The position numbers and the translations under genes were made by a program. Shown here piece after piece: positions 1 to 50,179 of a DNA stretch of 50,179 nucleotides. The DNA lies in assembly GCA_963676915.2 (NCBI GenBank), contig CAXXVK010000017.1:1-50179 (forward strand), written 5' to 3'. How positions within the stretch are numbered: the first letter of the stretch is position 1; each line of letters starts with the position of its first letter. A model generated the notes under the pieces. That model was not told the DNA's origin, ran no database searches, and saw nothing but the letters and a program-made list of their open reading frames with translations. The stretch is from Myxococcota bacterium (lineage in GTDB: Bacteria; Myxococcota_A; SURF-8; G963663525).

Positions 1-116
1 TAAAATATCGGAATTGGCCGCTCAAAGACGTGTTGTCCATTGCTATCGAACACCGGGTTGAAACCGTGGGTGCGGCTTTCGCCGGTGTGGCACTGTTTAC
101 AGACAACGAATTATAA
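1..116 (+). CDS. 3' end of a probable pyruvoyl-dependent arginine decarboxylase (partial, runs off the window)
   Basis: Not in the ORF track. The frame from position 3 reads KYRNWPLKDVLSIAIEHRVETVGAAFAGVALFTDNEL*, resembling the PdaD C-terminus, and lies directly upstream of speE-speB. Confidence 0.55.
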   Translation, partial: KYRNWPLKDVLSIAIEHRVETVGAAFAGVALFTDNEL

Positions 117-130
117 CCGGAGTAACGATC

Positions 131-988
131 ATGAAAGTGCCGGGTTGGTTTCACGAGGTGGTCGAAGGCGGGCACGGTCTGGCGATTCAAAAAGATGAAG
201 TGCTGCTGGATAAGCAAACGGAATTTCAGCACATCGAAATCTTCGAAAATCGTGGCTTCGGTCGTGTCATGGTTCTCGATGGCTGCATGATGTTGACCGA
301 GCGGGACGAATTCACCTATCACGAAATGCTGGTTCATCCCGGATTGTTAGCGCATCCCGAACCGCGTCGTGTGCTGGTGATCGGTGGAGGGGATGGAGGC
401 ACGTTGAGGGAAATCCTCAAACACCCGGAAGTGGAAGAAGCCGTTTTGTGTGAAATCGACGGGGAAGTCATCGAAGCGTCACGCAAATATCTACCGTTTA
501 CAGCGGTCGGATTGGATGATCCCCGTGCGACGATTCATGTCGGTGACGGTATCCAGTATCTTAAGGACAACCGGGAATCGTTCGATCTCGTGATCATCGA
601 TTCGACCGACCCGGTGGGGTTTGCCGAAGGACTGTTCAAAGCCGATTTCTACCGGGATGCCAAAGATGCTTTGCGAGAAGGCGGATTCATGATTCAGCAA
701 ACCGAGTCGCCGTTTTTCGATGCCAAAGTATTTCAGGGCATTTTTTCGGAACTTAGAAAAGTTTTTGGAAAAGTGTGGTGTTATGGCGCGGCGATTCCCA
801 TGTATCCGTCCGGCTACTGGACTTTCGGTATTGCCTCTGCTTCGGAGGACAACGACCCCTGGATCAATTTCGAATCCGAACGTGCCGAAGAATTGCCTGA
901 CCTGAAATACTATACCCAGAATCTTCAGTATTCTGCGTTCGATTTGCCTCTGTTCGCCAAAAAACTGATCGCAGGAAAGCGCAAATAA
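131..988 (+). CDS. speE: Polyamine aminopropyltransferase (spermidine synthase)
   Basis: Motifs GRVMVLDG, YHEMLVH, VLVIGGGDGG, IIDSTDP and PMYPSGYW. Confidence 0.95.
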   Translation: MKVPGWFHEVVEGGHGLAIQKDEVLLDKQTEFQHIEIFENRGFGRVMVLDGCMMLTERDEFTYHEMLVHPGLLAHPEPRRVLVIGGGDGGTLREILKHPEVEEAVLCEIDGEVIEASRKYLPFTAVGLDDPRATIHVGDGIQYLKDNRESFDLVIIDSTDPVGFAEGLFKADFYRDAKDALREGGFMIQQTESPFFDAKVFQGIFSELRKVFGKVWCYGAAIPMYPSGYWTFGIASASEDNDPWINFESERAEELPDLKYYTQNLQYSAFDLPLFAKKLIAGKRK

Positions 989-994
989 GGCTTC

Positions 995-1825
995 TTGATG
1001 ATTCGATACCTTTGTGCTGAAAACAAACTCCGATTCGGAGAATGGGCGATTCTCGGTGCACCGTTGGATGAAACGGGTAGTTACCGAAGAGGAGCGGGAA
1101 AGGGACCGGACGCCGTTCGTGCGGCGTCCGATTCATTAGAGGAATACTGCCCGGTGCTCGATAACGACCTTTCCGACTGTCATTTTGCTGATATCGGTAA
1201 TATTTCGTTGCCGAAAGGGGATCTCGAAGGATCGCAAAAAGCGATAGCCGAAGCCGTGGCAGAGGTGTTTTCAGATGGTGCGAAGCCTTTGATGCTTGGT
1301 GGAGAGCATAGCGTATCGATGGCGGCCATTCGTGAAACCGCTCATCGGTACGAAGATCTCTGCGTGGTGCAATTCGACGCGCATGCAGACTTACGCGATT
1401 CCTACGATGACACTCCTTTGTCTCATGCCTGTGTCATGCGCCGTGTGCTGGAAGACGTTCCTTCTTACAACATGTTCCAAGTTGGTATTCGCTCCGGTAC
1501 CCGTGAGGAATGGACCTGGATGCGAGAACATCGGACGATTTACCCCGCAACGCCGGAAGCGGTGAAAAGTATTGTGGAAACGATTTCGGGGCGTCCGGTG
1601 TACTTGACCATCGATCTCGACATTCTCGATCCTTCCATTGTACCGGGAACCGGCACTCCCGAACCGGGTGGAGTATCCTACGCGGTCTTTGAAAAACTCC
1701 TGTTGGAACTCCGTTCCTTGAATCTCGTGGCGGCCGATGTCGTCGAACTCGCGCCGGAACTCGACCCCAGCGGCGTTTCCGCTGTCGTAGCGGCTAAAAT
1801 CGTCCGAAGTTTGCTGCTTTTTTAA
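995..1825 (+). CDS. speB: Agmatinase / ureohydrolase
   Basis: Mn-binding ureohydrolase motifs GGEHS, DAHADLR, DLDILDP and GTGTPEPGG; follows speE. Confidence 0.93.
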   Translation: MMIRYLCAENKLRFGEWAILGAPLDETGSYRRGAGKGPDAVRAASDSLEEYCPVLDNDLSDCHFADIGNISLPKGDLEGSQKAIAEAVAEVFSDGAKPLMLGGEHSVSMAAIRETAHRYEDLCVVQFDAHADLRDSYDDTPLSHACVMRRVLEDVPSYNMFQVGIRSGTREEWTWMREHRTIYPATPEAVKSIVETISGRPVYLTIDLDILDPSIVPGTGTPEPGGVSYAVFEKLLLELRSLNLVAADVVELAPELDPSGVSAVVAAKIVRSLLLF

Positions 1826-1931
1826 CACGGATTATTGAAATTTCTCTCTAAACAACTTCGACTGAGCAAACCAACCGGGTGAATTTCCCTTTCTTTTCTT
1901 TTTCATGAAACCAAAAGACTGATGCAGGCTC

Positions 1932-1959
1932 TTGACAGTTAGTGGTTGCTAACTAAATT
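1932..1959 (+). promoter_or_regulatory. Sigma70-like promoter with an internal operator palindrome
   Basis: TTGACA (1932-1937), 16 bp, TAAATT (1954-1959). The inverted repeat AGTTAG-N6-CTAACT (1937-1954) fills the spacer. Confidence 0.5.
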
Positions 1960-2010
1960 TAGAGTTGTATCAATAAGGTCGAAATCGGCCAGAATGGAAA
2001 GGAAAAAACG

Positions 2011-2241
2011 ATGGAAAAAGGCATCTTTCAGAAAAATATGGGAATTCTCGATCGCTCCTTGCGGCTGGTTGTAGGCGTCGGTATCGTAAGTGCCGGAATT
2101 TATTATCAAAGCTGGCTCGGGTTGATCGGTATCCTTCCTCTTACTGTCGGCGTTAGTGGCTCTTGCCCTGCGTACGTGCCCTTCAAATTCAATACCTTCT
2201 GCTCGCGTGGCAAAAAAGCAATCGAAGGCTCGGAAGGCTAA
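2011..2241 (+). CDS. DUF2892 (YgaP-like) small membrane protein
   Basis: NMGILDRSLR, two hydrophobic segments, then CPAYVPFKFNT: the typical NxG..DR / CP.Y pattern. Confidence 0.8.
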   Translation: MEKGIFQKNMGILDRSLRLVVGVGIVSAGIYYQSWLGLIGILPLTVGVSGSCPAYVPFKFNTFCSRGKKAIEGSEG

Positions 2242-2276
2242 ATCGTTTCCGAACGATTCGTTGAGGAGGTGAAGGC

Positions 2277-3926
2277 ATGGCGTTCGTGCCGGGTGGAAGA
2301 ATCGTTGCACAGGCGTTGAAGGCGGAGGGCGTCAGCCACCTGTTCACCCTGTGTGGCGGTCACATTCAAATGATTTACGACGGATGCTTGGACGAAGGCA
2401 TTCGCGTGGTTGACACGCGGCACGAGCAGTCCGCCGCACACGCCGCCGATGGTTGGGCGCGAGTTACAGGGCGTCCCGGTGTCGTTGCCGTAACCGCCGG
2501 GCCGGGTATCACCGATGCGGTGACAGCCATTGCAAACGCCTACCGGGCGCAAGTGCCGATGGTGGTCTTAGGTGGACAGGCAGCCCAACACTGGGGATAT
2601 TTCGGTGGGAAAGAGCGCGGTGGACTCCAGGAAATGAATGCCCTGGAGTTGCTTCGTCCCGTGACCAAGTGGGCTGCATCCGTTCACGAGTCCCGCCGGT
2701 TGGGTGAATACGTCCAAAGCGCGTTTCGTATCGCAACCAGTGGTGTACCGGGTCCGGTTTTCGTGGAAATGCCGCTGGATATTCTGATGGGCGGGGCGGA
2801 TGACTCGGAAGTGATCCGTTACGAAGGCTATCGCTCCGAGGCACAAACCTTGGGTGATCCTGAATACATAGAGCATGCCGCCGAACTGATACGACAAGCC
2901 GAACGGCCGATGTTGATCGTTGGTAGCCAGTGGCGCTGGAGCCGACGTTCCGAAGCGTTGGCAGCGTTTCTCAACGTTGCACCGATGCCAACCTACCTAA
3001 ACGGCATGGCTCGTGGTGCGTTGCCGCCGGTGCATCCTACGTTGTTCAAGCAGGGTCGTTCTTCTGTATTGAAGAAAAGCGATCTGGTTATCGTTTTCGG
3101 TACGCCGCTGGATTTCCGTTTGGGATACGGCGAGAAAATTCCGGAAGCTGCAAAGTTGATTCAAGTCGATCTGGATGGCTCTGAATTGGGACGAAATCGC
3201 CGTGTGGATGTGGGAATCGTCGGAGATACGGGGCAAGTGTTATCTCAATTGTCTCAGTCTTTAGGCTCGTCCTCGCTTTCGTGGTCTGGGTGGTTGGGTG
3301 AGGTTGGCGAAATCGACGAAGCGGCCTCCAAAGCTATTATGGAAGAGTCGAAGAGTGATGCGGAACCTATCAATCCGTTGCGACTTTGTGCGGAAATGAA
3401 CCATTTTGTAGATGAGAAAACCATTGTTATCGGTGATGGTGGGGATTTCGTCGCAACGACCGCCTATATGCTGGATGTGGAAGGGCAGGGCAATTGGATG
3501 GACCCCGGTCCTTTGGGGACGCTTGGTGTTGGTCCGGGATACGCGATGGCGGCAAAGCTTGCTCGACCGGACCACAAGGTATTGTTGGTGCTGGGAGATG
3601 GGTCGTTCGGCCTCAACGCGATGGAATTCGAGGCGATGGCCCGGCAGGGAATCAATGTGGTTGGCGTGGTCGGGAACGATGCTCGTTGGATGCAGATTTT
3701 CCGTGGTCAGGTCGCTATGTATGGCGAGGAACGCACCGTAGCTACCAAGTTGAATCATACCCGGTACGACAAGGTCGTGGAAGCGCTCGGAGGGCACGGA
3801 GAATACGTCGAGAAACCCGCTGATATTCGTCCGGCTCTGGAACGCGCGTTTGCGGCCGGTAAACCTGCGTTGGTCAATGTGAAAATCGGGGAGAGCGCTT
3901 TTAGAAAAAACGCATTGGCTGTGTAA
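2277..3926 (+). CDS. Thiamine-diphosphate enzyme, acetolactate synthase-like (IlvG / 2-hydroxyacyl-CoA lyase-like)
   Basis: [28 protein letters not shown], and the ThDP motif GDGSFG...GND. No small regulatory subunit nearby. Confidence 0.85.
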
Positions 3927-3928
3927 AG

Positions 3929-4909
3929 TTACACGTTTTCAGTGTCTTCAAGATGCACGCCGCGTTCGGCGATATGAAAAGCGAAGGGTCGATAGCCTAG
4001 CAGACGGGCTTTGCGCTCGAAGGCGTCTTTCGCGGCATCGCTTTTGAACGCGGCGATGGAGAAATCGCCGCCACCGGCTCCTGAAGGTTTGGCACCGCCA
4101 TCGAAACGACACGCCAGACGACTAAGGGCGTCGTGCGCTTCCGAGACGATCGGAGTATTTGATAAGGTTCCCAGGCCACGCATGGTCAGGTCATAGTCTC
4201 GAAGTGTTTCGATCAATCCCTCTGCATTGGGGCGTGTTTCCAGGAATACCGTAAGAAGGCTTTGCATGTCTGCGAGGATCGTTTTGTATTCCTTCGGTTT
4301 TTCCAGGGCCGTTTGAGCGATTTTCTCTAAAAACCAACCCGTCGAGGCCGAACGTCCCGTCCAGACAAAAGAAAACGCCGCATCTTCCGGCAAGTGGAAC
4401 GTTTCGAAGCTGGGGCGTTGGTTCTCGATTTTCGGCTGCATATGCGTGCAGCCGCCAAAGGTAGAGGCGGCGAGATCCGCACCGCTACCCGAGCCTTGGA
4501 ACGCCAGATGCGCATCGTAGGCGACATCCCATATTTCGTGACGGATTTCTTCGCTTTCGATATCTTTGCCGTGCGCGGCGAACACGGCGGCGACGGTTGC
4601 AACGGTCACGGCAGCACTGCTGCCCAAGCCGAGTTTTTCACCGTCGTGATACAATTTTTCACTATCGGCTTTCCATTCACCGCAGGGCATGACGTTTTCG
4701 AAATGAGCCGTTGCATACCGGCAAGCACTGGCGATCAGCGGTTCAGAGGATGTGCCTTCGCTTTTCTCTGAACGGACCCGCACCCAGCGGTCAATAGCGA
4801 GAATCAATGCGGGCGCACCTTCCAACACGGCGTATTCACCGAGCAGCAGAAGTTTTCCCGGAGCCAGAATTTCAGCTCGACTTGTTTTCCTGTCTGTCGT
4901 CAATTTCAT
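3929..4909 (-). CDS. Phosphomevalonate kinase (GHMP family)
   Basis: APGKLLLLGEYAVL, KLGLGSSAA, GSGADLAAS, KPSGAGGGD; last gene of the mevalonate operon. Confidence 0.85.
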   Translation of the reverse strand: MKLTTDRKTSRAEILAPGKLLLLGEYAVLEGAPALILAIDRWVRVRSEKSEGTSSEPLIASACRYATAHFENVMPCGEWKADSEKLYHDGEKLGLGSSAAVTVATVAAVFAAHGKDIESEEIRHEIWDVAYDAHLAFQGSGSGADLAASTFGGCTHMQPKIENQRPSFETFHLPEDAAFSFVWTGRSASTGWFLEKIAQTALEKPKEYKTILADMQSLLTVFLETRPNAEGLIETLRDYDLTMRGLGTLSNTPIVSEAHDALSRLACRFDGGAKPSGAGGGDFSIAAFKSDAAKDAFERKARLLGYRPFAFHIAERGVHLEDTENV

Positions 4910-5879
4910 AGGTCAGCCCCCTCCCAGGACGTTCGACAAACACTGCGGATACACCCTCTACCGTTTCGAGATTTTTTCTGAATCGTTCGGCTTTTTCTGC
5001 TTCACACAGAACTTTGACGTGGGGTCCGGCGTCCATCGTTACGTATCCGGCCATTCCATCGGCTCGATACTGCCAGACCGTTTCCAATACGGACAATGTG
5101 GCGGGTTTCCAATATAGAATCGCCGGTTCGGCGGCCAATGCGACGGCATGCATTTTAAAGCAGGATCGTTCGGTGATTTCTCCCAACCGCTGAAAATTCC
5201 GTGCTTCGATGGCTTCGACCGCCTCTTTGCGGTCTGCATCGTGGGTTTCGATCCATGCACCGTAATAGGCTGAACTACGCCGGGTGCGTTCCATCGCTTC
5301 GGTGGAGCCGAGTTTTTTGGGGGAACGATCCGTGCAGGCTACCACGAGCCGAAGATCCCAGGCGTCTGGTTCCAAAATCTGTCGCACGGCGAAATCCTGA
5401 CCTTGGGCGTCGTTTCCTGCAATAAGTTCGACCCATCCACCCAACACGCTACGTGCGGCCGATCCCGAGCCTTGCCGCGCCAAAGCTGCTAGTTCTTCGG
5501 AAGAAAGCGACAGTCCTGCCGCACGACTTGCCGCGCCGGCCAGCGCAGCGAAACCCGAAGCGGATGACGCCAGACCCGATGCGGTCGGAAAATTGTTTTC
5601 CGTTTCAACCTTGAATCGGGTGTTTTGTTGCGCTTTTTGTCGAACTAGATCGAGAAAAGACGAAAGTCGTGAAAACTCTTTAGCCGTTGCAGGGCGATGG
5701 TCGAGGCTGATGTCATCGTGGTCAGCCGAAGGCAGGCAGGTAACGCATGTTCGAGTTCGAAAACTGGAAAGCGTCATCGAAACGCTGCCTGTCGCCGGTA
5801 AATTCAAGTTCGAGTCTCGTTTTCCCCAGTATTTCACGAGCGCGATGTTGCTGGCGGCGATGGCCGTGGCCGTCGTCAT
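4872..5879 (-). CDS. mvaD: Diphosphomevalonate decarboxylase
   Basis: NIALVKYWGK, NNFPTASGLASSASG, GSGSAARS, TMDAGPHVK. Confidence 0.95.
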   Translation of the reverse strand: MTTATAIAASNIALVKYWGKRDSNLNLPATGSVSMTLSSFRTRTCVTCLPSADHDDISLDHRPATAKEFSRLSSFLDLVRQKAQQNTRFKVETENNFPTASGLASSASGFAALAGAASRAAGLSLSSEELAALARQGSGSAARSVLGGWVELIAGNDAQGQDFAVRQILEPDAWDLRLVVACTDRSPKKLGSTEAMERTRRSSAYYGAWIETHDADRKEAVEAIEARNFQRLGEITERSCFKMHAVALAAEPAILYWKPATLSVLETVWQYRADGMAGYVTMDAGPHVKVLCEAEKAERFRKNLETVEGVSAVFVERPGRGLTYEIDDRQENKSS

Positions 5880-6904
5880 AGAATCGATCCTTTCCCGGAA
5901 TCCTGCCCGGCTTCATATACCGTAAAACCGTTTTGCTTCCAGACGTTTGCAATATCTGTCAACGCCTCTTTCGTATCTGCCAAAGCAAGAACGCAGCCTC
6001 CACCGCCAGCTCCAGTCAATTTTGCCCCGTAGGCACCGTGTTTTAGAGCCAAGTCAACCATGCGTTCGATTTCATGGCAGGAGACCTCCAGGTGACGTAA
6101 AGCGTCCTGGTTGAGGTTCATCAATTCTCCCAGCTTCGGCCAATCGGCTTGCTCTAGAGAGTGGATGCCTTCTCGTGTGAGGTTTCCTATCGTTTCGAAC
6201 AGGGCTTCGGAACGTTTTTTGTCACGTCTCCAGCGTTCCCGTACACCTTCGACCATGATCTTTGTTTGACGGGGAACATTTGTATCACCGATGAGCAAAG
6301 GTGGACCCTGAGTATCCAGACGGAGCAGTTTTTCCGACAATACATCAAAGCGGTCGGAAGAGGTTTGCAGCGATTGCAAAATATCCGGTTGGTGACAGAA
6401 AACCCCCATACCGCCATAGCTGGCAAGGCTGTCATCCAGACCCGAAGGGGAACCGTGAAAGATTTTCTCCAAAGTATGGGCGTAGAGGCGAATCGTTTCA
6501 CAGTCGAGTTCGAGCCCGCGAAGCGTGCCGATGGCGCGAACGAGCGTCACCGAAATCGCCGCCGAGCCGCCAAGACCTGCACCCAACGGCAGATTTCCGC
6601 CGATTTCCAACGTCAAGCCTTCACCGGGAAGGAGTTGATCGATGGTTTTCAGCACATCGCCGAACGGAGCAGGGGAATCGAGGGACGCCGTGAGACCCAT
6701 TGAAGGGATTGAAAAAGCTAGATCGTTTGTGGTGTTCCATTGGTAGGTTTTGACGCAAAATTCCAGATCGAGCGCCATGGCCAACGCCGGTTGACCGTAA
6801 ACCACCGCGTGTTCCCCGAAAAGGATCGCCTTGCCGGGAGCGCACCACGACGGTTCACCCGGCAGGGGAGATGTCATGGTGGATTGTGAGGTGGCAAAAG
6901 CCAT
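5876..6904 (-). CDS. mvk: Mevalonate kinase
   Basis: APGKAILFGEHAVVYG, GAGLGGSAA, HGSPSGLD, GAKLTGAGGGG. Start moved to ATG 6904 (6877 also possible) to avoid overlapping fni. Confidence 0.92.
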   Translation of the reverse strand: MAFATSQSTMTSPLPGEPSWCAPGKAILFGEHAVVYGQPALAMALDLEFCVKTYQWNTTNDLAFSIPSMGLTASLDSPAPFGDVLKTIDQLLPGEGLTLEIGGNLPLGAGLGGSAAISVTLVRAIGTLRGLELDCETIRLYAHTLEKIFHGSPSGLDDSLASYGGMGVFCHQPDILQSLQTSSDRFDVLSEKLLRLDTQGPPLLIGDTNVPRQTKIMVEGVRERWRRDKKRSEALFETIGNLTREGIHSLEQADWPKLGELMNLNQDALRHLEVSCHEIERMVDLALKHGAYGAKLTGAGGGGCVLALADTKEALTDIANVWKQNGFTVYEAGQDSGKGSIL

Positions 6905-6912
6905 GGCAGGGA

Positions 6913-7998
6913 CTACTCCATTCCAAGATAGCTTAGAGATTTCGGGCGGATACCGCGCTGTTCCAACCATTTTTTCAGATCGGAATGTACGATTTTAGGG
7001 GCGCGGCGTAGCTCGTCGAGGTTTTTACATGCACAAAGGCAAAGGGTTGTTTTTAGGCCACTCAAGAGGTTTTCTATTGTATTGTATAGTTCTTTTTCAC
7101 CACCTTCGAACCAGGCGCGTAATGCCGGAGCGGCGATGCCGCAGGTCGTCGCACCCAGCGCCAGGGCACGTGCCATGTCCAAACCGGTACGGATACCGCC
7201 GGAGGCCATGACTTCCACTCCGTTGACGCTCGATGCTTCGACGATAGCCGCCGCCGTAGGCAATCCCCAGTCCCAGAAACAATTGAAAGCAGGATCGTTT
7301 TCGAGTCCTCTACGAAGAAGTTCGACGCCGACCCAGGAAGTGCCTCCGACGCCGGAGACATCGATGTACCGTACACCGGTTTCTTGGAGTTTGACGGCTG
7401 TTTTCAAACCGATTCCTGCGCCGGTTTCCTTTGCGATAATCGGGATTTCCAGATTCGTAACCGCCTCGGCCAGAGCGTGGCAGATCCCGGAAAAGTCGCG
7501 GTCGCCTTCGAATTGCGCCAACTCCTGTGCCGGATTGAGGTGTACGCATAGCGCATCGGCTTCGATAGCTTCCAGCGCGGCGGCGATATCGTCGAGGGAT
7601 CGGTTTGCCAATTGCACGCCACCGATGTTTCCCATTAAAAAAACGTTCGGTGCGTCCTGTTTGACCCGGTAGCTGTCGATCAGCTCGGGATGGTCTATCA
7701 TTGCCCGCTGACTGCCGACGCCGAATCCCATACCGAAATCTTGCGCACAACGGGCCAGCGCTCGGTTGATTTCCCCAGCTTCCTCCGTTCCGCCGGTCAT
7801 GCCGGTGATGGTCAACGGGACGGGAAATTTTCGTCCCGCGAACGTTGTTGAAAGGTCGATGTCGTTGAGCGAAAGTTCGGGTAGGCTGTCGTGAACGAAC
7901 TCTACACATTCCAACCACGTCGTTCGAGAGCGAGAAGGAACTTCTCCGTTTCGAAAATGTTTGAGGTGGTCGCGTTTTCGTTTTTCGATCTGGCTCAT
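6913..7998 (-). CDS. fni: Type 2 (FMN-dependent) isopentenyl-diphosphate isomerase
   Basis: RKRDHL, GMTGG, GVGSQR, HLNPAQE, KETGAG, GGTSW, ASGGIRTG. Start taken at MSQIEK. Confidence 0.95.
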   Translation of the reverse strand: MSQIEKRKRDHLKHFRNGEVPSRSRTTWLECVEFVHDSLPELSLNDIDLSTTFAGRKFPVPLTITGMTGGTEEAGEINRALARCAQDFGMGFGVGSQRAMIDHPELIDSYRVKQDAPNVFLMGNIGGVQLANRSLDDIAAALEAIEADALCVHLNPAQELAQFEGDRDFSGICHALAEAVTNLEIPIIAKETGAGIGLKTAVKLQETGVRYIDVSGVGGTSWVGVELLRRGLENDPAFNCFWDWGLPTAAAIVEASSVNGVEVMASGGIRTGLDMARALALGATTCGIAAPALRAWFEGGEKELYNTIENLLSGLKTTLCLCACKNLDELRRAPKIVHSDLKKWLEQRGIRPKSLSYLGME

Positions 7999-8485
7999 GT
8001 AAGGCTTTCTACATCTGTTTTCACAAGTTTCGTGCACTATTCTTCTATTGTATCAACAATTCCGTCAATCCGCTTCCGAAAAATATTCATCTGCTATTAA
8101 AGATGCGGAATTGGTTTACGTTCCTTTGTTTCGAAGGTTGCGTAAACGATATAAGGCAAGCCTCAGAGGACCAATGCTTACCCAGCATATTTCACGAAAA
8201 ATTACCTGCGAATCGAAAACTCTCGATCTCTCACTCGTTTTCCGAACTTCATCCTCGGCAAGCTGTAAAGGTTGCTTGTGGGTAAATATCGCTTCAGCCA
8301 CGTGAAAGTTTCTCGGGTTTCTACGTCTTGTTACGATCCTCAAGAATATTACGAAATAAAGAACATCAAATCTGTAAAAAACCGGGAAAAATCCGCATTC
8401 TTGCTCGGATTGGAAAGCCGTGGTACACCCGTTTTCTTCCGGTTTTGCACCGGGACGATGGATGGAGCGAAAGTCGAGGCGTATC

Positions 8486-11400
8486 GTGAGTAAATCAAGC
8501 CCCCAATGGAATCTGAAGTCACTGGCCGAAAGCTATGCCGACCTGCTGGTAAAGCGTAAAGTGGCGTTGGAAGGGCTTGAAGGTCCGTCACTTGCCGCCT
8601 GTGCTATGGATTTTGCCGAAACCAGCGGTAAACCCGTGGTGCTGGTCTGTCCCAATGAACTCGATGCATTGAAAATCGTTCAGGATTTGCGGTTTTTCGC
8701 GGGCGATCCCACCGAAGAGCCGGATTTTATGGGCGAGTATCGGGTGTTGTTCCTCCCTGTGGACGAAACCACTCCTTACGAGGGTCGTAAACGTCTGGCC
8801 GACAGAGTGCGCCGACGGGAAATGTTGAGCGCCCTGTACCTGATGACACAACCGTTTCGTCCCAAAGTGCTTGTTACGACCTCCCATGCTTTGTCGCGGT
8901 TGACGATTCCAAGAAAAGAGTTCGAAGCCGGATGCGAATTCCTGCTTGCCGGGGCTGAAACTCCTCGGGACGAATTCGTTCGAAAACTGACGGAAAGCGG
9001 GTATGTCGGGGCACCGCTTGTGGAAGATCCCGGTTCGTTTGCCGTGAGAGGAGGAATCGTCGATGTCTTCTCTCCGTTGTATCGTCTGCCTTTGCGACTC
9101 GAATACTGGGGTGACACGGTAGAGTCCATTCGTTTGTTCGATCCCCGAACCCAGAAATCACGCAAACACCTGGAAGAAGCTCACATCGTTCCGGTACGCG
9201 AAATCGTGCTGAGCGACGATTGCGCACTTACGGGCCGTATTCGCATCGAGGAGATAGCCCACGCACAGAAAATGCTCGATCGCGCTCTGTTGACTCGTCT
9301 GGAAGAACTGGAAGAGGGGATTTGTGCTCCTGAAATGGAAGTTTATCTTCCGTTATTTTACAGGGAGCTTAGTTCTGTGTTTGATTATTTTCCACCTGGA
9401 CCGGTGATGATGCTGCCTCAGCCGAGGCAACTGGATCACCTGTTGGAGATGGAAAACGAAAGGTTGCAAGAACAATACGAGAACGACGTAGAGCAAGCCA
9501 GCGATCTCGTATTGGAGCCGGAACGATATTATTTTCGTCCTCTGGATGTTTGGACAAAAATCGGCAGACGTCCCCATGTGCTTGTAAATTCAGAGGATTT
9601 CAAAGATTCCGCCGGAGCATTGGATAGGGATGAAGCTCCCCCTCAGAGGTTTTCCAGCGAGGATCATACGAAGTTGAAGGCGGAAATCGCGGCTCGCAGA
9701 GGTCACGAAGGGGTTATGGCGCCCCTGCTTTCCAGGTTGGAGTTCTGGGGGGAGCGCAACTATCACGTATTTCTCGTATCGCGGACAGAGCGTCGTTTGC
9801 AACGTCTGGCCGATATGCTCGAAACCCGTGGTGTGCGAACCTCTTCCTGGGACGCCACCTTGCCGGAAGTCCGTAAAAAGCTCGGGGAAACCGGTTTCGA
9901 AACCTTGCACGGACTGGTCGGAGAGCTATCCGCCGGTCAGGTCTGGCCTTTGGAACGTCTCGTGATGATTTCCGAAGAAGAGGTTTTCGGAGAAACGAGG
10001 CAGAAAAGACGAAGGCCGTCTTCGGAACTTTCACCGGATGCTCTGATTGAATCGTTCGAGGAATTGTCCATCGGCGATTACGTGGTGCATGTCGAATATG
10101 GCGTGGGAATCTACCGGGGCTTGATGCAGCTCGAAGCCGGAGGAAGTGCCACCGACTGCTTGGAAATCGAGTATTTAGGCAAGGATCGCCTCTACCTGCC
10201 GGTGCACCGTCTGGATAAAGTGCAGAAATACTCCGGTGGTGAAAACGCCATTCCGACTCTGGATCGGATGGGCGGCAGTCGTTGGGGTAAGCTGAAGTCG
10301 AAAGTCAAAGGCGAAATCCTCAAACTGGCGACGGAATTGCTGGAATTGTACGCCAAACGACAAGCGTTCGAGGGACACGCTTTTTCTCCGCCGGACGAAA
10401 TTTTCGATCGATTCGAGGCCACGTTCCCTTACGACGAAACCCACGATCAGGAACGGACCATTCGTGAAGTGATCGAAGATATGTGCAAGCCGCGTCCCAT
10501 GGATCGTCTTGTGTGCGGGGATGTGGGATTCGGTAAAACCGAAGTCGCCATGCGTGCGGCGCTCAAAGCGGTGCTCGATGGCAAGCAGGTGGCTGTTCTG
10601 GTGCCAACGACTGTGCTGGCTTTGCAGCATTTTCAATCGTTTATCGACCGATTCAAGAATTTCCCGGTGACGGTAAATATGGTCTCGCGGATGCGATCCA
10701 GCGCCGAGACTCGTAACATCCTGGATCGACTGAGAAGAGGGCAGATCGACATCCTGATCGGAACGCACCGGCTGTTGTCGAAAGACATTCAGTTCCACGA
10801 TCTCGGGTTGTTGATTGTAGACGAAGAACAGCGTTTCGGGGTTCAGCAAAAGGAAAAAATCAAGCAATGGCGGAGCAACGTGGACGTTCTTGCGATGAGC
10901 GCCACGCCGATACCTCGCACGCTGAATATGTCGATTTCAGGGGTGAGGGATCTATCCGTGATTCAGACGCCGCCCGCCGACCGACTGGCGATTCGGACCT
11001 TCGTTCACAAGTTCGACGAGGAAACGATCCGAGAAGCCGTTCGCCAGGAGTTGGCGAGGGGAGGGCAGGTGTATTTCCTGCACAACCGGGTGCAATCTAT
11101 TGACAACATGGTGCGGCTGGTACGTCGGCTGGTTCCCGAAGCGAAAGTTGCCATGGGGCACGGTCAGATGAAAGAAGGCGAGCTGGAAAAAATCATGCTC
11201 GATTTCGTCGCCCACAAGACCAATGTGCTGGTTGCCACGACGATCATTGAATCGGGTATCGATATCCCCAGCGTGAACACCATTATCATCAATCGTGCCG
11301 ATCACTTCGGACTTTCTCAGCTTTACCAGCTTCGTGGACGGGTCGGACGGTCGCAGAACCGCGCTTATGCCTATCTGCTTGTTCCTTCGGTGACGGCATT

Positions 11401-12067
11401 GACGCCCGATGCCCGTAAACGTCTGGCGGTGTTGATGCGCTTTACCGAGCTTGGATCGGGATTCCGTATTGCTGCACACGACATGGAAATCCGTGGTGCG
11501 GGATCTCTTTTGGGGAAGGATCAATCCGGCCATATCGGAGCGGTGGGGTTGTCGCTGTACATGGAAATGCTCAAGGAAGCGGTCGCCGAACTCAAAGGAG
11601 AGCCGTCCGCCAACGTGGTGGAGCCGGAAATCAACGTGGATATCCCTGCGAACCTGCCGCAAGAGTACGTCAACGATGCTGCCGAGCGATTCAGATTATA
11701 CAAACGGTTGTCGAGGGCCGATTCGGACGATGCTATTGATATCTTGTTCGACGAACTCAAGGATCGCTTCGGGCGTCCACCTGCCGAGGCGGAAAACCTG
11801 GGGCGTATCGTACGGTTGAAAGCGCGTCTTCGTGGAATCAACGCGAAAGGAATGGATGTCGGCACGGGAGGCTTGGTGCTGAATATGGGAGAATATTGCA
11901 GCTTGGACCCGACGGCCTTGGTTCAGTTCGTGGCGAAACATCCCACCTATACGTTGACCCCGGATATGCGTCTGAAAATGCTGTTTCCCCGACGGGAGCA
12001 ATCTCGTCGCCCGCTCGATATCGCACGGATTTTACTGGACGAACTGCTGGAGCAGATGGTTCCGTAA
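8486..12067 (+). CDS. mfd: Transcription-repair coupling factor
   Basis: CarD-like RID (GDYVVHVEYGVG), CGDVGFGKTE, DEEQRFG, SATPIPRT, QLRGRVGR and a C-terminal TRCF domain. Exact start uncertain (GTG 8486 assumed). Confidence 0.97.
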   Translation: MSKSSPQWNLKSLAESYADLLVKRKVALEGLEGPSLAACAMDFAETSGKPVVLVCPNELDALKIVQDLRFFAGDPTEEPDFMGEYRVLFLPVDETTPYEGRKRLADRVRRREMLSALYLMTQPFRPKVLVTTSHALSRLTIPRKEFEAGCEFLLAGAETPRDEFVRKLTESGYVGAPLVEDPGSFAVRGGIVDVFSPLYRLPLRLEYWGDTVESIRLFDPRTQKSRKHLEEAHIVPVREIVLSDDCALTGRIRIEEIAHAQKMLDRALLTRLEELEEGICAPEMEVYLPLFYRELSSVFDYFPPGPVMMLPQPRQLDHLLEMENERLQEQYENDVEQASDLVLEPERYYFRPLDVWTKIGRRPHVLVNSEDFKDSAGALDRDEAPPQRFSSEDHTKLKAEIAARRGHEGVMAPLLSRLEFWGERNYHVFLVSRTERRLQRLADMLETRGVRTSSWDATLPEVRKKLGETGFETLHGLVGELSAGQVWPLERLVMISEEEVFGETRQKRRRPSSELSPDALIESFEELSIGDYVVHVEYGVGIYRGLMQLEAGGSATDCLEIEYLGKDRLYLPVHRLDKVQKYSGGENAIPTLDRMGGSRWGKLKSKVKGEILKLATELLELYAKRQAFEGHAFSPPDEIFDRFEATFPYDETHDQERTIREVIEDMCKPRPMDRLVCGDVGFGKTEVAMRAALKAVLDGKQVAVLVPTTVLALQHFQSFIDRFKNFPVTVNMVSRMRSSAETRNILDRLRRGQIDILIGTHRLLSKDIQFHDLGLLIVDEEQRFGVQQKEKIKQWRSNVDVLAMSATPIPRTLNMSISGVRDLSVIQTPPADRLAIRTFVHKFDEETIREAVRQELARGGQVYFLHNRVQSIDNMVRLVRRLVPEAKVAMGHGQMKEGELEKIMLDFVAHKTNVLVATTIIESGIDIPSVNTIIINRADHFGLSQLYQLRGRVGRSQNRAYAYLLVPSVTALTPDARKRLAVLMRFTELGSGFRIAAHDMEIRGAGSLLGKDQSGHIGAVGLSLYMEMLKEAVAELKGEPSANVVEPEINVDIPANLPQEYVNDAAERFRLYKRLSRADSDDAIDILFDELKDRFGRPPAEAENLGRIVRLKARLRGINAKGMDVGTGGLVLNMGEYCSLDPTALVQFVAKHPTYTLTPDMRLKMLFPRREQSRRPLDIARILLDELLEQMVP

Positions 12068-12078
12068 GGGTATGAAAC

Positions 12079-12244
12079 TAGAAGTCATCCTAAAAATACA
12101 CTCCTGTCGCCTTTCGGACGCTTTCGATCGAATTCGCCGCCGATCTCGACTTGAAAGACTCCCGGTATTCCGCGTCTCGCCAACGACGAATTCGTCTCGA
12201 AATCACCTCGAAATCCTCGGTCGGTATTTTTAGGATGACTTCTA
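12079..12244. mobile_element. MITE (miniature inverted-repeat transposable element)
   Basis: Perfect 21-bp inverted repeats TAGAAGTCATCCTAAAAATAC (12079-12099) and GTATTTTTAGGATGACTTCTA (12224-12244). The terminal TA may be a target duplication. No transposase; sits between convergent genes. Confidence 0.8.
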
Positions 12245-12245
12245 C

Positions 12246-12791
12246 TCAGACTCCTTGCAGTTCCGGGGCATGCTCGCACTCTTCGGGCAATAGCGAGTAC
12301 ATCACGAAATCCCGGTATTCACCTCTCGTGAATGCAAAATTCCGCATCGTGCCTTCGAGCTTGTATCCGCATTTTTCCGCAACTTTTCGGCAGGCGATGT
12401 TGTCCACGTCCGTGACGACTTGCAGGCGCGGAATGTCTTTACTGAGAAACATGTAGGAGGACAACAGCCGCAAGGCTTCCGTCATGATGCCCTTTCCTCG
12501 GTTGGCCGCCTTCGCAATTTGAAAGCCGATCTCATGACCTGCAACGTATTCGGCTTGGGTGAAATAGCCGATACTTCCCAGGATGTTGCCTTCGAGGTCG
12601 CAGATGAGCAGCCAGCCGTTTTTCTCTTCCCAGAAGCCGTTTTTTTCAAAACGTTTTTCCATCTCCGGCAGGCTTGGCAGATTGACTGGCCAATACAGAC
12701 CTTTTTCTTCAACGTGACTGACCAACTCAAAGAACGGCTTGATGTCTTCTTTGGTCCACGTTCGCAAAATGATGTTTTTTCCACGTATCAC
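12246..12791 (-). CDS. GNAT N-acetyltransferase, RimJ/RimL family
   Basis: EIGFQI...RGKGIMTEAL, NIACRKVAEKCGYKLEG. Confidence 0.88.
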   Translation of the reverse strand: MIRGKNIILRTWTKEDIKPFFELVSHVEEKGLYWPVNLPSLPEMEKRFEKNGFWEEKNGWLLICDLEGNILGSIGYFTQAEYVAGHEIGFQIAKAANRGKGIMTEALRLLSSYMFLSKDIPRLQVVTDVDNIACRKVAEKCGYKLEGTMRNFAFTRGEYRDFVMYSLLPEECEHAPELQGV

Positions 12792-13119
12792 GATGAATAC
12801 CTTTCACTTTTCGTCGGTTGTCTAGCAGCAGAATGAAAAATGGATGGTGGTAACGCTTTTTTCGAAAACGTCGCATCAGCGTACCATTTTCATCGATTTC
12901 ATGCAAAAAAGCGTAGAAAGTTTCACATGTATCCTTTGGTTGCCGTGGTTGTTAAACAAAACTTTCGAGGAAATTCCATCTTTTTGAAAACAAAGGAAGA
13001 ATTATCGCTCTTGTTACAATTGATATCGGGAGAAACCTTGCCTTACATGTGATTCTGCGGTACGAAATTCCACTGCTTCGTTAACAATAGGACTCGTATA
13101 CTCGAAAAGAGATGGCATC

Positions 13120-14604
13120 ATGGAAGAACCGAAAAGCGAACTTCTGAAACTTCGAAGAAAAAAACTCGATGATCTGCGCGAGCAGGGAATCAATCCTTTC
13201 CCCAATGATTTCAAACCGGAACACACGACAGCCGACGTAAAAGCCGACTGGGGAGACAAGGACGGTGAAGAAATCAAGGAAAAAGGCGGACTTTATCGGC
13301 TTGCAGGTCGAATTGTCGCAACGAGATTTTTCGGCAAAGCGGCGTTTATCGTGATCAAGGACCGCAAAGGCAAGTTGCAGCTTTTCGTACAGAAAAACAA
13401 AATCGGTGACGAAGCGTTCAAGCTGTTCAAAACCTACGACATCGGGGATATCGTCGGCGTGGAAGGTCGTCCGTTCCGTACGAAAACCGAAGAACTGACG
13501 ATTCAATGCGACTCGATTCAGCTTGTCACGAAAAGCCTTCATCCCCTCCCGGAAAAATTCCACGGGCTTACCGATACCGAAACCCGCTTTCGGCAACGTT
13601 ATCTCGACCTGATCGTCAACCCGGAAGTGGCCGAAATCTTTCACAAACGCAACAAGACCGTCCGGTTGATTCGCCAGTTTCTCGACGACGCGGACTTCAT
13701 GGAAGTCGAAACGCCGATGATGCACCCCATCGCCGGCGGTGCGGCGGCACGACCTTTCGTGACGCATCACAACGCGCTGGATATGGATCTTTATCTGCGC
13801 ATCGCCCCGGAATTATACTTAAAACGACTGCTTGTGGGAGATTTGGAGCGCGTATACGAAATCAACCGCAATTTCCGTAACGAGGGCATTAGTCTGCGCC
13901 ACAATCCCGAGTTCACGATGCTCGAATACTACTGGGCATACGCCACATACGAAGACCAGATGGCGTTTCTGGAAAACATGCTGGCATTTGTGGCCGAAGG
14001 TGTGACCGGTTCGAAGAAAGTCGCCTACCAGGGGCAGGAAATCGATTTCACCCCCCCGTTCAAACGAGTACGTGTGCATGAAGGCGTCGCCAAGGCTTGC
14101 GGTGTCCCCGAAGAGTCTCTTTGGGAGCGTGCCACTCTCGAACGCCTTGCCCGCGAATTCAAGATTGCCGACATCGAAAAATATTCCGATGGCAAACTGC
14201 TGTGCGAAATCTTCGATGAGACGGTGGAATCCACGTTGATCGATCCGACGTATGTAACCGATTATCCGTTGGATGTTTCTCCTCTTGCCCGTAAAAAAGA
14301 AGCCGATCCTCGTTTGGTGGATCGTTTCGAATTGGTGGTGTCGGGACGTGAGTTGTCCAATGCTTTCAGCGAGTTGAACGATCCAGACGACCAGCGCGAA
14401 CGGTTCGAGGCTCAAATCGGTCAACGAGAAGCAGGAGACGACGAAGCCCACGAAATGGACGCCGATTACGTGCACGCTCTGGAGTACGGTATGCCTCCCG
14501 CAGCGGGTTGCGGTGTCGGCATCGACCGGCTGGTCATGCTGCTGACCGACTCGCCCTCCATTCGCGACGTCATTCTTTTCCCGCAATTGAGAAAGCAGTC
14601 CTGA
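13120..14604 (+). CDS. lysS: Lysine--tRNA ligase (class II)
   Basis: RFRQRYLDL, GGAAARPF, LRIAPELYLKRL, FRNEG, GMPPAAGCGVGIDRL. Confidence 0.98.
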   Translation: MEEPKSELLKLRRKKLDDLREQGINPFPNDFKPEHTTADVKADWGDKDGEEIKEKGGLYRLAGRIVATRFFGKAAFIVIKDRKGKLQLFVQKNKIGDEAFKLFKTYDIGDIVGVEGRPFRTKTEELTIQCDSIQLVTKSLHPLPEKFHGLTDTETRFRQRYLDLIVNPEVAEIFHKRNKTVRLIRQFLDDADFMEVETPMMHPIAGGAAARPFVTHHNALDMDLYLRIAPELYLKRLLVGDLERVYEINRNFRNEGISLRHNPEFTMLEYYWAYATYEDQMAFLENMLAFVAEGVTGSKKVAYQGQEIDFTPPFKRVRVHEGVAKACGVPEESLWERATLERLAREFKIADIEKYSDGKLLCEIFDETVESTLIDPTYVTDYPLDVSPLARKKEADPRLVDRFELVVSGRELSNAFSELNDPDDQRERFEAQIGQREAGDDEAHEMDADYVHALEYGMPPAAGCGVGIDRLVMLLTDSPSIRDVILFPQLRKQS

Positions 14605-14609
14605 GGCGG

Positions 14610-16010
14610 ATGTCCTTTGAATTCCACATCGCGGGTCGTTACCTTCGCGCCAAAAGGCAGAGCCGGTTCGTTTCCGCCCTGACGTTTATCTCCGTGGCCG
14701 GAGTGGCCGTGGGGGTGATGGCGTTGATCGTCGTGCTGTCCGTGATGACAGGATTCGAGGAAGAAGTCCGAGATAAAATCATCGGCTTGAACGCTCATGG
14801 GAAAATTCATAGGGAAATCGGGCAGTTTCCGGCAGATTCCAAACTGCTTGATCTCGTCTCCGACGTAAAGGACGTACGCCTCGTCGCCCCGTATTTGTCA
14901 CGGGAAGTGATGATTTCCTCCCGTTCGCGAGTCAGTGGCGTGATTCTTAAAGGAATCGATGCCACTTTGGAACGGCAAGTTATCGACATCGAAAGCATGT
15001 TGATCAAGGATTCGGATTCCGATTGGTCCTACATGCGAAAACCCGAAGCCTTGCTTGAGTTTCGAAAGAAAGAGCGGGAAAAAGAATGGACCTCCCTGGG
15101 ACTCGATCCAAGAGCCGATGTTTACGAGAAACATCCCGAAGACGTGTTACCCGCGCTGATGATCGGTCAGGAAATGGCGCATTTCCTTCACGTCTGGGTT
15201 GGAGATGAAGTGACGATTATCAACCCATTCGGCGGTGGACTGGGACCGAACGGACCGATACCTTCCAGCCGGGCTTTTCGGATCGGTGGCGTGTTTTATT
15301 CGGGGATGTTCGAATACGACATGCAGATGGGTTTCGTATCTCTGGCGGAATTGCAAGATTTTTCGGAAGCCGAAGGGTCATGGACCGGTCTGGAATTTCT
15401 GGTGGAACCGGACAAAGTCTTTGACGCCGACGAAGTGGCAGCCCGAGTGCAAAAAGCTATCGCCACGCAATACGAACTTCCCGAAGCATTTCGAAATACC
15501 GGTTGCGAAGGTCGCAACTGTCTGAATTTCCAGGTGAAAGACTGGATGGAGCTCAATGCATCGCTGTTCGCGGCGTTGAAGGTCGAGCAGTTGGCGATGT
15601 TTATCATTTTGACGTTCATCACCATCGTGGCCGCGTTCAACATTGCGTCGAAACTGATTATGATGGTGATCGAAAAGCATCGGGAAATCGCCATTTTAAA
15701 ATCCATGGGTGCCTCGAATACTGCTATTCGCTGGATTTTTCAGATCGAAGGTCTGGTGATCGGTGGGTTGGGAACGTTTTTGGGGATCGGATTGGGATTG
15801 GCGTTTTGTGCTTTGATTCCCGTGGTCAACGAACACTATGATTTGCTCGATCCGAGCGTCTACTACATGACCAAATTGCCGGTGAAGACCGATCCTCTCC
15901 ATCTGGCGCTGATTATCGTTTCTGCATTGGTTATCAGTTGGGTTGCAACATTACTGCCGAGTATCAAGGCGTCTAGAATGAATCCGATCGACGGGATTCG
16001 AGACGAATAG
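14610..16010 (+). CDS. Lipoprotein-releasing ABC transporter permease (LolC/E family)
   Basis: IAGRYLRAKR..., SVMTGFEEE, AAFNI..., EIAILKSMGA. Start moved to ATG 14610. Confidence 0.92.
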   Translation: MSFEFHIAGRYLRAKRQSRFVSALTFISVAGVAVGVMALIVVLSVMTGFEEEVRDKIIGLNAHGKIHREIGQFPADSKLLDLVSDVKDVRLVAPYLSREVMISSRSRVSGVILKGIDATLERQVIDIESMLIKDSDSDWSYMRKPEALLEFRKKEREKEWTSLGLDPRADVYEKHPEDVLPALMIGQEMAHFLHVWVGDEVTIINPFGGGLGPNGPIPSSRAFRIGGVFYSGMFEYDMQMGFVSLAELQDFSEAEGSWTGLEFLVEPDKVFDADEVAARVQKAIATQYELPEAFRNTGCEGRNCLNFQVKDWMELNASLFAALKVEQLAMFIILTFITIVAAFNIASKLIMMVIEKHREIAILKSMGASNTAIRWIFQIEGLVIGGLGTFLGIGLGLAFCALIPVVNEHYDLLDPSVYYMTKLPVKTDPLHLALIIVSALVISWVATLLPSIKASRMNPIDGIRDE

Positions 16011-16030
16011 AGAAAGGATTACAATACTTT

Positions 16031-17404
16031 ATGGGTTCGTCTTTTTCCAGGTTCGTCGCGATGCGCTACATTCGCAAACGCGACCGCAATTCGCTCGTTT
16101 CCACGACGGGATGGATTGCAGTGGCCGGTGTTGCCGTCGGTGTAGCAGCGCTTGTCGTCGTAACGGCGGTGATGTCCGGTTATGCGGTGCGCCTGGGAGA
16201 AATGATCGTGGGACTCAACGCTCACGGAAATGTCATTCGCCTGACCGGAAGTATCGAGAAATACGAAGACAAACTGCTGAAAGTCGCCGAAACGCCGGGT
16301 GTCGCGGCAGTGGCTCCTTTCGTTCTTCGGGAAGTGATGATCACCTCCACGGGAGGAACCAACGGTGTGTTGCTGAAGGGTATCGATCCCAAACGCTCGA
16401 ACGATGTCAGCGACTTATCGAAACTGATTCGCCCAACCAAAGATCAGGAATCCGAATTCCCTGGTCGTTTCGAGTGGTTATCCGACCCGGAAGGATTGTA
16501 CGACTGGACGAAAAGCAACAAGAAAATCGAGAAACCACTGGAAGATTCCGACAATTACGACCCCCAGAAAAACCGTCTTCATGATCGTGTGCTGGAATCG
16601 GTGATTCTTGGAAGCGAATTGGCCAAGGAACTCAGAGTTGGAGTCGGCGACGTCGTCAGCGTGGTCAATCCACTCGGAGGCGGAATGGGCCCGACCGGAC
16701 CTGTACCCACCAGCCGTTTTTTCCGCGTTGCGGCGGTATTTCATTCGGGAATGTACGAATACGACCTGAAATTTGCGTTCACAACCCTCGAATCGCTGCA
16801 AACATTTTCGAAAATGGAAGCGGATACCGTAACCGCCATCGAATTCCGAGTGGATCACGATCTTGTAATGGAAACCGAAAAGGTGGCCGACGCCATCGAG
16901 GAAAAACTCGGTTCCTTTCCCTATAAAGTACGAGATTGGCGTGAAATGAACCGCAATCTATTCGCCGCTTTGAAACTGGAACGAATCGTCATGTTCATCA
17001 TTCTTACGTTCATCACGCTGGTGGCGGCGTTCAACATCGCTTCGACCCTGATTATGCTGGTGCTCGAAAAAATCAAGGAAATCGCTATTTTTAAAAGTAT
17101 GGGTGCCAAACGGTCGTCGATTATGGGAATATTCATGATCGACGGATTGTTGATTGGGTCGGCGGGAACCATTGCAGGACTGCTTTTAGGGCTGTTTTTG
17201 TGCGCTTTGATTCCTTTTTTGAATCAATATCTTGATTTACTCGACCCAAAAGTTTACTTCATGGCCAAGCTTCCCGTTCGGGTGGAAATGGCCAACCTTG
17301 CCGTAATCGGCTTGGTTGCTATAACGATTTCCTGGCTGGCAACGCTTTTTCCGGCTCTGGGCGCGGCCCGTCTGCACCCGGTGAAAGGTTTGAGGAACGA
17401 CTGA
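16031..17404 (+). CDS. Lipoprotein-releasing ABC transporter permease (LolC/E family), second paralog
   Basis: Same architecture; DWREMNRNLFAALKLE, EIAIFKSMGA. Confidence 0.92.
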   Translation: MGSSFSRFVAMRYIRKRDRNSLVSTTGWIAVAGVAVGVAALVVVTAVMSGYAVRLGEMIVGLNAHGNVIRLTGSIEKYEDKLLKVAETPGVAAVAPFVLREVMITSTGGTNGVLLKGIDPKRSNDVSDLSKLIRPTKDQESEFPGRFEWLSDPEGLYDWTKSNKKIEKPLEDSDNYDPQKNRLHDRVLESVILGSELAKELRVGVGDVVSVVNPLGGGMGPTGPVPTSRFFRVAAVFHSGMYEYDLKFAFTTLESLQTFSKMEADTVTAIEFRVDHDLVMETEKVADAIEEKLGSFPYKVRDWREMNRNLFAALKLERIVMFIILTFITLVAAFNIASTLIMLVLEKIKEIAIFKSMGAKRSSIMGIFMIDGLLIGSAGTIAGLLLGLFLCALIPFLNQYLDLLDPKVYFMAKLPVRVEMANLAVIGLVAITISWLATLFPALGAARLHPVKGLRND

Positions 17405-17405
17405 C

Positions 17406-18107
17406 GTGACGGTGCTGATCGACATTCAGGGATTGAAAAAAGACTATCGTCTCGGTACGCGAACGATCCACGTGCTGGAACATGTGGATTTGCAGATTGC
17501 TCGTGGCGAAAAAGTGTCGATCATGGGACCGTCCGGTGCAGGAAAAAGTACGTTTCTGCACGTTGCCGGAACGCTCGATATGCCCACTGGCGGAAGCGTT
17601 CACTACGAAGGAATGGATGTTTTCAAGTTCCCTGACCGAAAACTTGCAGCATTTCGTAATCGCACTATAGGTTTCGTCTTTCAATTTCACTATTTGTTGC
17701 CCGATTTCAGTGCGTTGGAAAACGTGATGATGCCCGGTCGCATTGCCGGAGATTCTTTGCCCGAAATACGTAAACAGGCACAGCGTCTGTTGGAGGAAGT
17801 CGGGTTGGAAGAGCGTTTCGACCACCGCCCCGGCGAACTTTCGGGTGGTGAGCAACAGCGAGTCGCGATTGCACGAGCACTGGTCATGGAGCCGAAAATT
17901 CTGCTGGCCGACGAACTGACGGGGAACCTCGACGCTTCGACATCCAAGGGAATTCACGATTTGTTACATGAAATCAATACATTGCACGATACAACGCTTG
18001 TTGTCGTGACGCACAACACCGGGTTGGCCGATTCGATGGACCGTCGCTTGATCCTCCAGGACGGTAGCATCGAGAACCGCGATCGGTTGCAGGAGGACAG
18101 TGAATGA
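17406..18107 (+). CDS. lolD: Lipoprotein-releasing ABC transporter ATPase
   Basis: Walker A GPSGAGKST, GFVFQFHYLL, LSGGEQQRVAIARAL; lies between lolC/E and bamA. Confidence 0.92.
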   Translation: MTVLIDIQGLKKDYRLGTRTIHVLEHVDLQIARGEKVSIMGPSGAGKSTFLHVAGTLDMPTGGSVHYEGMDVFKFPDRKLAAFRNRTIGFVFQFHYLLPDFSALENVMMPGRIAGDSLPEIRKQAQRLLEEVGLEERFDHRPGELSGGEQQRVAIARALVMEPKILLADELTGNLDASTSKGIHDLLHEINTLHDTTLVVVTHNTGLADSMDRRLILQDGSIENRDRLQEDSE

Positions 18108-20545
18108 ACGGCCGGTCAGGATTTGCCCGTAACGGTTTTACCCATCGATTTTTCCAAATATGGACGGTTCGAAGCGGACTTGTCGTGTTTTGGCTTGGAA
18201 TGTGTGTCTTTTTCGCACTGATGGCTGGTGCGAATACGGTACAGGCCGAAGAGGTCGAAAAACTGGCTGGTGTCCGAGTGATGGGCAACGAAAAAGTCGA
18301 AGCGGCCTCGATTCTGCGTGTCGTGTATTCCCGCAAAGGCCAGACGTATTCCGAAGAACAGGTCCGCAAGGATCTGCGCCGTGTCTACAAACTCGGATAT
18401 TTTACCGATATTCAGATATTCCGCGAAAAAACCGAAGAAGGCTGGCTACTTACGATGGTCGTCGAGGAGCGTTCTAGCATCAAGGACGTGCTGATCGAAG
18501 GCCAGGACGAGGTAAGCGAAGACGACATCCGAGAAGTGATCGATGTCAAGCCCTATTCCGTGCTTTCCCATGCCAAAATCGAACGAAACGTTGAGAAAAT
18601 CCGTAACGTTTATATCGATAAAGGTTTTTTCCTTGCCGAAGTGAGTTACAGAGTAGACGAACTGGAAGGCAAGCAGGCCAACGTCGTGTTCATCATCAAA
18701 GAACGCGCCAAGGTCGAGGTGAAAAAAGTCTTTATCGTAGGAAACGACAAAATCAAAGATGAAGATCTGGCGGAAATCATGCTCACGAAACCGGGGGATT
18801 TCCTCAGTTTCATGAACAATTCCGGGCAGTACCGGCAGGAGATCCTAGAACGCGACGCGTTTATGATCAATCAGTATTACGCTGACCGAGGCTATGTGGA
18901 AGTTAAAGTCGCCCAGCCGAAAGCCTATATTTCGGCGGATCAGCGGTATGTAACCGTAACCTTCAACGTCACCGAAGGGGAGTCGTTCGTTCTGGGTGAC
19001 GTGAAATTCTCGGGAGAGTTGATTTTCCCGCCTGCTCGAATGCGGGAACTGATGCGTCTGAACAAAGGCGATGTATTCAACCGTAGCGTTTTCATGAAAG
19101 ATATGGAGCGTATCGGAGATGCGTACAAAGATCTCGGTTTTGCTTTTACCAACATTACTCCGAGAACTCGCCTGGATCGCAAAAACCGAATCGTTCACGT
19201 CGATTTCATGGTCCAAAAGGGAGAAAAGGTTTACGTCGAACGCATTTACGTCACAGGAAACACCAGCACCCGCGACAAAGTCATCCGCCGTGAAATGCGC
19301 ATCGATGAAGGCGACCTCTACAGCTCGACGGCGATCAAGCGTTCCAAGGGAAAAATTTACCAGTTGGGATTCTTCGAAACCGTCGAAATTCACGAGCATC
19401 CCGGTTCCGAAGACAACAAAATAGAACTTGAGATCGAAGTCAAGGAGCGTCGTACCGGGTCATTCCAGGTCGGTTTCGGCTTTTCTTCTTTGGAAAGCTT
19501 CATGTTCCAGGCCCAGATCTCTCAGAATAACCTGATGGGACGCGGCCAGACCTTGCAATTGAATGCAATGATCGGCGGTCGTCAGAAGCAGGTGCAATTC
19601 CGCTTTATCGAACCGTATTTCCTGGATTCCAGGTTTTCACTGGATGTAAGTCTTTACAACCAGGAAACAATTTATCCGAGGCAGGGAGAATTCGGCGATT
19701 ATTCCACCGGAACGTGGGGTATGGGGCTGACGTCAGGCTATCCCATCTCGGACGATTTTACGGTGTTTTTGGGCTATACCTTGAAACGAGAAAACCTTTA
19801 TGTCGGCGACAACGTACACCTGCATCTCTTCAAAAGCGGGTTTACATCGTCGCTTACAGGTACCATCCAGTACGACTCTCGTGACAACCGCCTGTTCCCG
19901 ACACGAGGCATTTTGTCCTATTTCAGTACGGAAGTGGCGGACGATTGGACCGGTTCGGAGATCGAGTACCTGGAATTCTTCACGTTGTGGCAGTATTTCC
20001 GGCCAGTATTCTGGAAAGTCATTTTCAAACTGAACATGGAAATGGGTTACGTGATTTCGCTCGAAGAGCCGGTGGCGGATATTCGTGGCGAAAAGGACTT
20101 CCCCGGTGTGCCGGTTTCTCAGCGCTATTTCATGGGCGGTATTTATTCCGTACGCGGTTTCCAGTATGGAACGATTTCACCCACAACCGAGGTTATTTCC
20201 CAGTCCGACCCCGTCGGCTCGCCGGTCAAATACCGACTTGGCGGCAACAAAAAATTCATGACCAACTGGGAGCTTGAGTTCCCGGTCATCGAACAGGCCG
20301 GAATTCGTTGGGTCTTTTTCTTCGACGCCGGAAACGTGTGGAAAGAGGATCAACAGTTCTTCTATCTCGGTCAGTCCGGGCAGAACGAATGGGATCTTCC
20401 ACTTGGTCTTTACATGAGTTGGGGTTGGGGATTCCGCTGGTATTCCCCGATCGGTCCTCTACGATTCGAGTGGGGTTGTCCGATCACCAAACGACCCGAA
20501 GACAACCGCATCGAATTCGAGTTTTCCATTGGAAACCAGTTCTAA
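18104..20545 (+). CDS. bamA: Outer membrane protein assembly factor BamA
   Basis: POTRA repeats (GNxKV, GNTSTRDKVIRRE), VRGF loop motif, YSPIGPLRFEW and C-terminal ...FEFSIGNQF. Confidence 0.96.
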   Translation: MNGRSGFARNGFTHRFFQIWTVRSGLVVFWLGMCVFFALMAGANTVQAEEVEKLAGVRVMGNEKVEAASILRVVYSRKGQTYSEEQVRKDLRRVYKLGYFTDIQIFREKTEEGWLLTMVVEERSSIKDVLIEGQDEVSEDDIREVIDVKPYSVLSHAKIERNVEKIRNVYIDKGFFLAEVSYRVDELEGKQANVVFIIKERAKVEVKKVFIVGNDKIKDEDLAEIMLTKPGDFLSFMNNSGQYRQEILERDAFMINQYYADRGYVEVKVAQPKAYISADQRYVTVTFNVTEGESFVLGDVKFSGELIFPPARMRELMRLNKGDVFNRSVFMKDMERIGDAYKDLGFAFTNITPRTRLDRKNRIVHVDFMVQKGEKVYVERIYVTGNTSTRDKVIRREMRIDEGDLYSSTAIKRSKGKIYQLGFFETVEIHEHPGSEDNKIELEIEVKERRTGSFQVGFGFSSLESFMFQAQISQNNLMGRGQTLQLNAMIGGRQKQVQFRFIEPYFLDSRFSLDVSLYNQETIYPRQGEFGDYSTGTWGMGLTSGYPISDDFTVFLGYTLKRENLYVGDNVHLHLFKSGFTSSLTGTIQYDSRDNRLFPTRGILSYFSTEVADDWTGSEIEYLEFFTLWQYFRPVFWKVIFKLNMEMGYVISLEEPVADIRGEKDFPGVPVSQRYFMGGIYSVRGFQYGTISPTTEVISQSDPVGSPVKYRLGGNKKFMTNWELEFPVIEQAGIRWVFFFDAGNVWKEDQQFFYLGQSGQNEWDLPLGLYMSWGWGFRWYSPIGPLRFEWGCPITKRPEDNRIEFEFSIGNQF

Positions 20546-20591
20546 CGAGGCACGCGTGAACGGATACGAAAAGCATCGAATCGTCGAAATC

Positions 20592-21425
20592 ATGAGCCGT
20601 TTAGCGGTGCTGGCGATCCTCCTGTTCGGATTGGTTGCCTGCCAGCCGGATTACTACATCGACACCGAGACCGTGGAATGGGTCGGCATCGACGGCGGTG
20701 TGGTCTACGGTCCGAAAGGTTCTCGCATCATCGTTCCGGTCGAGGCTGTACCGCAACCGGTGCGCCTGGTGATGGATGAAGTTTCTGCCGAAGAACTCCC
20801 CGATCTTATTGATGAAAACGGAGATGCGCTTCCGAGGATTTCCATGGGCTTGTGGTTGGCTCCCGAAGGCTTGCATTTTGAACGCAACATCGAAGTCGGT
20901 ATGCGATACATCGGTGAAGATATGACCGAGGAAATGCAGCAACGCACGATTCGGGTTTTCGAGACGCCACATAATGTCGCTGAATGGAAAGAGTTGGAAA
21001 CCACCGTGGACGTGAAATCGAAAATGGTGCGTTTCGAAGTCGATCACTTCGGTGTATTTTCCGTTTTTCGGGTGGAGGCAGAGGAAGACGACACCAACGA
21101 TGAAACTCCGGTTCACGATCCCTGTGTCTGTATCAGCGATGCTGCCGAATTCTGCCCGGATGCCGGGACAGCGATCGGTGGATTGGAACGCATTGAAATC
21201 AAGGACCGTTCGGACGAAACCTGCTCCATGAATCTTCTTTTATGGCAGGAAAATCAAGAAGATGCGAACGTTCTTCGTGTGGTTCCCTGCGATGTCGTCT
21301 CGACGTATTTTTATGCGCCGGACGCTACGGAATGCGCGTTGAGCTGGGATGAAAATACAGGAAATTTCCAGGTGAATTGCGGAGGAGATCGGATCGATTC
21401 GTATTCAATCGCCTCCTGTAACTAA
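20592..21425 (+). CDS. Hypothetical lipoprotein (ZU5-like N-terminal region, Cys-rich C-terminus)
   Basis: Signal peptide with lipobox LVAC from ATG 20592; IDGGVV...IIVPVEAV...APEGLHF...VDHFGVF pattern. Confidence 0.6.
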   Translation: MSRLAVLAILLFGLVACQPDYYIDTETVEWVGIDGGVVYGPKGSRIIVPVEAVPQPVRLVMDEVSAEELPDLIDENGDALPRISMGLWLAPEGLHFERNIEVGMRYIGEDMTEEMQQRTIRVFETPHNVAEWKELETTVDVKSKMVRFEVDHFGVFSVFRVEAEEDDTNDETPVHDPCVCISDAAEFCPDAGTAIGGLERIEIKDRSDETCSMNLLLWQENQEDANVLRVVPCDVVSTYFYAPDATECALSWDENTGNFQVNCGGDRIDSYSIASCN

Positions 21426-21432
21426 GAATTAA

Positions 21433-21462
21433 TTGACAATTCGCCTCTCTGGCGGCTATTTT
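21433..21462 (+). promoter_or_regulatory. Candidate sigma70 promoter for yfgM-bamB
   Basis: TTGACA (21433-21438), 18 bp, TATTTT (21457-21462). Confidence 0.45.
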
Positions 21463-21522
21463 GCGTTGCTTGAGAAAATTGGGCGAACAAGTTCCCGACA
21501 GGACAATACAAAGGAGAAGGTT

Positions 21523-22344
21523 GTGGCAAGGGCTACCCGAAAATCTTCAAAAAAGCTGGATCGTAAAGAACTTAAAGGTCCGGACCTTTTTCAGACCCGT
21601 GGCGAACGGCTTCTGGAATGGATCATTGACCGTAAACGGCAAATTCTCGCGGCCTGCGTTGGCGTTGCCGTGATTTTCCTTGCAGTGACGGCCGTCAACT
21701 ACTATCTCGAGAGTCGACATGCTGCTGTTTCCCTCAAGTTCGCCCGGGCGCTCAACACCTTGGAAGCTCCGATTGTCGAAGAGGGCGAAACTCCGCCGGA
21801 AGGTACGGAGGAATATTACACCAGCGAAGATTTCCGAAACTCCGCTGCACTCGAAAAATTCGGCGAGTTGGCTTCCGAACACGAAGGCACGGGATTGGGT
21901 ACGATGTCCCAATTTTACCATGCCAATATGCTGTTTAAACTGAAACGTTATGACAAAGCCGTAGAAGGCTATAAAAAATTCCTGGATGAAGCATCCGGGG
22001 ACTTCGACGATATTCGTTTTCTGGCCGAATTCAATCTTGGTCAGGCGTACGAAGCAACGAAGCAGACTGCCGAAGCCGAAAAGCAGTACCGGAAACTCTA
22101 TGAAGACAAGGATTCCATCTGGAAAGAACAAGCCGGTTACCACCTGTCGCGTATGCTTCACAAGCAGGGCAAAACCGACGAAGCCATTTCGACGTTGGAA
22201 AAAGTTCTGGAAGAATATCCGGAATCCTCGTTGAAAACCCAGGCGGAAAAAATGATCGATTTCTGGAAATCTTCTGGACTCGCCGCCAACGAAGCTCCGA
22301 CACAAGAAAAAACCGAAAAGGTTGAGAAGAAAGAGGACAAGTAG
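21523..22344 (+). CDS. YfgM-like membrane-anchored TPR protein
   Basis: ELKGPDLF, one transmembrane segment, TPR repeats; directly upstream of a BamB-like gene. Start GTG 21523 follows AAGGAG. Confidence 0.75.
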   Translation: MARATRKSSKKLDRKELKGPDLFQTRGERLLEWIIDRKRQILAACVGVAVIFLAVTAVNYYLESRHAAVSLKFARALNTLEAPIVEEGETPPEGTEEYYTSEDFRNSAALEKFGELASEHEGTGLGTMSQFYHANMLFKLKRYDKAVEGYKKFLDEASGDFDDIRFLAEFNLGQAYEATKQTAEAEKQYRKLYEDKDSIWKEQAGYHLSRMLHKQGKTDEAISTLEKVLEEYPESSLKTQAEKMIDFWKSSGLAANEAPTQEKTEKVEKKEDK

Positions 22345-22386
22345 CCGGAATCATCCCCTATCCGTGGATGATCCGTCTCAGCGCCC

Positions 22387-23601
22387 ATGAAAACCCAACG
22401 CCGCCGTTATCGCTGGATCTTTTTTGCATGTTTTTTCATGCTTGTGGGTTGCTTATTGTCTTGCACCGGTCAGGAAAAGCGACCGGATGAGTTACGACCG
22501 ACCGTGATTTTCAAAGAGGGTCTGGATGTCGTAACACGTTGGCGCGTCCAACTGACCGATCGCCCCCCTATGGACAGTTCTCCCATTGAATACGGAACCG
22601 TTGGATTCGACGATCGATTCGTCTACGCCGCCAGTCGAGATCGGCTGCTGCACAAAGTTCGTCGAAGCAATGGGGATGTGGTTTGGAAAATTCCGTTATC
22701 GGAAGAGTTGATCGCCCGTCCCGTCGTGCACAAAGGAATGCTTTACGTCGGTACGGTAAGTGGAAATCTAGCGGCTTTCGATGCCCAGAGCGGTGCGGAG
22801 CGCTGGCGCTTCCAGACGGGAGATGCCATCATGGCGGCTCCGGTTGTGCATGACGGTATGGTTTATGTCGTCAATCAGAATGACAAGCTCATTGCTCTCG
22901 AAGCCGATACAGGTGCCTGGGTTTGGGAACATCGCGAAGAATACTACGGCAATATGTCCGTGCGACGGCATTCGGCGCCAGTGGTGGATGGGGATACCAT
23001 CTATGTAGGAAGCACCTCGGGACTGATTGCGGCGTTCGATAAAAACAATGGAAATGTTCTGTGGAAACGGGGACTTGCCGAAGCCGATCGCTTCAACGAT
23101 ATCGATTCCACTCCCATCGTGGCCGATGGACGGCTGTATACGGCCAGTTTCAACGGCTCTTTGTACTCTTTGAATGCGACAACGGGAAAACCTCTGTGGA
23201 AACATGAGCTTAAAGGTTCGTCGTCGATGTCGCTCGTAGAGGGACGCCTGTACGTCGGAGCGAGTGAATCCGGGTTGTATTGTCTCGACCTTCGAGACGG
23301 TTCTACCCTGTGGTACATGAAATTCGATACCGTTTTTCGCAATAAACCGGAGGGGGAAATCTCCAGGCCGGTGCCGTATCGAGATGCCTTCCTGGCTTTC
23401 ACAACGTCTGAGAATTCCTTGTATTTCGTGAATCATCACAAAAAGAAACTGATTGCGCGTTTCGCCACGGGAACGGGCATCAGCAGCGAACCGCTGGTAG
23501 CTGGAAACGACGTATATGTTCTTTCCAACGGCGGCTATTTGTATTCTCTGGCGTTAGGACGCAAGGGAACTCCCTACCGTAAAAAAAGCACGTCTCGCTA
23601 A
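22387..23601 (+). CDS. bamB: BamB-like PQQ-repeat beta-propeller lipoprotein
   Basis: Lipobox LLSC, repeated AxDxxxGxxxW motifs, DIDSTP; yfgM-bamB synteny. Confidence 0.75.
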   Translation: MKTQRRRYRWIFFACFFMLVGCLLSCTGQEKRPDELRPTVIFKEGLDVVTRWRVQLTDRPPMDSSPIEYGTVGFDDRFVYAASRDRLLHKVRRSNGDVVWKIPLSEELIARPVVHKGMLYVGTVSGNLAAFDAQSGAERWRFQTGDAIMAAPVVHDGMVYVVNQNDKLIALEADTGAWVWEHREEYYGNMSVRRHSAPVVDGDTIYVGSTSGLIAAFDKNNGNVLWKRGLAEADRFNDIDSTPIVADGRLYTASFNGSLYSLNATTGKPLWKHELKGSSSMSLVEGRLYVGASESGLYCLDLRDGSTLWYMKFDTVFRNKPEGEISRPVPYRDAFLAFTTSENSLYFVNHHKKKLIARFATGTGISSEPLVAGNDVYVLSNGGYLYSLALGRKGTPYRKKSTSR

Positions 23602-23732
23602 CTTCTCGTATTTCCTTGAAAACATCGCCATTCTTTCGAGTCCTTCAGAGGAAAATCTTGACTCTGCCTCTACCCCAAGGGTAGGATTAATTTCCAAATT
23701 TATGGATAATCGTAGACAAGGCAAGGTGTCGA

Positions 23733-25676
23733 ATGCGTGGATGCAGCGGATACGGTATTCTGGCGTTGGTTTTCGTACTTTTCTCATTGACCTTCGGATG
23801 TGGTTCCGAAAACCTCGCCCAAGAGGGACCGAACATTCATTTGAAATGGCGTGCGGCGGAAACTGTCGATCTAACCGCCTGTCCGGTAGCTGAAATTGAA
23901 ACCGGCGAGTTCGATAGTTATGATTCAGATGGACTGCCTTCCGATCTCGTAAGTCTGGAGTTTTCGCTCTACCCACGAGAAGGTGACCCGTTGGTGGTTT
24001 CCGTGAGGGTGGACAGTCAATGCGATGCGACCACCGAAACGGATTGTGTAGCACCTGGTGCGGGTGAGTATCGCCTTACGCAGGTTCCCACAGGCCAAAA
24101 CCAGAAACTGGAGATTCGCGGGTACGAATTTTCCGATGACAGCGAAAAAATCCTTGCTTGGAGCGGCTTCAACATGAACGTGGATGTCTGCGATCAAAGC
24201 GATCCGGAATCCTGTTCTTCCGAGCCGGTCGCGGTCGAAGTGTCCATGCATCGTGTTGGCAGCATCACCAAAGCATTCAATTGCATGGAAAACCGCACGT
24301 TTTTGCATCAAGCCACGAAACTTCGCAACGGAATGATTCTGATTACCGGTGGTGTTCAGCAAATCAACTCGAGTACAACAAGTTCCTGCGTGGGAAGCGT
24401 TCCTGGGTGCGATGAAATGACGGCGCATTCGAGAGTCTCGCTTTTCGATCCGGGCACCGGCGAATTCAAGGAAATGACGACCTTGCTAAAAGCGAGGGCA
24501 GGGCATGTCGCCGTAGAATTAAACGATGGTCGCGTGTTGATCGCCGGTGGAGCGTCGAAAGTTCATTTGCGATGGAATCTTGAGGGACAAGCCTATTTCG
24601 AGCCTCCGTCCGAGGGAATTCTGAAACACGCGGAAATTTACGATCCTGCCGGAGATGGATCGAATATTCTCGTGCAGGGAAGCGCCGATAGCCTCAATAT
24701 GATCGAAGCCCGCGCCTTCCACACGATCACCCAGATGGACGACGAGAAGAAAACCTTCATGATTGCTGGTGGTTTCGGTCAAAGCGCGAACGGCCTGGCC
24801 CGGTTATCTTCTATTGAAATTTTCCAATTGTTGATTCAGGAAACCAGCACGGGAAGCATTTCGATCACTCCCAGCTTCAACAAAGCCACCACAACGATGC
24901 GAGTCGGTCGAGCGTGGCATACGGCTACGAAGCTTTCGGATGACCGCGTGTTCATCTACGGTGGAGCCGATCCGAGCGCAGGGGAAGGCAATTTTCCCAT
25001 TGTCGAGATTTTCACCAACGGTGTAAGTGCGACGGAAGCATATTATCCTGGTGAAATTACAGCGAAAATTCTGGATGACGCAGACGGTGATACCGACGAT
25101 ACAACCGAAAATTCCGGTACGACAGGAAGCAATTCCGGGTTGCCGAACCTCTATCACCACGCGGCCATCGCTGTCGAAAGCGGCACGAAAGTGTTTATTA
25201 TGGGTGGTTTTCATAAGAACATGGACGATGGTGCGGAAGTCCTTACGAAGCCGATCAAAGAAGCGTTTCTTTTCGATATCACGAATGAAACCTATGAAAC
25301 GCTGACGCCGTTTTTTGCACGTGCCTTTACGACGCTTACGATGACTCCGAACGGCAACGTCGTGGTCATTGGTGGAGCATACGACGAAAACGATCTTCCA
25401 CAGGTCGATCAGACGCAGATTGTGGTTTACGATCCTTCGTTGACGGCGAGAGAGACGTTTGCAGGATTGAAGGACTATTCTCGTCAGGTGATCTCGATGG
25501 AACCTGCTAGAATGGGTCATACTGCCACCATGTTGGACGATGGTTCGATTTTCATCGTCGGTGGGGCTTCTCCTAGCGCGGAGCAAGGAAAACCTCAGAC
25601 AACCGATATTCGTTCCTCAGGCTTCCTCGTGCTTCCAAGACCGGATGCTTATGGAGAAGTGAGCGTCAACGATTGA
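23733..25676 (+). CDS. Kelch/galactose-oxidase-repeat lipoprotein
   Basis: Lipobox TFGC; repeated R..H.AT.L.DG.V.I.GG units. Confidence 0.75.
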   Translation: MRGCSGYGILALVFVLFSLTFGCGSENLAQEGPNIHLKWRAAETVDLTACPVAEIETGEFDSYDSDGLPSDLVSLEFSLYPREGDPLVVSVRVDSQCDATTETDCVAPGAGEYRLTQVPTGQNQKLEIRGYEFSDDSEKILAWSGFNMNVDVCDQSDPESCSSEPVAVEVSMHRVGSITKAFNCMENRTFLHQATKLRNGMILITGGVQQINSSTTSSCVGSVPGCDEMTAHSRVSLFDPGTGEFKEMTTLLKARAGHVAVELNDGRVLIAGGASKVHLRWNLEGQAYFEPPSEGILKHAEIYDPAGDGSNILVQGSADSLNMIEARAFHTITQMDDEKKTFMIAGGFGQSANGLARLSSIEIFQLLIQETSTGSISITPSFNKATTTMRVGRAWHTATKLSDDRVFIYGGADPSAGEGNFPIVEIFTNGVSATEAYYPGEITAKILDDADGDTDDTTENSGTTGSNSGLPNLYHHAAIAVESGTKVFIMGGFHKNMDDGAEVLTKPIKEAFLFDITNETYETLTPFFARAFTTLTMTPNGNVVVIGGAYDENDLPQVDQTQIVVYDPSLTARETFAGLKDYSRQVISMEPARMGHTATMLDDGSIFIVGGASPSAEQGKPQTTDIRSSGFLVLPRPDAYGEVSVND

Positions 25677-25760
25677 TACCTAGTGACTGAAAAGCAATGG
25701 AGTTTCAGTCAATTTAAAAGAGAATCGAATTCCGATTTTAACGATTCAGGAGCTTTAGCG

Positions 25761-26645
25761 ATGCGGATTTTCTCGAAAGCCAGCGCATGTTTTCTCATGC
25801 TTATTCTCGTGCTTGGATGGGGTTTTCCCCTGGAAGCGGCCAAAAAGAAAAACAAGAACTTCACTCCGAAAGAGGGCAGTGGAGGCATCGAAGCCCTGTT
25901 TCTTGGAAAAGTCACGAAGCGTTTCGTGGTCAATTCCAGTACGCCGCAGGTCTCGTTTGATCGTATCGCTAAAATCGAAAAAGCTGAAGTCGTCGTGGAT
26001 GAAGGGGGACGTTTTCCTTCCAACGATGTGCTTACCAAAGCAACCAAAACCGGGAAACCGTTGCATATCGTGATTCCATCCTATTTCCAAAACGGACACA
26101 AACGTCGGCTTGAAAAATTGCAGGATTTCACTTTGATCATTCGAGCTAATCGTAGCGGGTTAAGCAAAGAAGAGGCCATGCGGATTCGTTCTTTAGGTCC
26201 GTATCGAAAGGTTGTTGAAGTCGATGCCGATGATGTTTCGAAAAAATTTATCAAAAATTTCAAGCATTTAAAGCAGTTTGACCTGTATGTTCGCGTCAAA
26301 GACAAGCTGTCTTCGGGAACATTGAAATTGTTGAAGCGTGCGAAAGCCGGAAAAATCTGTTATCTGCTTCCAGAGAGTTTTTCAAGCAAACAGATGAAAA
26401 AACTAGCCAAGGGGCGTAACCGCGAGTTGTCGATTTCACTTTCGGGTAATTACATGGGAAAAACGATGACGCGGAAGTTGAAAAAATTGAAAAAAGTCAA
26501 TGTAGGTTTCGTTTTACCAGGTGTGCCGAACTCTGATGAGGCAGGTACGTTTATGAGCCTTTCAGGGATGGCTTATCTAACATTTACGGTCGGAGAACGA
26601 GTCCTTGACGAAGATTTCGTGTCGGTTGCCAATAGCGGTCTGTAA
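25761..26645 (+). CDS. Hypothetical exported Lys-rich protein
   Basis: Long ORF with a signal peptide from ATG 25761 after AGGAG; no family recognised. Confidence 0.6.
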   Translation: MRIFSKASACFLMLILVLGWGFPLEAAKKKNKNFTPKEGSGGIEALFLGKVTKRFVVNSSTPQVSFDRIAKIEKAEVVVDEGGRFPSNDVLTKATKTGKPLHIVIPSYFQNGHKRRLEKLQDFTLIIRANRSGLSKEEAMRIRSLGPYRKVVEVDADDVSKKFIKNFKHLKQFDLYVRVKDKLSSGTLKLLKRAKAGKICYLLPESFSSKQMKKLAKGRNRELSISLSGNYMGKTMTRKLKKLKKVNVGFVLPGVPNSDEAGTFMSLSGMAYLTFTVGERVLDEDFVSVANSGL

Positions 26646-26751
26646 CGTTGCGGGAAAATAAAAAGAAAGTGGCGGAATTTACGTTGTTTTTCTTGACACC
26701 CCAAGGTGCATCTGATAGTTATTCCGCTGCCTGAACGATTGAACCCCATGG

Positions 26752-26826
26752 AGGCACGTAGCTCAGTGGTAGAGCGCTATCTTGACGGGGTAGATGTCGA
26801 CGGTTCGAACCCGTCCGTGCCTACCA
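26752..26826 (+). tRNA. tRNA-Val(GAC)
   Basis: Acceptor stem AGGCACG/CGTGCCT, anticodon stem CTATC/GGTAG with loop TTGACGG, GGTTCGAAC T-arm, encoded CCA. Confidence 0.95.
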
Positions 26827-26831
26827 GGAAA

Positions 26832-26862
26832 GGGCTGCCGATAGGTCGGCAGCCCGTTTTTT
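26832..26862 (+). terminator. Rho-independent terminator after tRNA-Val
   Basis: GC-rich hairpin (GGGCTGCCGA...TCGGCAGCCC) followed by a T tract. Confidence 0.8.
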
Positions 26863-26890
26863 CTAAACTAGAATTCGCTCGGGGGTAGTG

Positions 26891-27406
26891 ATTAGCAGAA
26901 GAAAAGAAACAAGGGTAAATAATCAGATTCGTTGCCGAACGGTTCGGGTCATTTCCGAAACGGGAGAGCAATTGGGAGTGATGGATACGTTCCAGGCTCT
27001 CGAAAGCGCTCGGAACCGAGGCTTGGATTTGGTTGAAGTTTCTCCTGGAGCGGATCCTCCGGTTTGCCGTATCATGGATTACGGCAAATTCAAGTATCAG
27101 CAGAAAAAGCGAGCCCAGGAAGCGAAGAAGAAACAGACGTTCATTCAAGTCAAGGAAGTGAAACTTCGTCCCAAGACGGAAGAGCACGACTTGAAAGTGA
27201 AAATTAAACATGTGCTACGGTTCCTTGACGCCGGAAACAAAGCCAAAATTTCGGTAGTGTTCCGAGGTCGAGAACTGGCGCATACGCACCTGGGGCGGGA
27301 ACTCCTGATGAAGGTGCTAGAAGAAGTTGGAGATGTCGGTGTCGTGGAAAAAACACCCGGTATGGAAGGGCGAACCATGACGATGATTCTTTCTCCCAAA
27401 CAGTAA
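26891..27406 (+). CDS. infC: Translation initiation factor IF-3 (probable ATT start)
   Basis: [31 protein letters not shown]. An in-frame ATT at 26891 follows a GGGGG SD-like run. Confidence 0.96.
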
Positions 27407-27494
27407 TCACCAAGCGTTCGTGTGCCGAGAGGGGAGTGAGAAACTTTCGGAAACACTGCTCGATTCGCGAACCGAAGCTTTAAAGGAAAATACG

Positions 27495-27689
27495 ATGCCG
27501 AAAATCAAGACCAATCGAGCGGCAGCCAAACGCATTAAAAAACGCGCCAAGTCGTTCAAGCGAAAAAAAGCCAATTTGCGTCACATTTTGACCAAAAAGA
27601 CCACCAAGCGGAAACGCAACTTGCGTCAGAAAACCGAGTTGGACAAGACCAACACGAAGGAAGCCAAACGATTGTTGCCCAACCTGTAG
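27495..27689 (+). CDS. rpmI: 50S ribosomal protein L35
   Basis: [13 protein letters not shown]...[16 protein letters not shown]. Confidence 0.96.
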
Positions 27690-27779
27690 CGGGTGGCCGT
27701 TTATAGAGATTAAAGCGATGGCGGAGAATCGGCAAAGCGGTCGAATCTCCGTTGTTTAGGATACTTGTTGGAGGAAAAG

Positions 27780-28130
27780 ATGTCTCGGATCAAATACGGC
27801 AAAAACACACGACGTCGGCACAATAAAGTTCTCAAGCAAGCCAAAGGTTTCAGGGGAGCTGGTAGCCGATTATTTCGTACCGCAAAAGTTGCGGTAGACC
27901 GCGCGTTGTGGTATGCATATAGAGATCGTAAAGTACGGAAGAGGGATTTTAGGGCACTTTGGGTCCAGCGCATCAACGCGGCGGCCCGACAAAATGGCAC
28001 GACCTACAGTCGTTTTATCGGTGCTTTGAATAAACTCGGAGTCGGTGTTGATCGTAAAATATTGGCAGAACTGGCCATTTCCGATCCGCAGGCGTTCAGC
28101 AAACTGGTTGAGTTGTCGAAAACGGCTTGA
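27780..28130 (+). CDS. rplT: 50S ribosomal protein L20
   Basis: [41 protein letters not shown]. Confidence 0.97.
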
Positions 28131-28204
28131 TTTTTTTCGTTGCTGAAAAGCAGCGGTTCCCGTGGCTTTCTCCAAGAGAGAAAAAGGCGATGGCAGGAGG
28201 AACT

Positions 28205-28483
28205 ATGACCAAGGCGGAACTCGTCGAAACGGTGTATCAGAAAGTCGGACTTTCCAAAAAAGAGTCGGCGGAAATCGTCAACACACTGTTTGAGTTGATA
28301 AAAGAAACACTGGAACGCGGTGAAAAAATCAAAATTTCGGGTTTTGGTAACTTCGTTGTTCGCGAGAAGAAATCTCGCGTCGGGCGAAATCCACAAACCG
28401 GAGAAGAGATGGAAATCGCGGCAAGGCGGGTTTTGACGTTTCGTCCCAGTCAAGTTCTTAAGAACATGCTAAACCAGGGGTAA
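28205..28483 (+). CDS. ihfA: Integration host factor alpha subunit
   Basis: MTKAELVE, KISGFGNF, GRNPQTGE, ARRVLTFRPS; GGAGG SD before ATG 28205. Confidence 0.93.
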   Translation: MTKAELVETVYQKVGLSKKESAEIVNTLFELIKETLERGEKIKISGFGNFVVREKKSRVGRNPQTGEEMEIAARRVLTFRPSQVLKNMLNQG

Positions 28484-28627
28484 TCCGGGGAACGAAGCGG
28501 TTAGAAGACCTTTTGTAAAAATGCTGGTTGATTTTTCTTGCTTCCTCGCCTAGCATCCGATAAGTTCACCAGCGTTTGATTCAGGTCAACAATAACCTAT
28601 CTCATCATACCCGAGTCAAACAAAATA

Positions 28628-28704
28628 CGGAGCGTAGCGCAGTCTGGTAGCGCACCTGAATGGGGTTCAGGGGGTCGGAGGTTCAAATCCTCTCGCTCCG
28701 ACCA
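28628..28704 (+). tRNA. tRNA-Pro(GGG); integration target
   Basis: Acceptor stem CGGAGCG/CGCTCCG, anticodon stem CCTGA/TCAGG with loop ATGGGGT, GGTTCAAATCC, CCA. Confidence 0.96.
28657..28704 (+). repeat. attL core (3' 48 bp of tRNA-Pro)
   Basis: TGAATGGGGTTCAGGGGGTCGGAGGTTCAAATCCTCTCGCTCCGACCA, identical to 40919-40966. Confidence 0.95.
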
Positions 28705-28711
28705 AATAAAC

Positions 28712-28746
28712 AAAGGCATTTCGTATAGTTACGGAATGCCTTTTCT
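28712..28746 (+). terminator. Element-supplied terminator downstream of tRNA-Pro
   Basis: AAAGGCATTTCGTA-tagt-TACGGAATGCCTTT hairpin followed by a T-rich tract. Confidence 0.75.
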
Positions 28747-28770
28747 TTTCTTCTGCTTCCTTTTTTACGT

Positions 28771-28791
28771 ATCGTCGCAGCATCGTCGCAG
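28771..28791 (+). repeat. Putative integrase arm-type sites (left)
   Basis: ATCGTCGCAG-C-ATCGTCGCAG; the same motif recurs four times at 40751-40810. Confidence 0.75.
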
Positions 28792-28928
28792 TGGGGCAGG
28801 ATTTAATAATTTGCCTTGACAAATAACAACAGTCCAGCATATCCTGGATACACTGTTCTTTAGAAACGATTTACCCACCAATAACCGGCCATCATAGTTT
28901 AGACATAGCTCGGCCCAAAGGAGAAGCT

Positions 28929-29198
28929 ATGACTAAACTGTCTGTAATCAAGCATTTCACAACTTCACTATTAGCAAAGCGCCTTCATTTGAAAGAACAA
29001 ACGTTGCGGCACTGGCGCATGATTGGTTGTGGCCCGAAGTACATTCGAATCGGGGGCAGGCGTGGCCGCTGCCTCTATCGATTAGAGGATGTCGAAGCTT
29101 GGGAAGCCCAAAGGATTTTTAGCAATACGACCGAAGAGGCTCAAAAAGGCGAAACCATCGCAAACTCTGTGCAAGCAGAAGGGGGTGAGCAGCGATGA
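28929..29198 (+). CDS. AlpA/excisionase-like HTH protein
   Basis: LAKRLHLKEQTLRHWRMIGCGPKYIRIGG..CLYRLEDVEAWE. Confidence 0.85.
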   Translation: MTKLSVIKHFTTSLLAKRLHLKEQTLRHWRMIGCGPKYIRIGGRRGRCLYRLEDVEAWEAQRIFSNTTEEAQKGETIANSVQAEGGEQR

Positions 29199-31330
29199 AA
29201 CCGCAAGAAGCTTACGAAATTGGACTATCCATAATTCCCTGCAATGCAGACAAGACCCCAATGGTGAAATGGAAACCGTATCAAACCAAACCAGCCGAAA
29301 GAGGATTAATCAAGAAGTGGTTCGAAAAGAACCTATCTATGTGGGCCATCGTGACCGGATCAGCTAGTGGGGCCAGTGTCCTGGACTTCGATGGAAAAGA
29401 GGGAAAAGCTTTAGTGGAACGGTTTGGTATTCGTCCCCACGTTCAAACCCCGAATGGATTCCATTGGTACTTGGAATACGACCCACGCCTCAAGACAGTT
29501 GCGGGGGTTAGAAAGGGCTTGGATTCGCGTGGCAACGGTGGCTATGTCATCTTCAGTTCGAACGTCAAGGGGAAAGACTACAAATGGCTCCGGCCTTTCG
29601 AACCAGACCCCATTGAATCCCTTCCGCAAGAACTCGCCAAAGATTTGGGGTTGGAAAAGGATAGGCCAAACAAGGTTTCTTCTGCTGGCTTGGTTCAATG
29701 GGCATTGAAGCGAGTCAAAAAAAGCGGTGGAAGAAACAATGCTGGTTTTGAGCTTTGCTGTCAGCTCCGGGACAACCGAGTACCTTTGGAAGAGGCTCGC
29801 AAAGCTGTTCTCGAATTTCAAAACCAATGCCCGGATAAAAATGCATCAGGGGAAAAGCAAGCCTATAGCGAAACAGAGGCGCTTAGAAGCCTAGAGCAAG
29901 CGTATTCGGGCAATGTACGAACCCCCTGGGGACATGATTTAGAAGAACTCGCCGTAATCCAAACAACCGATTCTGGTTTTTCCAGTCTCTTCAGGGAATG
30001 CTTTGGGAATTTACTTCTTTATTCTTCTTCTCTTGGTTGGCTCCGTTATTCCGGGCAACTCTGGCAACAGATTGACCTTTGCGCCTTGATTCCTTGGGCG
30101 GAGCGCATAGTAAAAGACTACATCAACCAGATGCTTGAAGGTCTGGACCCGGGAAGCTTCAGCAGCCAGGATCTTAAGCAGGCGTTGAAATTCCTTCAGA
30201 GGCCAAGGCTTGAATCCATCGTCAAGCTTTCCGCTGGCTATATTCTGTGCGAACCAAACGAATTTGACAGACATGAATTGTATCTCAACACTCCCTCTGG
30301 CGTAGTTGAGCTTGAAACAGGCAATCTTGTTCGTCATGATCCCGACCTTCGCTTCAGAAAAATGACGAATGCCCCTTTCAGCCCTGATGCCGAATACCCA
30401 CGTTTCGAGCGCTTTCTAACAGAGACGTTTCAAGGCGATGAAGAATTGATAAATTTTTTCCAAGTCGCAATGGGGTACACGCTTACGGGGCTTAGTTCCG
30501 AACGTGCGGTTTTCTTTTGTCACGGTTCGGGCGCAAATGGCAAAAGTGTTCTGTTTCGTGTATGCGCGACTGTCTTGGGTTCTTACGCTTCGGCAACGCC
30601 TGTTAGAACGATCCTGACACCTGCTCAAAGCGATGCAATCAGGAATGACCTAGCTCGGCTTGCTGGCGCTCGGCTGGTAACGATTTCGGAAAGCCCCGAA
30701 GATGCCGAGCTTGACGAATCCACAGTAAAAGCTTTAACAGGCGGGGATAAAATGGCGGCACGATTCCTGAACAAGGAATATTTCGAATTCGTGCCTTCCT
30801 TCAAAATCTGGGTGGCGTTGAATGATTTGCCAGCGATACGAGGTCGTAACGCTGCGATATGGTCACGAATCAAGGCCGTTCCCTTTTCAAACGTAATCCC
30901 TGAAGCTAAACAGGATAAGAAACTTGACGAAAAGCTTTTGGAGGAAGCACCAGGCATACTTCGCTTCCTTGTTGAAGGTGCAAGGGAATACCTAAGGCTT
31001 GGTAAACTGCCTTACTGTCAAGCGGTTGAGAGGCATTCAGCGGAATATCAAGCGATGCAGCGGGGAACAAGCATCAAAAGCTTTCTTGAAGAATGCACCG
31101 AACAAGAAATGTTTGCCGAAACGAAGGCGATGTATCTTTATTCGGCCTATCGCGTGAGATGCGAAAAGCTAGGCGGTTCTCCTTTGTCTATTACTGCGTT
31201 CGGTAAAGAAATGGGTAATCTCTGCGAAAAGCACAGAACGGCAAATGGCGTTGTTTATCGTGGGGTCCGCATCAAAGGCATTGGGGATACCACTTCAGGC
31301 ATGGATGCAGAGTATGTTCAGTTTGAATAG
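29195..31330 (+). CDS. Bifunctional primase-polymerase fused to a P4/D5-type SF3 helicase
   Basis: N-terminal Prim-Pol motifs (VLDFD, TPNGFHWY, DSRGNGGYV), GRNN, LNTPSGVVEL, Walker A GSGANGKS, VKALTGGD, ARFL. Confidence 0.92.
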   Translation: MKPQEAYEIGLSIIPCNADKTPMVKWKPYQTKPAERGLIKKWFEKNLSMWAIVTGSASGASVLDFDGKEGKALVERFGIRPHVQTPNGFHWYLEYDPRLKTVAGVRKGLDSRGNGGYVIFSSNVKGKDYKWLRPFEPDPIESLPQELAKDLGLEKDRPNKVSSAGLVQWALKRVKKSGGRNNAGFELCCQLRDNRVPLEEARKAVLEFQNQCPDKNASGEKQAYSETEALRSLEQAYSGNVRTPWGHDLEELAVIQTTDSGFSSLFRECFGNLLLYSSSLGWLRYSGQLWQQIDLCALIPWAERIVKDYINQMLEGLDPGSFSSQDLKQALKFLQRPRLESIVKLSAGYILCEPNEFDRHELYLNTPSGVVELETGNLVRHDPDLRFRKMTNAPFSPDAEYPRFERFLTETFQGDEELINFFQVAMGYTLTGLSSERAVFFCHGSGANGKSVLFRVCATVLGSYASATPVRTILTPAQSDAIRNDLARLAGARLVTISESPEDAELDESTVKALTGGDKMAARFLNKEYFEFVPSFKIWVALNDLPAIRGRNAAIWSRIKAVPFSNVIPEAKQDKKLDEKLLEEAPGILRFLVEGAREYLRLGKLPYCQAVERHSAEYQAMQRGTSIKSFLEECTEQEMFAETKAMYLYSAYRVRCEKLGGSPLSITAFGKEMGNLCEKHRTANGVVYRGVRIKGIGDTTSGMDAEYVQFE

Positions 31331-31405
31331 TCTGGAGGTAAACCGCAGGAAATAAGGCATAGAAATGAATCCGGGGAAGCCTACATACTCTACAAAGCCT
31401 ACAGG
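31306..31405. repeat. Candidate replication origin (opposed iteron arrays with 9-bp period)
   Basis: Degenerate TG-initiated units at 31306, 31315, 31324 and 31333 (TGCAG, TGTTC, TGAAT, TGGAG) face CTACA units at 31381, 31390 and 31399, at the end of the primase gene. Confidence 0.5.
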
Positions 31406-31508
31406 CTTCAAAAAGGTTCGATCCCCGGATTTTCGTCAACGAACAACGGCACTGGTTGTGTTCCTCATGGAATGCGTCGAAAATGTCACCTGTAGAATAG
31501 AGGTTAAA

Positions 31509-31790
31509 ATGAACAGTCAAAATGCTTTGGGTTTCGTGCTCGAACACAAGAACGAGAGAAACACGCGACGCTATTACTACTGCCCTGCTTGTCTTGTGAA
31601 AAAGCTGGATGCACACAGAAAGCCAATCGCGCCGATTTACAATGAACAGGATCTTCATGAAAAGCGTTGCTGCGGTTGCCATAGATACTATTTCAACGGA
31701 TGGCGGGAAGATCTTGGCTACCATCAATGGAAAGCCAGTTTGAAAAACAGGGCTATTTGTAGAAAAAAGACAACGGAAATAGCTCCTTGA
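31509..31790 (+). CDS. Small hypothetical protein with two Cys clusters (CPAC, CCGC)
   Basis: In frame with ORF 31365-31790; GAGG SD before ATG 31509. Confidence 0.5.
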   Translation: MNSQNALGFVLEHKNERNTRRYYYCPACLVKKLDAHRKPIAPIYNEQDLHEKRCCGCHRYYFNGWREDLGYHQWKASLKNRAICRKKTTEIAP

Positions 31791-32430
31791 GCAACGGAAT
31801 AAGTGCTTCTTTCCGGGCGGTTTGGTGAATTCTTGAGGCGATGGGGTGAACTAATAGAAGAATCTCCTGAACCGGCAGGAAAAACGATCTCGGCATTTTT
31901 TGTAATATTCTTTTCATGAGGTATGGAATATTCTGTATTATTTCAGTAGTTTACAGAGAAATTCCTCTGCCAATTATTCGTAGAAAACTCCGTGCTGCAT
32001 TTAGTGTGCAAGTGAAAAGGTACGGATACGCCTGTATCGTCGCAATAAAAAAGGATATTCGAGTGGGCTTACTCCTCATTGTCGGCAATTCTAAAACCAC
32101 TTCAACCTTGAAGCAGATGTAAGGTTTCAGGCAAAAAGTTTTCTTTCTGCTCGCTCAGCTTTTCTGCTAGAATCCGTTGCGAAAGCAAGCATCTAGCATT
32201 TCCTGAAGGCTCAAAAGTACGTGAATTTAAGACCTATTTATTGGTTTGTGCCGGTTCATAGAATAGACAAGGGAAAAACGAATGTCAGCAAAAGAGATAA
32301 CCGCCTATTTGCGGAAAATTGAATTGAAATTCAAAGCAGGGAATGCAACGGAACACACGCACAGACCAGCCTTGCAAGAATTGATTGGCCGCTGAAATAA
32401 TTTTCAAGAATAAATAAAGGGGAAACCAGA

Positions 32431-33867
32431 ATGGGCATTACCATTACCAATGATGGTCCTCAAACCATTGGCGCGATAAAGGAACATTTTGAATACGGCA
32501 ATATTTTTCTTTCTCCCGATGAATACCAGCGCGAGAATGCTTGGAATATACCGCAGAAAAAGCTTCTGATTGATACAATATTCAGGGGCATGGATGTTCC
32601 GAAATTTTACCTTTGGAAGGTTAATCACCAAACGCTAAAAGATGGTGGTTATCCAGATGGCGATTTGAAGGATGAATACAAGCGCATCCTCGATGATCGG
32701 CTTGTCAATCAGAGTGAAGTGGACCCACATATCTATGAAGTAGTTGACGGACAACAACGAATCCGCACGATCTTGGAATATATGGGGGTTGAACCGCCTA
32801 ACGATTTTGTTTATAGGGGAGAGTGGCTAACACCGTTCCACTCTGAAGACGATACACCTAACGCCAGCGGCAAGCTATTCAAGGAATTGAATCCAAATCA
32901 AAGGATGGTCTTTACTCAGAAAAATCTTTCCGTTGTAATACTTGAGAACTCCCATATTGACGATATCCGCGATATGTTCTTGAGGCTTCAAAACGGTACA
33001 CCTTTGAATGCCCAACAGAAACGCGATGCAATGGGATCAAACTCAGGAAGAGCGGCAAGAGAACTGGCAGAATTGCCGTTCTTCACGAAGTCCGTCAGCT
33101 TCGGAAACACAAAGTCTGAGCATCGCTGGGTTGCTTCGCAAATGCTCAATTTGGAAGTGAAGCGCGATTTCACAAGCTGTACCTCGCCAATGCTTAATAA
33201 ATTTTACGAGGATTACAAAAGCAATGAAATTGAACCTGCTGTTTCAGACAAGGCCAAGCGGATACTAAAAATGCTCGGCAAGATATTTCCAGATAGAAGC
33301 CCGTACCTTAAAAACAGAGGCTATGCGCTAAGTCTGTATTGGATACTTTCAAAGATTCTGAAGGACTATAAGATTGCCCCCTCCCAGTACCCTAAAATAC
33401 GAGAGAATTTTGAGCGCTTTGAGGTAAGGCGCTTGGAAGCGATGAAGCGTGATTATAAGCGCAAAGGCGATGATATTTATCAAAACCTCAGCTATTACTT
33501 CTCAAGAAGTACAGACGCCAAAGACGCAATTACCGAGCGCCATACGATCATAACACAACCATTGTTTGAAAACATAGCTCTTGAAGAATTGCCTAACCTT
33601 GATCCTAATAGAAACTTCTCGGATGAAGAAAAGATGATTCTATACTACCGATGCAGCGGACGTTGCCAGATGGAACATAACGGCAAAGTGTGCAACCGAA
33701 AAATCGACTATGAAGATGCGGCAGTCGATCACATAACACCGCACAGCAAAGGCGGCAAAACTGAACTCAACAATGGTCGAATTGCACACAAGCTCTGCAA
33801 TATTGCCAGAGGTAACAAGGATAGCTTTGATCCAGAAACGCAATGCCATTTCAAAGAGACTGAATAA
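32431..33867 (+). CDS. DUF262 (ParB/Srx-like) + HNH endonuclease, GmrSD-like
   Basis: YQRENAW, VVDGQQR, FLRLQNGTPL; C-terminal C..C...DHITPHSKGGKTELNN...HKLCN. Confidence 0.88.
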   Translation: MGITITNDGPQTIGAIKEHFEYGNIFLSPDEYQRENAWNIPQKKLLIDTIFRGMDVPKFYLWKVNHQTLKDGGYPDGDLKDEYKRILDDRLVNQSEVDPHIYEVVDGQQRIRTILEYMGVEPPNDFVYRGEWLTPFHSEDDTPNASGKLFKELNPNQRMVFTQKNLSVVILENSHIDDIRDMFLRLQNGTPLNAQQKRDAMGSNSGRAARELAELPFFTKSVSFGNTKSEHRWVASQMLNLEVKRDFTSCTSPMLNKFYEDYKSNEIEPAVSDKAKRILKMLGKIFPDRSPYLKNRGYALSLYWILSKILKDYKIAPSQYPKIRENFERFEVRRLEAMKRDYKRKGDDIYQNLSYYFSRSTDAKDAITERHTIITQPLFENIALEELPNLDPNRNFSDEEKMILYYRCSGRCQMEHNGKVCNRKIDYEDAAVDHITPHSKGGKTELNNGRIAHKLCNIARGNKDSFDPETQCHFKETE

Positions 33868-34391
33868 TGAAGTCTAAACAGCCATCCAAGGCGATGATAA
33901 GCACTGCCTACCATGAGGCTGGTCATGCGGTAATGGGCTTCATGCTCGGTATTCGAATTCGGAATGTTTCCATTGTCCCTGATGAAAGCACTTTCGGCAG
34001 AGTTGAACACTCTTCCCCTTTGAAGAGCATAAATTTAGAAGTTGTGGATAAAGCAGACTATTCAAGATTTCGTATGGAAAAGAATGCTATCATGGCCTTT
34101 GCAGGAGCATTAGCGGAAAAGAAATTCAATCCACATGGATTCCGAAAGGTGTGGTCTATTACCGACTGGGAAATTGCATCATCTCTAATCGAAAGATACT
34201 CAATTTCACCTGAGGAACACAATGCTTATGTTAAACTCCTCCAGATTCGTGCCAAAGCCTTGGTTGAAGTATACTGGCCCGATATTGAAGACTTAGCCTC
34301 TCTTCTTCTTGAAAAGGAAAAGCTTTCAGGAAAGGCTGTTAGGAAATTTATTGAGTTAAATCCTGTTGAAAGAAGGCGGCTAACGAAGTAA
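33867..34391 (+). CDS. Stand-alone Zn metallopeptidase (FtsH/M41-like HEAGH domain, no AAA+)
   Basis: TAYHEAGHAV...AGALAE...D; its ATG overlaps the upstream TAA (TAATG). Confidence 0.75.
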   Translation: MKSKQPSKAMISTAYHEAGHAVMGFMLGIRIRNVSIVPDESTFGRVEHSSPLKSINLEVVDKADYSRFRMEKNAIMAFAGALAEKKFNPHGFRKVWSITDWEIASSLIERYSISPEEHNAYVKLLQIRAKALVEVYWPDIEDLASLLLEKEKLSGKAVRKFIELNPVERRRLTK

Positions 34392-34434
34392 AATAATCGA
34401 AACGTGCAATTAGAGAGTGTTAACCGCATTCCTT

Positions 34435-35604
34435 TTACTCACACGAAGCCGTCCAATTTCCGGTTTCTGTGCAGATTTCTTCCCCTTCGCAGGTTTGATA
34501 TTCGACCCAACGCCCGTACTCATTGCAGACTTGGACGCTGTTTTGCTCGCAAGATTGCCACTTTGGAGCACAATCGAACACGCGCCATATTCCATCATCG
34601 GACCACGTAGTATTCTCTTGAATCGTGCCTTGATGCGCGTTGTTCCCGGAATCCATTACAATTGATCCAGAGCCTTCGTTGAAATGCCAGAGAGCTTCAG
34701 TGTCCGAGTCCACTTCGTAACGAAAAGCCGGGGTGAAATTCTCTGTGTATTTCGTCTCACTGGAAAGCTTCACTTCATCGATAATCCCGTTAAAGAAAAA
34801 TCCCACATCGTCGCCCCCTTTGCCGATATACGCTCTTGGTGGAATTGTTGGGAGATCGATCGATGTGGTTTCGGTTTCTCCCATTTGCCTGCCATCAACA
34901 AAAATGGTGTAGGTATTTCCGTCTCTTACTCCCGCTATATGGTGCCAAGCGTCAGGGGAAATCGCTCCGGCGTCCGTGGTTACACGCCGTTTTAAATTTG
35001 TTGTGCGGTCGAAGTCTCCAAACGAAACCGTTCCATCAGCGCGTATGTTCACCCAAAGAGAGGCCCAATCAAGATATCCTTCGCCGTATACGGCTCCACC
35101 GTCTTCGGCATTTTCAAACCAGAAAATCCATGCTTCGACAGTATATTCCTGCAATCCGTATAAAATAAACTTCTCCCCGAAATCCACCCATCCCGTCTGT
35201 CCATCGAATAGCAAGGCTGTTTCGACGTTGCAGGATTCCCCTTCGCAGCCAATAGGACCGCATTGGACAGGGAGCAATTCTTTGCTACCTAGGTCGTTGC
35301 ATTGGTGAAGCTCGGTTCCTTCGCACCATTTTTCGTCTGGATTGCAGACTTTTTCATCTTCAGAATCGATTTCAGTTTCCGTGTCAGAAATTTCAATTTC
35401 GGCTTCGTTTTCCATACGATCCGAGTTTTCTTCCTGCTCCGTGTCGCCGCCGATGGATGGTGTATCGGCTTCGTCTTCCAACTCGGAATCTCCGTCAAAT
35501 CCAGAATCACCCGTATAGGTGACTTCGGAATCGGAACAGCCTCCAAAAATCAGGACAAGGGAAAAAATGGAAAAAAGCATCGTTTTGCGTGAAATCACCT
35601 GCAT
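34435..35604 (-). CDS. LamG/concanavalin-like domain lipoprotein
   Basis: Lipobox FGGC, D/E-rich linker, YTVEAWI, WHHIAGV, FNGIIDEV, LWHFNEGSG; Cys-rich flanks. Confidence 0.85.
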   Translation of the reverse strand: MQVISRKTMLFSIFSLVLIFGGCSDSEVTYTGDSGFDGDSELEDEADTPSIGGDTEQEENSDRMENEAEIEISDTETEIDSEDEKVCNPDEKWCEGTELHQCNDLGSKELLPVQCGPIGCEGESCNVETALLFDGQTGWVDFGEKFILYGLQEYTVEAWIFWFENAEDGGAVYGEGYLDWASLWVNIRADGTVSFGDFDRTTNLKRRVTTDAGAISPDAWHHIAGVRDGNTYTIFVDGRQMGETETTSIDLPTIPPRAYIGKGGDDVGFFFNGIIDEVKLSSETKYTENFTPAFRYEVDSDTEALWHFNEGSGSIVMDSGNNAHQGTIQENTTWSDDGIWRVFDCAPKWQSCEQNSVQVCNEYGRWVEYQTCEGEEICTETGNWTASCE

Positions 35605-35609
35605 TTTTC

Positions 35610-35760
35610 AGCACCTCCCATAGCGCGGTTGACAGTCAGCCTAAAAAGAAACGGGGCGACACAGAACCAGCCAAGCCCATTCAGTGCGCCCCGCCCAAAG
35701 AGGCGCACGTGTGCTCAGCACGGCGCGTATGGGAGCGCGTCGAGCTTGGCTGTTTGTCTG
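35610..35760 (-). promoter_or_regulatory. Candidate structured 5' leader of the LamG gene
   Basis: Several long complementary segments, one of which pairs with the GGGAGG Shine-Dalgarno (see findings). Confidence 0.5.
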
Positions 35761-36028
35761 CTTCGACAATCCGAGCGTATCCGATCACGGGTGAGCAGTC
35801 CGCCAGCCCCGAAGGGCAAGAAACGCACGTATCGCATGAAGCGTATCGATTGTATCAAGATTGCTTCTGAATTCCAGAAGAATTTCCAATCTTTAAGAAA
35901 AATCAGCTTTTTTTCTTGTTGGTATGTTCCTGTTCTTGACTGACGAGGAAATTCCGAATAGTTTGTGATCAGAGGATGCGGGCAAGAAAAAACAAGCTCC
36001 AAATCACGTGCTTTTTTGTTGCAACTTT

Positions 36029-36052
36029 GCTATAATTATACTTAATTATAGC
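36029..36052. promoter_or_regulatory. Operator-like palindrome upstream of the sce7726-like gene
   Basis: Perfect 10-bp inverted repeat GCTATAATTA-tact-TAATTATAGC, with TATAAT on both strands. Confidence 0.6.
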
Positions 36053-36074
36053 TTCAATACTAAACGATGGATCG

Positions 36075-36653
36075 ATGAAAGATTGTGATATCAGGCAAGT
36101 TTTGCTCTCGGATTTAGAGCGGAAGTATGGAAACGATCCCGACACCATTGTCGTTGAAGAACTTGGTCTTTGTCAGGGAGAATCAAGAATCGATATCGCC
36201 GTTATTAACGGTACTATGCACGGAATTGAGATTAAAAGCGACGAAGACACCTTGAAACGTTTGCCAATTCAGATGGAATTCTACAATCGATCATTCGATA
36301 CCGTTACTTTGGTTGTCGGCAGCAAGCATTTGAAATCTGCAAGGCAAATCATTCCGAAATGGTGGGGTGTGGTTGAAGCGAAAGAAAATGGAAATGAAAC
36401 CACCTTGACCAAGCGGAGAAAAGATAGGAAAAATCCCAAGCTAGACCCCGAAGCTATCGTTCAGCTTCTTTGGAGAGATGAAGCAATCGAAATTTTAAAA
36501 AGAAGAAACCTTCAACATGGGTATATTAGCAAGACCAAATGGGAGATATTTGACAGGTTGATCGAGAAATTGTCAGTCTTTGAAATTCAGAGTGAGGTTA
36601 GAAACCATCTCAAATCACGCGAGAATTGGCGATCTGATTTGCAACCAGTGTAA
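36075..36653 (+). CDS. sce7726-family protein (PD-(D/E)xK nuclease-like)
   Basis: VEELG...RIDIAVING..HGIEIKSDEDTLKRLP.Q...Y...FD...P.WWG. Confidence 0.75.
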   Translation: MKDCDIRQVLLSDLERKYGNDPDTIVVEELGLCQGESRIDIAVINGTMHGIEIKSDEDTLKRLPIQMEFYNRSFDTVTLVVGSKHLKSARQIIPKWWGVVEAKENGNETTLTKRRKDRKNPKLDPEAIVQLLWRDEAIEILKRRNLQHGYISKTKWEIFDRLIEKLSVFEIQSEVRNHLKSRENWRSDLQPV

Positions 36654-37710
36654 GATGATGATTTGTTCCTATTTTTCTCCAGGTAGTTAAATTCCCTGGA
36701 CCTTTACTTCCAATACGGCAATTTTGTATGTACCAATCCCCAAAAGAAAATTGCGGAGGGTAGAATTTTGCGTTAGTACGAAGTTGTTGGGCGAGATTAT
36801 AAAATTGCTTAAAATCTCTGCTCATTCTTCCGTTTATCTTCTTCTTAGTACCGCCACCTTTTACTATTAACCACGTTTTTTCAAGTGTGTAGCGGATATT
36901 GGCACTAGGATTCATCCTAAGATCGAAGTCAAGTATTTCAGGGTTGCAAATCCCATAGTCTGAATATACAGGAAGTGGTTGGATGCCTTTTTTCTTCGCC
37001 TGCCGCAATACCTTCTCCCACAGAACGATTTCATTTCTTGGGATTTCCTCTATCGAGTGAGTACTAACCCCACCCATGTGCTCTGGAAAACCGGATGCTG
37101 CTAAAATCACTGATTTCCATTTGTCGATTCCTTTAAAATTCTTCAGGAAATCTATGACATCGCTTAATCTATCAGAAATTTCAGTTTCTTCTAAATGCCT
37201 GATATCAAGCAATAAATGCGACTCGCTTTCTTTGGCCTTGAGGTCAGACAACAGTGATTTTAACTCGACTGATGAGGCTTGAATATTTTCGATGTCTTCT
37301 CTTAAAAGGCGAAAAAGTACGCCCCGGCCATCAGCTTTAATAGTTTGAGCAACAGCTTGATTATAGGCAGTGTCTCTATCGAGTCCGGTGACTGGAATTG
37401 CAATTACACCCTCCTGACGCATCCTGTCGAAAGAGTATTTAACATAATGCATTTTTTTTGATGTCCTTTTGTCTAGTCCAATGTCGTAATAGTCAACAAA
37501 GACAGGTCTATCAATTCCCCAATACCTTCTCATGTCGATTGCTTTATTAGAAAGATATTCGTCGAACCGGCTTTTCCATCTATCCTCTGGTCTGGGGATA
37601 TCAAAAAATGGGGTGAATTTAGGGCGAATATTTGGCTCCAGCTCTTTTAAAGCCCAAAACTCGCCTTTCTTGCCCTTCAAGATGGGAACGTAGTGCTTGT
37701 GACTAAACAT
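36610..37710 (-). CDS. Beta-family protein (phage P4 beta / sce7725-like)
   Basis: YVPILKGKKGE..AL, IPVTGL, ASGFP, YSDYG, ANIRYT...W, W.KIGTNHHL. Confidence 0.75.
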   Translation of the reverse strand: MFSHKHYVPILKGKKGEFWALKELEPNIRPKFTPFFDIPRPEDRWKSRFDEYLSNKAIDMRRYWGIDRPVFVDYYDIGLDKRTSKKMHYVKYSFDRMRQEGVIAIPVTGLDRDTAYNQAVAQTIKADGRGVLFRLLREDIENIQASSVELKSLLSDLKAKESESHLLLDIRHLEETEISDRLSDVIDFLKNFKGIDKWKSVILAASGFPEHMGGVSTHSIEEIPRNEIVLWEKVLRQAKKKGIQPLPVYSDYGICNPEILDFDLRMNPSANIRYTLEKTWLIVKGGGTKKKINGRMSRDFKQFYNLAQQLRTNAKFYPPQFSFGDWYIQNCRIGSKGPGNLTTWRKIGTNHHLTLVANQIANSRVI

Positions 37711-37720
37711 ACTTTACTCC

Positions 37721-38929
37721 TTATTTCCAAGTGACATCTTTAAAGAGTTCTCGCACCTTTCCTGTACCTACCATATTGCTCAGAATATAGTAGTTTTTGG
37801 TATCGTGCCGAATTCTGCCCGCGACAATGGAAGGATGAATCTTCAGTTGAAGGGCAAGCTGGGTAATTGCATCGGGAGTTCGTTGGCGAAAAGCATCACT
37901 GCGCTTCCAAATCGAACGAGGAATCAGGGTTTCTCCCGTAATTCTATCGGCTTCTCGTTCTCTCGGATTCCTGCCAGAATCCGAATCGAGGTCATCAATA
38001 AAAGCCTCTTCAGTTCCTTTCAGGTGCTTCCATACATGAACGAGTTCATGAATCAAATTATACCAGAAGTTGTCAATCCTGTCATGACGAAGAGTTAATC
38101 CAATGACAGGATTGCCACTGTCGGCAATCATTGCAGCACCGTCAAGATGGGTTTTCGGTAAATGGGGTTCAATTACAAGAGCGATTCCGTGCTCAGTGAG
38201 GTGTTTTTGCGCGTCAAGTGGACCGGTTGACGAAAGGCTCAATTCAGCGACCCTTTTCAAAAAGCCTTCATCGATAGTAGTTTCCTTATATGGCACAAGA
38301 TCCATCTCACTGGCCGCAATCAATACCTGTGCTGTCCATGCCCAAAGAGCATAGGTATCCATTTTCTTTCCAGACCGCTCAACTAGCGTTCTTCGACAGA
38401 AAACGGGGGTTTGCCCAACGCCACCAAGAGGCTTGAAAAAGCTTTCAATTAGCTCTTGGGTCTTGGATTTGATTTCTTTAGCGCTGGCTTCAATCCATCC
38501 TCGCTTTACCATTTCTTTAACCGGGAATTTCTCCCATTCAATTTCGCTTGAATCTTCAATTTTTTCTGGTGCATCTTGAACCAGAACTTTCAATGGAATT
38601 CCAAGTCCTTCATGGAGCGCCCGAATCATGGAAACGGTCAAAGCGCGTTTACCGCTAAGAACCTCGGAGACCTTGCTTTTTCCACCAATAAAGGGAACCA
38701 AATCCTTCTGGCGCAAGTTCTGTTCTTCCATCCGAAATCGAATCGCTTCAAGCGGGTTTGGCAAATCGAACGTATACCGCTCAGATTCATATTTTTCGAC
38801 AAGAACGGAAAGAAGATCGAGTTTTTCCGCTTCTTCGCTACCGGGTTCAGGATCAAGGACAATCAGATTCTCAATTTCCTCCATTGCTTTTTTATAGCCT
38901 GCTTCGTTTTTTATTACTCCCAGAGTCAT
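37721..38929 (-). CDS. HigA-type HTH antitoxin fused to an ImmA/IrrE metallopeptidase
   Basis: N-terminal LVEKYE..P.PLEAIRFRMEEQNL.QKDL...VSEVLSGKRAL; C-terminal LRHDRIDNFW..LIHELVH...E.EAD. Start ATG 38929 follows GGAGG. Confidence 0.9.
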   Translation of the reverse strand: MTLGVIKNEAGYKKAMEEIENLIVLDPEPGSEEAEKLDLLSVLVEKYESERYTFDLPNPLEAIRFRMEEQNLRQKDLVPFIGGKSKVSEVLSGKRALTVSMIRALHEGLGIPLKVLVQDAPEKIEDSSEIEWEKFPVKEMVKRGWIEASAKEIKSKTQELIESFFKPLGGVGQTPVFCRRTLVERSGKKMDTYALWAWTAQVLIAASEMDLVPYKETTIDEGFLKRVAELSLSSTGPLDAQKHLTEHGIALVIEPHLPKTHLDGAAMIADSGNPVIGLTLRHDRIDNFWYNLIHELVHVWKHLKGTEEAFIDDLDSDSGRNPREREADRITGETLIPRSIWKRSDAFRQRTPDAITQLALQLKIHPSIVAGRIRHDTKNYYILSNMVGTGKVRELFKDVTWK

Positions 38930-38945
38930 GGCTTGACCCTCCTCC

Positions 38946-39236
38946 CTATAGATCCCATCGGTCATATTCCGCATGGGTGCCTAGCTTTTGTACTTGGATG
39001 ATTCCCAATTTGTAGGCTATCGCCGTTAGCATTCTATAGGCATTTCCTTTCACGTTGAAAATCACCCTATTGTTGTCAAGGATGCTTGCAGATGGATATC
39101 TCTGTTTAACATCATCGGGATTTTGCCATCTCGTATCTTTATCTTCTATTTCCGCCAACCACGCTTCTAACCAAACTTTTGAATCTGCGTGTTTGCGTAT
39201 GAAGTCTTTTGTCTTTTTCTTCCCGTTTACTCGCAT
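38946..39236 (-). CDS. higB: HigB-family toxin (RelE-like RNase)
   Basis: W.NP.DVKQRYPSASIL..RVIFNVKGNAYR...GTHAEYD. Confidence 0.9.
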   Translation of the reverse strand: MRVNGKKKTKDFIRKHADSKVWLEAWLAEIEDKDTRWQNPDDVKQRYPSASILDNNRVIFNVKGNAYRMLTAIAYKLGIIQVQKLGTHAEYDRWDL

Positions 39237-39267
39237 CTGCAAAACCTCTTCGGTTCATCATGGAAAC

Positions 39268-39320
39268 ATCATAACATGTTCCCGTATTGAGATCAAGTTA
39301 AAAGTTCTAATTAGGGGAAC
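39268..39320 (-). promoter_or_regulatory. higBA promoter with two putative antitoxin operators
   Basis: Minus strand reads TTGATC, 17 bp, TATGAT with an extended TG. Related imperfect palindromes GTTCCCGTATTGAGATC (39278-39294) and GTTCTAATTAGGGGAAC (39304-39320). Confidence 0.55.
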
Positions 39321-39544
39321 TATAAATAAGAGGTTTCTAGTCGTCGGTTTTTGTTGAAGAATTTATGTTAGTCTACTGGAAATTCTTTTTTTTAAGCGCA
39401 CTGGCGAGTTTATTCAGCTTCTTCTTGGTGATACCGTCAATCGATTGGTGTTCGTCTTGATCTAATCAAAGCATTGTTATTTGAAATGAACTGAAGGATG
39501 AAACATATTTACCACAAATCACGATAACGCGAATAACTTCAAAG

Positions 39545-40705
39545 TTAGCTATTTCCTGCCTTCCTAAAGGGCAAGATCTTCGCATCATGCTCTTCAACTG
39601 CACCCCTGAGGTCTTCTACATTAAAAGGAGCGTATACTTTCGCTGTAATCGAAATATCAGTATGGCGAAGCAATCGGCTAGCGACGTGTAAACCTTTTTC
39701 ACGCGCAATTGCCAACCCAAACGAGCGCCGAAGATCATGGATATGAAGGTCGAGCAAGCCTGTTTCTTGTTGTAGTCTTTTCCAAGGTCGTTTCAAGTCA
39801 TGGCGGTGCTTTTCTGGATTTCGCCCAGGAAGAACGTAGGGACCAATGCGAGGTAGGGCATGAAGCATTTCACAGATGGATGGGGTTATAGGAATGATTT
39901 GCATTCTTCCTGCTTTTGTGGAAGGTAATCGCCACACTTTCGTATCAAAATCGAAATCTTCCCATCTAGCTCGTAAAACTTCACTTCTTCGCGCACCTGT
40001 CTGTACTAAAAGCATAAAAGCAGCCCTTAGATGTTGATCTTCAAGTTCAGAAATAGCAATAAGCATCTTTGTTAGCTCATTATCCGTCATTACCCTGTCT
40101 CTAGGTGGATTTTCTGGAAGCTTTTCAACCTTTAACGTTGGATTGGATTCAATGCTTCCTAAACGCCAAGCTGCTTGTAAACATGCCGAAATTGATGCAT
40201 GAAAGCGGTTTGCGGCGGTTTTGTGTCCAGACTCAACGATTTCGTGATAAAATTTACTAATATCTCCAGCTGTTATTTCAGAAAGAGCTTTTTTCCCCCA
40301 TCGTTCAATAGCCCAACCAAGATAACGTTTATCTTCTTCAGGACGTTTTTTTCTTTGCGAGACATTCTTTAAATACTCTGTTGCCCACTCTTTGAGCGTT
40401 TGTTCTGATCGTTTCGTTTTTCGTTCATCAAGGGGGTCAGTACCCGAAAGGATATCTGCAAGCTTTTGTTTCGCTAGTTGACGTGCCGTTTCAGAGGTAA
40501 GTTTTCCGTATTGCCCTAAGGTCATGCGACGGCGGCGAGTAGTTTTGCCATATTCAACAAAGAAACTTTTTCGCCCGGATGGATAAACAATAATACCGAA
40601 CCCTTTAAGAGATTCATCATAGTAACGGATTCCCCGCGGATTGGTTTCCAAATCGGGTAATGGCAAGCTTTCAATTTTCTTACGTGTCAGTTTAACAATT
40701 GCCAT
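39545..40705 (-). CDS. Tyrosine integrase of element 1 with N-terminal arm-binding domain
   Basis: LTRKKIE..D..LKGFG..V.PSG.KSF N-terminal domain; catalytic GARRSE, HDLRR, LRH and Y; next to attR. Confidence 0.93.
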   Translation of the reverse strand: MAIVKLTRKKIESLPLPDLETNPRGIRYYDESLKGFGIIVYPSGRKSFFVEYGKTTRRRRMTLGQYGKLTSETARQLAKQKLADILSGTDPLDERKTKRSEQTLKEWATEYLKNVSQRKKRPEEDKRYLGWAIERWGKKALSEITAGDISKFYHEIVESGHKTAANRFHASISACLQAAWRLGSIESNPTLKVEKLPENPPRDRVMTDNELTKMLIAISELEDQHLRAAFMLLVQTGARRSEVLRARWEDFDFDTKVWRLPSTKAGRMQIIPITPSICEMLHALPRIGPYVLPGRNPEKHRHDLKRPWKRLQQETGLLDLHIHDLRRSFGLAIAREKGLHVASRLLRHTDISITAKVYAPFNVEDLRGAVEEHDAKILPFRKAGNS

Positions 40706-40750
40706 TTTCTAAAATCTCCTGACCTGAAAGCTAAAATTCAGCTGGCCGTG

Positions 40751-40810
40751 TAGTCGCAGCATCGTCGCAGCTAAAAATGGAAAGATCGTTTCGTCGCATA
40801 ATCGTCGCAT
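40751..40810 (+). repeat. Putative integrase arm-type sites (right)
   Basis: TAGTCGCAG, ATCGTCGCAG, TTCGTCGCAT, ATCGTCGCAT arranged as two tandem pairs. Confidence 0.75.
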
Positions 40811-40918
40811 TAATAAAGCAACACTGACAACGAACAGGAAACCCCAATACACCTTGATACTACTGGTTTTTATTAATTTTGTCAACATGAAAGAGTAACG
40901 ATAAAACGTATGGCCTAG

Positions 40919-40966
40919 TGAATGGGGTTCAGGGGGTCGGAGGTTCAAATCCTCTCGCTCCGACCA
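40919..40966 (+). repeat. attR core (duplicated 3' part of tRNA-Pro)
   Basis: 48-bp identity with 28657-28704; the 5' part of the tRNA is absent. Confidence 0.95.
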
Positions 40967-40972
40967 GTAATT

Positions 40973-41007
40973 ACAGCCACTTACGTTAATTCGTGAGTGG
41001 CTGTTTT
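40973..41007. terminator. Terminator hairpin between attR and the second integrase
   Basis: ACAGCCACTTACG-ttaatt-CGTGAGTGGCTGT followed by TTT. Confidence 0.7.
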
Positions 41008-42226
41008 AGTTCTCCTGACACAATTTGACACAAATTGACGACGTTTTCTCCGCGAGAGAACGAACGGTGGGGTCGGCATGGTGGACCAAAGCATCGGCTT
41101 GAAGCTTCAATGCCTGTAATTCCGGATCAATGAAAGCGGCTTCCATCTTCTTCTGCATCCAAAGGATATCCAAGTGACCGTAAGTGTCGACCGTCGTCCC
41201 GATTTCGGTGTGACCCAGGACAGCCTGGGCGAAGGCCATGCCGCCCGACTGGATGAGTCGTGTGGCACATACATGGCGAAGGTCGTGAAAGCTCAGTCTG
41301 GATGCACCGGCAGCTTTGCAGGCGTTCTTTAGACGTTTATTGATATCCCCCCGGAACGTTGGAAACAGAAGGGCTCCAGGCTCTTTATCTTCCAGTGCAG
41401 GGCGGATGAATGGCACCGCTGGGTCGGGAATGGGACTTGGGCGTGGATCTCCGGTTTTCGTATCTCCCATCTCGTCAATGGCTTCTTCGCCATACAGCCT
41501 CGTGCACCCACCTTGGACATAGAGAATACGATGCTCAAGATCGACATCCTGAACTGTAAGGGCCATGACCTCTCCCAAGCGTAGGCCGCAGAACATGCCT
41601 ATCGCGATCGCAGGACGAGTGGAATCGCTTGCGCATTCACAGATCCTTATCATCATGTCCACACTGACCATGGGGATGATTTTCTTATTTCGCTTGTGGG
41701 TGTAGGTCCATGGGGACTTTTGGATATGCCCGGCTTTTGTAGCGCCATTCAGCAAGATGGAGAGGAAGCGACTGACGTGATCCCGTGTGCCATTGGTAGC
41801 AATGCCAGCAAGGACCAGCTTAATGGCTTCCTCGTCGATGCTAGCGAGGTCCAACTCCCGCAGTTCCTCGGGAATCTTCGACCAGCAGTATTTGTAATTG
41901 GCAACCGTTTTGGGTGCGAGTTTCTGGTATTTTTCTTCACTCCACTTTTCGTACCAGGTATCCAGGCTCATGGAACTCTTGGAGACCAGCGGTATACCGG
42001 AGTTGACTTCCTGGGCCAGAATCAAGGCTCGTTCGTAAGCGGTTTCCAAATCCTTGCCCAGGCTTTTCCATATCTCTTTGCCATTTCGGCGGTAGCTGAA
42101 TTGAAAGGCTCCCGACTGCTTGCGATAGCGCATGCGACAGGGGAAAAGCTGGCGGTTCATTTGCACCAAGCGACGCTGGGTTGATTTGGGGAGGTCTACA
42201 GTTTTCGCCTTACTCGTCTTCGCCAT
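41006..42226 (-). CDS. Tyrosine integrase of element 2
   Basis: GLRLGE, TKTG, FHDLRH, LGH and TY catalytic motifs; 3' end abuts the att site. Start taken at MAKTSK. Confidence 0.9.
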   Translation of the reverse strand: MAKTSKAKTVDLPKSTQRRLVQMNRQLFPCRMRYRKQSGAFQFSYRRNGKEIWKSLGKDLETAYERALILAQEVNSGIPLVSKSSMSLDTWYEKWSEEKYQKLAPKTVANYKYCWSKIPEELRELDLASIDEEAIKLVLAGIATNGTRDHVSRFLSILLNGATKAGHIQKSPWTYTHKRNKKIIPMVSVDMMIRICECASDSTRPAIAIGMFCGLRLGEVMALTVQDVDLEHRILYVQGGCTRLYGEEAIDEMGDTKTGDPRPSPIPDPAVPFIRPALEDKEPGALLFPTFRGDINKRLKNACKAAGASRLSFHDLRHVCATRLIQSGGMAFAQAVLGHTEIGTTVDTYGHLDILWMQKKMEAAFIDPELQALKLQADALVHHADPTVRSLAEKTSSICVKLCQEN

Positions 42227-42640
42227 TCTTTTCCTTTTCACATTCATCTTCCAGTTCATTCAGAAGAAACCGGATATAATGTTGAGCTTGTGGAACGTCT
42301 TTATAATCGCCGCTTCCTGCTTTCAGGTCTTTCATCTCCCTTGTAAACCAGATCTTTACCAACTCTTTGTCGTGAAAATGTCTGTACAAAGATTTAATGG
42401 TATTTCGAGTCTGCAAAAAGCCCATCTTTCCTACGGCATTCAGATCACGGAACCAGTCAATCAAATCCTTCTCCATCTCATTGAGTTCAGGATTCGGTTG
42501 TTTGCTCAGTTCCGCCCCAAGGTCAAGTCCATGAAGCTCACTGATGGAAATCTGGTAAGCGTTTGCCAATGAAACGAGATCGCTAAAAATCGGGCTGGTT
42601 TTCCCGGACTCGATTCCGAGATATCGCCCTCGCTTGTAGG
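42210..42640 (-). pseudogene. 5'-truncated XRE-family repressor
   Basis: Extending ORF 42210-42569 upstream in frame gives KRGRYLGIESGKTSPIFSDLVSLANAYQISISEL, the second half of an XRE HTH. There is no start codon or first helix before an in-frame stop. Confidence 0.55.
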
Positions 42641-42742
42641 AAAATCCCTCAGTTCGATATTCGCCGTGTGGGGAATCGGGTGATGGTGACGCGAGAGAGT
42701 TTGTTCAAATTTCTCTGCGGAGAAAAGGAGAAAGATATTTAA
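42641..42742 (+). pseudogene. 5'-truncated excisionase-like (HTH_17) fragment
   Basis: KIPQFDIRRVGNRVMVTRESLFKFLCGEKEKDI* resembles the Xis wing and terminal helix; no upstream start. Confidence 0.45.
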
Positions 42743-42782
42743 GCAATTCCCTATCACTATTATAACCATCTTTAAAAAAAAT

Positions 42783-44396
42783 GTGCTCATGCCTAAAAAT
42801 CCCGAAACCACCGAAATTCGCGACATCCTGGAAAACCGGTTCTTCCATCAACTCATCGATCAGGATATCCCTAGAGAGGACGCCGAAGCCATTGCCTACA
42901 AATCTGTCTCCACAGTCCTGCAGGCCTGTTTTCACTTGGTCAAGGAGAAGAAATACAAGTGTGCCGTTCTTGGCCGGTGGAGGGTGCTCGTCAATGCGGC
43001 GATATCCACCTCATGGCCGATAGAAGATGATCTCCAGATCGTCGCCGAATGGTGCCAGGACCAGTTATCGCAGCGCCCACCGGATGAATGGGTCGAGGAG
43101 TTCGTGTCTAAAGCCAACTTGACTTGGGTGGTTGGTGATCCTCCCATTGTCAAAGACGGACGGATAAAACTGTCTGTTGCAGCATGTGTGGTGGTTTATG
43201 AAGCCTACTTTCAAGTCTTGGAGGGTCGCGAATTGGAAGCCATTCGAATTGGCACGGATAAGGTTTGCTTCTCATTCTACATGGCACTGAATCATGGCGC
43301 TGACCCGAACAGCTTCTGGATCGCCTGGAATGAGAGAACGAGTAAGTATGAGATCTTCGACAAAACGAGGAATGGGTACCCGATACGTCTTCCTGCTACG
43401 GTTTTCGTAAGGACGGCAGCCTACCTTGTGGGTAAGGACGGTAAGTCTCATTTTGAAGCACTGGATACCTCTACCCCTTCCGAGTTCATGGAGCAGGATA
43501 CGGATGAGTCGAAGGACGTGAAGGCACTTCAGAAGCGCTTTTTTGGCCCGTTCGCTATTCGACTGTGGGCGGCCTTGCTTGCAAATGGCCAAGATGGAGA
43601 ATTCGATTTTGATCCTGAGTACACGTTAGCTCTTATGCACTACTCCAAACGCTATAGACGTGAACCTAAAGTGCAATATGAGATCAGATTGCTCGTGAAC
43701 CTGTTTAGGCACTTTAATATTCGCCTTGGTGCGAAGGATGATTATTTTGATCCTGTGCCAATCAAAACCAAGGAAGATAAGTACTCAGATCCTTTTTTTG
43801 AGCTTAGTCGACTGTCTACGATAAGGCCTGAATTGATCTCTGGCGCTTCCAAAGGTGAATATTTCCTGTTACCGGCGGATTTGTGCAACATAAATCACAA
43901 ACCATTACCTCACGTCTACCCTCTGTCCTTCTTTCTTGCGGTGATGTTTCAGCGGGCGTTTCAGTACGGGAAACAATGGGTTGAAGTGTCTGGAAAGAAG
44001 CTCTTGATATTGGCTCGCGAGAAGAAGTACACCAAGAAGATCCGCAAGGCGCTTCAGACCTCAATGGATATGTTGGTAAAAGCTCAAGTAATCGACCATT
44101 ACGAATGGCGGAACTTTCCTTGGTCCCCAGGTGGCACCATCCGTTTCGAGGCTCCTCGCTGGGTCGTTGAGCGCCTCCTGTACGGGATCGCCCCCATCGA
44201 GCCGGTTTATGTTTATGCTCCTGATACCGGAGAAGCCCTCCGTAATTTCCGGAAGCAGATGTCCCTTACTCAGGATCAATTGGCACAGCTTGTCGGAGTC
44301 AACCGGATAACCATCATCCGGTACGAGAAGGCCGAAAGTATTCCGGAGAGGTTCATTGACAAACTGGAAGCCTGGCAACTTGACATTGCGAAGTAG
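42783..44396 (+). CDS. Hypothetical 537-aa protein with C-terminal XRE HTH (possible replication/DNA-binding protein)
   Basis: C-terminal ALRNFRKQMSLTQDQLAQLVGVNRITIIRYEK; the rest is not recognised. Confidence 0.7.
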   Translation: MLMPKNPETTEIRDILENRFFHQLIDQDIPREDAEAIAYKSVSTVLQACFHLVKEKKYKCAVLGRWRVLVNAAISTSWPIEDDLQIVAEWCQDQLSQRPPDEWVEEFVSKANLTWVVGDPPIVKDGRIKLSVAACVVVYEAYFQVLEGRELEAIRIGTDKVCFSFYMALNHGADPNSFWIAWNERTSKYEIFDKTRNGYPIRLPATVFVRTAAYLVGKDGKSHFEALDTSTPSEFMEQDTDESKDVKALQKRFFGPFAIRLWAALLANGQDGEFDFDPEYTLALMHYSKRYRREPKVQYEIRLLVNLFRHFNIRLGAKDDYFDPVPIKTKEDKYSDPFFELSRLSTIRPELISGASKGEYFLLPADLCNINHKPLPHVYPLSFFLAVMFQRAFQYGKQWVEVSGKKLLILAREKKYTKKIRKALQTSMDMLVKAQVIDHYEWRNFPWSPGGTIRFEAPRWVVERLLYGIAPIEPVYVYAPDTGEALRNFRKQMSLTQDQLAQLVGVNRITIIRYEKAESIPERFIDKLEAWQLDIAK

Positions 44397-46159
44397 GGGG
44401 CTTTAGTCATGTCCACGATACCATCCAGGAAATTGGCTACAAAGCCCCCCAAATCTGAGAACCCCACGTGCACATTCCACCCGCTGAACACTCTGCCGGT
44501 CACGGTGTTTGTGTGGGTAGCCCTTAAATAGAGAGGCATAGAAAATGGTTGTCACGAAGGACTCCAGTTCCTTGTAGACAGGTAACTTGCTGTTATTACA
44601 ATTGATTCTCTCCGATCAGCACACTCTACCGTACATTTCTGAGAAATACACCCACATTTTGTGATACAAAACAAGGAACTGATGCTCATTCGAGTGTAAC
44701 ATTTCGAGGAAATAGCATGAATTCTCGTTCTTCGAGGCAATTTGATCAATTCCTCCTTGCTTTCCGCTAAATGTTCCCACCGTTTCGGATGTACTTCCAG
44801 GATCTGTCACATGAACCTATGGTTCATTTCCTTAAAATGTTACATTTCTCTTTTAGAGAAAATCATAGATTTTCCTGTAAAATCAACAGATTATCATCGG
44901 ATAGAAAGGGTGGGAGTTCTCGATGATGGATTTATTTCCCTGTCTATCTGGGGAAGGGGTACGTGGCACCCTCGATTGGTAGAGTTCTCTCGGGTGATCC
45001 TTCTCGGTGGAGTCCCGGAAACGTGGACGGCAGGGGCAGCAGGTTCTACCCTAGCTATCAACTCGGGTGCCTTGACAAGACGGTGAGTGGGGTGCGCCCG
45101 AAACACGAGAACGTCTACCGCACCGTGCAGATCTCCCTGGTGAAGTCCCACGAGTACGGATTGGACCTGGATGGGTTCGGGCTCTCGAATACCACTGATG
45201 AGCCCGTTGTCACTAGGACTCCGGAGGGGACGAACATCATCGTGCTACCGTCGCAAGCGGAGGATAACCTCCCTCGAAGTCTGCGGCGAAGACGGTCCAG
45301 ACAATCTCGCTCGCGCTCCAGGAGGTGATGCAGTGTGATAACGCCGACGTCGGTACAACTGAAAAGTTGCGTACCGGTGCATCGGCGTCGGCGGGAATTC
45401 TCGCTGCCCGACTGGAAGACTCTGGCTGATGGAAGGTTCTACCATCACTGGAAGACTCTCACCGGCGTTGGTTTGGAAATTCTGCATTCTGGTCGGACCT
45501 AGCCTTGTCTGTCCCCGAGGGGGGTAGGTATTTCATTTTACGCAATTTATTAGTTAAGTCTTTGATATCATTCAGGAGTACACTCTACAACTTATCCATT
45601 AAAAAAAACGATATTGCGACGTCGGAGTTAGAGTGTTCCACCAACAAGTAAGTAATCCGAGGTGATGCTGATTAGTTTCGCTACCGACGTCGGGTACTTC
45701 GTTTACGCCGAGGGCTGTGGGAAACGATAGGGGTCCCAATCGTGCGGAACCCCCCTGCCCACAACCGGATGCATTTGGGAGGCAAATCGCCGACAACTAC
45801 GACAGCTTGTTTGTTGGTGTCCGTCCGTATATACGAACCACCGTTTTCACCAACCTGGTCCGTTCGTCAAAACAACGGTCAATTTTCCATATCTTCCTTC
45901 ATAGAAAAATGAAATCTGGTTGGGAAAATGGCGTTCTGAGATTTTTGAGGATTTTTACGCGCAGGAAGGTTCTCCTTTGGTGCTTGGTGGGCTGGAGGCA
46001 TCGCCTTTGCAAAGAATTTACGTAGACAGACAAACTCGTTCCTTTGAAACGCATGCATCAGATGACGACTTGTACGAAAAGGATGGATTCATGCCTTCCT
46101 TTACAAAGATAGATTTGTCTATGATACGAGAGCTAATTTGTGGTAATCATGGGCTTTTA

Positions 46160-47282
46160 TTACTCCGGCATCTAAACAAGCGACATTAGGCCGCTTTGGC
46201 ATATTGAACGAACGTCCCATCGAAGAAGTTGGCGACTTTCCGAGGATTACGTTGGAGGTTTCTCAGATAGGAACGCAGTTTCTTTTGTAGCTCCTCTTTT
46301 CCTTTCGTTGGAGCCTGGGAACTCATATTCTGTTTCACGTCCTGGTTGAGCAATTCGTCCGGGTTCAACTCCGGCGAGTACGACGGGAGGAAAACCAGTT
46401 CCATCGCCTTGGCATGTTTCTCCACCCACGCTTGCACTTTTTTCGCATGATGCACACGTAGGTTGTCCAGAATCAGTACGATTTTTCGATCGGCACCCCG
46501 GATCAGGCGGCGAAGAAAACGCAGGAAAATGTCGACGTTCATTCCGCCCTCGTAGACCATAAACCGCATTTCGCCCTGGTTCGTGATCGTCGACACCATG
46601 CTCGTCGAAAACCTTTTTCCCGGACCGCGGCGAGTCGGTTTGCAGCCCATGGGTGCGTAGCCCTCGACCCCGGTGGTCCGAACTCGACACGCCCGTTTCA
46701 TCGCCCCATAGAATCGTCGCGCCCTCGCGTTTCGCTCGCTTTTTCACTTCCGGATACTCTTCATCCAACCAGCGTTTCACCACCTCCGGCTGCTGCTCGT
46801 ACGCCTTACGGATCGGCTTTTGCGGCGTGAATCCCCAGCGCTTGAGGTACAAACCCATCGTGCGGACCGGAAGTTTTACGCCGTACTCCTGCTCGATCAG
46901 CAGTCCGATGGCTTTTCGGGTCCACAACGCGAACGGCATCTTGAGTTGATCCGGTGTTTTGTCCACAATCAGCTTTTGAATGCGCCGTTCCTGCTCCGGC
47001 GTCAGGCGTCGCTTGTCGCCAAGCATGCGCCCTCGTTTCTTGATGTCCAGCCCGTCAAGTCCCTCTCGGCGATAAACACCCCACCACGCCGTAACGGTCG
47101 TTCGCGAGACCTCCAGCATCTCGGCCACTTTCTGGTGACTCAACCCGGACTCCAACATCCGAACGGCACGATGCCGAAGCTCACGCTGTTCCTTCTGACT
47201 CAGTTTTCTTGCATCGCGATGTTTCATCCCCTGAGTATAGTACAATGCCAATCTCTTGTCGAGTGTTTTAATGCCGGAGTAA
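46160..47282 (-). mobile_element. IS630-family insertion sequence
   Basis: Inverted repeats TTACTCCGGCATCTAAACA / TGTTTTAATGCCGGAGTAA, flanked by TA on both sides (46158-46159, 47283-47284). Confidence 0.92.
46186..47227 (-). pseudogene. IS630 transposase, frameshifted near 46660
   Basis: The HTH part (MKHRDARK...WGDETG) and the DDE part (DNLRVH, YSPELNPDE) are in different frames, with one extra base in CGA-GGG-C-TAC. Confidence 0.85.
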
Positions 47283-47284
47283 TA

Positions 47285-47560
47285 ATAATCCAGCAACTCA
47301 TGGGCGTGAGGACAAAGCCGCCGTTTCATGTTCCAGATCCACGGCGCACCATCAGCGATCCACAACACCTCGCGATCCTTCAGTTTTTCATATCCCGGTG
47401 AGAAGCGAAGCTGATCCTCGAAACGATTTTTGCTCCGTGCATCCGCCAAATACACCCGGTCGGCGGACCCCAGCGCTTCCACGCTCATCAACTTCGTTTC
47501 GTGCCAACCATCCCGGTGGCGCAGCATCGAACCGTCCATCTGGATCATTATTGGATAAGG
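47285..47560 (-). pseudogene. Internal fragment of an ISKra4/ISLre2-like (IS256 superfamily) transposase
   Basis: QMDGSM...WHETK...IADGAPWIWN...LLDYY; cut by IS630 on one side and IS4 on the other. Confidence 0.7.
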
Positions 47561-47565
47561 ATTTT

Positions 47566-48881
47566 CACTACTGTCCGGTTGTTGGTTTGAGAAAATGAGA
47601 TATTCTGTGTAAAATCAATGAGATAAGGTAGATCGTGAGGCGAATCGATTTGAAATGGCTGCTATCATTCGGCAACCCTGACTTCCACGGAGTTGCCGAT
47701 GAACAGTGGTCGAACCGTCTTTTCGCAAGTCATGGACTTTCTGCCGATGCGCGAGTTTCGCCGTTGTGTGGCGCGCTATCGGGGACATTACAAAGTCCAG
47801 TCCTTCACCTGTCTGGATCAATTCTTGAGCATGGCTTTCGCGCAACTGACATATCGCGAAAGCCTACGGGATATCGAAGTCTGTCTGCGCGCCATGCGCT
47901 CCAAACTTTACCACATGGGCTTTCGCGGCAAGGTGTCGAAAAGCACGCTGGCCGACGCCAACGAAAAACGGGACTGGCGCATCTGGGCCGATTGGGCCGA
48001 GGTGCTGATCGCCGAGGCCAGAGGCCTGTTATGCCGGGGAGGATCTCGGGCCGCACCTGGAGCAAACCGTCTACGCGCTGGACTCCACCACGATCGACCT
48101 GTGCCTGTCTCTCTTTCCTTGGGCGCACTTTCGCAAGCGCAAGGGCGCGGTGAAACTGCATACGCTGCTCGATGTACGGGGAAGCATACCCACTCTCGTC
48201 GTGGTGACGCATGGCAAGGTGCACGACGTCAACATCCTCGACGAGATCCCGATGGAGCCAGGCTCCATCTACGTGATGGAGCGCGCCTATGTGGACTTCG
48301 CCCGCCTGTTCGTCATCCATCAAACCTCGGCGCATTACGTGACCCGCGCCAAAAAGGGATTGGATTTCCGACGTCTCTATTCTCATCCGGTGGACAAAAG
48401 CACCGGCCTGATCTGCGATCAGACCATCGTCCTTCGCGGGCATTATTCAAAAAGAGCTATCCAGAGAAACCGCGCCGCATACGCTACGTCGATCCGGAAA
48501 CGGGCAAGCGCTTCATCTTTCTCTCCAACAACTTCGTCCTGCCCGCCTTGAGCATCGACAAATTGTACAAGTATGGCTGGCGAATCGAACTGTTTTTCAA
48601 ATGGCTCAAACAGCATCTACGCATCAAAAGCTTTTTCGGCACGAGCGACAACGCGGTGAAGACACAGGTCATCATCGCCATTTCGGTTTACGTGCTGGTG
48701 GCGATCATCAAGAAACGGCTCGATCTCGACCGGAGCCTCTACACAATTCTACAGATTCTGAGCGTGTCGTTATTCGAGAAGAGCCCCATTTTACAGGCTC
48801 TGACGGGATCGGACGATGAAAACGAAAACAACCCCAACCCTAACCAGCTGGAATTGTTCTGAAAACAACCGGACAGTAGTG
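47566..48881 (+). mobile_element. IS4-family insertion sequence
   Basis: Perfect 18-bp inverted repeats CACTACTGTCCGGTTGTT (47566-47583) / AACAACCGGACAGTAGTG (48864-48881); no target duplication seen. Confidence 0.9.
47693..48862 (+). pseudogene. IS4 transposase (DUF4372 + DDE) with two compensating frameshifts
   Basis: N-terminal FAQLTYRESLRDIE and C-terminal Y..W.IELFFKW.KQ are in frame, but the central LDSTTIDL / VKLHTLLD / HDVN segment is in another frame between ~48028 and ~48452. Confidence 0.85.
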
Positions 48882-48886
48882 ACCAT

Positions 48887-50179
48887 TTATATGTATTTCT
48901 TCCTGCTTCGTACTGCTATCGCCAACAACGCCAGAAGACATCCAGCTAGCCCTTCCGGCCCAGATCCCTGGCAGCCCCCGCATCCGCCGCCATAGTTCAC
49001 AGAATAAATAGCTTCCGGCTCTACGTCTGTCTCCAGCGCTTCAAGCTCGAATTCTCCGCCCGATAATCCCGATTCGACTTCCGAATTCTCCCTGTTCGAC
49101 AGATCCTCGTCGCCCTCGACGGCCTCCCTATCCTTTCCGTCCACCTCCTCCAGCCCCTCCCTCATATCCAAATCGCTATCGGTATCCAATTCGCGATCGG
49201 TATCCAATTCGCGATCGGCATCCAATTCGCTATCGGTATCCAATTCGCTGTCGGCATCCAAATCGCCGTCAGCCACATTGCGTTCTTCCACCAATACAAT
49301 GTAGCCGCCGTCAGGAATGGCTCCGTTGACATCCACCACCTGGATAATCATCATCCCCGACGCCGACGCGGTCCACTCGGCTTCTTCCCTTTCATCCAAC
49401 CCAGCGTCGTTCACCCACGCTTCGCACGCTGCGCTGCCCTCGCAGTCCGACCATATGGCAAACCCCAGGTCCACCCCTGTGCTACCAGCCAGCTCCATTG
49501 TCACAACGTACGTTCTCCCGTCTGCCACGGCGGCCTTGTAAAACGCGTCCACACCCAGGACCGAATCGCCGTCCGTACACGTAACGGGAACCGTTTGATC
49601 CGCGTGATAGCCGGCGATGTCCGCCTCCATGGCTTGGCCAAGCGTTAAAAGCCGGGCACTCAGACATCCGTCGTTGTCCGGAATTTCCTCGCACACGCTG
49701 TCGAAGCACGCCCATCCTTGCCCGCATGGCGTTCCGTCCGGCAGAGCCTCATGGACGCAACCTGCCACGCCAGCACTGTAACAAGCGTCCGTGGTGCAGT
49801 CGTTGGCGTCGTCGCAAAGCTCACCCTCATAGATTTCCTCGTCGATTTGCCTGTCGCAATCGTTATCTAGATCGTCGCAGCGTTCAGTCGAGGGGCAAAC
49901 CGACCCAAGACAGTCGCTCCATTGGCCGGCCACGCACCAGCGATGGCCCACCGCGCAGATCCCGTCGCCCGGAACGCCCGCCTCGCAGGCGAAACACTCC
50001 TCTGAGACCGTATTGTCCGGATGGTTCGACCACGCATTGCGGTTTTGAACGCTGTTACAGAATCGGCACTCGTTGAGAGGGTCGCTCTCTCCATCTTCGT
50101 AGCAGGCGAAGCCTACAAGGCAGGTATCCGCTTCAACTTCATGCACGCATGCGTTGCTGCCGTCGCAGATATCCAGCGT
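48887..50179 (-). CDS. Cys-rich surface protein with MYXO-CTERM-like tail (partial, 5' end outside the window)
   Basis: Frame is open to the window edge. CDDLDNDCD..IDE and CDD.NDCT.D.C motifs, acidic linker, and C-terminal GGGCGGC + hydrophobic helix + RSRKK. Confidence 0.8.
   Translation of the reverse strand, partial: TLDICDGSNACVHEVEADTCLVGFACYEDGESDPLNECRFCNSVQNRNAWSNHPDNTVSEECFACEAGVPGDGICAVGHRWCVAGQWSDCLGSVCPSTERCDDLDNDCDRQIDEEIYEGELCDDANDCTTDACYSAGVAGCVHEALPDGTPCGQGWACFDSVCEEIPDNDGCLSARLLTLGQAMEADIAGYHADQTVPVTCTDGDSVLGVDAFYKAAVADGRTYVVTMELAGSTGVDLGFAIWSDCEGSAACEAWVNDAGLDEREEAEWTASASGMMIIQVVDVNGAIPDGGYIVLVEERNVADGDLDADSELDTDSELDADRELDTDRELDTDSDLDMREGLEEVDGKDREAVEGDEDLSNRENSEVESGLSGGEFELEALETDVEPEAIYSVNYGGGCGGCQGSGPEGLAGCLLALLAIAVRSRKKYI
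49166..49270. repeat. 18-bp coding tandem repeat (~6 copies)
   Basis: ATCCAA(T/A)TCGC..TCGG. units start at 49166, 49184, 49202, 49220, 49238 and 49256; they encode D(A/T)D(S/R)EL. Confidence 0.9.

Follow-up and report, generated by a model that had tools for sequence, protein, structure and literature searches.

PD-lambda-2 of E. coli (Vassallo et al. 2022, PMC9519451) is an abortive defence system whose third component, C, a beta-family protein, is required for defence but not for toxin neutralisation: without beta the system is viable and defence is lost. The toxic part of this system, the only homologue tested, is the HigA-peptidase, which is rescued by HigB (PMC9519451). The gop-beta-cII locus of satellite phage P4 (Rousset et al. 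2022, PMC9122126; treated also by Silas et al., bioRxiv 10.1101/2023.04.06.535777) comprises a toxin-like head, beta and a convergent cII; P4 beta acts as antidote to Gop, which is toxic in its absence (Ghisotti 1990, cited in PMC9122126). The type of system is known; in P4, beta serves as antidote, and in PD-lambda-2 it is indispensable for defence. In an October 2026 preprint (bioRxiv 10.64898/2026.10.19.760177), a computational study, TIM-B systems are described as HigB, an HTH-metallopeptidase, TIM-B (beta) and a convergent overlapping REase, TIM-B being proposed as a constitutive negative regulator; the term 'PD-lambda-2' does not occur in its main text. As for peptidase switches, PMC13228613 reports that ssDNA activates the CapP peptidase and that CapP cleaves an HTH repressor.

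The window analysed here, a stretch of 50,179 nucleotides of Myxococcota DNA, contains four genes that resemble these systems. On the minus strand lie higB (38946-39236/39242), higA::immA (37721-38929, 402 aa) and beta (36610-37710, 366 aa), separated by gaps of 16 and 10 bp, in keeping with the tight packing described in a first-pass annotation. The higA::immA start was placed at an ATG preceded by GGAGG, the longest open reading frame beginning at 38974. An sce7726 gene on the plus strand (36075-36653, 192 aa) converges on beta with a 44-bp 3' overlap (36610-36653), also as annotated. Profile searches bore out the proposed families: RelE/HigB (PF09907, 88 bits) for the predicted RNase HigB, ImmA/IrrE zinc peptidase (PF06114, 25 bits) for the domain fused to the HigA-like HTH, PF14350 (232 bits) for beta and NF033832 (191 bits) for sce7726. 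In PADLOC the first three genes matched PD-Lambda-2 A, B and C in the right order (126, 530 and 206 bits), and their Pfam families agree with Table S4 of PMC9519451. Together the four genes are likely a cassette for phage defence, of a type described before. We read the locus as a PD-lambda-2-type operon joined to a convergent P4-cII-type gene in a tRNA-Pro element and likely to act in abortive anti-phage defence, a reading to which we assign a probability of roughly 0.45.

HigB retains N61, G64, N65, R68, T87, H88 and Y91 in an alignment of 108 HigB proteins. The first six of these residues, conserved in 81-94% of the 108 relatives, are missing from the E. coli HigB, while R68 and H88 are kept here and in all 18 other four-gene loci. 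The E. coli protein is degenerate in this respect, whereas the present HigB is apparently complete and a predicted RNase. HigA::ImmA, 43% identical to its E. coli counterpart over 400 aa, has the peptidase motif HELVH at 294-298 plus E324; H294, E295, H298 and E324 are invariant among 60 homologues, and the HExxH peptidase motif expected for PD-lambda-2 is intact. The features of the higB-higA::immA pair fit a classical type II HigBA, whereas the tested homologue has the reverse polarity. That HigA::ImmA kills and HigB inhibits it here too would accord with the direct result on the 43%-identical E. coli protein, but this result came by overexpression and from a pair whose HigB lacks the six residues kept here. 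The divergence suggests that toxin polarity may differ in this locus, and we consider the E. coli arrangement quite improbable for it.

Upstream of higB, a candidate promoter with two candidate operators spans 39268-39320 on the minus strand. The promoter-like site, TTGATC-17-TATGAT at 39296-39268 (-35 at 39296-39291, -10 at 39273-39268), is by itself at chance level (7 matches found, 7.0 expected). A palindrome, GTTCCC-N5-GGGAAC, overlaps the site at 39278-39294 and recurs at 39304-39320. With up to two mismatches the palindrome precedes higB in 11/15 loci, as compared with 19/2940 random windows and 9/4500 shuffles, an enrichment that is partly circular because these loci also supplied the motif; two copies of the same palindrome precede E. 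coli higB in locus L092, the match of the tested PD-lambda-2. The autoregulation previously proposed for the operon is probable. A promoter-like site matching 11 of 12 positions within immA (38085-38057) was discarded, as it derives from W-Y-N codons and occurs only here among 16 loci. For cII, a candidate extended -10 promoter, TGCTATAAT, was read at 36028-36036 on the plus strand; a looser match precedes 9/15 related cII genes, a count that has no control set. No operator of the higB type was found upstream of cII at up to three mismatches. Rfam models identified only the tRNA in 28500-46000, and an RNA fold at 35620-35860 fell below significance (z -1.7).

The sce7726 product is 28% identical to P4 cII over 174 aa (PADLOC cll, 106 bits), and P4 cII itself is labelled an sce7726 family protein in RefSeq. 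The first-pass annotation, which mentioned sce7725/sce7726 as an uncharacterised pair, missed this relationship, as it missed the correspondence of the other three genes to PD-lambda-2 and the published four-gene layout; its nuclease-like assignment holds. The best fold match is 3dnx (Z 10.4, rmsd 3.3, 133 residues aligned), residues 120-183 match SAP domains, and E29, D40, E52 and K54 are present in 186/186 sequences, a set partly chosen by an ExK-holding pattern. The intact E..D..ExK motif and the fold point to a predicted PD-(D/E)XK nuclease with a C-terminal SAP/HeH-like domain.

The overlap between cII and beta encodes the conserved cII residues R182, W185 and R186 opposite beta residues 360-365. 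It is present in 78/78 GTDB beta-cII pairs, in the same phase in 76, and in 72/75 viral pairs, 64 of which share the GTDB phase; since both overlap and phase are conserved in the two sets, it is not a product of chance. A rate of 78/80 was rejected as a family-wide value: the pattern used in the scan adjoins the overlap, and sampling free of the pattern gave 3/6. The earlier proposal of nested toxin-antidote layers, in which beta constantly restrains cII and/or the upstream effector until beta or its product is lost, and in which the overlap couples the two transcripts, draws on this conservation, on the toxicity of Gop without beta reported by Ghisotti (1990, via PMC9122126) and on an asymmetry expected of toxin and antidote, beta being often found without cII and cII rarely without beta (4/79 viral loci). 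A model of this kind is also put forward in bioRxiv 10.64898/2026.10.19.760177. However, the overlap codes for conserved residues of both proteins and so can persist without an antisense role, and in P4 the two genes lie 27 bp apart, with an annotated terminator in the gap. Removal of C from PD-lambda-2 is tolerated and abolishes defence, although in that locus beta has no cII to restrain. The notion of beta as antidote is weakened, as it derives from P4 Gop only, whereas PD-lambda-2 beta is unneeded for neutralisation and needed for defence. We regard nested layers as rather unlikely.

Beta is a predicted TIM barrel (pLDDT 95.9, with TIM-barrel matches) whose conserved polar residues are Y7, E17, D73, R134, D169, D251 and H352 (187 sequences); its acidic residues are unchanged between loci with and without cII. 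An ImmA-type gene precedes beta in 42/80 GTDB loci, behind exchangeable toxin-like heads. Two tRNA-guanine transglycosylases (TGTs) gave the longest alignments to beta among the 50 matches listed (272 and 262 residues, Z 11.0 and 11.2, rmsd 4.6 and 4.4), with Z scores tied with those of unrelated barrels (best 13.0). The catalytic aspartates of TGTs sit at the ends of barrel strands 3 and 8, positions that D73 and D251 occupy in the beta model. Profile comparison (hhalign) with 30 TGT loci was null, the beta profile had no significant match among PDB sequences, and Foldseek returned generic TIM barrels only among the listed matches. Kinship with the deazaguanine transglycosylases (TGT/DpdA) could not be separated from generic TIM-barrel resemblance, a point against the mechanism favoured below. 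A scan of viral contigs with a single beta sequence yielded no match, and the predicted beta-cII complex had a score of 0.00 and a mark of 0.32, values that speak neither for nor against an interaction.

The cluster is made of two modules, beta-cII and HigB-HigA::ImmA. In viral genomes, beta accompanies cII at 75/79 cII loci; ImmA was not seen in 74 of these 75 pairs, and HigB in none. HigB-HigA::ImmA occurs without beta at 37/61 metagenome loci. The four genes recur together in several phyla, as the earlier reading requires, but they do not form one fixed unit: beta and cII are found at 13/56 fully readable HigA::ImmA loci. Co-divergence over 26 loci did not single out the beta-cII pair (Spearman 0.57, as compared with 0.53 for beta-ImmA and 0.61 for cII-ImmA). 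The scarcity of ImmA and HigB around viral pairs would suit a stand-alone DNA attack, in which beta removes or exchanges a base of phage DNA, cII introduces a nick at that site and the peptidase-toxin head is triggered secondarily by the damage. The modelled nuclease fold and SAP-like domain of cII and the length of the TGT alignments are consistent with such a scheme, but the tied Z scores and the null profile comparison argue against it, and so does E. coli defence, for which cII is dispensable given that L092 has no cII and the cloned region included flanks of only 387-396 bp. We consider it improbable.

The cassette lies in a 12.3-kb integrated element (28657-40966) bounded by identical 48-bp att repeats, one inside tRNA-Pro (28657-28704) and one at 40919-40966; the defence cassette proposed earlier is thus carried on a mobile element. 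Besides cargo, the element has an HTH gene, a primase-helicase and a tyrosine integrase (39545-40705); G+C is 44.3% in the element, 42.5% in the cassette and 52.0% in the genome. No capsid-redirecting genes were recognised in it, and no excision joint was found in the contigs of four sequencing runs. Higher depth on its contig was rejected as a sign of copy number. The position next to the integrase, in a low-G+C element whose att repeats are intact, might suggest a module serving mainly for addiction or maintenance, but both related systems stop phage (PMC9122126, PMC9519451) and a toxin-antitoxin pair by itself would suffice for addiction; this reading appears very improbable.

Defence by abortive infection through protease-gated release of the predicted RNase is, on our analysis, the most likely mechanism. 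HigA::ImmA and HigB would bind the candidate operators, keeping the operon low and HigB inactive. Infection would be relayed through beta, a necessary activating component that serves as a sensor or signal generator with an enzyme fold; ssDNA may contribute, as for CapP-type peptidases. The peptidase would then cleave the HigA-like part, lifting repression and freeing HigB to stop translation, and cII, expressed from its own promoter, would be an additional DNA-nicking effector that was inherited with beta and can be dispensed with. The published deletion of beta, viable but devoid of defence, speaks against a role of beta as antidote alone. Three further observations count against this mechanism: HigA::ImmA is toxic and rescued by HigB in the sole tested homologue (PMC9519451), P4 beta behaves as a Gop antidote (PMC9122126), and beta is no universal trigger because HigB-HigA::ImmA often occurs without it. 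A bolder version, which we think unlikely, would treat PD-lambda-2 and gop-beta-cII as different heads on one beta-cII chassis, E. coli PD-lambda-2 being reduced (cII lost, HigB degenerate) and beta a base-acting infection sensor that switches on the fused peptidase-antitoxin to free an active RNase, with cII as second effector; if true, it would overturn the reading of beta as antitoxin and reveal a new sensing chemistry. Having four intact genes and an apparently complete HigB, the locus may be better suited than its E. coli counterpart to experiments on toxin polarity and on what beta does.

Among the known systems, the locus shares with P4 gop-beta-cII a toxin-like head, a beta and a convergent cII, on an integrative element with a primase. 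Identities to P4 are 20% for beta and 28% for cII (264 aa in P4), the genes overlap here but not in P4, and PADLOC found no gop upstream of beta, where higA::immA and higB stand instead. CapP-CapH, IrrE-DdrO and ImmA-ImmR likewise combine an M78 zinc peptidase with an HTH repressor domain, but here the two are fused and paired with a predicted RNase. The hallmarks of TIM-B systems, a PF14350 barrel, an upstream effector with a metallopeptidase and a convergent overlapping REase, are all found, and the layout described in the preprint, including the C-terminal HeH of the REase, is the one seen here. The closest relative is PD-lambda-2, which agrees in its three genes, in their order and sizes and in the operator palindrome, at identities to L092 of 27% (A), 43% (B) and 24% (C); E. 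coli genomes searched by blastn with higBA gave no match. Judged by sequence, higB, higA::immA and beta are PD-lambda-2 A, B and C and not a new system. To the published descriptions the comparison adds the conserved palindrome over the putative higB promoter and the contrast between an E. coli match without cII and with a degenerate HigB and the present cassette, with its convergent overlapping cII and conserved HigB residues.

The four genes were found where the first-pass annotation had placed them. On the minus strand, higB (38946-39236 or 39242), higA::immA (37721-38929) and beta (36610-37710) are separated by gaps of 16 and 10 bp; on the plus strand, an sce7726-type gene (36075-36653) converges on beta with a 44-bp overlap. 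The family assignments were borne out by profile searches (HigB_toxin, 88 bits; Peptidase_M78, 25 bits; Beta_protein, 232 bits; sce7726_fam, 191 bits). PADLOC scored the three minus-strand genes as PD-lambda-2 A, B and C (126, 530 and 206 bits) and the fourth as cII (106 bits). The locus is almost certainly PD-lambda-2 plus a beta-cII dyad.

The cassette (42.5% G+C versus 52.0% for the genome) adjoins the integrase of a 12.3-kb element (28657-40966), which is delimited at tRNA-Pro by two identical repeats of 48 bp (28657-28704 and 40919-40966) and encodes in addition a primase-helicase and a GmrSD/HNH protein. Residence in such an element would suit a role in addiction, which we consider highly improbable for genes matching a defence system. 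The element carries a second candidate defence pair (32431-34391, plus strand), in which the stop of a 478-aa GmrSD_N + HNH protein gene (PADLOC NsnA, 84 bits) overlaps the start of that for a 174-aa M41-like HExxH peptidase, and, as cargo, a LamG (concanavalin-like) protein of 389 aa whose N-terminus resembles that of a lipoprotein (34435-35604, minus strand). Upstream of cII lies a GC-rich non-coding stretch without an Rfam match (35699-35870). A single further copy, 77% identical, is present on contig C53, close to what by eye is probably an IS200-type transposase. The two copies share the terminal sequence TGTATCAA, and the stretch may be an RNA remnant or an end of the IS200/IS605 type. 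A second tyrosine integrase, beginning 40 bp past attR, is followed by a 537-aa protein in which a C-terminal HTH is the sole domain recognised; the two genes (41006-44396) probably belong to another element inserted in tandem at that tRNA. The host backbone contains a minus-strand cluster of mevalonate-pathway-like genes (3929-8037: two GHMP kinases, a diphosphomevalonate decarboxylase and an FMN-dependent enzyme), and an 18-bp tandem repeat (49148-49273) lies within a 419-aa ORF without a Pfam match.

Linkage of the four genes was assessed from several anchors. Among the best 80 of 196 GTDB loci anchored on beta, a convergent cII was present in 78, the other two stopping at a contig edge, and the genes overlapped in all 78 pairs (20-173 bp; one phase in 76); the overlap adjoins one of the scan patterns, which biases this sample. 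A pattern-free survey of 401 genomes of the phylum found beta in 7; the six besides the present locus comprised three with cII, two with higB-higA::immA-beta and no cII, and one broken. Viral loci anchored on cII numbered 191; in the best 80 (near-duplicates kept), beta was convergent in 75, absent in 4 and cut in 1, with ImmA in 1 and HigB in none. Such dyads would fit a reading of beta-cII as a stand-alone DNA attack system, which we consider unlikely. Of 568 metagenome loci anchored on HigA::ImmA, the best 80 were taken, and 61 remained after removal of 19 cut downstream: 13 had beta together with cII, 6 had beta but not cII, 5 had beta and an unreadable cII, and 37 lacked beta. The four-gene linkage recurs elsewhere, at a minority of these loci. 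Corresponding counts for viruses (28 loci retained from 80, 52 weak matches being discarded) were 2, 3, 2 and 21. In Mycolicibacterium phage Mycofy1 (locus L003), an unannotated cII gene (4899-5552) overlaps an annotated beta gene.

The genes upstream of beta in the best 80 of 196 GTDB loci were varied. Cassette-type HigB with HigA::ImmA headed 8 loci, 7 of them with cII (in two of these 7, higA::immA is split), and one more such locus was cut. HTH-ImmA accompanied a different RelE/HigB-like cluster in 15 loci and DUF6932 in 10; ImmA occurred with a GNAT-like protein (by eye) in 3 and behind a cut or unresolved head in 5. FRG was found in 12 loci, membrane-helix proteins (by eye) in 3, and other or cut heads in 23. 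Together with the linkage samples, these heads indicate that the cassette consists of two modules, often joined but able to occur apart. The FRG-domain genes lie immediately upstream of beta-cII (loci L029, L034, L037, L044, L051, L053, L056, L057, L068, L071, L073 and L076).

In a midpoint-rooted FastTree phylogeny of 171 of 187 beta proteins (near-duplicates and fragments excluded; weak backbone, no clade test), 9 cII-less tips required 6 parsimony changes against a shuffled mean of 8.8 and fell mostly within cII-bearing clades, which suggests repeated loss of cII in a set enriched for cII-bearing loci. The 36 PD-lambda-2-type tips, one of them (L011) mislabelled, required 6 changes against a shuffled mean of 32.9.

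The beta protein was confidently modelled as a TIM barrel (pLDDT 95.9). Among the 50 matches listed, its longest alignments were to two tRNA-guanine transglycosylases (TGTs; 272 residues, Z 11.0, rmsd 4.6 and 262 residues, Z 11.2, rmsd 4.4), with unrelated barrels reaching Z 13.0, and a profile comparison with TGT was null; the model is compatible with, and does not confirm, the transglycosylase link made in the TIM-B preprint (bioRxiv 10.64898/2026.10.19.760177). At least 92% of 187 sequences share each of the residues Y7, E17, D73, R134, D169, D251 and H352, a degree of conservation to be expected of an enzyme. The cII model (pLDDT 93.6) has a SAP-like tail and matched other PD-(D/E)XK nucleases besides its best match, 3dnx (Z 10.4, rmsd 3.3, 133 aligned), which we take to belong to the MmcB family. 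For MmcB itself, no enzymatic activity has been demonstrated according to PMC13705206.

Two copies of the palindrome GTTCCC-N5-GGGAAC lie at the candidate higB promoter, one spanning the -35 box. The motif, derived from the same loci, occurs upstream of higB in 11 of 15, E. coli included (background, 19/2940). This supports the autoregulation proposed earlier, with the HigA-like HTH as putative repressor acting at candidate operators. The 44-bp overlap encodes conserved residues of both beta and cII; its persistence therefore needs no antisense role.

As described by Vassallo et al. (PMC9519451), PD-lambda-2 defence is abortive; B is toxic when overexpressed and rescued by A, and C is required for defence, not for neutralisation. 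With a primer from that paper's supplement, a match was located in 1 of 5426 E. coli genomes, taken as a close match (not ECOR42 itself) because its three ORFs span 2625 bp, equal to the ECOR42 coordinates. It lacks cII: the gene that comes next, 251 bp off, gave no match to the cII profile. Its HigB lacks N61, G64, N65, R68, T87 and H88, all kept in the window's HigB; across 108 relatives these residues are conserved at 81-94%, and they are presumably catalytic. R68 and H88 were both retained in 18/18 four-gene loci, 14/18 beta loci without visible cII and 69/71 beta-less loci; the four beta-linked loci without the pair group with the E. coli protein in a single clade of the 171-beta tree. 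Thus the reversed polarity of the E. coli system may not apply here, and a reading in which HigB would neutralise a toxic HigA::ImmA appears improbable. That beta is an antidote, as P4 beta had suggested at first pass, is conceivable if doubtful, given the published role of C. We tentatively favour abortive infection (probability about 0.45): a beta-dependent signal would switch on the fused peptidase, removing repression and releasing HigB, and cII would act as a second effector that is dispensable. The analogy of peptidase activation by ssDNA is taken from CapP (PMC13228613).

RefSeq names P4 cII an sce7726 protein. In P4, cII and beta are convergent and lie 27 bp apart, whereas the present genes overlap by 44 bp. 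The gop-beta-cII locus is reported to protect against lambda and P1 (PMC9122126), its trigger being a phage gene (bioRxiv 10.1101/2023.04.06.535777). In the TIM-B preprint, section 33 does not list FRG as an effector and the main text does not mention PD-lambda-2, though the supplements may hold more; we found no published link between the TIM-B layout and PD-lambda-2. As that section describes them, 'TIM-B systems' combine an HTH-metallopeptidase, an effector (HigB among others) and an REase whose gene is convergent and overlapping (bioRxiv 10.64898/2026.10.19.760177), a layout identical to that of the four-gene cassette.
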